Below, one piece after another: positions 1-64,000 of a stretch of DNA of 64,000 nucleotides. Numbering within the stretch: position 1 is the stretch's first letter; each line of letters opens with the position of its first letter. Both the position numbers and the translations under genes were made by a program. A model generated the notes under the pieces. It was not told the DNA's origin, did no database searches, and saw only the letters and a list, made by a program, of their open reading frames with translations. Origin of the DNA: Bacteroidota bacterium (GTDB lineage Bacteria > Bacteroidota > Bacteroidia > Bacteroidales > FEN-979); contig JBAXBP010000001.1 in the NCBI GenBank assembly GCA_037141915.1, positions 1,267 through 65,266 of the forward strand. The letters are read 5' to 3'.

Positions 1-377
1 GCCCACATCATTTCACACAGTATGGTCATGCGGTCAAAGTAAGGCCCCGGTTCCATCTCCAGGTTGGCATGCTCATGGTACCAGGAATACAGTTGGAAAG
101 TTGTTTCGGGAATAAATTCGCTTTTGAACCTGATCATCCACATGTCGCACTTGCCGTCTTTCGGTCCAGGTTTCACAAGATGGGCCTTGCCCTGGGAAAC
201 AAAGCTGATGAAGGGGGCGAACAGGTTCTTAGATTTGAAATCGATGAAATGCCCTATCCGGCCCTGCATCCCGATCAGAAGTTCCTCATAATCGTGGATG
301 TGCGGACCGTTATCCTCCGAAGAGATCCTGTCAACTTCACTGGCATCGAGCCTGGATATGCTGAAGAGCTGTTCCAT
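1..377 (-). CDS. AraC-family transcriptional regulator, N-terminal effector-domain part; the gene runs off the left window edge
   Basis: I translated the minus strand from the ATG (complement of 375..377): MEQLFSISRLDASEVDRISSEDNGPHIHDYEELLIGMQGRIGHFIDFKSKNLFAPFISFVSQGKAHLVKPG... The frame stays open to base 1. The PH.HD..E.L....G.G...IDF pattern is typical of the cupin-like N-domain of Bacteroidota AraC regulators. It is missing from the ORF track because no stop falls in the window. Track ORF 69..443(+) is its antisense shadow. Confidence 0.6.
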   Translation of the reverse strand, partial: MEQLFSISRLDASEVDRISSEDNGPHIHDYEELLIGMQGRIGHFIDFKSKNLFAPFISFVSQGKAHLVKPGPKDGKCDMWMIRFKSEFIPETTFQLYSWYHEHANLEMEPGPYFDRMTILCEMMW

Positions 378-481
378 GAATGTAAATATATGAAAAAGCG
401 GGAAACAGGGTTGGACTCCCTTGCCAGCCTGAAAAATGAGTAAATTTGGTGTCTGAAATCCACATACAAAAAACAAATAAC

Positions 482-688
482 ATGCCGGTAATCACATTGG
501 AAGGGCCGTTCCTTCCCGAAGACAAGAAGGAGCAGCTGATCAGGGAATACACCAGGATTTCAACGGAGATCACGGGAATTCCAAAGGAAGCATTTGTAAT
601 TTTCATCAAGGAGAACCCATACGAGAACATGGGCCAGGGCGGGATCACCATCAAGGAAAAACTGAAGAACCAGCCTAAACCTGAGTAA
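482..688 (+). CDS. 4-oxalocrotonate tautomerase family protein
   Basis: Track ORF 446..688 begins at TTG. The in-frame ATG at 482 gives MPVITLEGPFLPEDKKEQLIREYTRISTEITGIPKEAFVIFIKE..., with the catalytic Pro-1 directly after Met and the ~65-aa beta-alpha-beta size of the tautomerase superfamily. Confidence 0.8.
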   Translation: MPVITLEGPFLPEDKKEQLIREYTRISTEITGIPKEAFVIFIKENPYENMGQGGITIKEKLKNQPKPE

Positions 689-722
689 GGCGCAGCTGAA
701 GGAACCTGACCATCAGAAATTT

Positions 723-1292
723 TCAATTGCTTACATTGACCAGTTTGCCGTCAGGTTTAAACTGAACGTGATCTCCCCTTTTTACTTTCACTCCCTGGAT
801 TATGCATGTTTTTGCAACTTTGCATTGCCGGAGATTCCCGTTATCATACAACAGGACTTCCACACCTCCCGCTTTGTCATTCCAGAAACTTGCTTCCATC
901 GCGGTAACTCCCTGAATTTCGGTGGGCCTTGCCAGCCATACGGTCTGCAGTTTCCCGTTCGGATAAAAGGAGATCTGCCATTCACCGACCCCCTCACCTT
1001 TGCAAGGCAGGCCCTGTATCATGAGATCATCGCGAAGAAAGCACCACTGCAGCGATCCGTCTTCGGTAAGACATATCCTGGTTCCCCGGGGTAAATAATT
1101 CCCATTCAAAGTATCATTTTCTCCGAGGATGGTTTCTTTCAGTTTCCCGTTTTCATAACGGCTGGCGTACTCGCTGCAGGGGATGCCCTGGATCTTTTCT
1201 GGCTTGTCAAGCTTGTTCACATTGTTCTGACAGGAAACAAAAACCATCAGAAGAGGTACAAACATCATTGGGAAAATGGCAGAATTTTTCAT
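723..1292 (-). CDS. Lipoprotein with MORN-variant (YwqK-like) repeats
   Basis: Signal peptide MKNSAIFPMMFVPLLMVFVSC with a lipobox-like Cys. Repeated Y/F-x-N/D-G-K/N-L units: YENGKLKE, FYPNGKLQ, LYDNGNLR, FKPDGKLV. Confidence 0.65.
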   Translation of the reverse strand: MKNSAIFPMMFVPLLMVFVSCQNNVNKLDKPEKIQGIPCSEYASRYENGKLKETILGENDTLNGNYLPRGTRICLTEDGSLQWCFLRDDLMIQGLPCKGEGVGEWQISFYPNGKLQTVWLARPTEIQGVTAMEASFWNDKAGGVEVLLYDNGNLRQCKVAKTCIIQGVKVKRGDHVQFKPDGKLVNVSN

Positions 1293-1440
1293 ATATAACT
1301 CTTTTCCAGCAATGTAAATATAGATATTATTTTACCGGATTGCAACAGGAATCATGTCTTTCGACACACAAATATTATACATCCTGATTGATATTTCTGT
1401 TTTTTATGATTATTTTTGGTTGATCATAACATCCAGGGTG

Positions 1441-2178
1441 ATGAACTGCATTATTATCGATGATGAAAAGCATTGCATCAAAACGCTGACCGGCCAGCTT
1501 GAGACTTATTTCAGCCAGGTGAAGATCCTGGCCAGCTGCCTGGATTCAACTATAGCCTATGACCTGATTGTTCAGCATAAACCTGATTTCATTTTCCTGG
1601 ATATCGAAATGCCCTTGCTGAACGGGTTCGACCTGCTTTCAAAATTTGAAACCCTTACGTTTGATGTGATCTTTACCACCGCCTACGATTCGTATGCTTT
1701 AAAGGCCATCAAGTTCAGTGCGCTCGACTACCTGTTGAAACCGATTTCGAAGGAGGATCTTGCTGCTGCTATCGAAAAGCTCGGTAAAAAGCATGGTACG
1801 ATAAGCCGGGCCCAGATCCAGATGGCAACTGCGGTGCACAACAAGCAGCTTCCCGATACCATTGCACTGCCGACAGCCGACGGTCTCATGTTCACCCATG
1901 TTGGTGATATTGTTTATTGCACTGCGGATGGCAGTTACACTAGGGTATCCCTGTTTGATAAAGGCGAGATCCTGCTTTCAAAACCCCTGGGCGATGTTGA
2001 AGATTTACTCGCCGATTATCATTTCTTCCGCATCCATAATTCTTCCCTGGTCAACCTGAAGCAGGTCAGGAAGTACATACGGGGTGAAGGTGGCGAAGTA
2101 GTCATGAGCAACGGGCAGAACCTCCAGGTGGCGCGTATGAGAAAAACAGATTTTCTTAATGTTTTTCTAAGATTTTGA
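1441..2178 (+). CDS. LytR/AlgR-family response regulator (REC + LytTR DNA-binding domain)
   Basis: From the internal ATG at 1441 the protein reads MNCIIIDDEKHCIKTL...PDFIFLDIEMPLLNGFDLL...FTTAYDSYALKAIKFSALDYLLKP (receiver domain), then ...YCTADGSYTRVSL...FFRIHNSSLVNLKQV (LytTR domain). The 29 codons upstream in track ORF 1354..2178 look non-homologous. Confidence 0.9.
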   Translation: MNCIIIDDEKHCIKTLTGQLETYFSQVKILASCLDSTIAYDLIVQHKPDFIFLDIEMPLLNGFDLLSKFETLTFDVIFTTAYDSYALKAIKFSALDYLLKPISKEDLAAAIEKLGKKHGTISRAQIQMATAVHNKQLPDTIALPTADGLMFTHVGDIVYCTADGSYTRVSLFDKGEILLSKPLGDVEDLLADYHFFRIHNSSLVNLKQVRKYIRGEGGEVVMSNGQNLQVARMRKTDFLNVFLRF

Positions 2179-2288
2179 CCTGATAAGGAGATTACATAAT
2201 TTCCGCAGGTTATCAATAAATTACTGCCGGTTATCAAATTAATACCACCTACGGCAAACTACAGCTTTTCTTTATTATTCTCACAGCA

Positions 2289-2296
2289 TACTTTTG
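2289..2296 (+). promoter_or_regulatory. Candidate Bacteroidota -7 promoter box (TAnnTTTG) for gene 2318..3541
   Basis: TACTTTTG lies 22 nt upstream of the ATG. No convincing -33 TTTG element is seen. Confidence 0.3.
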
Positions 2297-2317
2297 TTTA
2301 AAAAAACCTGAATACAT

Positions 2318-3541
2318 ATGAAAAAAGAAATTTTACTTTCAATTGGAATGTTACTGGCCGGTCTCAATTCATTCTCACAATGGAATGCATTAGTCAGCGG
2401 AATATCTACCGATATTAATTGTGTTTTTTTTACCGATGTCAATAAAGGTTGCGCAGTCTGTAACGGAGGAACTATTTTAAAAACCACCGACGGGGGCCTT
2501 AACTGGACGACCCCAATGAGTGGAACATCTTTTGATTTATGGGCAGTGCACTTTCCCGATGCCAATACAGGTTATGCTGTGGGTAACGGATCAACCATCA
2601 TAAAAACCATCAATGGAGGCACAACCTGGAATATCGTATCCCAGGGTACATACACATCATGGTTATCAGGGGTTTTCTTTGTCAATTCCGATACAGGTTA
2701 TGTGGTAGGGGACGGCGGATTAATTATTAAAACCTTCAATGGTGGCACGACCTGGATTCCGCAATTCACGGGAGTGACTTTTACCATAAGGTCAGTTTAT
2801 TTTGTCAATACAACTACAGGGTACGCAGTCGGCGGCAATAATTATCCTCAATCCACAGGACTAATCTTAAAAACAACCGATGGAGGAAGTAACTGGACGG
2901 TTTTATCTCATCCATTAACCGGGCTTATCAATTGGGTTTACTTTACCAGTGCCGAAACTGGATATGCTGTAGGTGGCAGTGACGCTCATAACCCAGGAGC
3001 CATTTTCAGAACCATCGACGGAGGCCAGACCTGGGATGTTCAATTCCCCGGAACCAATTGGTTGTGGTCGATTTACTTTACAGATGCCAATACTGGTTAT
3101 ACGGTGGGTGAGCTTGGCGCCATATTGAAAACCACGGATGCAGGAATAACCTGGACTTCACAAGAGAGCGCAACATCAGATAATTTATGGACAGTTTGCT
3201 TTCCCAAAGCCGATACGGCATATACAGCAGGTGCAAACGGAACTCTTCTTAAAACAACTAATGGCGGGTACCCCGTTGGTATAAAAGAAAAAGGACGAAA
3301 CAGCATTTTAACCATTGATCCTAATCCCGCAAGTGAAAAAATAAACATTGGATTGCCGGGTTTTTCAGCCGGCATCAATGGAACAGTGATTGTTTATGGA
3401 ATGGACGGAAGGGAGTTGAAGAAGCAAACGACAGAAGGGGCCGGGGTTGAATTAAACATCAGTTCACTTGCAAGGGGTATCTACTACATTCATTTTATCA
3501 GCCAGGGAAAAACAGAAACCGGAAAGTTCATAAAGGAATAA
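2318..3541 (+). CDS. Secreted BNR/Ycf48-like beta-propeller repeat protein with T9SS C-terminal sorting domain
   Basis: N-terminal signal peptide. About 7 repeats of T(T/I)(D/N)GG.(T/N)W (TTDGGLNWT, TINGGTTWN, TFNGGTTWI, TTDGGSNWT, TIDGGQTWD, TTDAGITWT, TTNGG). C-terminus LTIDPNPASEKINIGL...GIYYIHFISQGKTETGKFIKE is typical of a type-A T9SS CTD. Confidence 0.8.
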   Translation: MKKEILLSIGMLLAGLNSFSQWNALVSGISTDINCVFFTDVNKGCAVCNGGTILKTTDGGLNWTTPMSGTSFDLWAVHFPDANTGYAVGNGSTIIKTINGGTTWNIVSQGTYTSWLSGVFFVNSDTGYVVGDGGLIIKTFNGGTTWIPQFTGVTFTIRSVYFVNTTTGYAVGGNNYPQSTGLILKTTDGGSNWTVLSHPLTGLINWVYFTSAETGYAVGGSDAHNPGAIFRTIDGGQTWDVQFPGTNWLWSIYFTDANTGYTVGELGAILKTTDAGITWTSQESATSDNLWTVCFPKADTAYTAGANGTLLKTTNGGYPVGIKEKGRNSILTIDPNPASEKINIGLPGFSAGINGTVIVYGMDGRELKKQTTEGAGVELNISSLARGIYYIHFISQGKTETGKFIKE

Positions 3542-3588
3542 CAGCAAGGAAGCAGCAAATGTAAAATCCTTGTTACTTTTACAGTATC

Positions 3589-5640
3589 ATGAAAAACATG
3601 GGTTACATTAGTTGGCTGATAATCCTTCTGATCATTTTATTCAGCAGCAATAATATTGCCAGCGCATCTGAGAAAGATAGACTCCTGGTACAAATTTCTA
3701 AAGAGGCAAGCGATACAACCAGGATTAAATTAATTGTTCGTTATGCAATGATTTATGCGCAAGCCCGGGAATTAAAGCGATTGTACGATGAAATTTCCAG
3801 GCTTTCGCTTAAAAACCATTATCGCCCAGGGTTGATTTACACACGTTTCTTTGAAGTTCTTTGTCTGGCCGACAGTGGCAGGCAAGATGAAGCGATTGAG
3901 AAATGTAAACGATGTATAGACGGACTGGATTCCCTGGGAGTTATTCAACCAATAGATTATCCGCTGTATAATATTCATTTCCTGTTCAAACTTGCAGGTA
4001 AGCCGGTGGAGATGTTCAGGTATTATTCTGATAAACTTATTTTTTACAGAAATCACGGTCCTATTGAAAATACCGGATCCTGCTATCATGGTTTAGCATT
4101 ATATTATTATTCCATTGCTGACTATGATAAGGCCATAGGGTATTACTTACGTGCCCTTGACGTCTACAGCACTTTTGACCCGCTGGGAGTTCTCAATGAA
4201 AGGGGTATTATCGGGGAGATGTACATGGAATGGGGAAACCTGGATAAGGCAGAATTCTACCTGAAAACGGCATTGAAAAACCAGGAAAGCAGCACTGAAG
4301 TCTTTGACAATGATTCTTATGATCTGTCAGGGAATTTCTACTTTAAAAAACATGAATTCAGAAAGGCGCTTCAATGTTTCTTAGAAGGTAAAAAACATAT
4401 TAAAGAAATGGAACCATTCTTTCAAGCCAATAATCATGTCAGAGTTGCCTCGGTTTACCTGCAACTTGGTTTATTAGATAGCGCAAAGATATACCTTGAC
4501 AGTGCCGAAATGATCAGGAAAAAAGAACAAACAGGAATATATTTTACGAATAATTTTCTTGATATTGACTTTTACTTTTACATGTATAACAATGCGACAG
4601 GGAATGAAAAGCGCGCACTTCAAAGTCTCAAAGCAGCCCTAGGCAAGGCCCAGTCATCAAAAAATATTCTGCTGGTATTGAAGTGTACCAATGAACTTCA
4701 TTCTTTCCTGATAAAGAGGGGTGATTCCCTTCAAGCCTTTCACTATCTGATCAAGTACCATGCTCTAAAGGATTCTGTTGAGGCCGTGAATACCCAGGCC
4801 AGGATCGCCAGTTTTGAAATTGAGCAGCAACAGCAACAGAAGGAGAATGAAATCTTACAACTGCAAATCCAGAAAACAACGCAACGTAACTATTACCTGA
4901 TAGGTGGAACTTTGTTATTGCTGATTGTCCTGGTAGTGCTCAGCAGGCTTCGCTACAAAAGGAAGAGAGACAGCGAACAACTTGCAACGGAATTTAAAAA
5001 GCAATTGGCAGAGGCTGAGACCAAAGCCCTCAGGGCGCAAATGAACCCTCACTTCATTTTCAATTCCCTGAATTCGATCAACAGTTTAGTAATGGAGCAA
5101 AAGCATGAGATCGCATCCGAGTACCTCATCAAGTTCTCGAAACTTATCAGGCTAATCCTGGATAATTCCCGAAGTGAGAGGATCTCTCTTGAGAAAGAAC
5201 TGGAAACATTGAAATTGTATGTCATTTTGGAAAGTGCCCGTTTCGATGGGAGATTCAAATGTGTATATACGATTGCGGATGATATTAATGCCAGTTCCAT
5301 CATGATCCCACCTATGCTGTTGCAACCATTTGTTGAAAATGCGATCTGGCACGGGCTGATGCAAAAGGAGGGGGAGGGAGCCATCATAATAGAAATCAAA
5401 TGGGAGAGCGAGGAGTTCCTCAGCATTTCAATCACTGATGATGGTATTGGCCGTGAAAAGGCAGCGCAACTGAAAAGCAAATCGGCAACTCATAAATCGC
5501 ATGGACTTAAGGTTACTTCCGAAAGGATCGAAATGATGAACAAACTCAATTCCACCGGTGCCCGGGTTAATATTACCGATCTGAAGGATGAAAGGGGAAA
5601 TGCAGCGGGAACCAAGGTAAAGATCATCATTCCTGTTTAA
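3589..5640 (+). CDS. Membrane sensor histidine kinase, LytS/YehU type, with TPR-like N-terminal region
   Basis: Signal/TM at the N-terminus, a TPR-like helical region, a coiled coil (EIEQQQQQKENEILQLQIQK) and a TM segment (YYLIGGTLLLLIVLVVL). The His_kinase motif AQMNPHFIFNSLNSINSL follows, then HATPase_c (LLQPFVENAIWHG...ITDDGIGREK...). This is the cognate type for LytTR regulators. Confidence 0.85.
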   Translation: MKNMGYISWLIILLIILFSSNNIASASEKDRLLVQISKEASDTTRIKLIVRYAMIYAQARELKRLYDEISRLSLKNHYRPGLIYTRFFEVLCLADSGRQDEAIEKCKRCIDGLDSLGVIQPIDYPLYNIHFLFKLAGKPVEMFRYYSDKLIFYRNHGPIENTGSCYHGLALYYYSIADYDKAIGYYLRALDVYSTFDPLGVLNERGIIGEMYMEWGNLDKAEFYLKTALKNQESSTEVFDNDSYDLSGNFYFKKHEFRKALQCFLEGKKHIKEMEPFFQANNHVRVASVYLQLGLLDSAKIYLDSAEMIRKKEQTGIYFTNNFLDIDFYFYMYNNATGNEKRALQSLKAALGKAQSSKNILLVLKCTNELHSFLIKRGDSLQAFHYLIKYHALKDSVEAVNTQARIASFEIEQQQQQKENEILQLQIQKTTQRNYYLIGGTLLLLIVLVVLSRLRYKRKRDSEQLATEFKKQLAEAETKALRAQMNPHFIFNSLNSINSLVMEQKHEIASEYLIKFSKLIRLILDNSRSERISLEKELETLKLYVILESARFDGRFKCVYTIADDINASSIMIPPMLLQPFVENAIWHGLMQKEGEGAIIIEIKWESEEFLSISITDDGIGREKAAQLKSKSATHKSHGLKVTSERIEMMNKLNSTGARVNITDLKDERGNAAGTKVKIIIPV

Positions 5641-5789
5641 AAGAAATAATATGAAAATAAAATGTCGGCAGCTAAATCATCATCTTTACTGCATTCAGAG
5701 GAACTTCCAGCCATTATCAGAATCACACTGGTCATAAAACATTTCCTGCATAATATCAATTCCCTGTTGACTTTACATATTTATATATC

Positions 5790-5797
5790 TATATTTG
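5790..5797 (+). promoter_or_regulatory. Candidate -7 promoter box (TATATTTG) with a TTG 20 nt upstream (5767..5769), for gene 5884..8199
   Basis: Matches the Bacteroidota TTTG-N19-21-TAnnTTTG promoter pattern. It lies 86 nt upstream of the ATG. Confidence 0.35.
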
Positions 5798-5883
5798 ATT
5801 CATAATCATTCCTGATCCCTTAATTTTACAAGGCAGGTATATTATGTGAGGTAATTCTTATCAAGTCATCAAAACTGAAAACC

Positions 5884-8199
5884 ATGAAAAAATCTATACT
5901 CTTTGTTCTGACGATGCTCCTTTACACAGCTGTAGTTGCGCAATACTCAGATCCCAGGGGGAATTCACCTGTCAATAATTTCCAGCTGAGGCCGAACGGT
6001 CGGGAACAGGTAATAAAGTCAAATTCAACACTTCCAAAGCCTGCCAGGAAAGAGATTCCCGGTACAAAGGGAATACAAGCTGATTCTTACCTTTCTCCAA
6101 CCTTTGATCCCACCTGGGGGAGCCGGTTCCAGGCGGTCCTTGACAGTGCAGTGGCTGCGACGGGTGTAAAAGGGGCATCGGCTGCCGTGCTGGTGCCAGG
6201 GTTGGGCCTTTGGACAGGTGTCAGTGGAACCTCATCAGCCGGAGTTCCTGTAACCCGTGCAATGCGTTTCGGATGGGCGAGCAACACTAAGCTGTTTATT
6301 GCCGTTACCCTCGCTAAGCTGCAGGAGCAGGGGGTCCTATCGCTGGACGATCATTTGTACCAATGGCTGCCTTCTTACCAGTATGTTGATTCAACCACAA
6401 CCATCAGGCAGCTTCTGTCACATCAAAGCGGAATATTCGATTTCTGGAATGATAATATCAACTGGTTCTGGAATACAATAGAAGCGGATACCGCACGTTT
6501 CTGGACGCCGCCTGAAGTACTGGCCTCCATCGGAGCACCACATTTCAACCCCGGTAACGGGTACAGCTATTCCAACACGAATTACCTCCTTGCAGGAATG
6601 GTTATAGAAGCGGCAACCGGAAAAACCTGGGTTCAGAAGCTGCATGATGTTATTTTCGATCCCCTGACCATGGACAGCACTTTTGTTGGGGCTTTTGAAC
6701 CGCGCAACGGGCCGGTAGTTCATGAATGGATTTACAACATGGGTGAGATCGTGAACACTCCCATGACATCAGCCTATAGTTTGACCAATGCATCCGCAGC
6801 GCTGATGTCTACTCCCCAGGAAATGGTGGAATGGTACAATGCATTATTAAATGGTACCATAATCTCAGATCAGTCTTTACAGGAAGTCCTGGATTTTGAC
6901 CCGTCTTCAATGTATGGACTTGGTATCCAGGAATGGATGTACAATAATCATTACGGGTATGGCCATTCCGGTGCACAGATCGGCTGCCTGTCGGAAGTTC
7001 TTTATGACGCCAAAACCAAATCACTGATCAGTCTCATCACGAACCAGCGTATCAATAATTTCGGCAACATACTTATTCCGATGCTGGATGTTCTGATCAA
7101 GGAATATCCGAAACAACAGGATGACGCAGGGATCAGCGGGATTCTCGGTCCCTGGGAAAATTCATGCATTGCAACTATTACCCCTTCGGTGAAGCTGACG
7201 AATTTCGGAAGCGCCACACTGACATCCTCAAGCATTCATTATAAAATTGATGCAGGAACCGCTTCTGTTTATGCCTGGTCCGGCTCACTGGCAACCGGGG
7301 ATACGGTCAATGTGGTACTGCCACAGGTAAGCACAGGTGATGGCTATCATGTGTTCACCTGTTATACAACTCTTCCGAACGGTGCACCGGATGGTAATGC
7401 ATATAATGATACAACAAAAAGTAATTTCATAGTCAATGCCTCGGGCCCGGCGATTTCAGTCTTATCGGAGGGGTTCGATACTACGGTTTTTCCGCCGGCG
7501 GGATGGTGTACAAACTCGTCTTCCTATCTTCAATGGGGACAATCCTCTTTGGCCCGTTTCAGCGGATCGGGTTCAGCTGTCATGAATAATTATTTAGGTT
7601 TCACCGGGGCAATTTATGATCTTGATCTGCCATACCTGCAAATAGGCAACGGGACAAATCCCAGTCTTGACTTTGACTATGCCTATGCTATGTATCCGGG
7701 TTTGTACGGTGATTCCCTGAAGGTCCTTATTTCAGCTGATTGCGGGACCACCTGGCAAACATTATTTAACAAAGGAGGCAATTCACTCCATACTACCTCT
7801 AACTCCAGCGCTCCGTTTTATCCCCAGACCAGCAATCAATGGAAACATGAATCCTTTTCCCTTGGAACTTTCCCGGGTGATGTGCTGATAAGGTTCCGGA
7901 GTGTTTGCGGCCACAGTAACAACCTTTGGATCGACAACGTAAGCGTTTCATTCCCGACAGGCATAACCGATACAAAACCATCCGGCGAGTTCACGGTCTA
8001 TCCAATTCCCGCTTCCGATATTATCAATATTTCAGGGCTTCCTTTGAATTCTGAAATTCAACTCACGGATCTGACTGGGAAACTTCTCATGGGACGAAGA
8101 GTGTTGAACAGTATTTTCACCTTAGATATACGTGGGTTGCAGCCTGGAGTCTATGTTTTAAGAAGTAATTGCGGAGTTAAGAAAATAATAAAGATGTAG
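5884..8199 (+). CDS. Secreted serine hydrolase (beta-lactamase/DD-peptidase fold) with accessory domain and T9SS C-terminal sorting domain
   Basis: Signal peptide. S-x-x-K motif (ASNTKLF), Y-x-N motif (YSYSNTNY) and an HSG triad-like motif (GYGHSGAQ). The middle region contains FPPAGW (choice-of-anchor/MAM-like). C-terminus FTVYPIPASDIINISGL...GVYVLRSNCGVKKIIKM is a T9SS CTD. Confidence 0.8.
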   Translation: MKKSILFVLTMLLYTAVVAQYSDPRGNSPVNNFQLRPNGREQVIKSNSTLPKPARKEIPGTKGIQADSYLSPTFDPTWGSRFQAVLDSAVAATGVKGASAAVLVPGLGLWTGVSGTSSAGVPVTRAMRFGWASNTKLFIAVTLAKLQEQGVLSLDDHLYQWLPSYQYVDSTTTIRQLLSHQSGIFDFWNDNINWFWNTIEADTARFWTPPEVLASIGAPHFNPGNGYSYSNTNYLLAGMVIEAATGKTWVQKLHDVIFDPLTMDSTFVGAFEPRNGPVVHEWIYNMGEIVNTPMTSAYSLTNASAALMSTPQEMVEWYNALLNGTIISDQSLQEVLDFDPSSMYGLGIQEWMYNNHYGYGHSGAQIGCLSEVLYDAKTKSLISLITNQRINNFGNILIPMLDVLIKEYPKQQDDAGISGILGPWENSCIATITPSVKLTNFGSATLTSSSIHYKIDAGTASVYAWSGSLATGDTVNVVLPQVSTGDGYHVFTCYTTLPNGAPDGNAYNDTTKSNFIVNASGPAISVLSEGFDTTVFPPAGWCTNSSSYLQWGQSSLARFSGSGSAVMNNYLGFTGAIYDLDLPYLQIGNGTNPSLDFDYAYAMYPGLYGDSLKVLISADCGTTWQTLFNKGGNSLHTTSNSSAPFYPQTSNQWKHESFSLGTFPGDVLIRFRSVCGHSNNLWIDNVSVSFPTGITDTKPSGEFTVYPIPASDIINISGLPLNSEIQLTDLTGKLLMGRRVLNSIFTLDIRGLQPGVYVLRSNCGVKKIIKM

Positions 8200-8430
8200 G
8201 GGCAATTACTGAACATTTCAATTACGGACGATGGCATTGGCCGGGAAAAAGCGGCGGAGCTGAAAAGCAAGTCGGCCACTCATTTGTCATATGGGTTGAA
8301 GGTGCCTTCTCAAAGGTTCGAAATGATGAACAGGCTCAATTCAGACGGAGCCCGGGTGAATATTACAGACCTGAAAGATGAGAAGGGCCTGGCAAAAGGT
8401 ACCAGGGTGGAACTGATCATTCCGGTTTAA
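8200..8430 (+). pseudogene. Orphan 3' remnant of a LytS-type histidine kinase gene (HATPase_c C-terminal ~70 codons)
   Basis: Reads GQLLNISITDDGIGREKAAELKSKSATHLSYGLKVPSQRFEMMNRLNSDGARVNITDLKDEKGLAKGTRVELIIPV*. This parallels the C-terminus of the intact kinase at 5410..5640 (SISITDDGIGREKAAQLKSKSATHKSHGLKVTSERIEMMNKLNSTGARVNITDLKDERGNAAGTKVKIIIPV*). There is no start codon and no upstream kinase domains. It begins right after, and in the same frame as, the TAG stop of 5884..8199. Confidence 0.75.
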
Positions 8431-8454
8431 ATAAATTTTTCTTATGAACCTGCT

Positions 8455-9051
8455 TTATGATCTGGCAAAGTCAATCAATGGGCCATAGGTTCCAAGATCT
8501 GCCTGATAAATGGCATTCAAATAGATCCTCCGGGCATCGCTTTTCTTTGCGAGATTCGCACTTCCCCACGAAAACACGGGTCGATTAAAATACTGAGAAA
8601 TTAGGATGTCGGAACAGAGCCGGGAATGCCTTCCATTTCCATTTGAAAAAAGATGGGTTTTCACTAATCGATGTTTAAAACGGATCGCTATTTCATCAGG
8701 ATCGAAGGTGTTATGATCGATCCAGTATCTGCAATCATCCAGTACTTTTCTTAGCTCTATTGAAATCTGAAATTTATCAACCCCAATGTTTTTATTAGTT
8801 TTACGCAATTTCCCAGCCCAATTCCAAACCTTACCGAACATTTGTTTGTGTACTTCCAGGATGAATGCTTCAGACAGGATCTCATTCATTGAAAATTTCC
8901 TTCGCATAGTCCATGCTATGGCCATTTCAATATTTTTTTGTTCAAATTCATCCAATTCTGCCCTGGTTGAAATAGTCCTGATTTTAAGGCCCTCCTTTTC
9001 ATCTTCATCAATGGGCGTCTGGCCTTCGATATATTCCAATTCTAGTCCCAT
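8455..9051 (-). CDS. Fic/DOC family protein (mobile mystery protein B type)
   Basis: Fic active-site motif HLFSNGNGRHSR (H.F..GNGR..R) is encoded at 8620..8655. Size (~200 aa) and the 10-nt overlap with an upstream HTH gene match the MMP-A/MMP-B pair. Confidence 0.85.
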   Translation of the reverse strand: MGLELEYIEGQTPIDEDEKEGLKIRTISTRAELDEFEQKNIEMAIAWTMRRKFSMNEILSEAFILEVHKQMFGKVWNWAGKLRKTNKNIGVDKFQISIELRKVLDDCRYWIDHNTFDPDEIAIRFKHRLVKTHLFSNGNGRHSRLCSDILISQYFNRPVFSWGSANLAKKSDARRIYLNAIYQADLGTYGPLIDFARS

Positions 9052-9500
9052 AAATACTTTGGCATTTCATGATTTATTTCTGCCGCTTTTTCATTAATCG
9101 CTTTTTGTAACCGTTCTTCTGAATTTTCCTGATCCTCAAGTTTCATACTTGTGGAGGTTCTTAGGACAATTTCAGTGGCAATTTCCAACGCCTTTTTATC
9201 GATCATTTGTGCCAGAGATCCACTGTTTGGAATAAATCCGTAAACCAATTTCATATCAAGGCTGGAGCCAACCTGGCGCAGAACATTCAAAGATACCGTC
9301 CCGTTTTTTTCGCGGGTTTCAATTTCCTTTACACTCTGAGCTGTAATCCTTGCTCTTTTCCCTAATTGCCTGAGCGACATACCCAACGCTTTCCTGATTG
9401 AATATATCCATCCTTCCTGGGGGATTATAAAAGATTCAGGAACCTTTATCTGTTGAATCTTGTTATCAACCTGTTCCAATATTAATTTTTGTGTCTTCAT
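9042..9500 (-). CDS. XRE-type HTH protein (mobile mystery protein A type), putative antitoxin/regulator of the Fic protein
   Basis: The segment IRKALGMSLRQLGKRARITAQSVKEIETREKNGTVSLNVLRQV is a Cro/C1-type HTH. The gene overlaps the Fic gene start by 10 nt. Confidence 0.8.
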   Translation of the reverse strand: MKTQKLILEQVDNKIQQIKVPESFIIPQEGWIYSIRKALGMSLRQLGKRARITAQSVKEIETREKNGTVSLNVLRQVGSSLDMKLVYGFIPNSGSLAQMIDKKALEIATEIVLRTSTSMKLEDQENSEERLQKAINEKAAEINHEMPKYLWD

Positions 9501-9501
9501 A

Positions 9502-9577
9502 AGGCTATAACCATAAAATATAATGCAAAAATAAGGTATTAGCCTGATATATGCAAATAAAAATAAGGTTTTAGCCT
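9502..9577. promoter_or_regulatory. Three copies of GGTWTTAGCCT (two direct, one inverted) upstream of the HTH/Fic operon; candidate operator, overlapping a TATTTTTG -7 box on the minus strand
   Basis: AAAATAAGGTATTAGCCT at 9528..9545 and AAAATAAGGTTTTAGCCT at 9560..9577 match at 17/18 positions with 32-bp spacing. The inverted partial copy AGGCTATAACC at 9502..9512 abuts the ATG (9498..9500). On the minus strand the proximal copy reads AGGCTAATACCTTATTTTTG. Confidence 0.45.
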
Positions 9578-9608
9578 TTGCAGCTCTCCGGTTAGACTCC
9601 CGGTTATT

Positions 9609-9668
9609 CTGGCCCGAAGACGGGTCAGGATTTTCGGTCCGCGGTTAACAGCGGTAACCGGGCGGACC
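9609..9668. terminator. Two GC-rich hairpins downstream of arsC (possible terminators without a clear U-tract)
   Basis: Hairpin 1 at 9609..9628 is CTGGCCCG-AAGA-CGGGTCAG (8 bp including one G-U pair). Hairpin 2 at 9636..9668 is GGTCCGC/GGTTA ... TAACC(gg)GCGGACC (7+5 bp with a 2-nt bulge). Neither is followed by a good T-run on the minus strand. Confidence 0.3.
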
Positions 9669-9691
9669 CTGAAAAGAAAAGGGAAATTGGG

Positions 9692-10120
9692 TTATTGAAC
9701 TAAACTGATAAATCTTAGGATTTCCTCCCTGATTTCCTCCCTCACTTTCCGAGTTTTTTCAAGTTTCTCTTCTTCTGTTCCCGTGAAGGAGGATGGGTCT
9801 TCAAATGACCAATGGAGGGTTTTAGTCGCACTTGGGAAAATGGGGCATCTTTCTGAATTCGCAGCATCGCAAACGGTCACCACATAATTGAAAAGAGTTC
9901 CATCTTTATAGAAGTCAAATACATCTTTTGTTTCGTTTGCTGAAATGTCTATCCCGGTCTCGGCCATGACTTTAACTGCCAGCGGGTTTAAGGTCCCTTT
10001 TTCCAGGCCGGCGCTTTGGGCGTCGAATTTATCACCGGCCATGTTATTCAGCAATGCCTCCGCTATCTGGCTGCGGGCTGAATTGTGAATACAAACAAAT
10101 AAAACCCTGGTCTTTTCCAT
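9692..10120 (-). CDS. arsC: Arsenate reductase, thioredoxin-coupled LMW-PTPase type
   Basis: P-loop VLFVCIHNSARSQIAEA (C-x5-R-S) plus the downstream Cys pair VVTVCDAANSERCPIFP, as in S. aureus/B. subtilis-type ArsC. Confidence 0.9.
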   Translation of the reverse strand: MEKTRVLFVCIHNSARSQIAEALLNNMAGDKFDAQSAGLEKGTLNPLAVKVMAETGIDISANETKDVFDFYKDGTLFNYVVTVCDAANSERCPIFPSATKTLHWSFEDPSSFTGTEEEKLEKTRKVREEIREEILRFISLVQ

Positions 10121-10137
10121 TGAGCAATATTTTAGAA

Positions 10138-10173
10138 AATGAATTCAATCGTAAAAGTACGATGGAATTCATT
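10138..10173. other. Near-perfect 16-bp inverted repeat between the Cys-rich gene and arsC
   Basis: AATGAATTCAATCGTA-AAAG-TACGATGGAATTCATT, 15/16 paired with a 4-nt loop. It lies 18 nt upstream of the arsC ATG. On the minus strand it is followed by TTTCT. Confidence 0.6.
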
Positions 10174-10303
10174 CAGCAAAACAAAACCTGTATTAACTTA
10201 TTGTTAAATCGTTGCGCGACATTAAACTCTACCCGCAGATTCCCCACTTGCCGGGGAACCGGGTGGTATGGCTCGCCACGGGCGCAAATCACTGATCCCA
10301 GTG

Positions 10304-11002
10304 TTACTGAAAATAAATGCAGTCCGCCTCCAGACATTCTTTATTGTATTCCGAGAATCCGCAATGGACCTCCGATGATTCCAATGTAACCTGAAACTTT
10401 TCCTCCAGGAACTTTATTGCTTCACTCAAGGCAAGATAAGTATCCCTTTTGCAGCACCTTGGGCCTCCATGTTCTGCAATTGAAACCAGGCATTTTCCTG
10501 TCATCAGGTTGCTCAGCTTCCATTCTTCTTGGGCCAGAGGTGTTGAACCTGTAATCACGCTGATGAAAATCCCGGTTCCCACGCCTGCCCCGCAATTCCC
10601 ATGGGTTCCACAGAATCCGCCGGGAACCTTTTCGGCCCGTTTACGTACGATTTCAATTTTTGTTGATTTCGAGGGATCTTTCAGGAGGTTGCAGTAAGCA
10701 GAAATAAGTACAGCCGGCACCAGGAAATGATGTTCGGGGCCATGCATTTTTATCTTTTCACTATGCATGATCGCGGTAGCCATTTCAATTGGATTCAAGG
10801 AAGCTGAATGGTTGCACCAGGTCTCAATCAGCTCAATCCCCGATTGGGCATGGCAGTTGTCACAAACAAAATGATCATTAACACAGCTAACATTCGATTG
10901 AAATGTTCCTTTACAGTAATAACATTCCTTCATTTCATAAGCTGCACCGTAAACCAAATCTTTTCCGCAGATCAGGCAGCCATTCCTGTTTTCCATAATC
11001 AT
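10304..11002 (-). CDS. Cysteine-rich protein of unknown function embedded in the ars operon
   Basis: About 20 Cys in 232 aa, including CLICGKD, CYYCKG, CVNDHFVCDNCH, GFCGTHGNCGAG and PRCCKRD. I prefer the ATG at 11000..11002, 1 nt after the acr3 stop (...GCT TAG C ATG ATT ATG GAA). The track start at 11053 would overlap acr3 by 50 nt. Confidence 0.7.
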   Translation of the reverse strand: MIMENRNGCLICGKDLVYGAAYEMKECYYCKGTFQSNVSCVNDHFVCDNCHAQSGIELIETWCNHSASLNPIEMATAIMHSEKIKMHGPEHHFLVPAVLISAYCNLLKDPSKSTKIEIVRKRAEKVPGGFCGTHGNCGAGVGTGIFISVITGSTPLAQEEWKLSNLMTGKCLVSIAEHGGPRCCKRDTYLALSEAIKFLEEKFQVTLESSEVHCGFSEYNKECLEADCIYFQ

Positions 11003-11003
11003 G

Positions 11004-12056
11004 CTAAGCTGTTTGTTTGGTGAAATACTTGCGCTGAAACCAGAATGATACATTGACCAGGCTGATCAGAACGGGAACTTCAACCAGGGGGCCGATCACG
11101 GCCGCAAAGGCAACTCCCGAACTGATGCCGAAAACCGAAACAGCTACTGCTATTGCCAGTTCAAAATTATTACTTGCCGCTGTGAAGGAAAGAGTAGCGG
11201 TTTTCTCATACCCGGCGCCAATACGCTTACCGATAAAAAATGACGCAATGAACATGACCACGAAATATATGATCAGTGGTATGGCGATACGCACTACGTC
11301 AAGCGGGATCTTTACAATATACTCACCTTTGAGTGAGAACATCACAATGATCGTGAAAAGCAGTGCGACCAGGGTGATAGGGCTGATTTTAGGGATGAAT
11401 TTACTTTCGTACCAGTCCCGGCTTTTCAGGTGGATAAGGCTGAACCTGGTGATAATCCCAGCAATAAAAGGGATCCCCAGGTATATGAACACGCTCTTTG
11501 CAATCTGGCCTATCGTGATGTCCACCGCAAAAGTTTTAAGGCCCAGCCAGGAAGGTAGTATCGTAAGAAAAATATAGGCGTAAACCGAAAAGAACAGGAC
11601 CTGAAAAATTGAATTAAAGGCTACCAGGCCTGCACAATATTCCCTGTCGCCTTTTGCAAGGTCATTCCATACGATGACCATCGCGATGCATCTTGCCAGT
11701 CCGATAAGGATCAGTCCGGCCATGTATTCAGGATATCCCCTGAGAAAGATGATCGCTAACAGGAACATGAATATGGGCCCTATGATCCAGTTCTGGACCA
11801 GGGAAACAGTAAGGATCTTTATGTTTTTAAACACATCACCCAGTTCTTCATACCTCACCTTTGCAAGAGGCGGGTACATCATAAGGATCAATCCAATGGC
11901 GATTGGGATATTGGTGGTCCCTGACTGAAAGCTGTTCCAGAAGCCGGCAACAGAAGGGAAATGATATCCTGAAAAAACACCTGCAAACATAGCCAGGAAA
12001 ATCCATAAGGTCAGGTAGCGGTCTAAAAAGCCAAGACGTTTTTTTGATGGAGACAT
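11004..12056 (-). CDS. acr3: ACR3-family arsenite efflux permease
   Basis: [27 protein letters not shown]... and a ~10-TM profile. The conserved ...GLARCIAMV... region carries the Cys typical of Acr3. Confidence 0.9.
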
Positions 12057-12083
12057 GGGATGGATGATTTACGATTTTATGGA

Positions 12084-12110
12084 CAATGTACGATGTACAA
12101 TGTACAAATG
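12084..12110. repeat. Tandem heptamers C(A/G)ATGTA x3.5 in the arsM-acr3 spacer; contains an 18-mer identical to one at 41618..41635
   Basis: CAATGTA CGATGTA CAATGTA CAAATG. ATGTACAATGTACAAATG (12093..12110) recurs exactly at 41618..41635. Confidence 0.9.
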
Positions 12111-12115
12111 CTCAA

Positions 12116-12922
12116 TTATTTTTCGGCGGTGACGGTGATGCTGAATATGCCGGTCTTATTATTTTTGAATTCACTGATTTCGGCTTCAGTCAGGTAATTG
12201 CGCAACAGTTCATCGGGCAGTTCAATTTCTTTTTCCTTGTTGATCTCAATGTTCCTGAACCCTGACTGACTAATTATTTCGAGGTATTCATCTTTCTGTA
12301 TGGCTCCTGCAACACAGCCTGAATACATTACGGCATCATCTTTCAATCCTTTGGGAAGCTTCCCTTGCAGCACCACATCGGAAATGCTGAAGTGACCTCC
12401 GGGTTTAAGAGCGCGGAATATACCATCATAGGCCTTTTTTTTGTCTGGCACCAGGTTCAAAACGCAATTGCTCACAACCACGTCGATAGTACCAGAAGGA
12501 ACAGGCATTTCCTCAATATCGCCTTTGATGAATTCCACATTGGTAAAGCCTAATTTTTTCACATTTTCACGGGCTTTTTCAAGCATGGTATCACTGAAAT
12601 CAATCCCAATCACTTTGCCTGATTCTCCCGACAGTGCACGGGCTACAAAGCAATCATTGCCTGCGCCTGAGCCAAGGTCAAGTACCGTATCGCCTTTTTT
12701 TATTCTGGCAAATTGTGTAGGTATCCCGCAACCAAGGCCAAGGTCTGCATCGGGATTGTAACCATCGAGCTTCTCATAATTCTCACTGAAGATGGTATAG
12801 TCGATCTCGCAGCATCCGCCGGCACCGCAGCATGATGTTTCATTTTCTTTCTTTGACTGCGTTGCGATCTGGCTGTATTTTTCTTTGACGATCTCTTTGA
12901 TGTCCTTCTTTTGAATATTCAT
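12116..12922 (-). CDS. arsM: Arsenite S-adenosylmethionine methyltransferase
   Basis: N-terminal Cys cluster ETSCCGAGGCCE, SAM-binding motif VLDLGSGAGNDCF and a conserved downstream Cys (YSGCVAGA). Length 268 aa. Confidence 0.9.
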   Translation of the reverse strand: MNIQKKDIKEIVKEKYSQIATQSKKENETSCCGAGGCCEIDYTIFSENYEKLDGYNPDADLGLGCGIPTQFARIKKGDTVLDLGSGAGNDCFVARALSGESGKVIGIDFSDTMLEKARENVKKLGFTNVEFIKGDIEEMPVPSGTIDVVVSNCVLNLVPDKKKAYDGIFRALKPGGHFSISDVVLQGKLPKGLKDDAVMYSGCVAGAIQKDEYLEIISQSGFRNIEINKEKEIELPDELLRNYLTEAEISEFKNNKTGIFSITVTAEK

Positions 12923-12953
12923 TGGTTTAAAATTTAATTCGTTAGTTTATCGA

Positions 12954-13367
12954 TTATTTTCTTTCTCTTGGCCTGATCATGCATGGACAAGGTCCGTTAA
13001 GAGGCTGGTATTTCCCCGCTTTCATGGGAAACCCGTCTTTTTCCCAATCGGCGATCCCTCCTGCCAGGCTGGCAATATTTTCGTAACCTTTTGCTCTCAG
13101 GGAAACTGCATATTTCCTGCTCCATAATCCTACCGCATCGGCCAGGATCAAGGGTTTATCCAGGGGTAGTGATTCCCATTTCTCTTCAAATTCAGTATGT
13201 GGAAGATAAATTATATTCTCGACCCCGAATGCACGGATATCAGTATCGAATTCTTCCCTGAGATCGACCATGGTTGCTCCAGCTCCTAATAGTTCCAGGA
13301 CTTCCTTTGGCAGGGGATAGGGGATTCCATCGATCTTCAGGCTGCAGTTTTCAAAAAAATCCGGCAT
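12954..13367 (-). CDS. Rhodanese-homology domain protein (active-site Cys position is Asp) with C-terminal CPC motif
   Basis: Rhodanese-like layout (...MVDLREEFD...IIYLPH...KPLILADAVGLWSRKYAVSLRAKGYENIASLAGGIADWEKDG). The loop reads ADAVGLWSR where the C-x-x-G-x-R Cys is expected. The tail is ...NGPCPCMIRPRERK. Confidence 0.7.
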   Translation of the reverse strand: MPDFFENCSLKIDGIPYPLPKEVLELLGAGATMVDLREEFDTDIRAFGVENIIYLPHTEFEEKWESLPLDKPLILADAVGLWSRKYAVSLRAKGYENIASLAGGIADWEKDGFPMKAGKYQPLNGPCPCMIRPRERK

Positions 13368-13379
13368 AGGACGGAAGGT

Positions 13380-14093
13380 TTATATGGAAGCATTGAAAAA
13401 GTAAATAGCAATGAAGTATATCCCGCTAAGGATAAAGATAACGGCAACAATCCTCCTGAACCACAGCTCAAAGATTTTGATCCTGTTATAAAAACCCCCG
13501 ACTGAAGAGATACTGAAGGCTATGATATAAGCGATAATAATGACTGGCAGTCCTGTTGCAATGGCGAACACCAGGGGCAGCAAAATTCCTGCCTTACTGG
13601 CCAGGGTCATAGGGATCAGGATGCCAAAATAAAGAACTCCGCTGTATGGGCAGAAAGCAAGGGCGAAAAGACAACCCAGCACAAATGAACCCCAGTAACT
13701 GTTTATCTTCAGTTTAGCAATAAGCCGGTCGGTCAGGTTGCTCAGGGAAAATTTTCCCAGGTTAATAAAATCGAGCATCAGGATACCAATGATAAGCAAG
13801 AATATCCCGATGAATTTCTCCCCGTTTGACTGGAGAAACCTTGCAAGATGGAACCTGCTTGCACCGAAAAATAAAATAAGTCCTAAAGCAGTATAACTGA
13901 AAGCCCTTCCTGCAGTATAGATCAAGCCATTGAGAAATACCCTGCGTTTATTTACCAGGTCTTTACTGATGTATGCTGTGGCGGTAATGTTTGTGGCAAG
14001 CGGGCATGGACTTATGGATGTCATAACACCCAGAATGAATGCCGACAAAAATGGCAGCTGAGCAGAGTCCAGGATATTTTGGAGGTACTCCAT
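13380..14093 (-). CDS. CcdA/DsbD-family six-TM thiol-disulfide transfer membrane protein (ArsG-family-like in ars operons)
   Basis: Polytopic membrane protein with two membrane-embedded Cys motifs, SISPCPLATN and LAFCPYSGVL, as in CcdA/DsbD. It lies inside the ars operon. Confidence 0.7.
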   Translation of the reverse strand: MEYLQNILDSAQLPFLSAFILGVMTSISPCPLATNITATAYISKDLVNKRRVFLNGLIYTAGRAFSYTALGLILFFGASRFHLARFLQSNGEKFIGIFLLIIGILMLDFINLGKFSLSNLTDRLIAKLKINSYWGSFVLGCLFALAFCPYSGVLYFGILIPMTLASKAGILLPLVFAIATGLPVIIIAYIIAFSISSVGGFYNRIKIFELWFRRIVAVIFILSGIYFIAIYFFNASI

Positions 14094-14097
14094 AAGT

Positions 14098-14505
14098 CTA
14101 TTTCAGCAGCAAATTAATTTTATCCTTCAGCACGCTGATAAATTTATCGGGGTTATACCGTGCATTGGCAAAAGCAAATTCAGTAAGGTCGTTCCTGCTC
14201 TCTTTGCCTCCCGACGTTTTTGTAAGGAACAAAGCCGAACCGGTCGCCTCATATTTCTCAGCTATGGCCTTGCTCTTACTGTCATCCACATCGATCACAG
14301 TGAATTTAATAGTGCCGTTCTTCAACTGTGAGGCGAAATAAACATCAAGGGTTTTCTTTGTGTTTTCTTCGATCGCCATGCAGGTGGGGCATCTCCGCGT
14401 TGCATGGAAATACAATACTTCCAGTTTTAAAGTTGGGTTCTGGGCCATCAGCATTGAGCAGAAGATGAAGCCCAGGATCAATGAAAGACTAAGTTTCTTA
14501 ATCAT
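14098..14505 (-). CDS. Exported thioredoxin-fold protein with CxxC (ArsF-family-like)
   Basis: Signal peptide MIKKLSLSLILGFIFCSMLMAQN, then YFHATRRCPTCMAIE (CxxC) in a ~110-aa thioredoxin-like body. Confidence 0.6.
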   Translation of the reverse strand: MIKKLSLSLILGFIFCSMLMAQNPTLKLEVLYFHATRRCPTCMAIEENTKKTLDVYFASQLKNGTIKFTVIDVDDSKSKAIAEKYEATGSALFLTKTSGGKESRNDLTEFAFANARYNPDKFISVLKDKINLLLK

Positions 14506-14516
14506 GATATTTTAAT

Positions 14517-14771
14517 TTATTGCCCTGTTTTGTTGATATGTTCCTGTATAAGCTGTTTGATCTCTGAAACTGCAGGCACCCTGCCATTAATCACCACCTG
14601 TTCATCGAACACAAGGGCCGGTGTTCGCATTACCTTGTAGCCGATGATTTTCGTGATGTCTTCAACCTTTATCACTTCGGCACAACTTCCCAATTCAGCT
14701 ACCGCTTTCCTGGTGTTACTCTCCAGTGTTCTGCAACTGGGGCACCCTGTTCCCAGTACTTTAATGATCAT
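14517..14771 (-). CDS. Small thioredoxin/glutaredoxin-like protein (redox-active disulfide protein 2 type)
   Basis: MIIKVLGTGCPSCRTLE..., 84 aa, with CxxC at the N-terminus of helix 1. The ATGA start/stop overlaps arsR. Confidence 0.8.
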   Translation of the reverse strand: MIIKVLGTGCPSCRTLESNTRKAVAELGSCAEVIKVEDITKIIGYKVMRTPALVFDEQVVINGRVPAVSEIKQLIQEHINKTGQ

Positions 14772-15103
14772 ACTTTTTGTGTTTCTGGTATTGACCGATA
14801 CGATTGCTTCCAGAAATCGGCAAACAGCTTCTGAGCCTGTTTCCAGTTCTCCGGTTCAATGCAGTACCTGATTTTGGGAGGCTCAATACATCCCTGGATC
14901 AAGCCCGATTCCTTCAATTCTTTCAGATGCTGTGATACCGTGGCCTGTGCGATCGGGAGTTCTTCAACGATCTCTCCGCAAAAACAGGTATCCATTGAAG
15001 CAAGCAGCTTCACGATCGCAATCCTGGCAGGATGGCTCAATGCCTTGGCAAACCTGGCCATCCGTATATCATCTTCATTATAATCCGTACTTGTATATGC
15101 CAT
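14768..15103 (-). CDS. arsR: ArsR/SmtB-family metalloregulator
   Basis: ALSHPARIAIVKLLASMDTCFCGEIVEELPIAQATVSQHLKELKESGLI: a winged HTH with a CxC metal site just before the recognition helix. Confidence 0.9.
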   Translation of the reverse strand: MAYTSTDYNEDDIRMARFAKALSHPARIAIVKLLASMDTCFCGEIVEELPIAQATVSQHLKELKESGLIQGCIEPPKIRYCIEPENWKQAQKLFADFWKQSYRSIPETQKV

Positions 15104-15118
15104 ATTGATTGTTTATCG

Positions 15119-15126
15119 CAAATATA
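15119..15126 (-). promoter_or_regulatory. Candidate -7 promoter box (TATATTTG on the minus strand) for the ars operon
   Basis: The plus strand reads CAAATATA, so the minus strand reads TATATTTG, 15 nt upstream of the arsR ATG. Confidence 0.35.
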
Positions 15127-15187
15127 CGATGAGATTTTGAATTATGAACTGATTTACCCGATTTTTAATAAACCAGAGAAATACTTT

Positions 15188-15241
15188 TAAATTTGCATTG
15201 ATTTTCATGGCTGTCCTGTTTACGCAGCCATGAATTTTTTT
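15188..15241 (+). promoter_or_regulatory. TAAATTTG -7 box followed directly by a 10-bp perfect hairpin and a T7 run (leader terminator/attenuator or operator) upstream of the KASIII-like gene
   Basis: TAAATTTG at 15188..15195. TTCATGGCTG (15204..15213), an 11-nt loop, CAGCCATGAA (15225..15234), then TTTTTTT (15235..15241). The ATG is at 15299. Confidence 0.45.
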
Positions 15242-15298
15242 GATTAAGCAGGAGAGAAAACAAGGTTATCAGAAGTAAAAAATCAAGCGGAGAACAAC

Positions 15299-16192
15299 AT
15301 GGGGACAGTCTTTTCTAAAATGAACAGCTATTTTGAGTTTTCGAAAGAAAGAGATCTGAAAGAATATCCCAAACAGGTCTTCGTGCTTGCCGAAAAGTCC
15401 CTGGGTCCTCTTCTCGAATCAAAGCTCCCCGAAAACCTTAGTCATTTAATAGTGGCCACGACCACCCCGGATTCACTTGCCCCTTCCCTCGGACAGATGA
15501 TCGTTGATAAATTCAGCAGTTCTTTTTCAAATTGTCATTGCATCGATATTGTCCAGGGATGTGCAGGAAGCGTTACTTCCATGATAGTGGCCAGCCAGCT
15601 GGCCGAGTTGAATAAATCGTCGGTGATGGTGGTTAATGCCGATGCGGCAAAAAGGGCCACCTCCAGGTCAAGCAAGTTTAATAAAATTTTCGGGAACGGA
15701 TCGTTTGCCTGCCTGATCAGTTACCAGGATTCCAATACGGGGCTGATACACTCAAAGTCCAGGCAATACAAGGGCCTTTCGGAGGTTGTAAGTGTTCCCT
15801 TAGGTCATGATCTGCATGAAATATTATTAAGGGAGAACAAGAACCTGTACAGTGATCCGCGAAAATATCTCGGCCTGTCGATGAACAACCCCCTTGCATT
15901 GAAGCTGATCAGGAAAGCCGAAGCTTTTTACCTTGATTTTACCAAAGAGACCGGCCCGCCGGATATCATGATCCTTCACCAGGTGAACCCGCTTATACTG
16001 AAATACTTTTCATCGGTCTTTAAAAAGTATAAAATTGAATTTATCAACGTTGTTGAAACTACCGGGAACTGTGGTACCGCATCGGTAGGCATTGCGCTGG
16101 ATTCAATCAAGAACACCATAGGGGGTAAAACTGTTCTTTTATGCAGTTTCGGGACCGGCGGGGTCATTACAGCAGGCTATTGGCAAACCTAA
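15299..16192 (+). CDS. KASIII (FabH)-like condensing enzyme, N-terminally short (297 aa)
   Basis: Active-site Cys context IVQGCAGSVTSMIVAS, His in ILHQVNPLIL and Asn in TTGNCGTASVGIAL. The frame is closed by TAA at 15245..15247, so the usual ~35-aa N-terminal strand (M..I.G.G.Y.P) cannot be encoded. Confidence 0.7.
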   Translation: MGTVFSKMNSYFEFSKERDLKEYPKQVFVLAEKSLGPLLESKLPENLSHLIVATTTPDSLAPSLGQMIVDKFSSSFSNCHCIDIVQGCAGSVTSMIVASQLAELNKSSVMVVNADAAKRATSRSSKFNKIFGNGSFACLISYQDSNTGLIHSKSRQYKGLSEVVSVPLGHDLHEILLRENKNLYSDPRKYLGLSMNNPLALKLIRKAEAFYLDFTKETGPPDIMILHQVNPLILKYFSSVFKKYKIEFINVVETTGNCGTASVGIALDSIKNTIGGKTVLLCSFGTGGVITAGYWQT

Positions 16193-16207
16193 ACACCAGG
16201 ATTCCTT

Positions 16208-16834
16208 ATGCAGAAGCTGCTTTCGTTTACTATTACGGCTCTTCTACTTCAAATGCTTTCATTGACGGCAGAAGCACAGTCCTGGAACTTCATCAAAGAG
16301 AAGGAAGGGTTCAGGCTTTATACCCGGCAGGAGGCAAAGAGTTCGTTTAAATCATTCAGGGGGGAAGCTGAGATCAGGGCCGATCTGGATAAGGTGAGTT
16401 CCCTTATTGGCAATATCAAAAACCTCGACTGGTGGGGAGATGATGTGCATGACATCACTGTACTTGCTTTTGAAAAGGACAGGCACATCAGGTATTATTT
16501 TGTGTACGATGTTCCCTGGCCATTCACTGATCGGGACCTTGTTGCCGATGTCACAATTTCTGAAGATTCGGCTACCGGGATACGCACCGTTTATTCTCAT
16601 CCTTTGCCTGATGTTGTCCCTGAAAAGGCGGGATTGATCCGTGTTACAAATTACTGGCAGAAGTGGACCATACAGCCCTTAAAAAACGGGATGATCCATC
16701 TTACCCTTGAAGGTTTTATTGATCCTGCAGGGAGCGTGCCTGCCTGGTTGTATAACATGGTTATCATTGATACACCACTGAGGCTTTTACGGGAGGTTGA
16801 GAAGAGGGTTCAAACAGAGCAGGACCCCGGCTGA
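16208..16834 (+). CDS. Secreted START/SRPBCC-like lipid-binding domain protein
   Basis: Signal peptide MQKLLSFTITALLLQMLSLTAEAQ. The ~185-aa body has START-like features (...FRLYTRQEAKSSFKSFRGEAEIRADLDKV..., ...VPWPFTDRDLV..., ...GSVPAWLYN...). Confidence 0.6.
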   Translation: MQKLLSFTITALLLQMLSLTAEAQSWNFIKEKEGFRLYTRQEAKSSFKSFRGEAEIRADLDKVSSLIGNIKNLDWWGDDVHDITVLAFEKDRHIRYYFVYDVPWPFTDRDLVADVTISEDSATGIRTVYSHPLPDVVPEKAGLIRVTNYWQKWTIQPLKNGMIHLTLEGFIDPAGSVPAWLYNMVIIDTPLRLLREVEKRVQTEQDPG

Positions 16835-16881
16835 AACGCTGAAAATTGTTTCTCCCGGAGTGGATCCGACTGGTTAATAAA

Positions 16882-17700
16882 TTACTGCCTGAAAACCCTG
16901 GTAAGAAATGCCTTCATGTCGTTCCACGAAGCTTTGTCAGCTTCAGCATTATATTGAATCGGAAGATTGAACTCTTTTCCAAGCTTGGTAGCAGCGGGGT
17001 TTGTGAAGGCATGGGTTGCATTGGCGTAGGTCTTAAAAATATAATCGGCATGAATGGAATCCATCTGGTGTTTGAAGGTTTCAACATCATGCTGTGAAAC
17101 CGATTTGTCGCTGCCTCCATGGCATATAAGTATTTTGGCTTTTAATGACTTCGGATTTGGGGGCACACCTGCCAATCCGCCGTGGAAACTGACAACTCCT
17201 TTCAGATCGGCTCCAAGTTTGGTATAATTAAGTACCATAGAACCTCCGAAGCAATATCCTATGGCAGCAATATTCCCGGCATCAGCCAGGGGATATTCTT
17301 TGACCTTGTCAATTGCAGCATCAAGCCTGGCCTTTGCCAGAGTGGGATCCTTATAAAACTGTGAAGTCAGCTGCCTTGCACCGGCAGGATCTGAGGCAGT
17401 ATCTCCATTACCGAACATATCGACAGCCATGGCCAGGTAGCCTAATTCGGCCAGTTGTCTTGCCCGCATTTTTGAATAATCATTCATGCCCCACCATTCA
17501 TGGACGACGAGAACAACAGGTCGTTTCCCTTTTTTGGTTTCATCCCATGCGATAAATCCCTTCAGGGTAACGCCACTGGCTGAATAATTCACGCTTTCTT
17601 CTTTGAGCTTTGATGCCATGGTTTTTGAATATGAGAATAAGAGTATTGTAACGATGAGTGCAGAGGTAAGGATGCAATGAAAAATATTTTTTGCTTTCAT
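16882..17700 (-). CDS. Dienelactone hydrolase family protein (exported)
   Basis: Signal peptide. ...RPVVLVVHEWWGMNDY..., nucleophile context AAIGYCFGG and ...ICHGGSDK...HAF. This is the alpha/beta hydrolase DLH pattern. Confidence 0.85.
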   Translation of the reverse strand: MKAKNIFHCILTSALIVTILLFSYSKTMASKLKEESVNYSASGVTLKGFIAWDETKKGKRPVVLVVHEWWGMNDYSKMRARQLAELGYLAMAVDMFGNGDTASDPAGARQLTSQFYKDPTLAKARLDAAIDKVKEYPLADAGNIAAIGYCFGGSMVLNYTKLGADLKGVVSFHGGLAGVPPNPKSLKAKILICHGGSDKSVSQHDVETFKHQMDSIHADYIFKTYANATHAFTNPAATKLGKEFNLPIQYNAEADKASWNDMKAFLTRVFRQ

Positions 17701-18037
17701 TTTTTTAAGATTCAGAATAAACGGTCAATAAGAATTTAGAACAAAGGTAAAGGGAAGACAAGCCTGCTTAGTGTGATTACAGCTCAATTATATAAAAGGA
17801 TTATACCTCAATGTGAAGGTAGTGGTTTTTCAATCAATTCTCCGGGGAATCGAACAAATTTGTTGCAGGAAATCCCAAAAAAAATACAAGTGCATTTTTT
17901 TTCGCAATAAATACTAAAGCACGAAGCATTTAAGCTGATTCATTCTGAAATTCTGCAAAAGAGATGCGGTCCTTCGCGGATTCCCGTTTTTACTCCCCTT
18001 GTTTGCGAGCTAATTTTATGCAATCAAATTCCAGGGT

Positions 18038-19165
18038 ATGAAAAAGTTTCTCATTTTATCGTTGGCAGTGTTTTTATTGAAAAGCATGATGGCAATGAAT
18101 TTCGCAGGTTCAACGGAACCGCTGGCCGGCAGTTTAAATAACAATCCCGACACTGTCAAAAAGAATGCGGCTCACCCATACCATGGTTTTCCCGGGCAAC
18201 GTAAATCCGCAGTCAAAAAAAAGGTTCTGCCAATCGGCACTTTGAAGATCAGGACTGAAATCCCTGCCAGTTTTTCTTATGATAAAGATTCAACTCTCAC
18301 ACTTACTCCTTATCATCTCGTAGTAATTTACAAGGTTCCTGTCGGACCACATACACTTACATTCCGTGATTCACTTATGGAGCGCAGTAAAACGATAATG
18401 GTCGACACCGCTACCACCGGATATTATAAATTGCTTAAGGATTCGACCATCTCCGATTCGGTCAGCAGGGGAAAATTCGATCCGGGCCATAAGCAACATA
18501 TGGTCTTACGTTATGAGCCATTCAAGCATGCCATAAGTTTTGATTTTCTTCCGGGTGCCTTTTTTAACGGGAGGGGAATTGGCCCGAATATCAGGTTTGA
18601 GATCGGTTATAATGTCAGCAGGGTTCTGAAGCTGGGTATCGGTACAGGCTACGCTTACTACACTACCCATCTGAAATATACAGAATGGGAATGGTTCGTG
18701 CCGTCAGGTACCTATGAATCGGAAAACTTCGGGTTTCCTTTTATTCCCCTGTACCTGGATATTGCACTGAACTTTAAATCCAACAGGACCACGACCTTTT
18801 TAAGCTTTAATATTGGCGCCAGTTTTCCATTGGCCGGATCTATAAACTGCAAAGCTACCTACAACGGATCTTCATACGATGCATCAACGTATTATCTGAA
18901 GATCGACAAGATCCAGGCAGGACTTTATTTTGGAATCGGAGCCGGTATGAAATACTTTTTCACTCCCTTTTTCGAAGGAGGTGTGGCTGCCGGCTTTAAT
19001 ATGAGCATCAATGCTGTCAGCGGCAATTACTACAATGACCAGGCTTATACAGAGTATGCCTACCCTCATGCAGCACCTCACGCCACGACAGGTCTCGGGA
19101 TCAACCTCATGTTCGGATTTAACCTGGATACAAGGAAATCTCAGGGGAGGCCGCCGTCATGGTGA
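18038..19165 (+). CDS. Exported protein, PEGA-like N-domain plus Gly/aromatic-rich (beta-barrel-like) C-terminal half; function unknown
   Basis: Signal peptide MKKFLILSLAVFLLKSMMA. The segment LKIRTEIPASFSYDKDSTLTLTPYHLVVIYKVPVGPHTLTFRD resembles a PEGA domain. The C-terminal half alternates G/Y/F-rich strands. First gene of an apparent operon with two radical SAM genes (gaps of 43 and 18 nt). Confidence 0.5.
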   Translation: MKKFLILSLAVFLLKSMMAMNFAGSTEPLAGSLNNNPDTVKKNAAHPYHGFPGQRKSAVKKKVLPIGTLKIRTEIPASFSYDKDSTLTLTPYHLVVIYKVPVGPHTLTFRDSLMERSKTIMVDTATTGYYKLLKDSTISDSVSRGKFDPGHKQHMVLRYEPFKHAISFDFLPGAFFNGRGIGPNIRFEIGYNVSRVLKLGIGTGYAYYTTHLKYTEWEWFVPSGTYESENFGFPFIPLYLDIALNFKSNRTTTFLSFNIGASFPLAGSINCKATYNGSSYDASTYYLKIDKIQAGLYFGIGAGMKYFFTPFFEGGVAAGFNMSINAVSGNYYNDQAYTEYAYPHAAPHATTGLGINLMFGFNLDTRKSQGRPPSW

Positions 19166-19208
19166 GACCCGGTAATTCAGGAGGGATATCTTTTAAGTCA
19201 TAACGATC

Positions 19209-20540
19209 ATGGAAAAAGATATAGAACTGCTGTTAATTATCCCTTCGGCCCTTGACAGGCAGGGGAATCCTGTCAGGCATAAAAAATTGCTGCTTCCATC
19301 CATTACCATGCCCATGCTTGCCGCTGTCACTCCCGCCGGTGTTTCAATAACCATTATTTATGAGACCATTGAAGATATTCCCTTCGGGAAAAAATGGGAC
19401 CTGGTGGGTATTTCAGGAATGGGGTCCGGATCAGTGAGGGCCTGGCAGATCGCTGATGCATTCAGGGAAAACGGAGTCAAAACGATCATCGGCGGGATTG
19501 GGCCGAGTTTGTTTGATCCTGAAATGACGCTCAGGCATGCCGATTGCATCGTTATCGGAGAAGCCGAGGAAATATGGGGCGAGGTTATTGAGGATTTCAG
19601 ATCGGGGAGGCTTCAACGTATTTACAGGCAGGAACGCGCATCGGATCTAAGCACCTTGCCCACCCCTAGGTTTGACCTGATGAACATGAAGAAAATGGGA
19701 TTTATGCGCAGCGTGCAAGCGACAAGGGGATGCCCGTATACCTGCAGGTTCTGCTCAGTTTCGGCATTCTACCATGGCGCATACAGGAAAAGGCCTGTAG
19801 ATAAAGTAATACAGGATGTAAGGGCCGCAAAAAAAACGGGCAGCAGGTTCGTGGTGTTTCTCGACGATAATATATTCTTTGACCATGAGTATAACAGGGA
19901 ACTATGGACGGCATTGATACCGGAGAAGATCATCTGGATCAGTTCGGCAACGATACATATTGCAGATTACCCCGCAATGCTTGAACTGGCTTATAAAAGC
20001 GGCTGCCGCATGCTTTCGGTCGGGATTGAAACCCTTGACAAACAAAACCTGAAAACCGTGCATAAAAACTGGAACCATCCCGGTGAATATATCCGGGCCG
20101 TTGAGATCCTGAGGGCTAATCACATCATGGTATCGGCTTCGATCATGCTGGGAATGGACCATGATACAAAAGAAACTTTTAACCATGTGTTCGAATTCCT
20201 GATGGAAGGCTGTGTCCCTATCCCCCGCATCATGATCATCACCCCGATCCCGGGAACGCCATACTTTTCGGAACTTGAAAAGGAAAACAGGATCATCAAC
20301 CATGACTTCAGCAAGTATACCGGGGGAATAGTCGTATTCCAGCCTAAGAACATGAATGCGGAAGAACTGGAAGAGGGATACTGGAAAATGTATTCGGAAG
20401 TATTTACTCCGAAAAATATATTCCGGCGGATGTCAAAAAATATTACCGGGCAGAACCCCATGATCATCGCGGGGCTGTTTGTAACCAACTTCAACTATCG
20501 CAAGCAAATACAAAAACGGGTTGTTCCCGGGATCACCTGA
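19209..20540 (+). CDS. Class-B (B12-binding domain) radical SAM enzyme
   Basis: N-terminal Rossmann-like B12-binding domain (...DLVGISGMGSGSVRAWQIADAFRENGVKTIIGGIGPS...). The radical SAM cluster motif RGCPYTCRFCSV (CxxxCxxC) is encoded at 19731..19754. A C-terminal helical extension follows. Confidence 0.85.
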   Translation: MEKDIELLLIIPSALDRQGNPVRHKKLLLPSITMPMLAAVTPAGVSITIIYETIEDIPFGKKWDLVGISGMGSGSVRAWQIADAFRENGVKTIIGGIGPSLFDPEMTLRHADCIVIGEAEEIWGEVIEDFRSGRLQRIYRQERASDLSTLPTPRFDLMNMKKMGFMRSVQATRGCPYTCRFCSVSAFYHGAYRKRPVDKVIQDVRAAKKTGSRFVVFLDDNIFFDHEYNRELWTALIPEKIIWISSATIHIADYPAMLELAYKSGCRMLSVGIETLDKQNLKTVHKNWNHPGEYIRAVEILRANHIMVSASIMLGMDHDTKETFNHVFEFLMEGCVPIPRIMIITPIPGTPYFSELEKENRIINHDFSKYTGGIVVFQPKNMNAEELEEGYWKMYSEVFTPKNIFRRMSKNITGQNPMIIAGLFVTNFNYRKQIQKRVVPGIT

Positions 20541-20558
20541 TCCACATACAAAAACAAA

Positions 20559-21935
20559 ATGGAATCAAAAGCAAAAACCATAGCGGTGATTAACACCCTG
20601 GCCAATGTGTACTCGGAACACAGGGAATATACAGGCTTCTTTTCAAAGATCAGGACAGCCGAGTGGAGCAATATCTTTGTTTCACCTGCTGTGTTACTGA
20701 TTGCGACAATCCTGAAGCAGGCGGGGCATCAGGTTGCTATATACAATGATGTTAATAATGAGGTGGCCCCTGAGAACATACACGAGGAGATTATCCTGAT
20801 CTCCAGTATCACTCCATCGGCAAAAAGGGCATATGAAATCGCCGGGCTCTTCCCCGGCAGGAAGATTATTCTGGGTGGAGTGCATGTTTCGGTGCTTCCC
20901 GAAGAAGCCGCTCAATATGCCGATCACGTGGTGGTAGGTGAATGTGAACATATCCTGGCCGACCTGGTTGAAGGAAGGATAAAAGATAAAATCGTGTATT
21001 GCGAAAAAGTGCAGGACCTTGATGGCCTGCCTTTCCTCGACCATTCCCTGCTGAAGAATTTGCCCGATATAGTACCGGTGCAATCTTCGCGCGGCTGCAA
21101 TTTCAAATGCAATTATTGCACGGTTGCTTCCATGTACGGCCGGTACCGGTCGCGAAGCCCAGAAAACATTATCAGGGAGTTATTGCAATTTACAGAAACA
21201 TACGGGAAGATCAATAAAATCGATTTCAGGATAGACGCTGATTTTACCTTCATAAGAAAAAGGGCTATTGAAATTATTGGCAGGATGAAAGCCGAAGGGA
21301 TAAAGCCCAAAGCTATAGCAGCCAATTCGCGGCTGCAGGTATATAAAGATCACGAGTTGCTTTCCTGCCTGTCGGATCAGAATGTCACTCTTTGCATCGG
21401 CATTGAATCCCTGGACCAGGATACACTTGACAGCTACTGCAAGGAACAGAAAGAATCGGAAATCCTCGAGGCTATTAAAACCTTCCATGACTATAATATC
21501 AAGGTTATGGGATATTTGATTTTCGGCTCGGACCGGGATACCAAAGATACCCTGAAGCGCTATTCCGAATTCATTCATAAATCGGCTATTGATTTTTTCC
21601 AGGTTTCCCTGCTAACTCCTTACCCCGGGACCGGCCTGTACAGGAATCTACTATCACAAAAAAGGATATTCACTACAGACTGGGCCTATTATGACGGACT
21701 GCACATTACGTTTCACCCGGCGATGATGAGCGCTTACGAGATGCAAACCGAATTCCTGGATTTTTACCAGAAAGAGTTTTCATTAAAATTCCTTCTGAAC
21801 CCGAGATGGCTTTTCAATATGGAAATCCTGCAAAATAAATTTCTTATCTACACCCTGAAAAAAATGTTTGCCGAAGACATGATCAGGTATTCAAGTTATC
21901 TGAAAACATTGGACGACAAGGCAATTGAGTTTTAG
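20559..21935 (+). CDS. Class-B (B12-binding domain) radical SAM enzyme, paralogue of the preceding gene
   Basis: Same architecture. ...IILISSITPSAKRAYEIAGLFPGRKIILGGVHVS..., and the CxxxCxxC motif RGCNFKCNYCTV is encoded at 21096..21119. Confidence 0.85.
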   Translation: MESKAKTIAVINTLANVYSEHREYTGFFSKIRTAEWSNIFVSPAVLLIATILKQAGHQVAIYNDVNNEVAPENIHEEIILISSITPSAKRAYEIAGLFPGRKIILGGVHVSVLPEEAAQYADHVVVGECEHILADLVEGRIKDKIVYCEKVQDLDGLPFLDHSLLKNLPDIVPVQSSRGCNFKCNYCTVASMYGRYRSRSPENIIRELLQFTETYGKINKIDFRIDADFTFIRKRAIEIIGRMKAEGIKPKAIAANSRLQVYKDHELLSCLSDQNVTLCIGIESLDQDTLDSYCKEQKESEILEAIKTFHDYNIKVMGYLIFGSDRDTKDTLKRYSEFIHKSAIDFFQVSLLTPYPGTGLYRNLLSQKRIFTTDWAYYDGLHITFHPAMMSAYEMQTEFLDFYQKEFSLKFLLNPRWLFNMEILQNKFLIYTLKKMFAEDMIRYSSYLKTLDDKAIEF

Positions 21936-21954
21936 AAGCAATAATTGGATGCAA

Positions 21955-21983
21955 TAAAAAAGGCGGCACAAGGCCGCCCTTTC
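21955..21983. terminator. Bidirectional intrinsic terminator between convergent genes
   Basis: AAAAA-GGCGGC-ACAAG-GCCGCC-CTTT: a 6-bp GC stem flanked by an A-run and a T-run. It lies between the stops at 21935 (+) and 22004 (-). Confidence 0.6.
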
Positions 21984-22003
21984 CTGTAAATCCTTCAATG
22001 TCC

Positions 22004-23482
22004 TCACCTTTTCACTAATTTTCTTACCTGGACTTTGTCATCCGCAGTTAGTTTTATAAGGTAAACACCCTGTGCAAGTTTGCTTATATCAACCCTTGTT
22101 GTAGTCTGATCAAGAACCTGTTGCAGCAATTCCCGCCCGTTGAGATCGAGAATTGACATATGACCTGGTGAAGACTGCCCTGAAGCTTTAATGATTATTT
22201 GATCTGTTGCAGGATTAGGGGCCACAGAAAAAATTCCTGCGTTTGATTCTTTACTTTCAATGCCGTTGAGGAAGGATCTGAAACCGGCTTCGAAACGGTG
22301 AATGTCAGAGAAATAGTCTATGTAATTTTGTTGTGAGTAGATAAATATGAATCCCATATCGGGAATCCAGGAACCGCCTTGCAAAGATTCAAACTTCCCG
22401 CTGAGGGAATTCCCGTTTGCATCGTAAGTGTAGGTATAACGTGAATCATTGATCCAGCTGTCGTATAACCAGTCCTGCATAAGTAAAGTCAGCATATTCC
22501 CGTTTGAGTCGTATGTATAAGCATATCTCCATAAATACATCCAGCCGTTACTCTGCCAAAGTTCGTCCAGTTCGGTAAGCATTGCGCTGTTTGCATTATA
22601 AGTCCAGGTATATCTCCAATCATTCTCCCATGCATTTTGAACCCATTGTTCATCCAATTCGGAAGTTTGATTTCCTTTTGTGTCGTACGTATAAGAATAC
22701 CTTGAATAGTTCCTCCATTCTATACTTACAGTACTCATGTTGATCTCCCTCAATTCAGTTAATAAATTAAAGCCTGCATCATAGGTATAAGTAAACCGCC
22801 ACATCGAAATCCAGGCACTGCCGTTCCATTGTTCATCAAGCTCGGTCAGCATATTTCCATTGTTATTATACGTATAGGTGTACCTCGAGGAATTTACCCA
22901 GTTGGTGTTCCAATCTTCATAAAGTTCGGTAAGCATGTTCCCGCCTGTGTCGTAAGTGAAGCTATACCTGGCATTATTCACCCATGCGGTGCCCGAATTT
23001 GATTCTAACAGCTCAGTCAGAAGATTTCCCCCTGAATCCCAGGTCAATGTGATTCTCGAAAAGCCCCGCCACATGTCAACAGACCAAATCTCTTGTAATC
23101 CCGACAAAGGCAGCCCGCTTGCATTATAAGTGAATGATATCCTGTACTCATTAGCCCAGGAATTGGATTGCCATTTTTTAGCAAGTTGGGTCAGGATATT
23201 GCCATTTGCATCAAAAGTTTTTGTGAGATTTTCAAACAACCCCAATGTATCATAAGTGACAATGGAATCCCAATCCCATCTGAGGGATTTGGATTTTGAT
23301 AGCATTATTTCATTTAACCGTGTTTGCAGATGACTGCTCCCGTTAATCCGGATGTGCACGATTTTGGCAGGTTTTTCACTACCCTTTCCAATCCTGATCC
23401 CTGGTCTTTCATGCTTTGTGTGACTACTTGCAAAGGAAATGCTGCAGAGGAAAATAAAACATAAAAAAAGTAAATTTTTCAT
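22004..23482 (-). CDS. Secreted repeat protein (YD/RHS-like ~28-aa repeats) with T9SS C-terminal sorting domain
   Basis: Signal peptide. About 11 tandem units of the form RY(S/T)(F/Y)TYD..GN.LTEL.E.W....W... C-terminus IFSVAPNPATDQIIIKASG...GVYLIKLTADDKVQVRKLVKR. Confidence 0.75.
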   Translation of the reverse strand: MKNLLFLCFIFLCSISFASSHTKHERPGIRIGKGSEKPAKIVHIRINGSSHLQTRLNEIMLSKSKSLRWDWDSIVTYDTLGLFENLTKTFDANGNILTQLAKKWQSNSWANEYRISFTYNASGLPLSGLQEIWSVDMWRGFSRITLTWDSGGNLLTELLESNSGTAWVNNARYSFTYDTGGNMLTELYEDWNTNWVNSSRYTYTYNNNGNMLTELDEQWNGSAWISMWRFTYTYDAGFNLLTELREINMSTVSIEWRNYSRYSYTYDTKGNQTSELDEQWVQNAWENDWRYTWTYNANSAMLTELDELWQSNGWMYLWRYAYTYDSNGNMLTLLMQDWLYDSWINDSRYTYTYDANGNSLSGKFESLQGGSWIPDMGFIFIYSQQNYIDYFSDIHRFEAGFRSFLNGIESKESNAGIFSVAPNPATDQIIIKASGQSSPGHMSILDLNGRELLQQVLDQTTTRVDISKLAQGVYLIKLTADDKVQVRKLVKR

Positions 23483-23866
23483 AAGGACCTCCTTTTAATT
23501 TATCTGTTATTAACAAAACCTTGTTTATTGCATGAATTTCATTTATACCTGAAATCACGCTCAAACAAATTTAAGACCGGAGGGATACCGGAAGAAACGG
23601 AATACTGCAAAGGTGTTGCAGGTTCAGGGAAGAATCGCGAATCCCCCGGAGGATTTCCAGGGATTATGCATCAATCACTGCGCAGATTGCCGGGAGAAAG
23701 AAAAAAGACAGTAATGTTTTGAAAAATCGCAAAACGTTTTCTTGAATTTTGCATTTATTGCAAAAGAAATTTCAATCAAACCCTGTAAATCCCGGTCATA
23801 TCGGGCAGAACCCGGGTCAGGAGTTCTGCCCCGGGCGTTCATGCCGGTCTGCTTCAGTTCTACCTG

Positions 23867-24850
23867 TTATTTCTTCGCTGGCGTGTAAACTACCACCTCA
23901 TTTTTAATGGGCTTCGTGGTCTTCAGGTAAGCAAAAACAGCCTGAAGGTCCTTGTCGGTCATTTTGCCGTACATAGTCCAGGGCATGATTGAATTGAATT
24001 TCCCCGGTTCAACTTTGGTGTTAAGGGTCAGGGAGTCGCTGTGGATTCGGAAATAATGGATGAACATGTCATCTTTCCAGGCTCCGATTCCTGTTTGTTC
24101 ATCGGGTGTGATATTGCTTGATCGAACTATCGAACCATCAGGGAAAGGGAATTCCCTCCCTCCTCCGAATTCAGTTCCTGCAACCAGGCTGCCTTTGTCG
24201 ACTTTGGTATGGCAATCCACGCAGGCTGCTGCCGTGGTCAGGTATTTCCCATAATTCACCACATCGGTTTCCTGAGGAAGCTTGGAAGGGGTGGCTTTAT
24301 GAGGCATTGTGTTAATGATGAAATTCATAGGGAAATCGGATGATGATTCGGGGACCTGGTTTTTTATTGGTTTCAGGGTCCTGAGATAAGCAATAATACA
24401 TTTTATGTCTTCTTCGTCCATCAGGCCGTAATAATGGTAAGGCATTACCGGAAAAATAGCTTTGCCTTTTTTGGAAACCCCGGTGGTGATGGCCCTGAAG
24501 AGTTCTCCGTCAGAATTATTGGCTATCCCTTCGGGGGTGATATTGGTAGCATAATATACCCCGGGAAAACCGAATTTCTGATCAAATACGTCACCTCCCA
24601 TTCCTATTGTTCCTTCCATCGGAGGACCTGAAAATCTTGACCAGTCGCGTTTTGAATGGCAATCGATACAAATAGTCACATGATTGGCAAGGTATTCCCC
24701 CCTGGCGATCCTTTCGGGGGTCAATTCGACCTTTAGATCCGGCGCAGATCCGACATTGGGCAGGGCAAACCTCAGGTAACAAAGGGCCACAGCCAAAACA
24801 ATAACAATGATTATTACAATCCAGAGTAAAATCTTCTTTGCTTTTTTCAT
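23867..24850 (-). CDS. Membrane-anchored dihaem c-type cytochrome
   Basis: N-terminal TM segment (ILLWIVIIIVIVLAVALCYL). Two CxxCH motifs (CIDCH, CVDCH), each in a ~140-aa cytochrome c domain with a distal Met region (FPVMPYH, SIMPWTMYG). Confidence 0.8.
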   Translation of the reverse strand: MKKAKKILLWIVIIIVIVLAVALCYLRFALPNVGSAPDLKVELTPERIARGEYLANHVTICIDCHSKRDWSRFSGPPMEGTIGMGGDVFDQKFGFPGVYYATNITPEGIANNSDGELFRAITTGVSKKGKAIFPVMPYHYYGLMDEEDIKCIIAYLRTLKPIKNQVPESSSDFPMNFIINTMPHKATPSKLPQETDVVNYGKYLTTAAACVDCHTKVDKGSLVAGTEFGGGREFPFPDGSIVRSSNITPDEQTGIGAWKDDMFIHYFRIHSDSLTLNTKVEPGKFNSIMPWTMYGKMTDKDLQAVFAYLKTTKPIKNEVVVYTPAKK

Positions 24851-24945
24851 AGTTCCGGTTTTAAAGGATTAATGATTAAACGATTTTATTCTGAATGCGG
24901 AATGGTATAGTAATCCCAGGAAAGTGCGGTGATGATCATTGCATT

Positions 24946-25419
24946 TCAGTTTAGTTTGAAAAACGCTGCATTCAGTATTGTTGCAAAACTAACCCAAAGA
25001 AAATAAGGGATATTAATATAGGCTGCGGCGGGCTTGATCCTGTAAAAGAGTGAGATCATAACGGGTATGCATAGCCAAAGAATTACGATATCCATCAGAG
25101 CAAGCCCGATGTGCTTAAAATAGAAAAAGAAGAAACTCCAGGCAAAGTTAAGGAGGAGCTGAATGAAATAAACGGCAAGGGCCCATGATTTCGCCTTACT
25201 TGCCGGCTGGCACCAGATCAGGTAAAATGAGACTCCCATCAGGATGTATAAAACAGTCCAAACAGGACCAAAAATCCAGTTTGGCGGGCTTATGGCCGGG
25301 GAGGTCAGTGAAGCATACCATACAGGTATTGCATTTGAAGTGAAGAAGCCTGAAACGGCTCCGATCAAAAGCGGTAAAGAAAGGGAAATAAGAAGCCTGA
25401 TAATATTCATGGTCTTCAT
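24946..25419 (-). CDS. tspO: TspO/MBR tryptophan-rich sensory protein
   Basis: 157 aa with 5 TM segments and Trp-rich motifs (PPNWIFGPVWTVLYILMG, LLLNFAWSFFFF, IPYFLWVSFATILN). Confidence 0.85.
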   Translation of the reverse strand: MKTMNIIRLLISLSLPLLIGAVSGFFTSNAIPVWYASLTSPAISPPNWIFGPVWTVLYILMGVSFYLIWCQPASKAKSWALAVYFIQLLLNFAWSFFFFYFKHIGLALMDIVILWLCIPVMISLFYRIKPAAAYINIPYFLWVSFATILNAAFFKLN

Positions 25420-25439
25420 GCGGGCGGATTGAAGTTCAT

Positions 25440-26522
25440 TTACATTTTATAAACCAATGCATTGATGTTCATTCCGGCCCCGACGGAGGCCAGAACAATA
25501 GTATCCCCTTTCTTAATTTTATGGGTGTTCATCTTCTTCTTAAGGATGAGGTCGAGAAGGGTAGGAACTGTTGCAACCGAAGAATTACCCAGCCATGAAA
25601 TCGTCATAGGCATGACGTTTTCAGGTATATCATCAATACCATAAAGTGTATAAAGCCTTTGCAATATCGCATCATCCATTTTCCCGTTGGCCTGATGGAT
25701 CAGTACTTTTTTAATGTCGCGGAGACTTACTTTGCTCTTTTCCAGGCAGTCTTTGATCGCCTGTGGAACTGTTTCAAGGGCATACTGGTATAGTCTCCTG
25801 CCGTTCATTTTTAAAAACATTTCTTCATGCTCAGCACCTGATGGCTTATATGATTTGCCCATGAAAAGCATTTTGGAATACAGGAAGGTATCTGAACGTG
25901 TTTTGTGCGCCAGGATACCGATTGGAGTGCTGCTCTTCCTTGCTTCCAGAACAGCCGCGCCTGCCCCGTCGGAATAAAGCATACTGTCCCTGTCGTGAGG
26001 GTCGGAAACCCTGGATAAAATTTCTGCCCCGATAACCAGGATTTTCTTGGCATCTCCTGATTTTATATAATAATCGGCTTGTATCATTGCCTGCAGCCAG
26101 CCGGGACATCCAAAAGGCAGATCGTAAGCTACCGTACCGGGATTTTTTATGCCAAGCTGAAACTTGACCCGGGAAGCAAGGCTGGGTACAATATCCAGTT
26201 GCTTATTGCCTTTACGTACGTCACCGAAATTGTGAGCAACAATGATGTAATCGAGTTCTTCCTTGTCGATTTCGGCAGATTTAATGGCCTCAACAGCCGC
26301 AAACCCTGCCAGGTCGGAGGTTACGAGGCTGCCTGATGCATAACGTCTTTCGGCAATTGTTGAAATTTCCTCAAATTTATCAATGATCTCGCGATTCGTT
26401 TTATCGAGTTTTTTCCCGGATGTATCATAGAATTCAGCGGCAAGAAAATCTTCATTTTTAACAAGCTTTGAAGGGATATAAGACCCGGTTCCTGTGATAA
26501 TACTGTAAATGTTTTTCTCCAT
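25440..26522 (-). CDS. KASIII (FabH)-family beta-ketoacyl synthase
   Basis: From the ATG at 26520..26522: MEKNIYSIITGTGSYIPS... Active-site Cys in LPFGCPGWLQAM, His in VLIHQANGKM and Asn in WLGNSSVATVP. The track start at 26606 is a TTG adding 28 non-homologous residues. Confidence 0.85.
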   Translation of the reverse strand: MEKNIYSIITGTGSYIPSKLVKNEDFLAAEFYDTSGKKLDKTNREIIDKFEEISTIAERRYASGSLVTSDLAGFAAVEAIKSAEIDKEELDYIIVAHNFGDVRKGNKQLDIVPSLASRVKFQLGIKNPGTVAYDLPFGCPGWLQAMIQADYYIKSGDAKKILVIGAEILSRVSDPHDRDSMLYSDGAGAAVLEARKSSTPIGILAHKTRSDTFLYSKMLFMGKSYKPSGAEHEEMFLKMNGRRLYQYALETVPQAIKDCLEKSKVSLRDIKKVLIHQANGKMDDAILQRLYTLYGIDDIPENVMPMTISWLGNSSVATVPTLLDLILKKKMNTHKIKKGDTIVLASVGAGMNINALVYKM

Positions 26523-26814
26523 ATAAAAATGATGTACGCCTTTGATTACTTGCTTGAAAATTATGCTTTTCCCGGTTGATTTTGGATTTTTTTCAACCGG
26601 TTCCAACTGTCCATCACGTATTTAAGCTTTTTAGAAAAGGATTTTTTAATGCCAAATATTTTTACAAATATACTTTTTTCAATATATTTTACAAGTAAAA
26701 ATAAGCGGGTGCAGCTAAGATTTCTACAAAGAATAGCCGGAAAGAGGGTAATGAATTAGTGAGGCAGGATATTCCCGTATGGATTTCAGGATCGGAAAAA
26801 TCAGGCATACCCTG

Positions 26815-29800
26815 TTAATGGCGTGAAATTGCCGAGTTCAGGTAGGAGACAAGCACCTCGTTCTTATTCCCGCTGGTGCCGTCGTAGGTCAGGGTAACGA
26901 CAGGAATTCCGGTAATTCTCCTGATCTCCTGGGCCATGGCCTCGGTTACCATGGCAGGGCAGCAGAAGGCAGGATTGGTTTGCACAAAAAGAGAGATACC
27001 TGGATGGTTTTCGAGGATATAAAAAATCTTCAGGATGTTCTCGTAGGATTCGCCTGAATGATAAGGGCTTATATTGAATTTAGACAGATTTTTTTCAAGG
27101 CGTTCAGGACTGATAACCGGTTTGTTCCCCAGGTATTTCTTGAATTGATTATAGTACTTGTCCTCAAACATTTTAATGCTCGAAATCATCACCCTGTAAA
27201 GACCTGTATTAAAATAATCGCCACGTGCCATGGCCCGGCGTATCTGATTCTCGATCGTTAATTTTACCAGGTCTGTATAGGGTGTTGTGACTACTTCGCC
27301 CCCGTTTTCTTCGATATCACGGATCAGGTCCTGGTTCATGATGTCGTTATCCCTTACGTACAGGTCGCCGAAAATGGCAACCAGGGGCTTGTTCCCCGGT
27401 TTCCGTTCAATTTTATCAAACAGTGAGACCGCTTCAGTTACGGCAGCATCAATCTGACGCTTACCGAGAAAAGCCGTTTCAAGGATACTTATGCTTTTTT
27501 CGATAGCAGCGTCCGTTTCACCGCGGTTGACCTCATAAGGCCTTACTTTGCATCCCATCTTCCGGATCAGCCCGCCCAGCAGGTAAGCGAAATAGGCATA
27601 GTAACCGGTGCTGTATGCAATTTCAAGATGTGTAAGCTTCCCGAAATAAACGGATGCCTTATCAAAACCATGCCCGTAATCCTCAAGCAGGTTTTTAATA
27701 TAAAAAGGATAAAGTCTGAGGTTGCAGGTGATGTAACATTTGGTCATCCAAAGCATGGTTTGTTCAGGCTTCAGCCCATGCTGCTCAACATAATCAATGA
27801 ATTCCTGGGCAACGATATTCACAGGAATACATTGCCCTGTATTATGGGCCATGCTTTTGCGGATGATCATTTCGCTGGATTTCATCAGGCGGGCATCGAT
27901 GCCTCCCCTCCGGAGGTTGGCAACCAATAAGGGCGCCACCAGGTTATCCCAGTTGGGAAACAGCAGGGTCTTGCCGTTGATCCTGGTTTCGAGGTGGGGC
28001 AATAAGGAGGGAGACTTTGGCTCAGGGGCTTTGCGGTCCAGGGCCGAGTGGTTCCTGAACGACCTGATCGCAGCTTCAATCCTGGTTTCATAGCCCACAT
28101 TCGAATCATGTTCATCGATCTGGAGGATGAGATAGGGCTTGTCATATTCGTTCATCATTTTTTTAAAATACTCGATGATGAAAGAATCGGGAGCGCATTT
28201 GAAAGCGGTGACCAGTACAGGATAAAGATTCTTTACTGTGGCTGTTGTCCTGGCTGTTTCAAGGATCCTGGAAGCATAATACCAGGGGATTTTCCTGAGC
28301 AGAAGTTCGGTTTCTTCGGGCTGCAATTCGTCCGGATCAATCATATCCTGGAAAAAGCTTTTGATCCCCATCCTGGCAAAAATATCGGGAATGCCTTTGT
28401 TCATTGACTTCGAGAGTACCACGTATGGCCGTCCCAGTAAAACCACCGAAACTCCGTCGGCAGGGTTAAATTCAGTTTTAAAAACCGTGATCAGTTTCTT
28501 TTTACGCTCATGGGCAAACAGCAGGGCCTCTTCGTAAGCCCATTTCACTTTTTCAAACGTGATGGCCGGTCCAAGGCAGGGGCTGAGGCTTGCGGTAAGC
28601 TGTTTGACCACCTGCCGGTTCCCCTTATGGAAATTAAGCATGGGGGATATCATTTTCCCGGTAACGGCCTTATCCTTCATTGTAAATAGGAGAGAGCCCG
28701 AATACTGCGTGTAATAGCAGTAATTGCTGTCGGAATTTTCGGGTTTGTCCCTTGTTTCCAGTGAAACCGGAAGGAAAATGAAATCCGCCTTACCTGCCAG
28801 CCAGTTTACATGACCGTGAATGGAATCGATTGGCGCGCAAAACTCAGCCCCGGCTATCCGCTTTCCTTCTTTTACAGGGTCGGTGTAATTTTCGCTGGTC
28901 ACGATACGCACAGATAAATTTCCGAAAAAACGCTTCCAGAGTATAAGTTCATCGTACAGGTGCAATGCAGCAGGTAATCCAACGACGACCTCATGACTGA
29001 AGGACTTGGGCTGGACCAGGCGAAGGATACCTGCTCTCAGTTCAAGGAGGTTAAAAACCCGTGATTCTAAGTTAAGGTGTTTTTTTGTTTCATAATCCCT
29101 TCCGCAAAGAAACCCGTATGCCACCTGTTCCCCATGCACATTGGCGAGGCTGATGTGGCAATTGTTATAACAGATCGTGCACCTCTCTGAGCGGATGTCA
29201 AGCACTTCTTTGAAAAATCCGAGGCCCCTGAACCCGGATTTGGACGACATATCATCTTTAAAGCCATAGCGCCTGGTTTCAGCCGGTTTTTCTTCCCCGA
29301 GTAGCAGCGCCACGCCAAGAGCGCCGGTAAGATGACAGTAAGGCGATACAAAAATTTGCTTTCCCAGCCGTTGTTCAAAGGCCGCGACCAGTGACTTGTT
29401 TTTTGCCGTTGCCCCCTGGAAACAGACCTGCTTGCCTATGGAACTCTCCACAGCCACTTTTTTCAGGTAATTTTCGGTCACTGAATGAAGTACCGCAGCC
29501 AGGATCTCATCCACCGAATACCCTTTATTCAGAAGATGATTCATGTCGCGTTCCATGAAAACGGTACAACGGTCGCTGGTAAGAGGGGCCGGCACTCCCC
29601 CTGTCCGTTTTGAATAGGCATCCAGATCACAGCCCAGTTTCCCTGCCTGCTCCTCGAGAAAACTCCCGGTCCCGGCTGCACAAACGGCGTTCATCTGCGA
29701 AAAAGTCACCATTCCCTTATGCATGAGGGTAAACTTGGAATCCTGTCCGCCGATCTCAATAATGGTATCAGTTTCGGGGTTCAGTTCATACGCAGCCCTG

Positions 29801-31086
29801 GCATGTGCCGTGATCTCATCCACGATGAGATCGGCATGGATGAGTTTCCCTATGAATTTTCTTCCCGACCCTGTGGTCCCGGCACCTGATATGCTGAGGT
29901 TGATCCCTGTTCTAAGTATAAGGTCGTCAATGGATTCGAAAACCGCCTGGACTGCCTCGGCAGGCTTGCCCGAAGTGGCGGTATAAAAACCGGCCAGGGG
30001 GGAATGGTCAGTGTTTGTAAGGATGGCTTTTGTACTTGTTGATCCGATATCTATTCCCAGAAAAGACTCGTATTTTTTATCCTTAAGCAGGGGAATATAC
30101 TGATCAACCAGGACCTCTGCAGTATGCGAAACAACAGAAGGTCTGAAGTTCCATGTAGCCTCACTTTTGAAATCGGGGTACCCCGAAAGCTTAATCTCCA
30201 AAGGAGGGTAGAAATAATTTTTCCCCTGGTCGTCCGGAAGTAACATTTCATCCAGGGATGAGATCTTTTGCATTAAAGGATGCTGTTTGTCGTTCAGCCA
30301 CAGGTAACACGCGCCGGCAGCACCCAGGCAATGAGAATATTCATGCAAAAGGAAGCGGGTGTTCAGAAGCCCTTCGAGATGCCCGATCACGGCGGCATTC
30401 AGGGAAACACCCCCTGCAAAAAACACTGGAAATACAGGGTCGGCCTGCTTGAACAGGGTATCCACCACATTAACGGCCAGGCCCCTGCAGAGGCTGTCGC
30501 ATATGGCTTCAAGAGTGAAACCCCGTTGCTGGGCATGGATAAGATCTGTTTTGGCAAACACCGAACAACGGGATGCAATTTCGGGAATGGGTCCCTTGTT
30601 TTTTAATGCAACCCCGCTAAGTTCTTCAATGCCCGACAGGTTCAGGCGCAAGGCCTGCTGATCGAGAAAGCTGCCTGTACCTGCCGCGCAGGAAGAATTC
30701 GTACGGACCGATTCAAAGTTTCCCTTCTCATCGAACCTGATCAGGCTGAATTTTTCAGCGCCTATGTAAAGCAGGGATCTTGCTTCACTGCATAAAACCC
30801 TGGCCGCTTTTATAAGAGCAATCTGGGTATTAAAGGTAGTGACGAGTTCAGGATTAAAGCCCGGAGAGGCGCAGGCAGCAATCCCGTGAAGGTTCGACAG
30901 GTCCAGCTCATCAGTAGCGGACTTCAGGCATTCCCTGATCTTTCCTTTATGAAAAAGGTACAGGGTTTTCAGGATACGGCCCGAGATATCCATGTGGACA
31001 AGAGAGATAGTAACCGAACCTATATCTATTCCGAGCAGGGTCTCAGGGTTGAGATGCCCGGTTTGTTCCCTTGTCAACATGTCCAT
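26815..31086 (-). CDS. 1423-aa fusion: two BcrAD/BadFG/HgdC-type activase ATPase domains plus 2-hydroxyacyl-CoA-dehydratase-like (D-component/DUF2229-like) domains
   Basis: Two acetate/sugar-kinase-fold ATPase starts (LLGIDIGSVTISLVH... and FLGIDIGSTSTKAILT...), each with the Cys pair region of cluster-bridging activases (SSCAAGTGSFLDQQA, NAVCAAGTGSFLEEQA). The C-terminal ~800 aa resemble dehydratase-component folds with conserved Cys (ERCTICYNNCH, AEFCAPID, FKCAPD, PAFCCP). Confidence 0.8.
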   Translation of the reverse strand: MDMLTREQTGHLNPETLLGIDIGSVTISLVHMDISGRILKTLYLFHKGKIRECLKSATDELDLSNLHGIAACASPGFNPELVTTFNTQIALIKAARVLCSEARSLLYIGAEKFSLIRFDEKGNFESVRTNSSCAAGTGSFLDQQALRLNLSGIEELSGVALKNKGPIPEIASRCSVFAKTDLIHAQQRGFTLEAICDSLCRGLAVNVVDTLFKQADPVFPVFFAGGVSLNAAVIGHLEGLLNTRFLLHEYSHCLGAAGACYLWLNDKQHPLMQKISSLDEMLLPDDQGKNYFYPPLEIKLSGYPDFKSEATWNFRPSVVSHTAEVLVDQYIPLLKDKKYESFLGIDIGSTSTKAILTNTDHSPLAGFYTATSGKPAEAVQAVFESIDDLILRTGINLSISGAGTTGSGRKFIGKLIHADLIVDEITAHARAAYELNPETDTIIEIGGQDSKFTLMHKGMVTFSQMNAVCAAGTGSFLEEQAGKLGCDLDAYSKRTGGVPAPLTSDRCTVFMERDMNHLLNKGYSVDEILAAVLHSVTENYLKKVAVESSIGKQVCFQGATAKNKSLVAAFEQRLGKQIFVSPYCHLTGALGVALLLGEEKPAETRRYGFKDDMSSKSGFRGLGFFKEVLDIRSERCTICYNNCHISLANVHGEQVAYGFLCGRDYETKKHLNLESRVFNLLELRAGILRLVQPKSFSHEVVVGLPAALHLYDELILWKRFFGNLSVRIVTSENYTDPVKEGKRIAGAEFCAPIDSIHGHVNWLAGKADFIFLPVSLETRDKPENSDSNYCYYTQYSGSLLFTMKDKAVTGKMISPMLNFHKGNRQVVKQLTASLSPCLGPAITFEKVKWAYEEALLFAHERKKKLITVFKTEFNPADGVSVVLLGRPYVVLSKSMNKGIPDIFARMGIKSFFQDMIDPDELQPEETELLLRKIPWYYASRILETARTTATVKNLYPVLVTAFKCAPDSFIIEYFKKMMNEYDKPYLILQIDEHDSNVGYETRIEAAIRSFRNHSALDRKAPEPKSPSLLPHLETRINGKTLLFPNWDNLVAPLLVANLRRGGIDARLMKSSEMIIRKSMAHNTGQCIPVNIVAQEFIDYVEQHGLKPEQTMLWMTKCYITCNLRLYPFYIKNLLEDYGHGFDKASVYFGKLTHLEIAYSTGYYAYFAYLLGGLIRKMGCKVRPYEVNRGETDAAIEKSISILETAFLGKRQIDAAVTEAVSLFDKIERKPGNKPLVAIFGDLYVRDNDIMNQDLIRDIEENGGEVVTTPYTDLVKLTIENQIRRAMARGDYFNTGLYRVMISSIKMFEDKYYNQFKKYLGNKPVISPERLEKNLSKFNISPYHSGESYENILKIFYILENHPGISLFVQTNPAFCCPAMVTEAMAQEIRRITGIPVVTLTYDGTSGNKNEVLVSYLNSAISRH

Positions 31087-31156
31087 CTGATGCCTTAAGG
31101 TTGTTCAGCCAAAGGTAACCCAAAGACTGCCTGAATGCAAATTAAAATAATCCATG

Positions 31157-32005
31157 CTATTTCGTGAATGTCCCTTCACGGTATTCCCTGAAGGCGGTCA
31201 TTAACTCCTCCTCAGTGTTCATCACTATAGGACCCCGCCAGGCGATCGGTTCTTTTATCGGCATTCCCGATATAAGGATGAAACGGGCCCCGTTACTGCC
31301 TGCTCTGGCCATGATCTCAGGGCCTTCAGTGAACAGGGCGCCTTGGCCTGCATGCAGAAGGGTTTTTGATGCGGGTTCAAAGCCGGCTTCACCTTCAAAT
31401 ACATAAGCAAAAACAGTATGAGAGGGATTGACGGGTGCAGTGAATTCAGTATTTGCAGGCATCTCCACATCCAGGTACTCAGGTTCGGCAATGATATCCT
31501 TAGCAGGTCCTTTTACGCCATTAAAAGTTCCTGCGATGACCTTTACCCTTACCTTATTCTCAAGGACGACTTCCGGGATGTTCTTCGCAGGGATATCCTG
31601 GTAGCGGGGTGTCATCATTTTATTCGCAGCAGGAAGGTTAACCCAAAGCTGGAAGCCATGCATGCGGCCCCCATCAAATTTCGGCATCTCCTGGTGGATG
31701 ATCCCCCTGCCGGCCGTCATCCATTGTATGTCGCCCTTGCCGATCACTCCGCTGTTTCCCATGCTGTCGCCATGTTCGACGCGTCCGTCGAGCATATAGG
31801 TGACCGTTTCAATGCCACGATGTGGGTGCCAGGGGAAACCAGCCATGAAGTCATCCGGGTTATCCGATCCAAAGAAGTCAAGCAATAAAAACGGGTCAAA
31901 CAAACCTTCTTCGTAAAAACCAAAGATCCTTGTCAGCTTTACACCGGCCCCGTCGGAAGTCGGCTGCCCGTGGATGATCTTTTTAATTTTCCTGTAAACT
32001 TCCAT
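31157..32005 (-). CDS. Pirin family protein
   Basis: Bicupin with PWHPHRGIETVTYMLDGRVEHGDSMGN...GDIQWMTAGRGIIHQE, the canonical pirin metal-site motif. Confidence 0.9.
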   Translation of the reverse strand: MEVYRKIKKIIHGQPTSDGAGVKLTRIFGFYEEGLFDPFLLLDFFGSDNPDDFMAGFPWHPHRGIETVTYMLDGRVEHGDSMGNSGVIGKGDIQWMTAGRGIIHQEMPKFDGGRMHGFQLWVNLPAANKMMTPRYQDIPAKNIPEVVLENKVRVKVIAGTFNGVKGPAKDIIAEPEYLDVEMPANTEFTAPVNPSHTVFAYVFEGEAGFEPASKTLLHAGQGALFTEGPEIMARAGSNGARFILISGMPIKEPIAWRGPIVMNTEEELMTAFREYREGTFTK

Positions 32006-32046
32006 AATTACCTTTTCAATTTGAATTCAGCAGGACTGGCGTTCTC

Positions 32047-32433
32047 TCAGGCATGGCGCAAAGCCACCAGCAGTGCGCCGGTGATATAGGCTGCTATCCA
32101 CCAGATATAGGCAAATCTTGAGAAGAGGTGAACAGGCCTTGTGACCATTGTCCCTGGTGCATTTTTCCTGTAAAAACGCCAGATGATAACAGAATCGGTA
32201 AACATGCCAAGCAGGGAAGAATAACCCAGTACCCCGTGCAAAGTGAAAAAGCCATGGCTTGAGCCAAGTATCATGAAGGCTGTGGCAGTGATGTCGAATA
32301 TTACCCCTGCGGTCAGGAATGAAAGTACGAAACCTGATACCAGCTTTTTCCTCTGTTCAGTTATTATTGCAATGGAATAAAAGATCAGCGCAAGCTGGAC
32401 GATAATTATACCGAATAAAGAGAATTTGTTCAT
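32047..32433 (-). CDS. Small 4-TM membrane protein of unknown function
   Basis: From the ATG at 32431..32433: MNKFSLFGIIIVQLALIFYSIAII..., with four predicted TM helices. The track start at 32457 is TTG. Confidence 0.5.
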   Translation of the reverse strand: MNKFSLFGIIIVQLALIFYSIAIITEQRKKLVSGFVLSFLTAGVIFDITATAFMILGSSHGFFTLHGVLGYSSLLGMFTDSVIIWRFYRKNAPGTMVTRPVHLFSRFAYIWWIAAYITGALLVALRHA

Positions 32434-32475
32434 AGTTTCATTTGGTTTTGGCAGCAAAGTTAATGGATTTCGATA

Positions 32476-35400
32476 TCAATACTTCAGTCTGATCTTTACT
32501 TCCAGGTTAGTGGGTATTTCCCTTGTTTTAATAAAGACCATCCCGTTTTTTTCATCAGGAGAAAAGCACCAGCCGGCAGACTTTTTCTTATAAACTTCAG
32601 CAGTTTTACAATACCTGAGTTTTGAGCCTTCGGAGGTAACCTGCTTCGGGACGGAGTTGCCGTGCAACTGGATAATGTAAGAACGTGATGGCAGTTTCCC
32701 TTTGTAATCCCCTTTTGCAGCTGCTATCTTAATTTCAGTGACACGGTTAAAGGTATCGGATACGGCGGACAGATCTGTAAGGACAAACTTCCCTTCCCGG
32801 TAATCACGGTTGGAGCCTTCGTCTTCGAACATCGTGAAATCAGCCCCGGCTCCAGGGTACACATCGAGTGTAAGCGTATCGGAAGGGCGTTCATTATCGT
32901 AATTCATCTGCTGGTACATAGGGATCACCGAACCTGCCCTCACGAAAAGCGGTAATTTATCAAGAGGCGCGGAATAGGAGTTCAGCCAGGTTTTTCCTTC
33001 GTAAACCTTACCATCCCAGTAATCAAACCAACGGCCTTCGGGCAGGTAGATGCTGTCGCGCTTTTCCTCATCCCGGTAAACAGGAGCAACAAGGAAATTT
33101 TTACCCAGGAGAAATTCGTAGCGGGCCAGGCTTCCCAATGCGACAGGATCTTGCGGGTATTCGAGCACCAGGGCGCGGACGGCAGGAACCCCGGTTTCGG
33201 AGGCTTCATGGCAGAGAGAATACATATAGGGAGTAAGACGGAGTTTAAGCTTCAGGTATTTACGGTTGATGGACGTGTAAGGCTCGCCATAGACATACGG
33301 TTGTTTGTCTTTTGGCGCCCAGCCCGACATGGACATGAACACCGGTGTGAAACATTTCCACTGAAGGTCGCGGGTGAAGGTTTTGTCGCTTCCTGCGAAG
33401 ATGCCGTCAACGTCGCCGGTAGCACAGTTCTGGGCCGACAGCCCCGAGCCGATAACCGTCGGGATATGCCAGCGGATGTAATCCCAGCTTCCTTTCTGGT
33501 CGCCTGTCCATACCACCGAATTACGTTGGGTACCCGCCCAGCCGCAGACCGACCATATAAAGCCGCGGGCATCGCTGTTTTTCTCTATCCCGTCGTAAGC
33601 GGCCTTACAACCATCAATAGCGAATTGGTAACCTTCCCCAACCCAGGCCACATCGAGCTTACAGAGACGGCTGCCGTATTGCCCAACCTCCCTGGCGATC
33701 TTTTCAACCCCGTTCTCGGTCCAGAGCCCCGTATGGAAGCCTCTTTTGCGCAATTCAACAATTACCGAGTCCAACTTTGTATAACCGCAGCCATAACCGT
33801 CGTTGGGCAGTATCCATCCGCGAGGCATGTCATTTGCAATGTACTGGTCGGCTATCAGTGAAATAACATCAGGCGTCGTACCATTGTGGCCGCTGGTGTT
33901 GTGGCCTTTTTTAGCTCCCCGGTTGTAACAGTTCGCATCGCCCATGCCCAGCGCCCAGCGCGGAGGCAGGAAAGGTTTGCCGGTAATGTCGGTATAAGCA
34001 TTAAGGATCTCCTTAAGCGATCGGCCGGCAAAATAATAACAGTCAAAACGGGCTTCCGAATGCGCAAGCCATACTGTGTCTTTGAAGGCGTATTCACCCG
34101 GCGCGTAAGTGTTCCTCAAGGCCCCGTAGCCATTGGTACTCATGTAAAACGGGGCCGGGTTCGGGGCACCGCCTTCTTCCCAGTTCCAGTCGATCCGCAA
34201 TAAAATGGTCTTGTCGCGATGGGAGAAGCGCCCGTTTTGCATCCCGCCACCGTAAAAATATTCGTTTTCTCCACGGCTGAGGTATTGCACCGTTTCTTTA
34301 CCGTAGGTCAGGCAGCGGTTTTCTTCCCAGACCAGCGTACTGTTATCAGGCTTATACATCGCAAAACGCAGGGGATTTTTATATGCGCGAAGGGCAACAG
34401 CTGATGTAGTCATAAGGTAATACCTGTCCTTTTCAACAAACTTAACACCGGCCTGCCAATTGGGCAGGCTGATCACAATGTCGGTTCCGGCAGGGTTCGT
34501 GAACATGCCGTCATATGCCATTTGTATCCTGAATATATCATCCCTGCAGAACTCAACATTCACCCGGGCATGGTTGCATTCGAAAGTGAAAGTCTTACCT
34601 GACCATGTGAAACCCGTGACCGCTCCAAGCTCGTAAGCCCCTGAATACAGCTCCATCGCAAGGGTATCGTTTCCCTTCCTCTCATCTTCAGGCAGTGCCG
34701 TATAGAATCGGATCCTGTGAATGCCGTAATCGGTGAGATCGGCAGGGGGAAATGCAACTTCCACAGTGTCGATAACCGGCATCTGGTGCTGATCGCTAAA
34801 CGGCATGGTGACTTTTACAGGATTGCGCTGATCGACCTGCAGGTAACAGTCAAATGGTTTTTCCAGGGGTTTCGAACCCAGGTTGACAACCTTAAAACGG
34901 AACACGTCGGCATTGGTAAAAGTGTTGCCAGCCTGTTTATGCGAAGAGAGTGAAGATGCCAGGAAATCGGTATCGAGGGCTTCCGAAAGTTCGATGTCAT
35001 CGACCATCCAGTACCACATGTAAATCCCTTTCCAGTAAAACCTCAGGTATACGGTCTTCTGGAAAGCTGCCGTGCCCGTAATGTTCAGCTCCACTTCCAT
35101 GGGGTTCGGGCAATCTCCTTCGGAACTGATGCCCTGCCTGACTTCGTATTCCTTCCAGTCGGTCCCGTTGCGTGAAACACCCACGTAGAGCCCGCCATCA
35201 CTGAGGACCTTACCCCAGTCGTTCCATTTGAAATTCTGCGCGAACTTCAGCACAACCGAGCTTTTACCCGAGCAATCGATGGGCGTTGTCTGGAAATAAG
35301 CATCGGGCCAAATGTTCTTCTTTTCCCAGCGGCGATAAAATTTGTCGACCTTGACCCCAGGTGCAAACTGCATATGAAAACCCCCGCTCTTCGAAGATAT

Positions 35401-35625
35401 GGGCGGCGCCTGCTGGTCAAATCCATATGAACCGGGGTAAGGCTGGTTTGTACATTCCCAAACAATATTGCTGTCGTTGACGGCTTTGCTGATCCATCCT
35501 TCGGGAAGCCTGCCCCCCGAAAAATCTTCAGTCCAGAAAATTTTGGATGAGAACTGCTTGTTTTTCTGAGCCTGTGCCAGGGTTGCGAGTACGATAAGTG
35601 CAAAGAGGATAAACTGTCTTTTCAT
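32476..35625 (-). CDS. Glycoside hydrolase family 31 (alpha-glucosidase/alpha-xylosidase-like) with extra N-terminal domains
   Basis: Signal peptide MKRQFILFALIVLATLAQAQ. GH31-like catalytic regions ...SRLCKLDVAWVGEGY... and ...NSVVWTGDQKGSWDY..., followed by a C-terminal beta-sandwich. Confidence 0.75.
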   Translation of the reverse strand: MKRQFILFALIVLATLAQAQKNKQFSSKIFWTEDFSGGRLPEGWISKAVNDSNIVWECTNQPYPGSYGFDQQAPPISSKSGGFHMQFAPGVKVDKFYRRWEKKNIWPDAYFQTTPIDCSGKSSVVLKFAQNFKWNDWGKVLSDGGLYVGVSRNGTDWKEYEVRQGISSEGDCPNPMEVELNITGTAAFQKTVYLRFYWKGIYMWYWMVDDIELSEALDTDFLASSLSSHKQAGNTFTNADVFRFKVVNLGSKPLEKPFDCYLQVDQRNPVKVTMPFSDQHQMPVIDTVEVAFPPADLTDYGIHRIRFYTALPEDERKGNDTLAMELYSGAYELGAVTGFTWSGKTFTFECNHARVNVEFCRDDIFRIQMAYDGMFTNPAGTDIVISLPNWQAGVKFVEKDRYYLMTTSAVALRAYKNPLRFAMYKPDNSTLVWEENRCLTYGKETVQYLSRGENEYFYGGGMQNGRFSHRDKTILLRIDWNWEEGGAPNPAPFYMSTNGYGALRNTYAPGEYAFKDTVWLAHSEARFDCYYFAGRSLKEILNAYTDITGKPFLPPRWALGMGDANCYNRGAKKGHNTSGHNGTTPDVISLIADQYIANDMPRGWILPNDGYGCGYTKLDSVIVELRKRGFHTGLWTENGVEKIAREVGQYGSRLCKLDVAWVGEGYQFAIDGCKAAYDGIEKNSDARGFIWSVCGWAGTQRNSVVWTGDQKGSWDYIRWHIPTVIGSGLSAQNCATGDVDGIFAGSDKTFTRDLQWKCFTPVFMSMSGWAPKDKQPYVYGEPYTSINRKYLKLKLRLTPYMYSLCHEASETGVPAVRALVLEYPQDPVALGSLARYEFLLGKNFLVAPVYRDEEKRDSIYLPEGRWFDYWDGKVYEGKTWLNSYSAPLDKLPLFVRAGSVIPMYQQMNYDNERPSDTLTLDVYPGAGADFTMFEDEGSNRDYREGKFVLTDLSAVSDTFNRVTEIKIAAAKGDYKGKLPSRSYIIQLHGNSVPKQVTSEGSKLRYCKTAEVYKKKSAGWCFSPDEKNGMVFIKTREIPTNLEVKIRLKY

Positions 35626-35626
35626 A

Positions 35627-38600
35627 TTATTTTTCGGTAATGCTGATTACGAGGGCCGGTGATGTGGCCATTGTTTTAAGGTATGAGGCAGGGATGATGA
35701 CTGTTTTTTTTCCATCTTTACTTCTGATCTTTAATGTCTGCGGATGACCGGGCAGGCTGGCTTCAGAGGCTTTCCCGGCGAACCCGGCCGGCAGATCGAC
35801 TGATGCGGGGAGGGTTTCATTTTCGTTTGCCAGGAAAAACAGGTACCTGATTTTGCCATCCTTGCTCTGGGTGAAACAGATGTTGTCTTGCTGGTAAGGT
35901 GCAAGAGGACGGCTGTTGTAAATGGCCTCACCATTGACTTTCATCCATTCGCCAATCTGCTGCAGCCTGGCGTAAGCCTCAGGTGCGAATTCCCCGGTCT
36001 TGTCGGGGCCTATCCCCAGGAGCAGGTTACCGCCTTTGGCCACTATCTTTACAAGGGTACTGATGACCCAGTTGAGCGATTTATAATGTTCCCCCGAACC
36101 TGTATGATACCAGGAATCCCCGAGCGTGATGCAACTCTCCCATGGAAAAGCCGGCACATTCGAAGGGATCTGCTGTTCAGGAGTGCGGTAGTTTTCGAAC
36201 TCCCCGTGAACCGTGCGGTCCACGATGAGTATCCCGGGCTGGTTCTTCCTGGCCATCTTCGCTATGGAAGGCATGTCAACGTCCTGGATCCACAGGTGTT
36301 TCCCAAGCCATGGCTTTGTTTCTTCAGTGAGTGTATTCGCAGGTCTTACCTGTCCGCCGTCAAGCCAGAGGATATCGATCCTGCCGTATTCCCTGGTGAT
36401 CTCATCAATCTGGTTGAACGTGAATTTCTGAAAAGACTTCCATCGTTCAGGGTATTTTGCGGGATCGTAGTTCACATTCCTGTCAAGGGCCGGGAAATAG
36501 GGCCACCAGTAATCGGGGCAATGCCAGTCGGGCTTGCTGAAGTAAGCGCCTATCGCCAACCCCTCTTTGCGGAAGGCTGAAAAAACTTCTTTGACCACAT
36601 TACTTCTTGGGTTCTTTGAAAAAGCTGATGCGGGATCCGTGATACGGTAATCGGTGAATTTAGTGTCGAACATGCAAAAACCGTCGTGGTGCTTGGTAGT
36701 GAATACCACGTATTTCATTCCCGCGTCATGCGCGGCTTTCGCCCAATGCTCAGGATTGAATTTACCGGGGTAGAATGTCTTGCGGATATCTTCATAAGCC
36801 TTTTTATAAGTAAACCAGTCGTCGGAGTAAGGACCGCGCCTCTGGCACCATCCCTCGTCTTCGGGGCAAAGGCTCCAGCTTTCCACTACTCCCCATTCGC
36901 TGTATGCGCCCCAGTGGATCAGGATGCCGAATTTCCAGTCCTGCCATGTCTTTAAGTTCCGGCTGACCAGTGAATCCTTGGGCCAGTCATACGGAGGTTC
37001 GGCATTGGCGGGAGGTTCAGCAGTGTAACGGATGCGCTTGTTGAATTTTTCCTCTCCGTTTACAAGCACTTTCAGGTAGAACCTGCCCGAAGGATACCGG
37101 CGAAGATCATAGGTGAACATGCCTTCTTTGAGTTTAGGGTAAAGGTGTTCTTCTACAACAGTTGCCCCCGGGTCGCTTACAAGCCGAACCGTGACATCTT
37201 CTTTTTTGTTCGCAAAATAATCAAGTGTGGTGAAATCCTTGGTCCTCGTGGGATAGAGGCCTATGGAACAGGCATTCCTGTCCACCGTGTCAGGATGATG
37301 CCCGGCTGTGAAGTTATACACCCAACCTGATCCGCAGTCAGATTCAAACGACTTGATAAGTTCGCCTCTGCAGTTCAGCAGCCGGGCAATCCCGCGCCCT
37401 CCCTCTTTGTTATTCCAGAACTCCAGCCCATCGCCGGCTGTGTCGCTCAGTATCAGGAGGTAAGGACCGGGTGCCAGTCTCAGCGTATCCCGGTACTCAG
37501 TCTTTTCAGTTAAGGAGCCCAATTTTCTTTCCTTGACGATCTTCCCGCCGGCCGACTGGATCTTCCAGGAATTATGTGAGGGCTCATTATTGGTGAGCAG
37601 GTAAAACAAAAGTGCAGTGTCAAGAACGGGGGCAGGGATGAAAGCTGTTTTAAGGCTGTTATCGGCAGGATACTCGTCATCATTTCCATTGGGTTTTGAA
37701 AGGCTGACTTCAAAGCTGTTGGAACCCGGCTTTGAATCAATGTTCCCCGGGAGGTAGACGTTTTCACTTCTCATGGATTCAAGTTTTCCTGTCCATTTGA
37801 ATTCCCTGGAAGGAAAGCCTGTTGTTCCATACTTTATGATGCAGTTTTCAAGCCTCAGGCTGCCGGAGTTCCGTATTATTATAGCCGGGTTGGCCGACCT
37901 GGGGTTGGCCCTGGAATAGATGCATTTGGAAGACGGGGCCCTCACATCATCAACTGAAATATCCATTTCAGCCTGAGGTTTTTTGTACTGGACAAGGTAA
38001 GCGCTGATCACTTCGTTTGCACTTGGTTTGGGGGAAACATAAGACTGCATTTTAAAGACGAGGGTATGGGATGATCCCGGGATTACAGCAATGTCGTAAA
38101 TGTCGGGTTGAACCAGGTCGCCGGGGCACCACCCGCCGCGGTCATAGATCCAGGTCCCGGCCTGGGGATATAAGGGGTTTTCACCGCATTTTTTCCAAAT
38201 CGCCCTTGAATCGGCCATTTGACCGTCATACCATATTTCCCGTGTTTTTTTGCAGAATTCCCCGCAACCGTCGGGCTCATCCATCCCATGTCCGGTTTGA
38301 ATGACCCTAAGCCTGGCAAACGACGCTCCCTCATCCACAGTAAATGAAACAGGAATTAATTTCTGAGTTATAGGTTTAAGGCTGTCGCCATATTCAAAAT
38401 GATCATCATATATTTTGCTGATTGAAATTGCTTCGGTGGCAGGCTTCCCTTTGATTATCTCAAAATCGATTGTGATGGCCCAGCCCCTGTCGTTCGCAGG
38501 TTCATAGCCTGAATGGTTGTAATTGATCTCGACGCTGTCGCGCAGCAGCAGGCTGAAATCGGTAACATCCACCTCCCATTCAAAATGCCAGTTCTTTCCG

Positions 38601-38944
38601 AAAGCTCCTCCATAGGGCGTAAGCATGCGGCCTATCTCGTAATCCTGAAGACTGCCGTGAATGCCTCCCTGCCTGAGAATGCTGATACGGTCGGAATAGT
38701 CCCAGTCGGCGCAGCGCATGGTGTCGGGGCAGGCGAAATTAACATGCATGATAATTTTACGGACAGGCTCGGTTGGTTTTGGAAAAACACCCCAGCGGAT
38801 ATAATCCTTGTTGCCTTTCGAGGGGTCGGTAACAACGGTTGTTTTATGATGCGTGATCACATGGATGGTGTCAGCCGGAATGGCCCGGACAGGGGAATTG
38901 AACACAAAGCAGCTAATGATGAACAGAAAAATGGCAGGTTTCAT
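35627..38944 (-). CDS. Fusion of a PNGase F-like N-terminal region with a GH29 alpha-L-fucosidase catalytic domain
   Basis: GH29 region: WQDWKFGILIHWGAYSEWG..., AGMKYVVFTTKHHDGFCMFDT, GLAIGAYFSKPDWH. N-terminal ~330 aa: ...CADWDYSDRISILR...EIGRMLTPYGGAFG..., HGMDEPDGCGEFCKKTREIWYDG..., GGWCPGDLVQP, resembling peptide-N-glycosidase F domains. The stop lies 1 nt from the GH31 start. Confidence 0.7.
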   Translation of the reverse strand: MKPAIFLFIISCFVFNSPVRAIPADTIHVITHHKTTVVTDPSKGNKDYIRWGVFPKPTEPVRKIIMHVNFACPDTMRCADWDYSDRISILRQGGIHGSLQDYEIGRMLTPYGGAFGKNWHFEWEVDVTDFSLLLRDSVEINYNHSGYEPANDRGWAITIDFEIIKGKPATEAISISKIYDDHFEYGDSLKPITQKLIPVSFTVDEGASFARLRVIQTGHGMDEPDGCGEFCKKTREIWYDGQMADSRAIWKKCGENPLYPQAGTWIYDRGGWCPGDLVQPDIYDIAVIPGSSHTLVFKMQSYVSPKPSANEVISAYLVQYKKPQAEMDISVDDVRAPSSKCIYSRANPRSANPAIIIRNSGSLRLENCIIKYGTTGFPSREFKWTGKLESMRSENVYLPGNIDSKPGSNSFEVSLSKPNGNDDEYPADNSLKTAFIPAPVLDTALLFYLLTNNEPSHNSWKIQSAGGKIVKERKLGSLTEKTEYRDTLRLAPGPYLLILSDTAGDGLEFWNNKEGGRGIARLLNCRGELIKSFESDCGSGWVYNFTAGHHPDTVDRNACSIGLYPTRTKDFTTLDYFANKKEDVTVRLVSDPGATVVEEHLYPKLKEGMFTYDLRRYPSGRFYLKVLVNGEEKFNKRIRYTAEPPANAEPPYDWPKDSLVSRNLKTWQDWKFGILIHWGAYSEWGVVESWSLCPEDEGWCQRRGPYSDDWFTYKKAYEDIRKTFYPGKFNPEHWAKAAHDAGMKYVVFTTKHHDGFCMFDTKFTDYRITDPASAFSKNPRSNVVKEVFSAFRKEGLAIGAYFSKPDWHCPDYWWPYFPALDRNVNYDPAKYPERWKSFQKFTFNQIDEITREYGRIDILWLDGGQVRPANTLTEETKPWLGKHLWIQDVDMPSIAKMARKNQPGILIVDRTVHGEFENYRTPEQQIPSNVPAFPWESCITLGDSWYHTGSGEHYKSLNWVISTLVKIVAKGGNLLLGIGPDKTGEFAPEAYARLQQIGEWMKVNGEAIYNSRPLAPYQQDNICFTQSKDGKIRYLFFLANENETLPASVDLPAGFAGKASEASLPGHPQTLKIRSKDGKKTVIIPASYLKTMATSPALVISITEK

Positions 38945-39075
38945 AAACAGAGATGTTATTTGTTTAGTTCAGTTCAATGCTTCATTTCATTATTTATCAC
39001 GGCCTGTCGGTTCATCGCGGTATTCATGCGGAAACAAGCTGTGTGGTTTGAGTGAGGCTCAAAACCGGGTATCAA

Positions 39076-40041
39076 TTAACCGTATTTTTTTATAAAATCG
39101 GAATAAGTGCTCTCAATCCCCTGGCGTAACTTGATTTTAGGAGTAAACCCCAGTTCAGTGAGCCGGGTGGTATCGAGAAGCTTTTTCGGGGTTCCGTCGG
39201 GTTTGGTATGATCAAAAATCAATGTCCCGCTGAATCCTACAATCTCCTTAATGAGAATTGCCAGTTCCTTAATGCTGATATCCCTGCCCCATCCTATATT
39301 AATAAACGGGGTCCCTTCATAGTTCTCCATGAGAAAAACCACGGCGGCGGCAAGATCATCAACGTGCATGAATTCACGAAGGGGTGAACCTGTGCCCCAG
39401 ATATTCACAAAGGCGGCACCGGAGATCCTGGCCTCGTGAAACTTCCTTATCAGGGCAGGCAGAACATGTGATGTTTGAAGATCGTAGTTGTCGTTCGGAC
39501 CGTAAAGGTTGGAAGGCATTGCCGAAATATATTTCGTGCCATATTGCAGGTTGTAATTTTCGCACATTTTCAGGCCGGCAATTTTTGCAATCGCATAAGG
39601 TTCGTTGGTGTATTCAAGGGGACCTGTAAGGAGATATTCTTCCTTAATTGGCTGAGGCGCATTTTTAGGATAGATACAAGAACTTCCCAGGTAAAGCAGT
39701 TTTTTAACCTGTGAAAGATAGGCGGTATGTATCACGTTATTCTGAATTTGGAGATTTTCATAAAGGAACTGTGCCCTGAGGGTGTTGTTTGCACTGATCC
39801 CGCCAACGATGGCAGCGGCATAAAAAACATAGTCGGGTTTTTCTTCTGTAAATAATGAAGTGCAGGCATGGAGATCAAGCAGGTCGATCCGGTGGTATTT
39901 CACAGATTCAAGCTTTTCAGGTACTTTCCGGTTAAAGGTCCCAACGATGTTCGTATACCCTTGTGACCGCAGATTGCGAAGGATTGCGCTGCCAACCATT
40001 CCGGCAGAACCTGCAATCAGGATTTTATCTGTCTTATTCAT
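39076..40041 (-). CDS. fcl: GDP-L-fucose synthase (GDP-4-keto-6-deoxymannose 3,5-epimerase/4-reductase)
   Basis: ILIAGSAGMVGSAILRNL (GxxGxxG), ...LYLGSSCIYPK..., ...YAIAKIAG... (the SYK triad of extended SDRs). 321 aa. Confidence 0.9.
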   Translation of the reverse strand: MNKTDKILIAGSAGMVGSAILRNLRSQGYTNIVGTFNRKVPEKLESVKYHRIDLLDLHACTSLFTEEKPDYVFYAAAIVGGISANNTLRAQFLYENLQIQNNVIHTAYLSQVKKLLYLGSSCIYPKNAPQPIKEEYLLTGPLEYTNEPYAIAKIAGLKMCENYNLQYGTKYISAMPSNLYGPNDNYDLQTSHVLPALIRKFHEARISGAAFVNIWGTGSPLREFMHVDDLAAAVVFLMENYEGTPFINIGWGRDISIKELAILIKEIVGFSGTLIFDHTKPDGTPKKLLDTTRLTELGFTPKIKLRQGIESTYSDFIKKYG

Positions 40042-40326
40042 TCAGTCGCTTAATTATGTTGTTGTGTTTTTGCAGTGGATTTAAAAACCAGATTGTTCAT
40101 GAAATAATTTTAAATTTGTTTAATAAGAGTTTCACCAATAAAAGTAAGTAAAAATGAAGAAGTATAGTGTAATTATTGCTGTATTATTCGTCAGTTTATT
40201 TGCATAGGCACGGTAAAACAAGGAAGATATTGAAAAGATGCAGGTTTTGCAGAAAGTATCGTTCATCATAAAGACCGCAAAACAATACTGCAATTAATCG
40301 TATCCGGAACGCAGCCGGACCAGTGA

Positions 40327-41589
40327 ATGCAAAACATTTTATTACATGTTCATCCATTGAAGGTCAGTGAGAAATCACTTACCTTTCACCGAACCTTCGG
40401 GCTGGGCGGCATAGCGGCCCTGCTGATCGCAGTACAGATTATTACCGGCATTCTGCTGAGGTTTTATTATATCCCTTCACCTGCCGGGGCGTACAACTCG
40501 GTTGTATTTCTTAAGCATCAGGTAGTTTTCGGGCAGTTTGTGCGCAACATACATTACTGGAGCGGGGTGTTCCTTTTAATGATAGCGTTTCTCCATTTTC
40601 TCAGGGTCTTCTTTACCGGTGCATACAGGGAGGGCCGCAGAGTTAACTGGTTGTTCGGATTGTTACTGTTAACAATAATCGTGCTTTCGAATTTTACGGG
40701 GTACCTGCTTCCCTGGGACCAGCTTGCATACTGGGCGATCACGGTAAGCACTAATATTATCGGGTATTTTCCTTTTTTTGGTGAAAGTCTGCGGATGACC
40801 ATAATCGGCGGCAAAGAGCTGAACGCTGATACCCTTCAGTCGTTTTTTGCAGTTCATTCGGCCCTGCTGCCTTTCATGCTCCTGGTGCTTGTTGTATATC
40901 ATTTCTGGAGGGTGAGGAAAAGCGGGGGTATCATGCTCCCTGCCGGGCAGGAAAAAGGAGAAATGCTTCCTGTCATGCCCAACCTGGTGTACAGGGAATT
41001 CATTGTGGCCCTGGTGCTGATGGCCGTCTTGTTCTTATCAGGGGCATTATTCAATGCGCCCCTTCTCGAAAAAGCAAACCCGGCATACAGCATGAACCCC
41101 ACAAAGGCCCCCTGGTACTTTGCCGGCGTGCAGGAATTGCTGATGCATTTCCATCCGTTCTTTGCAGCCTTCATCATTCCTTTGGGCGTCCTGGCCTTCA
41201 TGGCCTTGATCCCTTTTCTTAAATATGATCAGCCGCCATCAGGTCACTGGTTCATTTCTGACAAGGGAAAGAAATCGGCCAAAGCCACAGCTGTTTTTGC
41301 CGTTGCCGTGACCCTGGCCGGCATACTGTTTAACGCATATGTCCTTAATTTCGAGATCATGATGCCGGGGATACCGGCTTTCATCAGCAATGGAATAATC
41401 CCGCTCTGCATACTGTTTCTTTTAATGTTTGTTTATCACCGCTTCTATCATAAGCGTTTCAGGCTTTCCAAAGAAGAAAGGGTGCAGGCTGTATTTGTTT
41501 TCATCATTGTTGCCTTTATTGTTTTAACCCTGTGCGGGATATTTTTCAGGGGGAAGGACATGGCTCTGTGTTTTCCATGGAATGCATGA
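40327..41589 (+). CDS. Cytochrome b (fused b6 + subunit IV-like) of a Rieske/cytochrome b complex
   Basis: Helix-B His pair NIHYWSGVFLLMIAFLH (13 residues between the His). Helix-D pair FAVHSALLPFMLLVLVVYH (14 between, b6/Firmicute type). A PEWY-region analogue reads KAPWYF, and extra C-terminal TM helices follow. Confidence 0.85.
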   Translation: MQNILLHVHPLKVSEKSLTFHRTFGLGGIAALLIAVQIITGILLRFYYIPSPAGAYNSVVFLKHQVVFGQFVRNIHYWSGVFLLMIAFLHFLRVFFTGAYREGRRVNWLFGLLLLTIIVLSNFTGYLLPWDQLAYWAITVSTNIIGYFPFFGESLRMTIIGGKELNADTLQSFFAVHSALLPFMLLVLVVYHFWRVRKSGGIMLPAGQEKGEMLPVMPNLVYREFIVALVLMAVLFLSGALFNAPLLEKANPAYSMNPTKAPWYFAGVQELLMHFHPFFAAFIIPLGVLAFMALIPFLKYDQPPSGHWFISDKGKKSAKATAVFAVAVTLAGILFNAYVLNFEIMMPGIPAFISNGIIPLCILFLLMFVYHRFYHKRFRLSKEERVQAVFVFIIVAFIVLTLCGIFFRGKDMALCFPWNA

Positions 41590-41601
41590 GAAAGAACTAA
41601 G

Positions 41602-41636
41602 TAATGTACAATTTACCATGTACAATGTACAAATGA
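41602..41636. repeat. Tandem heptamers (CAATGTA-like, ~5 units) in the cytochrome b-Rieske spacer; shares an exact 18-mer with 12093..12110
   Basis: TAATGTA CAATTTA CCATGTA CAATGTA CAAATGA. The 18-mer ATGTACAATGTACAAATG is at 41618..41635. Confidence 0.9.
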
Positions 41637-41640
41637 AGAT

Positions 41641-42159
41641 ATGAATAGAAAAAACGGTTTACCGGAAACTGCAAACTCAGGAAAGTTCAGCCGTCGTGAT
41701 TTCTTCGGGATGGCGTGGAAGGGACTTGGTTTACTTGCCGGGCTCGAGGCTTTGGGGATGTTATCCGCATACGTTTTTTCAGGAAAGAATAAGCAGAATC
41801 CGTTATCGAAGCAGATGCAGGAAGCAGGATCTGTGAATTCATTTGCTCCCGGTTCGGTAACTGCGTTCATGGGAGGCAGGTTTTACCTGGCAAGGTTGCA
41901 GGACGGCGGATTTATCGCACTTTCACTGAGATGCACCCATCTTGGCTGTTCCATTTCCTGGGAGGAGAACAAAAAAAGATTTATCTGCCCCTGTCATTCA
42001 TCTGCCTTTGATATCAACGGTGAAGTGCTGAATCCGCCTGCTGCCAGGGCGCTAAGCTATTATCCTGTACTCATTGAGAACGGAATTGTGAAAGTGGATA
42101 TAGGGTCCCTTAAGGAAAGAAATTCATTCAGGAAAGACCAGCTGGTATACGCACAATGA
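41641..42159 (+). CDS. Rieske [2Fe-2S] protein with Tat signal
   Basis: Twin-arginine motif FSRRDFFGM. Cluster motifs CTHLGC and CPCHSSAF. Confidence 0.9.
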   Translation: MNRKNGLPETANSGKFSRRDFFGMAWKGLGLLAGLEALGMLSAYVFSGKNKQNPLSKQMQEAGSVNSFAPGSVTAFMGGRFYLARLQDGGFIALSLRCTHLGCSISWEENKKRFICPCHSSAFDINGEVLNPPAARALSYYPVLIENGIVKVDIGSLKERNSFRKDQLVYAQ

Positions 42160-44453
42160 TGGAAAGATCCTGGAAACTCACCGGATTTATTGCAACTGCG
42201 CTGATAGTGCTCAGTTTTCCGCTGTCGTTGTTGCTGAACAGGCATACGCGTGAACCGAAACAGGCTGCAGCAGTTTTCACGGGAGGACATGCCTGCATAG
42301 AATGCCACCAGAAAGAATTCCGTTTGTGGAAGGGTTCCGACCATGACAAGGCAATGAGCGTTGCTACAGACAGCAGCGTGCTCGGGAATTTCAATAATGA
42401 GGAATTCACATACAATGGTATTACTTCAAAGTTCTACAGAAAAGGCGGGAAGTTCTTTGTGTTTACCGAGGGAGTGGGAGGGAAGATGACCGAATTCGCG
42501 GTGACTCATACCTTTGGTGTCCACCCCTTGCAGCAATACCTTATTCCTTTTGAAAATGGCAGATACCAGTGCCTGCCCATTGCCTGGAATACCAGTGAAA
42601 AGAAATGGTTCCAGATGGCGGGGATGGTCTATAAGCCTGAAGACCTGAAGCCGGACAACTGGTTGTACTGGACCAACCAGGCCCAGAACTGGAACAGCAT
42701 GTGTGCCGAATGCCATTCGACCAACCTGCAGAAGAATTTTGATCTATCGACGAAATCATATAACACTACATGGAGTGATATCAATGTGAACTGCGAGGCC
42801 TGCCACGGTCCGGGCTCTGCACATATCGAATGGGCCCGGCTGCCTGAGATGGCAAGGCCCCAGGATAATAACACCGGGCTGGTTGTAAAAACAAGCAGGA
42901 TTCCCTCACGTATGTATGTTGAGTCCTGCGCTCCCTGCCATGCCCGGAGGAGTTCCCTTGGGCCTTATGATTTTGAACATCCTGATTTTTTAAGTAATGC
43001 CATTCCCCAGCTTCCGGTTGAATCGTATTATTATATTGACGGGCAGTTCAGGGATGAGGATTACGAGTACGGCTCGTTCACCCAGAGCAAAATGTACATG
43101 AAGGATGTGCGTTGCGGTGACTGCCACGACCCGCACAGCCTGAAAAGGAAATTCGAAGGTAATGCATTATGCACCCAATGCCACAGGGCCGATGAGTATG
43201 ATACATACAACCACCATTTTCATAAAGCAAAAGGTGAGACAGGTACTTCCTTTGTAAATAAAGAAGGCCGTAAACTGGGCCCGGGCGACGGGAATCTCTG
43301 CCGGGACTGCCATATGCCAGGGAGGTATTATATGGGTATCGACCGCAGGTATGACCACAGCCTGCGGATCCCGCGGCCTGATCTGTCTATTCAACTTGGG
43401 ACGCCAAATGCCTGCACCCGCTGCCATGATGACAAAACCGATCAATGGGCGGTTCAGAACGTGAATAAATGGTACGGGGAGAAGCGTAAACCACATTACG
43501 GAAGCATTCTTGCCAATGCTGCTGCAGGTAAAACGGGGGCTGATTCGGGATTGCTGAGGATCATCAACAGCAACCTGTATCCCGAAATCATAAGGGCAAC
43601 AGCCATAGGGTATTTGAGCGGCTACCCAAGCGTGAAGGCACAATCGGCAGTTCGAAAGGCCTGCGGGGATCCGGATCCTCTGCTGAGGTATACTGCAGTA
43701 GAGAATTTCCTGGCCGCCGATTCCGCTGAACTTTTTCGCATACTTTCACCGCTGCTGAATGATCCTGTGAAGGCAGTCCGCATGCAAACTGCCAACAGGC
43801 TATCCACATACAAAAAAGAAACCTTTAATGAGATCCAGTACCGCCTGTTCCTGAATGCCCTCGAGGAGTACCGGAAATCCCAGGAATACGTAGCTGATTT
43901 TCCTACCGGCCGGTATAATCTTGGCAATTATTATGCAAAGCTGAGGGATATGCCCAAAGCAGAGGAAAATTATCGTGAGGCCATTCATATCGATGATCTG
44001 TTTTACCCGGCTAAAGCAAATCTTGTACTAATCTATTATCAGCAGGGAAAGACCGATTCGGTGGTCAGGCTATGCAGGAACATGATCGCTTCGAATCCTG
44101 AACTGACCGATGGGTATTATTACTTGGCTTTGTTGTATGGTGAACAGAAGAATTACCCTCAAGCAATCGCTTTACTCGAAACCGCTTCGGTGAAAGCCCG
44201 CACCAACACACGTGTCCTGTATAACCTGGGACTTCTGTACCAGATGACCGGGCAAAATGAAAAATGTGTTGCAACTCTTATAAAAGGTCTTTCAACGGAT
44301 CCCTGCAATTTCGACATTCTGTATGCCCTTTATGCGTTCCATATGAACCGGAAAGAGAAGGTTAAAGCCGCACCATATGTAGAGAAATTAAAAACCTGCT
44401 TCCCTGTGGAGAAGCAGGTAATAAATCTTTACAATGAATTTAACAGGAGATAA
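42156..44453 (+). CDS. Octahaem c-type cytochrome fused to HEAT/TPR repeats
   Basis: N-terminal TM/signal. Eight CxxCH motifs (CIECH, CAECH, CEACH, CAPCH, CGDCH, CTQCH, CRDCH, CTRCH) in the first ~430 aa. The C-terminal ~330 aa are HEAT-like then TPR-like (...YNLGNYYAKLRDMPKAEENYREAIHIDD..., ...YYLALLYGEQKNYPQAIALLE...). The ATGA overlaps the Rieske stop. Confidence 0.85.
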   Translation: MMERSWKLTGFIATALIVLSFPLSLLLNRHTREPKQAAAVFTGGHACIECHQKEFRLWKGSDHDKAMSVATDSSVLGNFNNEEFTYNGITSKFYRKGGKFFVFTEGVGGKMTEFAVTHTFGVHPLQQYLIPFENGRYQCLPIAWNTSEKKWFQMAGMVYKPEDLKPDNWLYWTNQAQNWNSMCAECHSTNLQKNFDLSTKSYNTTWSDINVNCEACHGPGSAHIEWARLPEMARPQDNNTGLVVKTSRIPSRMYVESCAPCHARRSSLGPYDFEHPDFLSNAIPQLPVESYYYIDGQFRDEDYEYGSFTQSKMYMKDVRCGDCHDPHSLKRKFEGNALCTQCHRADEYDTYNHHFHKAKGETGTSFVNKEGRKLGPGDGNLCRDCHMPGRYYMGIDRRYDHSLRIPRPDLSIQLGTPNACTRCHDDKTDQWAVQNVNKWYGEKRKPHYGSILANAAAGKTGADSGLLRIINSNLYPEIIRATAIGYLSGYPSVKAQSAVRKACGDPDPLLRYTAVENFLAADSAELFRILSPLLNDPVKAVRMQTANRLSTYKKETFNEIQYRLFLNALEEYRKSQEYVADFPTGRYNLGNYYAKLRDMPKAEENYREAIHIDDLFYPAKANLVLIYYQQGKTDSVVRLCRNMIASNPELTDGYYYLALLYGEQKNYPQAIALLETASVKARTNTRVLYNLGLLYQMTGQNEKCVATLIKGLSTDPCNFDILYALYAFHMNRKEKVKAAPYVEKLKTCFPVEKQVINLYNEFNRR

Positions 44454-44454
44454 A

Positions 44455-44712
44455 TTATACCCTACTCGTAGACTTGTCTAAAAATTCTTTCATGTTTTCT
44501 GATATCCTGTTTGAATACAGGTAAAATGACCAGAGCACCCTTGCCTTCCTGACATTGCTTCCCCAATCCTGGTCCTGGTATGGGATGCCTGGAACAATGA
44601 TCACGTCATAAGGCGATTCCGCAAGAGCCTTATGGTAGGATCCGGGAGGAGAAGTGCAAGCAATAAGGAAGAGGCCAATGATACCCAAATGTGCAATCCT
44701 GGTTTTTCTCAT
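44455..44712 (-). pseudogene. Probable 3'-truncated YdcF/DUF218-family lipoprotein gene
   Basis: MRKTRIAHLGIIGLFLIACTSPP...YDVIIVPGIPYQDQDWGSNVRKARVLWSFYLY matches, from memory, the N-terminal third of Bacteroidota YdcF-like proteins (lipobox, then YD.IIVPG.P). The frame then diverges and stops after 85 codons, 1 nt from the stop of the convergent cytochrome gene. Confidence 0.4.
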
Positions 44713-44736
44713 ATTCAGGGGTTGATTGACAAAAGT

Positions 44737-45135
44737 CTAAAACAGCCTGGCAATAAAGTATGATGCAACACTCACTATGGTGGAAAGTACCATCCCCCAA
44801 ACCAGGTCAACCAGTGTGATTATAAGCGGCCAGTTGTTGACCGTTGCGAGGTTTGTCAGATCGTAGGTTGCATAGGTAATCAGGCCAAACAATACTGCCC
44901 TGAAAATCGTGTTAGGAAGAGAATTTTCCTTCATACCGGGAAGGACAACAAATACAAGAATCCCGACTATAAACAGCAGGTAGAAAATTATTGCCGCTGC
45001 CCAGTTAACCGTTGGCGCCATCAGGTATCCCAGGTGTTTTTTGTAGAATGAACGGGCTACGAATACAAGCCAAACCATATCGGTAGCAAAAAATACAGCC
45101 AGGGTGGCCAGGTAGAGTTTTATGTAATAGATCAT
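44737..45135 (-). CDS. DUF2177-like small membrane protein
   Basis: From the ATG at 45133..45135: MIYYIKLYLATLAVFFATDMVWLVFVARSFYKKHLGYLM..., with 4 TM helices. The track start at 45195 is a TTG. Confidence 0.6.
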   Translation of the reverse strand: MIYYIKLYLATLAVFFATDMVWLVFVARSFYKKHLGYLMAPTVNWAAAIIFYLLFIVGILVFVVLPGMKENSLPNTIFRAVLFGLITYATYDLTNLATVNNWPLIITLVDLVWGMVLSTIVSVASYFIARLF

Positions 45136-45296
45136 GGCTGTTGTTTTAGAATTGAGAATAAAGATAATACAAAGTTTTTTAAATATCTGATTCAAAATGC
45201 TAATTTGGACTAAATACAGATTATATTTGCATGATAGTTAACAATTTATTGTTATTCGAATAAGAAGTAACGTTAAACCAAGAAAAAAGAATTAAT

Positions 45297-45608
45297 ATGA
45301 AATATATCATGAAAATTAAGATGTCCCAGGAAAAGGGGGACAAGGCAATACGCGATCCGCAGTTCGGAAAAAAGATGCATGATCTCCTTGCCGACATCAA
45401 GGCGGAATCAGCATATTTTACAACGATTTGCGGTCACAGGGGAGCATACATTATTGTTAATATCAATGATGCGTCGGAAATCACTGCAATTGCCGAGCCG
45501 TTTTTCTTATGGCTGGGCGCAGATGTGGATTTCGTCCCGGTGATGACTCCGGAGGATCTGGCAAAAGGCGGCCCCGGAATAGGTGCTGCAATCCAGAAGT
45601 GGGGTTGA
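45297..45608 (+). CDS. Conserved hypothetical ~100-aa protein
   Basis: MKYIMKIKMSQEKGDKAIRDPQFGKKMHDLLADIKAESAYFTTICGHRGAYIIVNINDASEITAIAEPFFLWLGADVDFVPVMTPEDL... From memory it resembles a widespread small family of unknown function. A strong terminator follows. Confidence 0.6.
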   Translation: MKYIMKIKMSQEKGDKAIRDPQFGKKMHDLLADIKAESAYFTTICGHRGAYIIVNINDASEITAIAEPFFLWLGADVDFVPVMTPEDLAKGGPGIGAAIQKWG

Positions 45609-45636
45609 TTTAATTAATCTGATAGTTACTGTTTGG

Positions 45637-45667
45637 GGTGCCCCGGTTTTTCGGGGCACCTTTTTTT
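45637..45667. terminator. Intrinsic terminator between convergent genes
   Basis: GGTGCCCCG-GTTTTT-CGGGGCACC followed by TTTTTTT (45661..45667). It lies between the stop at 45608 (+) and the stop at 45669 (-). Confidence 0.75.
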
Positions 45668-45668
45668 A

Positions 45669-46970
45669 TTACCACCATCTGATCCCTGCGAGCCTGCACA
45701 GTTCCATCCTTGACAACAACAGGTTATATTCAAACTGCAGGCGGCTGAGCTGGGCGTCCTTATAATTGGTGATGGAAGTGAGAAGGTCGAGGTTGGTAAT
45801 GACCCCATACTTATAACGGTCGGTTGCAAGGTCCGTGGCAATCTGGGCTGAACTGATCAGTGTATCGGCGCTTTCAAGTTTCCTTATGTTTTTCTGAATA
45901 TCCTCGAAAGAGTTGAGAATGTCTTTATTGAGGCTGACTTTCTGGGATTCCAGGGCCAGTTTTGATGCATTGAGATTGATGGTGGCCAGTTTTTTCTGGA
46001 GGGCCGGGCGGGATGCAGAAATGATGGGGACTGTAAGGCCAACTCCCACGGCATAGTTGAATGTCATGGGATCAATGTCGGGCATGAAACCGTTCTTATA
46101 TCCCAGTCCTGCCTGGAAACTGACCAGGGGCATACGCAGGCGGTTGGCCGAAACAATATCCCAGCCGGCCGATTTGATCTTGTCGCCGGCTATCCTGATC
46201 TCAGGGTTGTTCTGCACTGCTATGGCAATGATGGAATCGGTTGCCACCCTGAAGGTCGACTGGTTGACGACGGTATCATTGAGATACCCGCTGCCGCTGC
46301 TCCCGGTGAGCATGCCCAGGAGGTTGTATTGCTTCCCAAGCTGGGTTTGCAGGTCGGTATAAAAATTTTCGGCATTGGTATATTTTACCTGGGTCGATAC
46401 CAGGTCGTATTTCAGGGCATCGCCGTAATTCACTTTCACATTGATCTGCTGCAGGGTTGACTGGAGCAGGTTAATCTGTTCCTTCTGAACGGTGAGGCTT
46501 TTATTGAGGAATATAATTGAGTAATAGATCTGGGCCACCTGGTATGCCAGCTGAATCTTGAAACCATCGAGATTGTCCTTTGAAGTTTCAAGATCGCTTT
46601 TTGCCTTGTTCACTGCTGCCGGGGTCCTCAGGTCGAGAATAGGCTGGGCGATACTTACAGAGGCATTGTAATTGTCGGCAGGCGCTACCCTGAAGGACTG
46701 GACCGTTGAACCCATTGGGATTTCTATTGCCGGGGTAGGAAAAATACGGCTATAAGATAAATTCACCCCGGCAATGGGCAGGTATCCTGCTTTCCCAAGG
46801 CTTACCCTGACTTCACTCATACGCACCATGTCGGTCATCTCGCCAACCCTGGGATAATTCCGGAACGACTGTTCAACGAAATGTTTCAAAGTGGCAGGTG
46901 CCGGGATCTCCTGGGCCTGCAGGTTACTTGCGAAAAAACATATCAATATTGCTGACAGAAATGATTTCAT
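45669..46970 (-). CDS. TolC-family outer membrane efflux protein
   Basis: Signal peptide. Two-repeat OEP architecture with long coiled-coil-like segments, 433 aa. Last gene of the HlyD-MFS-TolC operon. Confidence 0.85.
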   Translation of the reverse strand: MKSFLSAILICFFASNLQAQEIPAPATLKHFVEQSFRNYPRVGEMTDMVRMSEVRVSLGKAGYLPIAGVNLSYSRIFPTPAIEIPMGSTVQSFRVAPADNYNASVSIAQPILDLRTPAAVNKAKSDLETSKDNLDGFKIQLAYQVAQIYYSIIFLNKSLTVQKEQINLLQSTLQQINVKVNYGDALKYDLVSTQVKYTNAENFYTDLQTQLGKQYNLLGMLTGSSGSGYLNDTVVNQSTFRVATDSIIAIAVQNNPEIRIAGDKIKSAGWDIVSANRLRMPLVSFQAGLGYKNGFMPDIDPMTFNYAVGVGLTVPIISASRPALQKKLATINLNASKLALESQKVSLNKDILNSFEDIQKNIRKLESADTLISSAQIATDLATDRYKYGVITNLDLLTSITNYKDAQLSRLQFEYNLLLSRMELCRLAGIRWW

Positions 46971-47000
46971 GGGATGTAGTGATTTTAATTCTTTTATAAC

Positions 47001-47053
47001 GATTCACTATTCACGATTCACTATTCACGATTCACGATTCACGATTCACGATT
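47001..47053. repeat. Tandem heptamer array (G/T)ATTCAC x7.5 between the MFS and TolC genes
   Basis: GATTCAC TATTCAC GATTCAC TATTCAC GATTCAC GATTCAC GATTCAC GATT. The last unit overlaps the MFS stop codon (complement of 47052..47054). Confidence 0.95.
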
Positions 47054-48614
47054 AATGTGCTTCACCCGCCGCTGCAATCTGTCCGCCGAATAGCTTCTTG
47101 TTTTTAGTGATGAAGATCAGGGGAAAAGCAATCAGAATAAACAGGGTTGCAAAAAGGAATGCGTCGAGATAGCTAAGCATAAATGTTTGTTTCATCACCG
47201 AAAGTTCTATCACCTGGTAGGTTTGCTGCTGCAGGTTTGCTGCCAGGGGGAGTTTTGCCTGTAGTCCCTGGTAAACCTGGTTATATCGTTCGGTGAACTG
47301 CTGGCCACCGCTGTAAATATTGCTGATCAGGTCCATACGGTGAACTGCGACACGGTGTGCGATATAGTTGTTAATAATGGCAATGCCAAAAGATCCACCC
47401 ATCTGCCGCATCATATTATTCAAAGCGACGCCCTGCGGGATATCACGGGGCTGCAATCCGGCGACAGCCATAGCATTCAAAGGAACAAAAAGGCATGCCA
47501 GCCCGGCTCCCCTTATCATCAGTGGCAGGGCAAAAAATCCTGAGGAAACATTCATGTCGGCCCTGGACATCAGTATGCCGAAGCCCATCAGGGTAATGAA
47601 TCCTAAGCCGACAAAAAGTTTGGGAGGTGTCCCTGCCGAGAGTGCCCGCCCAATGAATGGCATGAAGATGAGCGAAAGGATGGATGCGGGAAGCAGGGTT
47701 AGACCGGTCTCATAAGCGGTATAGCCTAGCACCCTTTGCAGCATCAGGGGAAAAATAAACACCGAGGTGAATAAAATAAACCCCACGATGAAGGTCAGGA
47801 GTGTTGTAAGTGCAAGGTTACGGTCCTTAAGGATGCGGAGATTAACAACAGGTTCTTTCTGTTTCAGTTCCCACCAGATAAAGGTTACCAGCCCGATAAC
47901 GGCAGTCACTGTTAACCAGATGATCAGTTTCGAATCGTACCAGTCTTCGTGTTCTCCCCGTTCAAGGACATATTGCAGTGAACCAATTCCTATCGTCAGA
48001 AGGAAGATCCCGCTCCAGTCTATCTTTGGTTTTATATGGATATCGAATCCCCTGGGGATAAACCGGTAGGTGAGGATGCTTGCAATAATTCCGAAGGGAA
48101 CATTGATGTAAAATATCAGGGGCCATGAATAGCTGTCGATGATCAGTCCTCCCACCGTTGGGCCAAGTGTGGGGCCGAGTACAACCCCCATTCCGAAGAG
48201 TGCAGCTGCAAGCCCCCTTTGTTTGCCGGGGAAGGTTTCGAAAAGGATGGATTGAGAAGTTGAAAGAAGACCGCCACCACCGAGACCCTGCACGAACCTC
48301 CATAATACGATTTGCCACAGGGAGACTGACATTCCGCAGAAAATGGAAGCGATGGTAAAAATGACGATGGAGGCCATATAATAACGCCTGCGTCCGAAAA
48401 AAGCAGCAAGGAAGCCGGTCATGGGGATGATGATCACGTTGGCTATGGCATAGGAAGTGATAACCCAGGCGATATCTTCGATGGATGCGCCGAGGTTGCC
48501 GGCCATCTGGTTGAGAGCGACATTCACGATGGAAGTGTCGATCAGCTCCATGATGGCTGCCGAGATCGTCGTAAGGGCGATGATGATCTTTGCTGCTCTG
48601 CTCAGGGTTGACAT
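47052..48614 (-). CDS. DHA2-family (EmrB/QacA, 14-TM) MFS drug efflux transporter
   Basis: 520 aa with 14 predicted TM segments. MFS motifs include ...GFLAAFFGRRRYYM... (motif A-like) and ...LWRFVQGLGGGGL.... Confidence 0.9.
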   Translation of the reverse strand: MSTLSRAAKIIIALTTISAAIMELIDTSIVNVALNQMAGNLGASIEDIAWVITSYAIANVIIIPMTGFLAAFFGRRRYYMASIVIFTIASIFCGMSVSLWQIVLWRFVQGLGGGGLLSTSQSILFETFPGKQRGLAAALFGMGVVLGPTLGPTVGGLIIDSYSWPLIFYINVPFGIIASILTYRFIPRGFDIHIKPKIDWSGIFLLTIGIGSLQYVLERGEHEDWYDSKLIIWLTVTAVIGLVTFIWWELKQKEPVVNLRILKDRNLALTTLLTFIVGFILFTSVFIFPLMLQRVLGYTAYETGLTLLPASILSLIFMPFIGRALSAGTPPKLFVGLGFITLMGFGILMSRADMNVSSGFFALPLMIRGAGLACLFVPLNAMAVAGLQPRDIPQGVALNNMMRQMGGSFGIAIINNYIAHRVAVHRMDLISNIYSGGQQFTERYNQVYQGLQAKLPLAANLQQQTYQVIELSVMKQTFMLSYLDAFLFATLFILIAFPLIFITKNKKLFGGQIAAAGEAH

Positions 48615-48622
48615 AGACTGGA

Positions 48623-49672
48623 TCAGATGTGAGCTGAAACGACCACGCTCATGCCGGCGCGAAGTATATCTTTATATTTTTGCGCATCAATGATCTCAAT
48701 TCGGATCGGGATGCGCTGGGTCACTTTTACAAAATTTCCGGTGGCGTTATCGGGGGGCAGAAGTGAAAACCTGGCTCCTGTTGCATCGGAGAGTGAAACG
48801 ATCTTCCCCTCGACATCCAGGTTGGGATAGCCGTCAATTTTAATGGCAACGACCTGTCCCTGGTGAAGGTTTTTAAGCTGGTTCTCTTTGAAATTTGCAA
48901 CTACCCAGCGGCTTTCAGTGTTTACTATGGTGAAGAGGGGAGTGCCTGACTGGATGAACTGACCCTGGTCAACATTTCTCTTTCCAAGTTTGCCGTCGGC
49001 TATTGCATAAATACTGCAATATGAAAGTTTAAGCTTTTGCTGGTCAATACGGGCTTTTTTAACATCGGTCTGGGCTTGTGCCTTGCCCACCAGTGATCTC
49101 AGGACTTCCAGCCTTGTTTCAGCAACCCTCACATCAATCTGACTTGTTTCAAGCTGTTTGTTCGTCACGTCGAAGTTTGACTGGCTGTCGTCGACCTGCC
49201 TTTTGGTGATAGCATTGCCTTCAAACAGCTTCTTATCGCGGTTCAGGTCATTAGCGGCTTTGGACTGCCTTATTCTGGTGACTTCCAGGTTTGATTTTGC
49301 CGCGGAAAGGGAAGCTTCGGCGTTGGTCAGCGATGCTTTCGCATTTTCAATATCCGATAACGACTGGCTTAAATCAGCCTGCATCTCCTGGAGCTGCAGC
49401 CTGAGTTCCGTAGAATCAACCACCATCAGGAGCTGCCCCCTGGACACATTTACATAGTCATCCACATAAATCCTGTCCACGTAACCCGAAACCCTTGAAA
49501 GGATGGGCACCAGCCTCATCTCGACCTGGGCATTGTCGGTTTCTTCATGATGAATTGCGTACCAGACTTCTTTGGTGAGGTAGATCAAAGCAATTATGAC
49601 AACCGTGCTGATAATGATCCTGGGCAATATTTTTTTCCCACTTTTTCGTTCTTTTCCGGAATCAGTGTCCAT
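48623..49672 (-). CDS. HlyD/EmrA-family membrane fusion protein
   Basis: N-terminal TM, a lipoyl-like hairpin (VSGYVDRIYVDDYVNVSRGQLLMVVD), a long coiled coil and a beta-barrel domain (GQVVAIKIDGYP...EGKIVSLS). Confidence 0.85.
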   Translation of the reverse strand: MDTDSGKERKSGKKILPRIIISTVVIIALIYLTKEVWYAIHHEETDNAQVEMRLVPILSRVSGYVDRIYVDDYVNVSRGQLLMVVDSTELRLQLQEMQADLSQSLSDIENAKASLTNAEASLSAAKSNLEVTRIRQSKAANDLNRDKKLFEGNAITKRQVDDSQSNFDVTNKQLETSQIDVRVAETRLEVLRSLVGKAQAQTDVKKARIDQQKLKLSYCSIYAIADGKLGKRNVDQGQFIQSGTPLFTIVNTESRWVVANFKENQLKNLHQGQVVAIKIDGYPNLDVEGKIVSLSDATGARFSLLPPDNATGNFVKVTQRIPIRIEIIDAQKYKDILRAGMSVVVSAHI

Positions 49673-49687
49673 GTAAATTGTTTTTTA

Positions 49688-49745
49688 TATTTTTGCAAAA
49701 GTAAACTAAGTTGACGAATAATAGACAATGAAGTTGACTAATTAT
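49688..49745. promoter_or_regulatory. Back-to-back -7 boxes (TATTTTTG on plus, TACTTTTG on minus) plus two AAGTTGAC-N-AAT direct repeats; candidate MarR operator region
   Basis: TATTTTTG at 49688..49695 (+). CAAAAGTA at 49696..49703 reads TACTTTTG on the minus strand, 23 nt before the HlyD-gene ATG. AAGTTGACGAATAAT (49708..49722) and AAGTTGACTAATTAT (49731..49745) match at 13/15 positions with 23-bp spacing. Confidence 0.4.
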
Positions 49746-49760
49746 TTATAAAATATTTTT

Positions 49761-50258
49761 ATGCTTTCGAAACCAGTCAGAACAAAGCTCCTTAAAAAGA
49801 GGCCCCCCAAGGAGGAAAGTGTCGGCCGTCTCATCTACCTTTTATACCGGCATCTGACAGCCTGGGGTGAAAGCCGGTGGCCGAAAGTCGGGCTTCATGC
49901 ATTCGGACCAAGCCATATTCATCTCCTTGCCACTATCGGTCTTGAGGGTGTTTCAAACAGCGGGATGGCAAGGCGGGCTAAAGTTTCGAAGCAGGCTATG
50001 AGCAAACTGGTAAAGGACATGCTGGCGCTTGGGCTGATCGTAATCCAGGTGAATGAGAATGACAGCCGCTGCAATATCATATCGCTTACCGACAAGGGAG
50101 GCGAGACTCTCATGCAAATATGGGAAACCAACGACCTGCTAAAAAAACAGGTTGAAAAACGACTGGGCAAGGCAAAATCAAAAAGGATACTCACCCTGAT
50201 GGATGAACTGGTGGATGCACTGGATGCCGAAGAGGAGCAATCAGGCCAGGGGGGCTGA
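49761..50258 (+). CDS. MarR-family transcriptional regulator
   Basis: Winged HTH ...HLLATIGLEGVSNSGMARRAKVSKQAMSKLVKDMLALGLIVIQVNENDSRCNIISLTDKG.... Divergent from the efflux operon. Confidence 0.8.
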   Translation: MLSKPVRTKLLKKRPPKEESVGRLIYLLYRHLTAWGESRWPKVGLHAFGPSHIHLLATIGLEGVSNSGMARRAKVSKQAMSKLVKDMLALGLIVIQVNENDSRCNIISLTDKGGETLMQIWETNDLLKKQVEKRLGKAKSKRILTLMDELVDALDAEEEQSGQGG

Positions 50259-50263
50259 AAGAA

Positions 50264-53200
50264 TCAATCTTTCTTTAATACCTTGATCCTGTATGTTACT
50301 CCTGAGTTATCGGTCAGTATGTAATAGTAAATCCCGGCCTGTTTATTTTCAAGGTTCATATGGTATGTTGCTGAAGGATGTTCAATGACCCCTTGTTCAA
50401 CAACCTGTCCAGCCGAAGAAACCAGCCTGTAATCAAATCGGTCGCCCGGGGGGAGGCTTAAATTGACGTATCCCTCGGCGGGTACAGGGAAGGCGACCAG
50501 GTTGTTTGCCGGGGGAACTTTTTCAGTGCCTGCGGGGTAGTCAACGCATCCCACCAGGCTGAATTCAGCTGCCGATGCCCAGGGATTGCCGTTGACTTCC
50601 GAGAGTGCCTTTAACCTGAAAAACCTTCCGGCTTTTGCAGAATCGAGGACTACGGTCTGGGGTGCGCTGGTGTTAACAAACTGGCCTGTTTTAACCGGAA
50701 CTCCCCAATTAAGCGTATCATCGCCTATATAGAGTTCATATTCTTTGATGCGGCCATTTTCGCCATCCTGCCTGGTAAGATAAATGAACTTATAGACCTG
50801 GTATTCCTGGCCAAGCGCTATCCGTATTTCATGAGGATAAGGAACATCACCCGTACTCCAGGCGGTATGCCAGATGGTTGAAGGGTCATTGTCAAAGCTC
50901 ATGACTGCATAACCCGGGTAATTCAATTCTTCGCTGTCGACATAAAGCAGGGACCATATTGATTTAGGCAGTATGTCGGGGTTGTTGCAATCGTAAATCG
51001 AGGGGCAGGTCGTGGCAGTTACCATTCCTGCGATTGAACGGGTGTAAGCCTGGCCGTTCCGGGTGACAGTAAGACCCACATCGTAGCTTCCCGGGTTGCC
51101 AAGTACAACCCTGGGATTCCGGATGTCGGGATTCTCGATCCATGCCGGTGCCGGATTTATGCTCCAGTGCCATACGGCCCCGGAATGGTCAAGTATTGAA
51201 TGATCATCAAAGTAAACTGTATCGGTCATGCAGTCGTAATGCGCTTTTTCGACCCAGGGATTGACAATGGGTTTGAAATCGGTTTCCTGCATAGGTGATG
51301 ACCATACACCGCAGTTGCCGGCGGAACGAAGTTTGGCGTCCCTGAAGAACGGCAATGCCAGGTTGACGTCCATTCCCGCAGGATAATTATTGTCATAGGC
51401 TTCCCAATCACTCATCCCTTCTTTCCTGTAAAACACCTTTGCCACATGGCCGTTTTTTGCCTGTGTGTAGAGATACACCAGGTCCTGCCCCGAGGCGGTA
51501 GGCTGAATGTTGATGCATTTCAGGTATTCCACGACAGAACCTGTCCAGTCGGTCCAGGTATCGCCTCCGTCGGTTGATTTGAACACCTTTCCAAGATCGG
51601 CCGACCAGGTTCCGTTCTGCAGGCATGCATAGACTACATTTTCACTATACGGGGAGATTGCAAAAAAGAGCTTGCCCTTCCAATTTGAGGTCTCGTTGGG
51701 AGGCGAGGTCAGGGAGGGCTTTAAAACCCAGCTGAGACCTCCGTCAGTACTTTTGTACAAACCCCGATTTACTATATCGGCATAGAAAACTGTGGGGTTG
51801 TTGTAGCTGATCTGCAAATACCTTACCTCGTCGGGAAAATTGTAAACCAGGTCCCAGGTCACGCCCATATCAATGCTTTTCCAGAACCCGGTACCGTTGC
51901 CCAGGTATATCGTTCCGTAGTAATTGGGGTGAAATACCATATTGCCCCTTCTCCCGCCATATTCATCCATGTTGGGATATTTGCTGAAGATAAAACGGCC
52001 GTCGGGCTTGCCTTCGGCAGTTGAAGGCAGAATCCAGCCATTGCCCAAGTCATTGAACGCTGTATACCGGCTTTTACCTTGAAGCACCCAGCCGGTAGGA
52101 GATTCAGCGCCCCCCATCCGCAGTGCTTTAGGCTGATAAAAATCGGCCAGGGCGGTATTCCCGTTATGGTACCTTCCGCCTACCACAATATCTTCATTCC
52201 AGCCCTGGTCAAACCCCCACATATCGGAGCCTTCGAGTCCGTTCACCCTTACAAAATAATTTGCCTGCAAAGTAAAATTATCAGTGGTATAGTTCATGCC
52301 ACCGTCTGTCGAAACCCAGGTATTGCCATTAGGCAGCATTTTGATATCCTGTATGTCGGGATGGATGCTGAAGCTCCCGGCATAACCTCCGACGGCAGTA
52401 AAAGTGCTGCCCCCGTTCACCGATTTATAAAAGGTTTGAGTGCCCACCAGGATGATGTTTGCATCGACCGGGGAAACATCCAGCACCAGGTCGAAATAGC
52501 CCTGCCCGTTGTCCATGGGGAAGCTCCCGGTATTGCCTGTCGCCAGCAGGGACCAGTTCCAGGTACTGCCGCTCAGCGTTCCTTTTAAAAGGTATGGAGT
52601 GCTATTGGAACTGAGTAAAACTGCTATGAGGGTGTTCGGGTTTGCGGGAGTCACTGCAAGAAGCCCCCCGCTGGATTCGGCATAGGATGAAGGGAAAGAT
52701 GCCTGGACCTGGAAAGAAACACCTCCGTCAAGGGAAGTGATTAATGAGAAGTTTCCACCCGATTTGGTCAGGGCAAAGATCTGTGAATTATCGTTTGTCT
52801 TTATCTCTGCATCATAAACAGGGGCAGTACATTTTTGGGTCCAGCTTGATCCTCCGTTGGTGCTTATGAAAAGTCCGCTGGCTGAAGCAGCCATTATTTT
52901 CTGGGGATTTGAGGCATCTATCCTGAGGCGGTCGGCGTAAAAAAGACTGCCTGAAGGCAGCAGGGGAGTCCAGGTCACCCCTCCGTCGATAGTTTTGTGT
53001 ACCTGGTTGCCTGCCGCTGCATATACTTCATCAGGATTCGAAGGATGCACGGCAATGGCTGTAACAGCGCCGCCGAAATAATATCCCGGGGCAAGCAATG
53101 ACCAGGTCATCCCCTGGTCGGTGGTCTTGTTCACGAACCCTGTTTCTGTGCCGCAGTAGATGGTGTTGTTGTCGGAAGCAGCAACATCAAATGAATAAAC

Positions 53201-53695
53201 GTTAGCCTGCCAGGGGCATGAACCGGGAGGCGATGGCGAGCCTGATTCATTGAGCCAGTACGTCTCTTTGGGCCCTAAAAAAGTCCAGTCGGCATTTGAG
53301 GTCTGGGGACTTTTAATCCCCCGGCTTGCCTTAACCTGTGCTTCATGCAGGTCGCCGTAATACTTTTTCATATCGGGCAAAACAATCGTTCCGTCGGAAA
53401 GTGCATAGGATTCAACAGCCCGGCTCCATATCCTGAAATACCTGATCACAGGGCTTTCTTCTCCCTGGTGTGCCTGCATCCAGGTGTTGAACTCCCTATT
53501 GATGTCGTTGTAATTCACCGGCGACTGGTAGAGCATCCTGGCCCATGGGGGGAAGTCTTCACTGTAAGCCGGTTTGTAGCTCCTGACGATACCGGGAATG
53601 TCATCATAGGGAGTGAAGTGGTTCTGCGCCTGGGTCGGAAGGGTGCAAAGGCAGACGAGCAGGGCAAAAAGTGGATTCCGCAACAACATGTTCAT
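50264..53695 (-). CDS. Large secreted BNR/sortilin-type beta-propeller protein with F5/8 type C (discoidin) domain and T9SS C-terminal sorting domain
   Basis: Signal peptide. At least 9 (S/T).(D/N)GG.(T/S)(W/F) repeats (TTDQGMTWS, TIDGGVTWT, STNGGSSWT, SLDGGVSFQ, SVNGGSTFT, STDGGMNYT, SIDMGVTWD, STDGGLSWV, STDGGDTWT). Discoidin-like region ...VMSFDNDPSTIWHTAWS...RIKEYELYIG...AAEFSLVGC. CTD ...VAFPVPAEGYVNLSL...GIYYYILTDNSGVTYRIKVLKKD. Confidence 0.8.
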   Translation of the reverse strand: MNMLLRNPLFALLVCLCTLPTQAQNHFTPYDDIPGIVRSYKPAYSEDFPPWARMLYQSPVNYNDINREFNTWMQAHQGEESPVIRYFRIWSRAVESYALSDGTIVLPDMKKYYGDLHEAQVKASRGIKSPQTSNADWTFLGPKETYWLNESGSPSPPGSCPWQANVYSFDVAASDNNTIYCGTETGFVNKTTDQGMTWSLLAPGYYFGGAVTAIAVHPSNPDEVYAAAGNQVHKTIDGGVTWTPLLPSGSLFYADRLRIDASNPQKIMAASASGLFISTNGGSSWTQKCTAPVYDAEIKTNDNSQIFALTKSGGNFSLITSLDGGVSFQVQASFPSSYAESSGGLLAVTPANPNTLIAVLLSSNSTPYLLKGTLSGSTWNWSLLATGNTGSFPMDNGQGYFDLVLDVSPVDANIILVGTQTFYKSVNGGSTFTAVGGYAGSFSIHPDIQDIKMLPNGNTWVSTDGGMNYTTDNFTLQANYFVRVNGLEGSDMWGFDQGWNEDIVVGGRYHNGNTALADFYQPKALRMGGAESPTGWVLQGKSRYTAFNDLGNGWILPSTAEGKPDGRFIFSKYPNMDEYGGRRGNMVFHPNYYGTIYLGNGTGFWKSIDMGVTWDLVYNFPDEVRYLQISYNNPTVFYADIVNRGLYKSTDGGLSWVLKPSLTSPPNETSNWKGKLFFAISPYSENVVYACLQNGTWSADLGKVFKSTDGGDTWTDWTGSVVEYLKCINIQPTASGQDLVYLYTQAKNGHVAKVFYRKEGMSDWEAYDNNYPAGMDVNLALPFFRDAKLRSAGNCGVWSSPMQETDFKPIVNPWVEKAHYDCMTDTVYFDDHSILDHSGAVWHWSINPAPAWIENPDIRNPRVVLGNPGSYDVGLTVTRNGQAYTRSIAGMVTATTCPSIYDCNNPDILPKSIWSLLYVDSEELNYPGYAVMSFDNDPSTIWHTAWSTGDVPYPHEIRIALGQEYQVYKFIYLTRQDGENGRIKEYELYIGDDTLNWGVPVKTGQFVNTSAPQTVVLDSAKAGRFFRLKALSEVNGNPWASAAEFSLVGCVDYPAGTEKVPPANNLVAFPVPAEGYVNLSLPPGDRFDYRLVSSAGQVVEQGVIEHPSATYHMNLENKQAGIYYYILTDNSGVTYRIKVLKKD

Positions 53696-53818
53696 GATAA
53701 ACTGTTTTAAATTCCAGGAAGCCCCAAAATTACTTCACAGCCGCGGATTATACATCATTTTTCTCTTTTTATCTTTGGCAGATTATGATTATTTTTACCC
53801 CTCAAACTGAATAACAGA

Positions 53819-55432
53819 ATGAAAAACCATTTAACTGAATCACCTGCCTGGAAATTGCTTGAGAACCATTTCCGGGCTGTTAAAGACATATCGCTAAGGA
53901 CCCTTTTCAGCGAAGATCCTTCCAGGGCAGAACGTTTCCGAATTCAGGATGAAGGGATATATTTTGATTATTCAAAGCACAGGATCACTTCCGAAACCAT
54001 GGTTCTGCTTTTTGCCCTTGCCCGTGAAAGAGGGCTGGGCAAAAGGATAGCTGCCATGTTCTCGGGCGAAAAGATCAACATCACCGAGAACAGGGCCGTA
54101 CTTCACACCGCTTTAAGGGCCCCGAAGGGATCAACCGTCATGGTTGAGGGCCATAACGTGGTTCCTGATGTACATCAGGTACTTGAGAAGATGAGCCGTT
54201 TTGCAAAAAGCATCCGGGGAGGGGAATGGAAAGGATTTACAGGCGCCCCGATAAAGAATATTGTCAATATCGGAATAGGGGGATCCGACCTGGGCCCGGT
54301 CATGGCCTATGAAGCCCTGAAATTCTATTCGCACAGGGACCTTGCATTTCGTTTTGTATCAAACATTGACGGGAACGATTTTTCAGAGGCGGTTCAGGAC
54401 CTGTCTCCTGAAGAAACTCTTTTCATAGTTTCATCAAAGACCTTCACCACTCTTGAAACCATGACCAATGCCCGCACGGCAAGGAAATGGCTGCTTGACA
54501 AACTGGCTGATGATAAAGCTGTCGCAAGGCATTTCGTTGCTGTCTCAACCAATGAAAAAGAAGTCGCAGCCTTCGGTATCGACACTGCGAATATGTTTGG
54601 GTTCTGGGACTGGGTAGGAGGAAGGTACTCATTGGATTCTGCCATAGGATTGTCGACTATGCTGGCTATAGGGCCGGATAATTTTTATCTGCTGCTGGAT
54701 GGCTTTCACCAGATGGACGAGCATTTCCGCTCTGCGCCGTTTGAAAGGAACATTCCTGTGATCATGGGACTCCTGGGGGTCTGGTATATTGATTTTTTCG
54801 GGTTCAGCTCACAGGCTGTTCTGCCTTACGAAAACTACCTGAAACGATTCCCGGCATACCTTCAGCAGCTTACCATGGAAAGCAACGGCAAACAGGTTAC
54901 GCTTGATGGTGACCGGGTTGATTATAATACCGGGGCTATTTACTGGGGAGAGCCGGGGACCAATGGCCAGCATTCGTTTTACCAGATGATACACCAGGGA
55001 ACTTCAATCATCCCATGCGACTTTATCGGCTTCAGGACTTCGCTGAACCATCTTGCGCTTCACCAGGACTATCTCATTGCAAACATGATCGCACAGGGCG
55101 AGGCCCTCGCCTTTGGGAAGTCCGTAAACGAAGTTAAAAATGAAGGGGTGCCTGGCAGCCTGGTGCCGCATAAGGTGTTTGAAGGGAACCGGCCGTCATC
55201 GGTGTTCTTCATGGAAAAACTCACACCCGGCGAGTTGGGCAAACTGGTTGCGATGTATGAGCATGCAGTTTACGCCCAGGGTGTGATATGGGGGATCAAT
55301 CCCTTTGACCAGATGGGGGTTGAACTCGGGAAAGTGCTCGCAATGAAAATCATCCCCGAGCTTCTTGACAGGGACAGGCCTTTGCAGCATGATACATCCA
55401 CGAATGAACTCATAGATTTTTACAGGGGCTGA
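53819..55432 (+). CDS. pgi: Glucose-6-phosphate isomerase
   Basis: 537 aa with canonical PGI motifs (...[12 protein letters not shown]..., ...[13 protein letters not shown]..., ...[11 protein letters not shown]..., ...ESNGK..., ...[14 protein letters not shown]...). Confidence 0.95.
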
Positions 55433-55453
55433 TTCCTCTCCCGCTGAGGGCTT

Positions 55454-55999
55454 TTACCAGGCTTTATCGGCAGCATCCAGCTGCCGGCGGCAGTTATGGC
55501 AAAGATGCTGATCTTTCTGGTCAATATCTTCAACGTAAGTGCCTGAACGCATTACACAATCGGGTGTCATGCAGTGGATCAATCCAAAGGTGTGCCCCAG
55601 TTCGTGTATCACCTCTTTTGTGAATCTTTCGAGCAGAAGTTGGTCATCGGGTGCGATGCCATAGCGTTCATTGCTTAACCTGTACAGGGATGCAATCCCT
55701 GCATGCCCGTTCAACTCGGCCTGGCCAAAAATATAGGTCAGGATGGGGATAAAAAGATCCACGCTGAACATGCCTACCGTCTTCAGGGTCTGTGGCATCG
55801 ACAAATTGTTAACGGCATGTAATAATTTATTCCCGTTATACTGTCTCCTGCCAGGATCGAAAAATTCACTTAAATCAAGATGGGATTCTTTTATGATGAC
55901 CGAATATTTAAATTCCAGTTTAACAGCTTCTGCTATCTTCTCAAGAAAATGTTTCCCGAAATACCCAAAGGAAATCAGTGTGATATTTGGTTGAGTCAT
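55454..55999 (-). CDS. Archaemetzincin-family zinc metalloprotease
   Basis: HELGHTFGLIHC (HExxHxxGxxH) followed by the Cys4-type second site C..PDC...C.NC. 181 aa. Confidence 0.85.
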   Translation of the reverse strand: MTQPNITLISFGYFGKHFLEKIAEAVKLEFKYSVIIKESHLDLSEFFDPGRRQYNGNKLLHAVNNLSMPQTLKTVGMFSVDLFIPILTYIFGQAELNGHAGIASLYRLSNERYGIAPDDQLLLERFTKEVIHELGHTFGLIHCMTPDCVMRSGTYVEDIDQKDQHLCHNCRRQLDAADKAW

Positions 56000-56068
56000 C
56001 AGGAAATTATCAGGTTAAAATAGTTTTATATCCTGGGGGGATAAGTTGCTATGGCCGGTATGCAGTGA

Positions 56069-57409
56069 TCATTCATCGGGCTTCAGGTCATACTTTTTGA
56101 TCTTGTTGTACAGAGTTACCCTGTCGACTTTCAATGCCTTGGCTGTACGGGTAATATTCCAGCTGTATTTATTCAGGATCTGGCGGATAAAGGTTTTTTC
56201 AAAATCATCCAGGCTCTCTATTGAATTATCGATCATGTCCTTTCCGAAAGGCAGGTCTTTCAGGGTGATCTTCTTTCCGTTCCCTATTACAATGGCCCTT
56301 TCTATCATGTTTTCCAGTTCACGGATATTGCCGGGGAAGGGATATTCCCCCAGTCTTTGCATAGCAGCGTCATCAATGGTGATAAGCGGCTTGTTCATGG
56401 TAGTGCAGTACTTTTTAATAAAATAATCGACAAGCAGGGGAATGTCTTCAACCCTCTCGCGCAGCGGAGGAACGTTGATATTAACCACGTTCAGTCGGTA
56501 GTAGAGATCTTCCCTGAACGTGCCCTGCTCAACCATGCTTTTCAGGTCCCGGTTGGTTGCACAAATGACCCTGAAATCAGAGGATGTTTCCTTGTTTCCA
56601 CCGACCCTCACGAACGATTTGGTTTCAAGTACCCTCAGTAATTCGATCTGCATTTTCGGGGAGATGGTAGCTATTTCATCCAGGAAGATGGTACCGCTGT
56701 CGGCCATCTCAAACCTGCCTTTACGGTTGTACATGGCCCCGGTAAAAGCCCCTTTCTCATGGCCGAACAATTCGCTTTCGAGGAGGCTTTCGGTAAGGGC
56801 GCCGCAATGAACGCTGACAAGGGGATAGTATTTGCGGGAGGAATTGGCATGAATAGCCCGTGCAATCAATTCTTTTCCTGTCCCACTTTCACCGGTGATG
56901 ATGACTGAAGAATTTGACTGTGCGACGCTCTCAACCTGTTTCAGAACTTCTTTCATGGCTTGACTGTTCCCGATCAGGTCTTCAACGTTGTCAAGGGAAA
57001 TGACTTTGTTTTTCAGGGTCTCATTCTCCTGGGCCAGCAAGATCTGTTTTGAGGCATTGCGTATAAGGTGCGAAAGATCGTCGGGGTCAAACGGTTTCGT
57101 GACATAGTCAAAAGCCCCGTCCTTTAATGCCATGACAGCTGTATTGACACTTGCAAAGGCCGTCATCACAATGACGATCGAATCATTCCTTAGCGATTTG
57201 ATCCTCCTGAGCATTTCCAGCCCGTCCATGCCAGGCATTTTTATGTCGGCCAGGATGATATCAAAATGTGAGGATTCAATGAGCTGCAACGCTTTTTTTG
57301 CATTTTCGGCGCAATCCACATGGTAGCCGTCTTCAATAAACCAGTTGCTTAAAGAATCCCTTACAGATTCTTCGTCGTCAACGACTAAGATTGAAATCTT
57401 TCTGGCCAT
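56069..57409 (-). CDS. Sigma-54-dependent response regulator (REC + AAA+ + Fis-type HTH; NtrC class)
   Basis: REC domain (ILVVDDEESVRDSL...DIILADIKMPGMDG...). Walker A GESGTGKE, the sigma-54 contact loop GAFTGA (EKGAFTGA), and a C-terminal HTH ...NITRTAKALKVDRVTLYNKIKKY. Confidence 0.9.
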   Translation of the reverse strand: MARKISILVVDDEESVRDSLSNWFIEDGYHVDCAENAKKALQLIESSHFDIILADIKMPGMDGLEMLRRIKSLRNDSIVIVMTAFASVNTAVMALKDGAFDYVTKPFDPDDLSHLIRNASKQILLAQENETLKNKVISLDNVEDLIGNSQAMKEVLKQVESVAQSNSSVIITGESGTGKELIARAIHANSSRKYYPLVSVHCGALTESLLESELFGHEKGAFTGAMYNRKGRFEMADSGTIFLDEIATISPKMQIELLRVLETKSFVRVGGNKETSSDFRVICATNRDLKSMVEQGTFREDLYYRLNVVNINVPPLRERVEDIPLLVDYFIKKYCTTMNKPLITIDDAAMQRLGEYPFPGNIRELENMIERAIVIGNGKKITLKDLPFGKDMIDNSIESLDDFEKTFIRQILNKYSWNITRTAKALKVDRVTLYNKIKKYDLKPDE

Positions 57410-57421
57410 TATATTTTCATC

Positions 57422-59074
57422 TTAAGTTCTTATCAAAGGTATGGTTATCGAGAAAGTCGTACCCTGCCCCGGCTCGGACTTAACCTGTATCTTGCCGTTA
57501 TGGCTTTGGATAATTCCATGTACAATAGCGAGCCCAAGCCCGATCCCGCTGGCTTTCTGCTTGGTCGAAAAGAAGGGTTCGAAAATATGGGGAATGTCTT
57601 CCGCAGATATCCCAATTCCATTATCGATGATCTCGAATCTTATATTTTCTTCGTTCGGATTTAGTGTGCGTATGGTGATCTCCCCGTTTTCATGAACGGC
57701 TTCACTTGAATTCACCAGCATGGCCACGCAGGCCTGCTTGATCTGGTTGGGGCTGCAGTAGATCAGGTCGGAGGTTGCCGTTAAATCGGTGTAGAAATGA
57801 ATGTTCGCAATTTTTATCGGGTGGGTCATTAATTCGTATGTCTCCTGCAAAATCTCATGCAAATGACGGGGCTCGAAATCCTCCTGGTCTTTCTTTGAGA
57901 ACTCCAACAGTCCTTTGACAATATCACCGCAGCGTTTGGCTTCACCTTCGATAAGCTTTAAATGTTTCAGCATGGAATCTCTTTTGCTGGCATATAATTC
58001 GGGATTGCTCAGCTGTTTATAGATCAGCTTGGTGTAAATGAGGATCCCCGATAAGGGATTGTTGATTTCATGGGCCACCGAGGATGACAGTTTCCCTAAT
58101 GAAGCGAGACGTTCAATATGGATCATCTCATTCTGTGCCGCGCTTAACTCTTCAGATTTCTTCTGGACTTTGTATTCCAGCTGCTGGGACCAGTTTTCCA
58201 GCTCGTTTGTTGCAGCCTGCAGGTTGTCAAGCATCTCGTTAAATGCATAGGAAACCATTTTCATATCCTCAAGCTGGTTGGGCTTGATCACAAGGCGGGT
58301 ACTGGTATCACCGTTTGCTACTGAGATACTTGCTTTGACCAGGGCATTCAGGGGCTTTTTGATATTCTGCCGGGTGAATATCATAAGGACCGCTAAAAGC
58401 ACAAGTGTCGCAAGGATAGCAAGAAGGAAAAATTTGGTCGAAGAGGTTTGTATGGCGGTATCAAGTTCGGCCAGCGGTATCTTTATAATAAGTGAGCCAA
58501 GGATCTCTTCACTGGCGGGGTGGGCGTGGCAGGAACTTTCATAGCAGGATTTCTCGTTAAGAATGGGCAGTTTGATCAGAAGATGCCTGCTTTTATTGTC
58601 GTTGTGATTCATCCTGCAATAGCTGTCGGCATTGATGATCTTGTAATGCCTGCCTTTGCCGGGGAACATGGAGCCCAGATTGTTATGGCAGCTGAGGCAG
58701 TTGGGATTGCTATGTGAAGTGCTGGTGTCTCCGGGAATGGAGGTGTAAACCAGGTTGTCATTGTTGTCGTACATGTTTACTTCATCAATCCCAGGCATGG
58801 TATTGATGATATCGAGGGTATTCTGAAGAGTGCTTTTGTCATTCTCAAGCATGGAATGATAAAGGGATCCTCCTACAATAGAGCCGATGTTGTTCCCGTT
58901 CTGGCGGATCACGGTATTCAGATACTGCTCGTTGACCGAACGGAAAATGATACTGAAGGAAACGAAAAGAAGTACTGATGTAATGAAAATGACAAGAACA
59001 ACCCGGCTGTATATCGATGAGCGGAACTGGACGTACTTCAGGAAAATCGACGTTAAGGTATTGTTTTTACTCAT
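57422..59074 (-). CDS. Sensor histidine kinase with a periplasmic domain carrying c-haem binding motifs; HAMP, HisKA, HATPase_c
   Basis: TM1 (VVLVIFITSVLLFVSFSIIF). The ~170-aa periplasmic region contains CLSCH (encoded at 58685..58699) and CYESSCH (58526..58546). TM2, HAMP, the H-box SVAHEINNPL, and N/G boxes (NSSEA..., DNGIGI..., GIGLGL) follow. I prefer the ATG at 59072..59074. The track start at 59119 is a GTG sitting inside a terminator-like hairpin. Confidence 0.85.
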   Translation of the reverse strand: MSKNNTLTSIFLKYVQFRSSIYSRVVLVIFITSVLLFVSFSIIFRSVNEQYLNTVIRQNGNNIGSIVGGSLYHSMLENDKSTLQNTLDIINTMPGIDEVNMYDNNDNLVYTSIPGDTSTSHSNPNCLSCHNNLGSMFPGKGRHYKIINADSYCRMNHNDNKSRHLLIKLPILNEKSCYESSCHAHPASEEILGSLIIKIPLAELDTAIQTSSTKFFLLAILATLVLLAVLMIFTRQNIKKPLNALVKASISVANGDTSTRLVIKPNQLEDMKMVSYAFNEMLDNLQAATNELENWSQQLEYKVQKKSEELSAAQNEMIHIERLASLGKLSSSVAHEINNPLSGILIYTKLIYKQLSNPELYASKRDSMLKHLKLIEGEAKRCGDIVKGLLEFSKKDQEDFEPRHLHEILQETYELMTHPIKIANIHFYTDLTATSDLIYCSPNQIKQACVAMLVNSSEAVHENGEITIRTLNPNEENIRFEIIDNGIGISAEDIPHIFEPFFSTKQKASGIGLGLAIVHGIIQSHNGKIQVKSEPGQGTTFSITIPLIRT

Positions 59075-59092
59075 AGGATGATAATCACTGCA

Positions 59093-59126
59093 ATATAAAA
59101 AAAACTGGCGATTTGACACCAGTTTT
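59093..59126 (-). terminator. Candidate intrinsic terminator after the four-gene operon, upstream of the kinase gene
   Basis: The minus strand reads AAAACTGG-(10-nt loop)-CCAGTTTT followed by TTTTATATTG. The stem is 8-9 bp and GC-poor, with 8 consecutive T in total. Confidence 0.35.
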
Positions 59127-59173
59127 TATACTAATTCAATGTTAATGAAGCAAGGTCGTGATTTTCTCCGGTA

Positions 59174-59902
59174 TCAGCTTATCGCTTCCCCGGGGGTTAA
59201 AAATGCCTTTTGAAAATCCTTCCAGATCTCTGGTGGCAGGTCGGGAAGAAGGTGGTCCCTCAGTTCGCCTCCGTCCTGAAAGGTTACCCCTGAGGCCTCG
59301 GGGGTATACTTCGGCATAGTGGTAGCCAGAAAGTCCTTGAACCTCAACAGTTCCATCTGTGACCAATCGGTTGCTGCCTCGGCCAGATAATATGAACTGG
59401 TTTCGGCTGTCCAGTTTACCGGTTTGATTTTATAGAGCCATCCCAATCCGTATGGATCTTCGTTCATAAGCCCGGGCTGTTCATTGAGAACCGGATTTGT
59501 TCCTGTGATACTGCCTGAGACAGGTGAATAGATCTCCAGAACTTTTCCTTCATGTTCAATCACGGACATTAATTCACCTTTTGCGATTTTCTCTTCGTAT
59601 TTTTTCAGGAAAGTCACACTGACTTCGCCTGTGATGTGCAGAAGCAGATCATCAATGCCGACTTTTGCAATGCCTGATTTTGAAAGGTGAGCCCAGGTAT
59701 GGCTGTTACTGTGGAAAACCCCCTGGGGGATTTTTAAAACACTGGTGGTAAGAATTCCAAAAGCCTTTTGGAGCTGGTGTTTTATCTTCACTTTCCTGTT
59801 CAGCATGATGGAGAAAGGAATAAGCAGGGCGAGGAATGCGATAATGATGAGGTATTCCATCCCCTTTGTCTCAAAAATATTGTAATAACTGAAGCCGTCC
59901 AT
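59174..59902 (-). CDS. Single-pass membrane protein with a GcvH-fold (glycine cleavage H-like) domain and a conserved ~70-aa C-terminal tail
   Basis: From the ATG at 59900..59902: MDGFSYYNIFETKGMEYLIIIAFLALLIPFSIML-NRKVKIKHQLQK (a TM segment, then a positive patch). GcvH signature ...HTWAHLSKSGIAKVGIDDLLLHITGEV...GELMSVIEHEGKVLEIYSPVSGSITGTNPVLNEQPGLMNEDPYGLGWLYKIKP. Tail ...LLRFKDFLATTMPKYTPEASGVTFQDGGELRDHLLPDLPPEIWKDFQKAFL. Confidence 0.7.
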   Translation of the reverse strand: MDGFSYYNIFETKGMEYLIIIAFLALLIPFSIMLNRKVKIKHQLQKAFGILTTSVLKIPQGVFHSNSHTWAHLSKSGIAKVGIDDLLLHITGEVSVTFLKKYEEKIAKGELMSVIEHEGKVLEIYSPVSGSITGTNPVLNEQPGLMNEDPYGLGWLYKIKPVNWTAETSSYYLAEAATDWSQMELLRFKDFLATTMPKYTPEASGVTFQDGGELRDHLLPDLPPEIWKDFQKAFLTPGEAIS

Positions 59903-59927
59903 ATAATTTAGATTTACGATTGATATT

Positions 59928-61154
59928 TTATTCTTGTTTCTTTGCCCAGGAAGGGGAATCACGCAGCACCGGCATACGGTTGATGACCCACCTGAAAATC
60001 CATAATTCAGTAAATATCACGGTGAGGGTTACCACCACTTCCATCCAGGAAGGAATATAATGAACGGCAGCATCCCATCTGAAGCCGATCACCGTGACAT
60101 TCAGCCTGTTCAGTATGATCCCGAGTATAGTCATGACAGAGGCTATACGGGCAAGTTTGATGTTATTCGTCCTGTAGCTGTAAAAAAAGAGCAGCATCGG
60201 AAGGAATACGAACCCCAGCATTTCAAGCAGGTACCAGTATCCCATTGGAGTGTTGATAAGGTCCCAGTGCCTTTCATGAATGAAGACCAGAACCTGCAGG
60301 AAGAAGTAAGCGAACATGGCACCAGCACAGATCTTTGAAAGGCCTAAAATGATACCATTCTGGGCATGGTGGTCTTTATCGCTGATTTGTTTAAAAAACA
60401 CCTTATGGCTGATAGAACCTTCGAAGATGACCATCGAAAGTCCGGCAAATATGCTGGAAACGAAAAACATGATAGGGATGAATTCCGAATACCATAAGGG
60501 GTGAATTTTCTCTTTTGCCATCAGGTAAAGAGCTCCGAGGCCCGACTGATGCAGGGTTGAAAGCGTAATTCCGAAAATTACGGCCCCGATGGTCATGCCT
60601 GATAATATCTTATGTATCCTTCTGGCACCCAGCCATTCGGCAACTGCAGGAGAAAATTCAATCAGCTGGGCGATCATATACAGCAGAAAATGCCATGCCA
60701 CCAGGAAAAGCACCGAATTCACGCCGAAATTATTTCCTATGATGGGGTTAATGACATTCCATGGGCGGCCAAGATCAAGAAGGAGGGCGCCGGCGTAGAA
60801 TACATAGGCAAGAAAGCCGTTCAGAACAGTCACCCTGACGATGGAATGATACTTTTTCATATTCAGGATGTATACCATGAATGTGAGCACATAAGCTCCC
60901 CCTGCAAAGGCAACGCCGGTAACCACGTCAAAGCCGATCCATAAGCCCCAGGGAACATCCTGGGTGAGGTTGGTGATTGCACCTATCCCTTTCCAGAAAC
61001 GGATGATGATCAGCACAATTCCCAGCAGTATTATGGGTACCGAAATGATGTTGAACGGAGTAAGGATTTTCCCTTTTGGTTTAAGTTCGCCCATGAAGAA
61101 CTTCAGGATTGGTTTCCCTTCATTATCCGGTGCCATGGTGATCTCTTTACTCAT
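59928..61154 (-). CDS. NrfD/PsrC-family polytopic membrane (quinone-interacting) subunit
   Basis: 408 aa with ~10 TM segments. The N-terminus ...ILTPFNIISVPIILLGIVLIIIRFWKGIGAITNLTQDVPWGLWIGFDV is typical of NrfD/HybB/DsrP-like proteins. The ATGA overlaps the upstream ferredoxin gene. Confidence 0.85.
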   Translation of the reverse strand: MSKEITMAPDNEGKPILKFFMGELKPKGKILTPFNIISVPIILLGIVLIIIRFWKGIGAITNLTQDVPWGLWIGFDVVTGVAFAGGAYVLTFMVYILNMKKYHSIVRVTVLNGFLAYVFYAGALLLDLGRPWNVINPIIGNNFGVNSVLFLVAWHFLLYMIAQLIEFSPAVAEWLGARRIHKILSGMTIGAVIFGITLSTLHQSGLGALYLMAKEKIHPLWYSEFIPIMFFVSSIFAGLSMVIFEGSISHKVFFKQISDKDHHAQNGIILGLSKICAGAMFAYFFLQVLVFIHERHWDLINTPMGYWYLLEMLGFVFLPMLLFFYSYRTNNIKLARIASVMTILGIILNRLNVTVIGFRWDAAVHYIPSWMEVVVTLTVIFTELWIFRWVINRMPVLRDSPSWAKKQE

Positions 61155-62014
61155 ACTTCGTCCTCCTCGTTTTGGTTCTCTTTCTTAGTCGCCTGCTGAA
61201 TGCCCAGGAGCAGTGCCGGGAAAAGCACAAATATGGAAGGCACGCTGTAAAGAAATCCCTTGGTGAGTGCAGGATAAGATCCTTTATGAAGGTTGGTCTT
61301 CATCCCGAGTTCCTTGAAGCGGACGGGAGAAAGGTACATCCAGCATGTCCCTCCGGCTTCATGTTCACCATAGAGGTAATCGACATACAGTTTCGGATTT
61401 TCAACGATACGTTTGCGTGCTTCGCTCAGGAGCTGGCGTCGGGTGCCATAAAACAAGGCCTCATTCGGACAGTTTGCAGCGCAGGCGGGCATTTCGCCTG
61501 TCTTCAGCCTGTTGTAACACATGTCGCATTTCTGGATCTTCGGATTAGGGCTGTGGTATTCAAACTTAGGTATGTCGAAAGGGCAGGAGACCATGCAATA
61601 ACGGCATCCCATGCATTTTTCACCCCTCCAGATCACAGGCCCGGCTTTGGTTTTATGCATGGCCTGCGTAAGGCAGGCTGCAACACAGGCGGGCTCATTG
61701 CAATGCATGCATTGCATTTTAATGAACACCTTGCCTTTGGAGGTATTGTATTCGTTGACGACCGTTCGTTTTGTTTCGCTGGTTTTCCTCACCGGGGGCA
61801 GGTCCTTAGCCGGATCGGGCGGAGGCAGTCCGTTGGCATCGGCACAGTCGTATTCGCAACCATGGCATCCCTTGCATCGGGCTGAGTCATAAAGTACACC
61901 TCGAAATTCTATTTCATCATTCCCTTTTGGGGCGGCTTTCAGGTCCCTTCCTATGGTGAGCGCTGCTCCTGTTACACCGAGGACCCTGAAAAATCCACGT
62001 CGATTGATACTCAT
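61151..62014 (-). CDS. Tat-exported NrfC/HybA-type 4x[4Fe-4S] ferredoxin subunit with C-terminal membrane anchor
   Basis: Tat signal MSINRRGFFRVLGVTGAALTIG. Four Cys clusters (CKGCHGCEYDC, CMHCNEPACVAAC, CMGCRYCMVSCP, CDMCYNRLKTGEMPACAANCP). C-terminal hydrophobic helix FLYSVPSIFVLFPALLLGI. Confidence 0.85.
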   Translation of the reverse strand: MSINRRGFFRVLGVTGAALTIGRDLKAAPKGNDEIEFRGVLYDSARCKGCHGCEYDCADANGLPPPDPAKDLPPVRKTSETKRTVVNEYNTSKGKVFIKMQCMHCNEPACVAACLTQAMHKTKAGPVIWRGEKCMGCRYCMVSCPFDIPKFEYHSPNPKIQKCDMCYNRLKTGEMPACAANCPNEALFYGTRRQLLSEARKRIVENPKLYVDYLYGEHEAGGTCWMYLSPVRFKELGMKTNLHKGSYPALTKGFLYSVPSIFVLFPALLLGIQQATKKENQNEEDEV

Positions 62015-62058
62015 GGTCTTTGTTTTTATATTGTGGATAGCTCAGTATGACCTTTAAT

Positions 62059-63756
62059 TTATCTTGATGTATTAATGAACTTTGTCTGGAAATCTTCCCA
62101 GACTTCAGGACCGAGATCAGCCAGAACATTATCTTTGAGAGCTCCTCCATCCTGGAGGATAAGCCCTGCCTGCATGGGAGTGTGGACCTGCATTGAAGCT
62201 GCAAGGAAATCCTTCAGACGGGCAAATTCAGCCGTTAACCAGGTCTTGTATTTGTCGGCCATAGAAAGAAATTCAATTTCTCTCACCCAGTTGCTGGGTT
62301 CTATCATGTATACCCATCCTTCGGCATAGGGCGAGTCATTAATAATGGTGGAATTCCACGACAGAAGATGATTAAATGCCTTTATGGTGCCTGAAACAGG
62401 AGCATACACGTTAAGCTGTTTACCTTTCTGGATAATGATGCAAAGCTTCTCGCCTTTGTTGATCCTGTCACCCTGTTTTTTCATCCCTATGCTGGTGATG
62501 GGGCCTGTTATATGCTGCAGGAAATCATCAATGCCAACTTTCACACTACCGTCCTGTTCCATGAAGGCCCAGGTATGTGTTTTATCAAAATACAGCCCTT
62601 TAGGAGCGATCACGTTGCTTTCATCAAACCCTTCGACACTCTCCAGTAATACACCAGTTGACTTTGATTTGCCTGTCCTGAACCTGCTGATCACAATATC
62701 GAGGACGAAACTGATGAGGATTACAAACACCAGGATGGTGATGGTAATTCTCCAAAAGGAATTACTTTCCTTCGGAGCTTCTGCGATAGTATATTGTGGT
62801 GCATTTAGTTTATAGAGCTGTGACTGCCTTTCATTGCTGACAAGATCACTGTACCCGTTGGGATTCAATAAATTCTGCCCTGATCCAAGGATCCAGGCCA
62901 GAAAATTCAATTCAGCCGGAGCTGATGGCATGGAAGTGGAAGCGGCATAAATGTTCCTGGTAAGTTCAGCGGGATACTTCCCTATCCAAACCCCTCTTGT
63001 GAAATCCCGGGAATTGCCATAAATATCTTCCATATAATCCATCCTGCCGTTAGAGTTCTTATCGATGGGCATCAGGCGGATGTTCTCAGCGATATTTTCA
63101 GTATTTGGCTTAAGAATATCGTTCAGCCTGCAAAAACCAATGGTATAAGGGTCGTTCTGCAGAGAGAATAACAAAGCATCCCTGCTTTCACTTTGAATAC
63201 CTGCCAGGCCTTCCTTGCCGGTCTTAAGGTAACCTTCTACTCCCGAGCGTATCAATTCATCATTCAGGATAACATATTTCACCGGGGTCTGATTCCCGTT
63301 ATTAAGCAGGGTTCCCCATTTCATTTTCCCGGGAGCCATGAAACTGCTTGCGAGGGCTTCACGCGATATACCTTTCTCGCTTATTTCCTTGAGAAAAGGA
63401 TTTTTAGAACTGATCACGGGAACTATTATTTCGCGGCCGACGATCACCTGGAAACCAGATACATTCTTTTTGCCAGCGCGAAACTCCTGAGATGCAAAGC
63501 AAATATCATTCCCTGAACCCAGGCGGACGGCAATATCGTTTGCAGGAAGCCTGGAGACTTTGATATTCCTACCCGGATTTAAAGTATTGTAATCCCTGGC
63601 CCAGCCCGATGTAAGATCGTATAATGCCGGCGTACTGTATACAGTAATTGAACCCTGGTCGGTTGACTTGATCTGGTTTTCTGCATTTAAACTATCCGAA
63701 TTGCTGAAGCAAAGAAGGGTAAGCAGGCAGATGATTGATAATACTTTTGTTTTCAT
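62059..63756 (-). CDS. Fusion protein: signal peptide, periplasmic PstS-like (type 2 PBP) domain, one TM helix, GcvH-fold domain and the conserved C-terminal tail
   Basis: Signal peptide MKTKVLSIICLLTLLCFSNS. PBP-like region ITVYSTPALYDLTSGWARDYNTL...NIKVSRLPANDIAVRLGSGNDICFAS.... TM FWRITITILVFVILISFVLDIVI followed by SRFRTGKSKS. GcvH signature THTWAFMEQDGSVKVGIDDFLQHITGPI...GEKLCIIIQKGKQLNVYAPVSGTIKAFNHLL...INDSPYAEGWVYMIEP. Tail FARLKDFLAASMQVHTPMQAGLILQDGGALKDNVLADLGPEVWEDFQTKF. Confidence 0.7.
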   Translation of the reverse strand: MKTKVLSIICLLTLLCFSNSDSLNAENQIKSTDQGSITVYSTPALYDLTSGWARDYNTLNPGRNIKVSRLPANDIAVRLGSGNDICFASQEFRAGKKNVSGFQVIVGREIIVPVISSKNPFLKEISEKGISREALASSFMAPGKMKWGTLLNNGNQTPVKYVILNDELIRSGVEGYLKTGKEGLAGIQSESRDALLFSLQNDPYTIGFCRLNDILKPNTENIAENIRLMPIDKNSNGRMDYMEDIYGNSRDFTRGVWIGKYPAELTRNIYAASTSMPSAPAELNFLAWILGSGQNLLNPNGYSDLVSNERQSQLYKLNAPQYTIAEAPKESNSFWRITITILVFVILISFVLDIVISRFRTGKSKSTGVLLESVEGFDESNVIAPKGLYFDKTHTWAFMEQDGSVKVGIDDFLQHITGPITSIGMKKQGDRINKGEKLCIIIQKGKQLNVYAPVSGTIKAFNHLLSWNSTIINDSPYAEGWVYMIEPSNWVREIEFLSMADKYKTWLTAEFARLKDFLAASMQVHTPMQAGLILQDGGALKDNVLADLGPEVWEDFQTKFINTSR

Positions 63757-63792
63757 GGCTTTATTATTTCGTATTCTGGTTACAAATACAAT

Positions 63793-63809
63793 ATCAATAA
63801 TGATGCCAA
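63793..63809 (-). promoter_or_regulatory. Candidate sigma-54 (-24/-12) promoter for the operon starting at 63756
   Basis: The minus strand reads TTGGCATCATTATTGAT, i.e. TGGCAT-N5-TTGA against the consensus TGGCAC-N5-TTGC. The GG-N10 spacing is correct and the -12 element reads GA instead of GC. The predicted start site is ~27 nt before the ATG, and a sigma-54 activator is encoded in the same locus. Confidence 0.45.
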
Positions 63810-63885
63810 AGAAAAGTTTAAGTATCTAACTAGAAGAAAACCAATCAGATAACAATAACGCTGTATAAAAAACAAGAAGGCCTTG

Positions 63886-63990
63886 TGTTGAAAAAATCAA
63901 CAGTTAATTTTACAAACAGAATTAATGCATTGAAAAATAGATAAATAGATGATGTGTTGAAAATATCAACACGTGTTGAAAAAGTCAACA
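63886..63990. promoter_or_regulatory. Three TGTTGA-N5-TCAACA palindromes: candidate enhancer (UAS) sites for the sigma-54 activator
   Basis: Site 1 at 63886..63902 is TGTTGAaaaaaTCAACA. Site 2 at 63954..63972 is GTGTTGAaaataTCAACAC. Site 3 at 63974..63990 is TGTTGAaaaagTCAACA. They lie ~80-185 bp upstream of the candidate -24/-12 promoter. Sites 2 and 3 are 19 bp apart centre to centre. Confidence 0.5.
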
Positions 63991-64000
63991 ATGAAAAACA

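Follow-up and report, generated by a model that had tools for sequence, protein, structure and literature searches.

An outer membrane protein-like gene beside a dispensable cassette of two distantly paralogous radical SAM genes in Bacteroidota

Locus organization

The locus described here raises the question of whether an exported protein and two class-B-type radical SAM (rSAM) enzymes encoded next to each other form a functional unit, and what the enzymes act on. It lies in a 64-kb stretch of Bacteroidota DNA (hereafter the window) and comprises, all on the + strand, an outer membrane protein (OMP)-like gene (18038-19165, 375 aa), rSAM1 (19209-20540, 443 aa) and rSAM2' (20559-21935, 458 aa). 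The first-pass annotation, made from the sequence alone, had read these genes as one operon with spacers of 43 and 18 nt, a shared terminator and a membrane lipid or envelope component as substrate. Orientation and spacers agree with the ORF coordinates, and the CxxxCxxC motifs RGCPYTCRFCSV and RGCNFKCNYCTV are present in the sequence.

The absence of a cobalamin riboswitch upstream was likewise confirmed, since Rfam gave zero matches at E<=1 in 17500-22200 and zero at gathering score across the whole window. The non-coding region upstream of the OMP-like gene (17701..18037, + strand) holds neither an Rfam match nor a conserved ORF, and its conservation goes along with that of the gene in relatives lacking the rSAM pair; by blastn, the window from 17621/17858 to 19181 is homologous to two such loci, L097 and L095. 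The flanks of five independent subclade loci share no conserved small ORF, and the window contains neither a precursor peptide nor a further biosynthetic gene. The terminator fared less well: a terminator-like scan does find a GC-rich hairpin, GGCGGCACAAGGCCGCC (21962-21978, no strand assigned), but it is followed by CTTTCC instead of a T-run, lies between the convergent rSAM2' and T9SS-cargo genes, and occurs in identical form directly after the OMP gene at the L097 site.

The rSAM pair as a dispensable cassette

Comparison with L097 shows that positions 19175-21923 are a self-contained, dispensable two-gene cassette, consisting of exactly rSAM1 and rSAM2'. The 2.75-kb indel that holds both genes is flanked on either side by an 11-bp imperfect direct repeat, the left copy being GGTAATTCAGG (19171..19181, + strand), which marks the cassette boundary, and the right copy GGCAATTGAGT (21920..21930, + strand), which falls within the last codons of rSAM2'. 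DNA homology to L097 stops at 19181 and picks up again at 21915-21924. The empty site retains a single hybrid repeat copy, GGTACATTGAGG, followed by TTTAG, with a reading of IEV* where the window has IEF*.

The OMP-like protein starts with a signal peptide, continues with a beta-rich N-terminal part that matches no assigned domain, and ends in a small beta-barrel. The barrel, part of the earlier description, holds as a borderline assignment (Pfam OMP_b-brl_2, 27.2 bits vs a cutoff of 27; AlphaFold residues ~196-361, pLDDT 65-88), with weak fold matches to OmpW, OmpA and Ail, whereas the proposed N-terminal PEGA domain has no Pfam match at E<=0.1 and is modelled with pLDDT <50. The protein is a near-orphan, with 4 homologue clusters among 5.8 billion proteins. 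Its orthologues (72-79% identity) occur without the rSAM pair in the same syntenic block of two related genomes (L095/L096 and L097), a block of OMP, T9SS-cargo, cytochrome c, KASIII and PlsA-like genes. Conversely, the rSAM pair is found in about 10 other loci, never with this protein, and no OMP homologue is present in any of the ~100 related loci examined. The cassette is thus independent of the OMP gene, which is a chance, unrelated neighbour, and the coupling to an envelope protein, from which an envelope substrate had been argued, carries no functional information. The same applies to the lipid-flavoured neighbours invoked in its support: the KASIII gene and the gene for the PlsA-like 1423-aa protein belong to the same block and stay in place where the pair is absent, hence they do not support a linkage.

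A functional operon, in which the OMP-like protein and the two enzymes build or handle a modified envelope component, would fit the common orientation, the 43-nt spacer and the lack of a terminator between the OMP-like gene and rSAM1, and some Bacteroidota loci besides the window likewise have outer-membrane-type genes close to the pair (Omp85-like in L089, TonB-receptor-like in L091-93). Those genes are not homologous to one another, and genes for outer-membrane proteins abound in this phylum. In terms of conservation, the three-gene unit is already refuted by its occurrence in separate parts, which leaves the operon as a very unlikely explanation; at most, the OMP-like gene might be a source of read-through transcription for the cassette.

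Architecture and phylogenetic placement of the enzymes

Both proteins combine a Rossmann domain with a CxxxCxxC radical SAM core, as the class-B assignment of the first-pass annotation implied, but the B12-binding Pfam match exceeds its threshold in rSAM2' only. rSAM1 consists of an N-terminal, B12-binding-like Rossmann domain (29.3 bits vs a cutoff of 32.1, a sub-threshold match to part of the profile), a radical SAM core (75.5 bits vs 29.5) with C175, C179 and C182, and a C-terminal DUF4070 (31.3 bits). Its AlphaFold model (pLDDT 89.9) displays the two-domain class-B fold, with AprD4, MgmA/QCMT, CysS and TsrM as best fold matches; TokK shares the same fold. In rSAM2' a B12-binding domain (38.1 bits vs 32.1) is combined with a radical SAM core (59.5 bits vs 29.5) that carries C180, C184 and C187, and the alignment reveals an invariant GECE motif including C129. 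The Cys triads are invariant in both families, and by their alignments both proteins are conserved and apparently intact. They are indeed paralogues, as proposed, albeit distant ones (27.8% identity over 349 aa).

rSAM1 has 2202 homologues and is 49-54% identical over its full length (residues 1-443) to orthologues from at least 8 phyla. In NJ and UPGMA analyses it falls in group 8, where the NJ tree places it in a monophyletic subclade; with at least 45% full-length identity and this grouping, it belongs to an orthogroup for which 80 loci were analyzed. rSAM2' is rare, its relatives above 50% identity amounting to only ~24 clusters, all metagenomic, while the next matches reach at most 42%. 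Wherever identity is at least 62% (the window, L006, L089, L091/93, L092, the P0009 locus and L099-L102) the two genes are adjacent, with different flanking genes in each locus; the rSAM1 offshoot is strictly paired with rSAM2'. More distant rSAM2'-like proteins (50-56% identity) are solitary and found in non-lipid contexts, as in L106, where the gene (52% identity) adjoins one of the URO-D family, and in L094, where a QueG-like Fer4_16/HEAT protein is encoded nearby. In two subclade loci a third rSAM, of the Fer4_12 type, is found directly upstream.

Comparison with characterized families

The first-pass annotation had considered the function not predictable from sequence, and indeed no NCBIfam family comes near its cutoff: matches of the two proteins to characterized families are generic, with 60-105 bits vs cutoffs of 250-750. 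Scores are given below for rSAM1 and rSAM2' in this order. The hopanoid methylases HpnR/HpnP (70.7 and 67.7 bits vs 650 for TIGR04367), HpnJ (76 and 93.5 vs 577.6 for TIGR03471), the ladderane/aryl-polyene-type lipid B12-rSAMs (80.9 and 78 vs 360 for TIGR04072), the RiPP B12-rSAM methylases (29.4 and 26.8 vs 281.85 for TIGR03975) and ApyD (73 and 57 vs 750) were all rejected, as was BchE (101.3 and 105 vs 481 for TIGR02026), for which the window also holds no bacteriochlorophyll genes. A GDGT-MAS (Tes-type) structure is present in the PDB, and the PDB sequence search gave no match to it, which speaks, as an indirect test, against a Tes/Mss lipid synthase. The only proteins that search returned were AprD4, QCMT, CysS, MiaB/RimO and MoaA (E<=10 for rSAM2', E<=0.001 for rSAM1).

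Four known systems are worth setting beside the pair. With HpnP and HpnR, which methylate hopanoids at C-2 and C-3, it shares the domain order, with a B12-type Rossmann domain ahead of the CxxxCxxC radical SAM barrel, and a probably hydrophobic substrate, and in other phyla the usual partner of rSAM1 orthologues is itself an HpnR relative (235 bits); the window differs in having neither an HpnR-like partner nor hopanoid genes. AprD4 (PDB 6FD2), an rSAM 1,2-diol dehydratase whose B12-like domain binds no cobalamin, is of similar length, heads the Foldseek list for the rSAM1 model (E 1e-20, TM 0.75), and in the PDB sequence search ranks second for rSAM1 and marginally best for rSAM2', but identity is 17%, the NCBIfam AprD4 model scores 50 bits vs 500, and no aminoglycoside genes provide a context. 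MgmA/QCMT (PDB 9CCB), the MCR glutamine C-methyltransferase, is the best PDB sequence match of rSAM1 (63 bits) and belongs to the class-B fold class of OxsB, TsrM and TokK; its TIGR04014 model gives 60-67 bits vs 360, and its substrate is a methanogen protein with no counterpart here. The archaeal lipid-tail B12-rSAMs GrsA/GrsB and Gmm were set beside the window pair by their descriptions only (PMC13459092, PMC11214058). GrsA and GrsB are paralogous and act successively on the tails of archaeal GDGT lipids, without auxiliary clusters (PMC13459092). The window pair is likewise made of two paralogues, in which the conserved Cys are those of the SAM cluster and one more, and, as in the description of the Grs enzymes, its members might target separate positions within a single lipid; the Grs enzymes differ in being archaeal and ring-forming, with an isoprenoid substrate, whereas the organism of the window is a member of the Bacteroidota.

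A conserved gene cluster around rSAM1 orthologues

Gene neighbourhoods of the rSAM1 orthogroup, which spans 309 species, were characterized over 80 loci by neighbour clustering and Pfam/NCBIfam profiles. A conserved cluster emerges in Bacteroidota, Acidobacteriota, Gemmatimonadota, Ignavibacteria, Planctomycetota and other phyla. Beside the rSAM1 orthologue it contains a GNAT-like protein (62 of the 80 loci), an HpnR-like B12-rSAM (57/80; 235 bits with the HpnR model) and a FemAB-like protein (50/80), together with a BioF/Kbl/Spt-like (alpha-)oxoamine synthase in 27 loci or, in at least 21, an Aminotran_3 and NAD-domain fusion resembling PigE. SDR, P450, MMPL transporters, PEMT/ICMT-type methyltransferases, a DAGK_cat lipid kinase and a sulfotransferase are further members, and in Ignavibacteria an rSAM is fused to the oxoamine synthase. 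The domain content of the cluster resembles that of a pathway to a long-chain amine or sphingoid-type lipid. Our literature search found no paper describing it.

The window resembles this cluster in its rSAM1, and subclade relatives keep some of the accessory genes: 4-5 kb upstream of the pair, L089 has an SDR and a homologue of the cluster GNAT (E 1e-49), and L100 has a PEMT-like gene just downstream. It departs from the cluster in the partner, rSAM2' being only ~25% identical to the HpnR-like protein, and in its accessory genes, since tblastn with all cluster representatives found none of them within the 64 kb, neither the cluster GNAT nor the oxoamine synthase, FemAB-like protein or SDR. 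In the window no HpnR-like rSAM is adjacent to rSAM1, nor are accessory genes linked to it.

Proposed function

Our best guess is that the cassette performs successive radical C-H functionalization, most likely as methylation, on a lipid chain that other genes build. In the lineage of the window the rare rSAM2' replaces the usual HpnR-like partner, and the substrate-building genes are unlinked. Each enzyme would cleave SAM reductively at its [4Fe-4S] cluster, remove a hydrogen from an unactivated carbon in a lipid-like, hydrophobic molecule synthesized from elsewhere in the genome, and then functionalize that carbon, cobalamin-mediated methyl transfer being the most likely chemistry; the two may act at different positions or in succession. 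A lipid-type substrate, already suggested by the first-pass annotation, is kept as the best guess, no longer on account of the envelope protein but of the conserved genes that accompany rSAM1 orthologues elsewhere among the phyla. Since the partner enzyme is not HpnR-like, the offshoot may have changed substrate. The comparisons show that the cassette is independent of the OMP gene, that its enzymes are strictly paired, and where they fall among the families, outside the curated ones; the lipid substrate, methylation and cobalamin use are our inferences, and the explanation as a whole, a dispensable cassette in which the rSAM1 offshoot and rSAM2' carry out radical chemistry on a lipid-like substrate, is tentative, its chances being somewhat less than even.

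Several observations speak against this explanation. Matches to characterized families are generic throughout; the B12-binding match of rSAM1 is sub-threshold and its best structural match is a cobalamin-free dehydratase; the 64-kb window holds no substrate gene and the distant rSAM2'-like proteins stand alone outside lipid contexts; and the function of the cluster is itself deduced from domain content.

Alternatively, the two enzymes could perform radical chemistry other than methylation, such as dehydration (as by AprD4), closure or contraction of rings (BchE, HpnJ, Grs-type cyclization) or C-C coupling, on a lipid or other small molecule, with a Rossmann domain that lacks cobalamin or uses it as an electron sink. 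The structural match to AprD4 and the sub-threshold B12-binding match of rSAM1 point in that direction, as do BchE, the best NCBIfam score of both proteins, HpnJ for rSAM2', and B12-type rSAMs such as GrsA/B, which according to a review cyclize lipid tails (PMC13459092). Nevertheless, BchE and HpnJ scores lie far below the family cutoffs (481-578 bits), the methyltransferases QCMT, CysS, TsrM and TokK match almost equally well, and the majority of characterized class-B enzymes are methylases (PMC12931638); we regard this possibility as rather unlikely. The BchE score would also suit modification of a cofactor or pigment (tetrapyrrole, quinone or corrinoid) instead of a lipid, and so would the stand-alone rSAM2'-like genes of L106 and L094; these are distant relatives without rSAM1, and neither the ~10 subclade loci nor the 80 loci of the orthogroup show a tetrapyrrole or quinone gene linked to the pair, which makes such a role a long shot.

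For modification of a ribosomal product, RiPP-type or by QCMT/Mmp10-type C-methylation, one may cite the MgmA/QCMT match of rSAM1, the weak matches to the ApyD and RiPP methylase models, and the third rSAM of two subclade loci. The RiPP model scores remain at 27-29 bits vs 282, no leader-peptide recognition, protease or transporter gene was found, and the subclade flanks lack a conserved small ORF; furthermore, the conserved neighbours of the orthogroup are lipid and amine enzymes and not peptide genes, while the sole candidate protein substrate, the OMP-like protein, is missing from all other loci. A peptide or protein substrate therefore appears improbable.

A bolder version of the lipid reading, which we hold to be speculative and of low probability, would make the pair a portable lipid-tail tailoring module that introduces methyl branches or rings into the alkyl chains of an abundant (bulk) membrane lipid, with the orthogroup marking an undescribed cross-phylum long-chain amine lipid pathway. 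Candidate targets among the lipids of anoxic freshwater Bacteroidota would be those of the sphingoid, plasmalogen/ether or membrane-spanning kind. If so, the pair would provide candidate enzymes for orphan branched or cyclized bacterial lipid biomarkers without known biosynthetic genes.

Gene content and linkage of the radical SAM pair

ORF calling recovers three co-oriented genes separated by spacers of 43 and 18 nt, as the first-pass annotation had described them: an outer membrane protein (OMP)-like gene (18038-19165, + strand, 375 aa) followed by two radical SAM enzymes, rSAM1 (19209-20540, + strand, 443 aa) and rSAM2' (20559-21935, + strand, 458 aa). Both enzymes carry the expected CxxxCxxC motif together with strong Radical_SAM Pfam matches, and their catalytic motifs are intact and conserved. 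They are indeed paralogous, if distantly (27.8% identity over 349 aa). The B12-binding domain ascribed to both is supported for rSAM2' (Pfam score 38.1 against a threshold of 32.1), whereas in rSAM1, which also has a C-terminal DUF4070 tail according to Pfam, the match is partial and sub-threshold (29.3). The OMP-like protein has a signal peptide and a small beta-barrel making up its C-terminal third, which reaches the Pfam OMP_b-brl_2 model exactly at threshold, is modelled by AlphaFold with pLDDT 65-88 and yields weak fold matches to OmpW, OmpA and Ail. The PEGA domain proposed for its N-terminus finds no support in Pfam, and that part of the model is of low confidence. As for the terminator thought to be shared by the three genes, the hairpin is real (21962-21978), although the genes on either side converge on it and a proper T-run is lacking.

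The reading of these genes as one operon around an envelope protein does not survive comparison with other genomes. The OMP-like protein is a near-orphan, for which 5.8 billion proteins yield just four homologue clusters, and its two contig-placed orthologues, in the cassette-free relatives L095/L096 (72% identity) and L097 (79%), both sit within the gene block seen in the window, i.e. the OMP gene, a T9SS-cargo gene or its remnant, a cytochrome c-like gene, KASIII and, at a greater distance, a 1420-aa BcrAD/DUF2229 protein, with the radical SAM genes absent. An OMP-like homologue occurs in 0 of ~100 loci carrying relatives of either enzyme. Since the OMP orthologues are found without the pair and the pair is found elsewhere without the OMP gene, the three-gene linkage is not conserved, and the rSAM pair is independent of the OMP-like gene. 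The "lipid-flavoured" neighbours (KASIII and the PlsA-like protein) lose their value as support for the same reading, as both remain where the pair is absent.

Nucleotide homology with L097 covers window positions 17621-19181 and then picks up at 21915, the 2.75 kb missing from the relative being exactly the two enzyme genes. An imperfect 11-bp direct repeat flanks the missing segment, with the left copy GGTAATTCAGG at 19171-19181 and the right copy GGCAATTGAGT at 21920-21930, while the empty site has a single hybrid repeat copy followed by the same hairpin as in the window. Because this empty site still reads IEV-stop where rSAM2' in the window ends in IEF-stop, a deletion in the relative would be slightly favoured over an insertion in the window. 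The adjacent T9SS cargo protein (22004-23482, - strand; RHS/YD-like repeats, Por_Secre_tail and DUF3836) survives in L095 only as a 113-aa remnant and is 53% identical in L097, so the intergenic neighbourhood is in flux.

Conservation and regulation of the cassette

The rSAM2' family is small: some 24 clusters, exclusively metagenomic, exceed 50% identity, and beyond these identity falls to 42% or less. Wherever rSAM2' is at least 62% identical to that of the window, its immediate 5' neighbour is an rSAM1 from the same subclade (the window, L006, L089 (=L063/L090), L091/L093, L092, the P0009/P0130 contig and L099-L102), and rSAM2'-like proteins at 50-56% identity are found without rSAM1. The flanks of the pair vary in every locus, including AraC regulators, LGT, a GMC oxidoreductase with an aldehyde dehydrogenase, aldo-keto reductases and TonB-receptor-like proteins. 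The cassette is a dispensable, strictly paired unit of two genes. In two subclade loci (L100:3-1130 and the P0009 contig) a third radical SAM enzyme of ~375-391 aa, with Radical_SAM and Fer4_12 domains and no B12 domain, lies directly 5' of the pair, which suggests a three-enzyme version of the cassette.

Concerning regulation, the reported lack of a cobalamin riboswitch stands, with no Rfam match at E<=1 in 17500-22200, and across the whole window (1-64000) no riboswitch or other curated RNA family reaches its gathering score. A sigma-70 promoter scan, with a model ill-suited to Bacteroidota, gave no more hits than the shuffled expectation. By eye, the 43-nt spacer contains a partial TAnnTTTG-like element, TATCTTTT at 19187-19194, without the -33 TTTG. 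Upstream ORFs of at least 20 aa are random-looking.

Comparison with characterised enzymes

That function cannot be read from the sequence was borne out, as no NCBIfam model comes near its cutoff for either enzyme. The bit scores for rSAM1 and rSAM2', respectively, are 101 and 105 for BchE (cutoff 481), 76 and 94 for HpnJ (578), 71 and 68 for HpnR (650), 81 and 78 for the ladderane-type model (360), 82 and 65 for PhpK (600), 60 and 67 for QCMT (360), and 29 and 27 for the RiPP methylase (282). The PDB sequence search returned only QCMT/MgmA (9CCB; PMC12931638), AprD4 and CysS, with no Tes-type match at E<=0.001 for rSAM1 or even at E<=10 for rSAM2'. With NCBIfam scores falling far short and the PDB sequence and fold matches being generic class-B/MiaB-like, placement in a characterised family was rejected. 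The rSAM1 model (pLDDT 89.9) has AprD4 as its top fold match, followed by MgmA, CysS, TsrM, MiaB, OxsB and TokK; the predicted fold is of the class-B fold class and gives no hint of the reaction type, and AprD4 serves as a warning that a Rossmann domain need not bind cobalamin.

A 2026 review lists as lipid-modifying radical SAM enzymes only Tes, Mss, Gms, GrsA/B, Gmm, Cds, HpnH/J/P/R, Jaw5 and a ladderane candidate (PMC13459092). None of those tested corresponds to this family, GrsA/B and Gmm being known by description only, and no match to it was found among the enzymes listed in reviews and a primary paper on B12-dependent and lipid radical SAM enzymes. We regard the pair as a new, unassigned representative of an established enzyme class and not as a novel type of system.

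The rSAM1 orthogroup and its conserved gene cluster

Homologues of rSAM1 are numerous (2202 detected), with full-length identities of 49-54% to proteins from Bacteroidota, Acidobacteriota, Gemmatimonadota, Ignavibacteria, Planctomycetota, Thermodesulfobacteriota, Myxococcota, KSB1 and a Roseomonas; a one-genome-per-species scan found the orthogroup in 309 species spanning 8 or more phyla. For the neighbourhood analysis 80 loci were retrieved and their ORFs called and clustered. A strongly conserved cluster emerges, comprising a GNAT-like protein of ~380 aa (62 loci), a ~500-aa B12-dependent radical SAM enzyme related to the hopanoid C-3 methylase HpnR (57 loci; HpnR score 235 bits, cutoff 650), a FemAB-like protein (50 loci), a BioF/Kbl/serine-palmitoyltransferase-like alpha-oxoamine synthase (27 loci) and a ~900-aa fusion of a class-III aminotransferase with an NAD-binding domain (at least 21 loci). 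The best NCBIfam match of the last is PigE, and its architecture is that of TamH, an acyl-thioester reductase/transaminase. Variable members are SDR, P450s, MMPL transporters, PEMT/ICMT-type membrane methyltransferases, a DAGK_cat lipid kinase, a sulfotransferase, GH3 and Acyl_transf_3. Examples are L018:7895-16669, L081:9953-21002, L076:8707-18052 and L024:10004-20790, and the cluster is present in the cultured Flavobacterium enshiense DK69, Phaeodactylibacter xiamenensis, Terrimonas sp. NS-102 and Aestuariivivens spp. A full-text search found no description of it in the literature.

From this domain content we infer a pathway that would make a long-chain amine or sphingoid-like base, N-acylate it and decorate it, the two radical SAM enzymes acting on unactivated carbons. 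Ignavibacteria have a natural fusion of the HpnR-like enzyme with the alpha-oxoamine synthase (917-967 aa; L019:11341-14097, also L038, L062 and L065), a Rosetta-stone link that joins the radical SAM enzymes to amine formation.

The rSAM1 of the window belongs to a monophyletic subclade of this orthogroup (mean distance 0.22 within, 0.48 to the rest, 0.37 among the rest), so that one member of the pair derives from the cluster-embedded orthogroup. Specific to this subclade is the swap of partner, rSAM2' standing in place of the HpnR-like enzyme. The accessory cluster genes are absent from the 64-kb window, and Pfam annotation of its remainder turned up nothing obviously related, such as sphingolipid or corrinoid genes. 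Two other subclade loci retain a vestige of the ancestral context: in L089 an SDR and a homologue of the GNAT-like protein (28% identity, E 1e-49) lie 4-5 kb 5' of the pair, and in L100 a PEMT-like gene lies just 3' of it.

Proposed function

Enzymes of the B12-type radical SAM class catalyse chemically demanding reactions at unactivated carbons, and few of those that modify lipids have been assigned. In our tentative proposal, to which we give somewhat less than an even chance, the two enzymes would act in succession to functionalise unactivated carbons in a lipid-like substrate made elsewhere in the cell, with methylation as the most likely chemistry and cyclisation or dehydration as possibilities. 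Most of the remaining probability goes to the pair performing non-methylating chemistry, between which and methylation the class-B fold does not discriminate. Only small shares are left for peptide or cofactor substrates. On the peptide side, the absence of a precursor gene noted in the first pass was confirmed, nothing conserved emerging when the flanks of the pair in the window, L006, L089, L091 and L092 were compared stop to stop in six frames, and the small ORFs 5' of the pair in L091/L093 amount to a 2-TM membrane peptide and noise.

The window pair alone is one more unassigned member of its class. Its main value is as a pointer to the larger conserved cluster, which joins two radical SAM enzymes to amine-forming and N-acylating enzymes and is experimentally tractable, while close relatives that differ in having or lacking the cassette lend themselves to a natural lipidomic comparison.

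Other features of the window

A 1423-aa protein (26815-31086, - strand), 86% identical in the cassette-free L095, combines two BcrAD_BadFG (acyl-CoA dehydratase activase) domains with DUF2229, the architecture of the fused anaerobic plasmalogen synthase PlsA/PlsR or of Ger, a related ester-to-ether reductase; its neighbours are KASIII (25440-26606, - strand) and TspO (24946-25419, - strand). At 15299-16834 (+ strand) a short KASIII-like protein of 297 aa, with weak ACP_syn_III matches far below the FabH cutoff, precedes by 15 nt a START-like lipid-binding protein that carries a signal peptide. The run at 10304-15103 (- strand) resembles an arsenic or thiol-stress island, with an ArsR-type HTH_5 regulator, a thioredoxin-like protein, DsbD_TM, a rhodanese, a SAM methyltransferase, an SBF-family transporter, DUF5714 and a low-molecular-weight phosphatase (ArsC-like). 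Finally, genes for cytochrome b, a Rieske protein and a 765-aa multihaem cytochrome c (MtrC-like and TPR domains) stand in a row at 40327-44453 (+ strand), a bc-type complex made unusual by its large multihaem partner.
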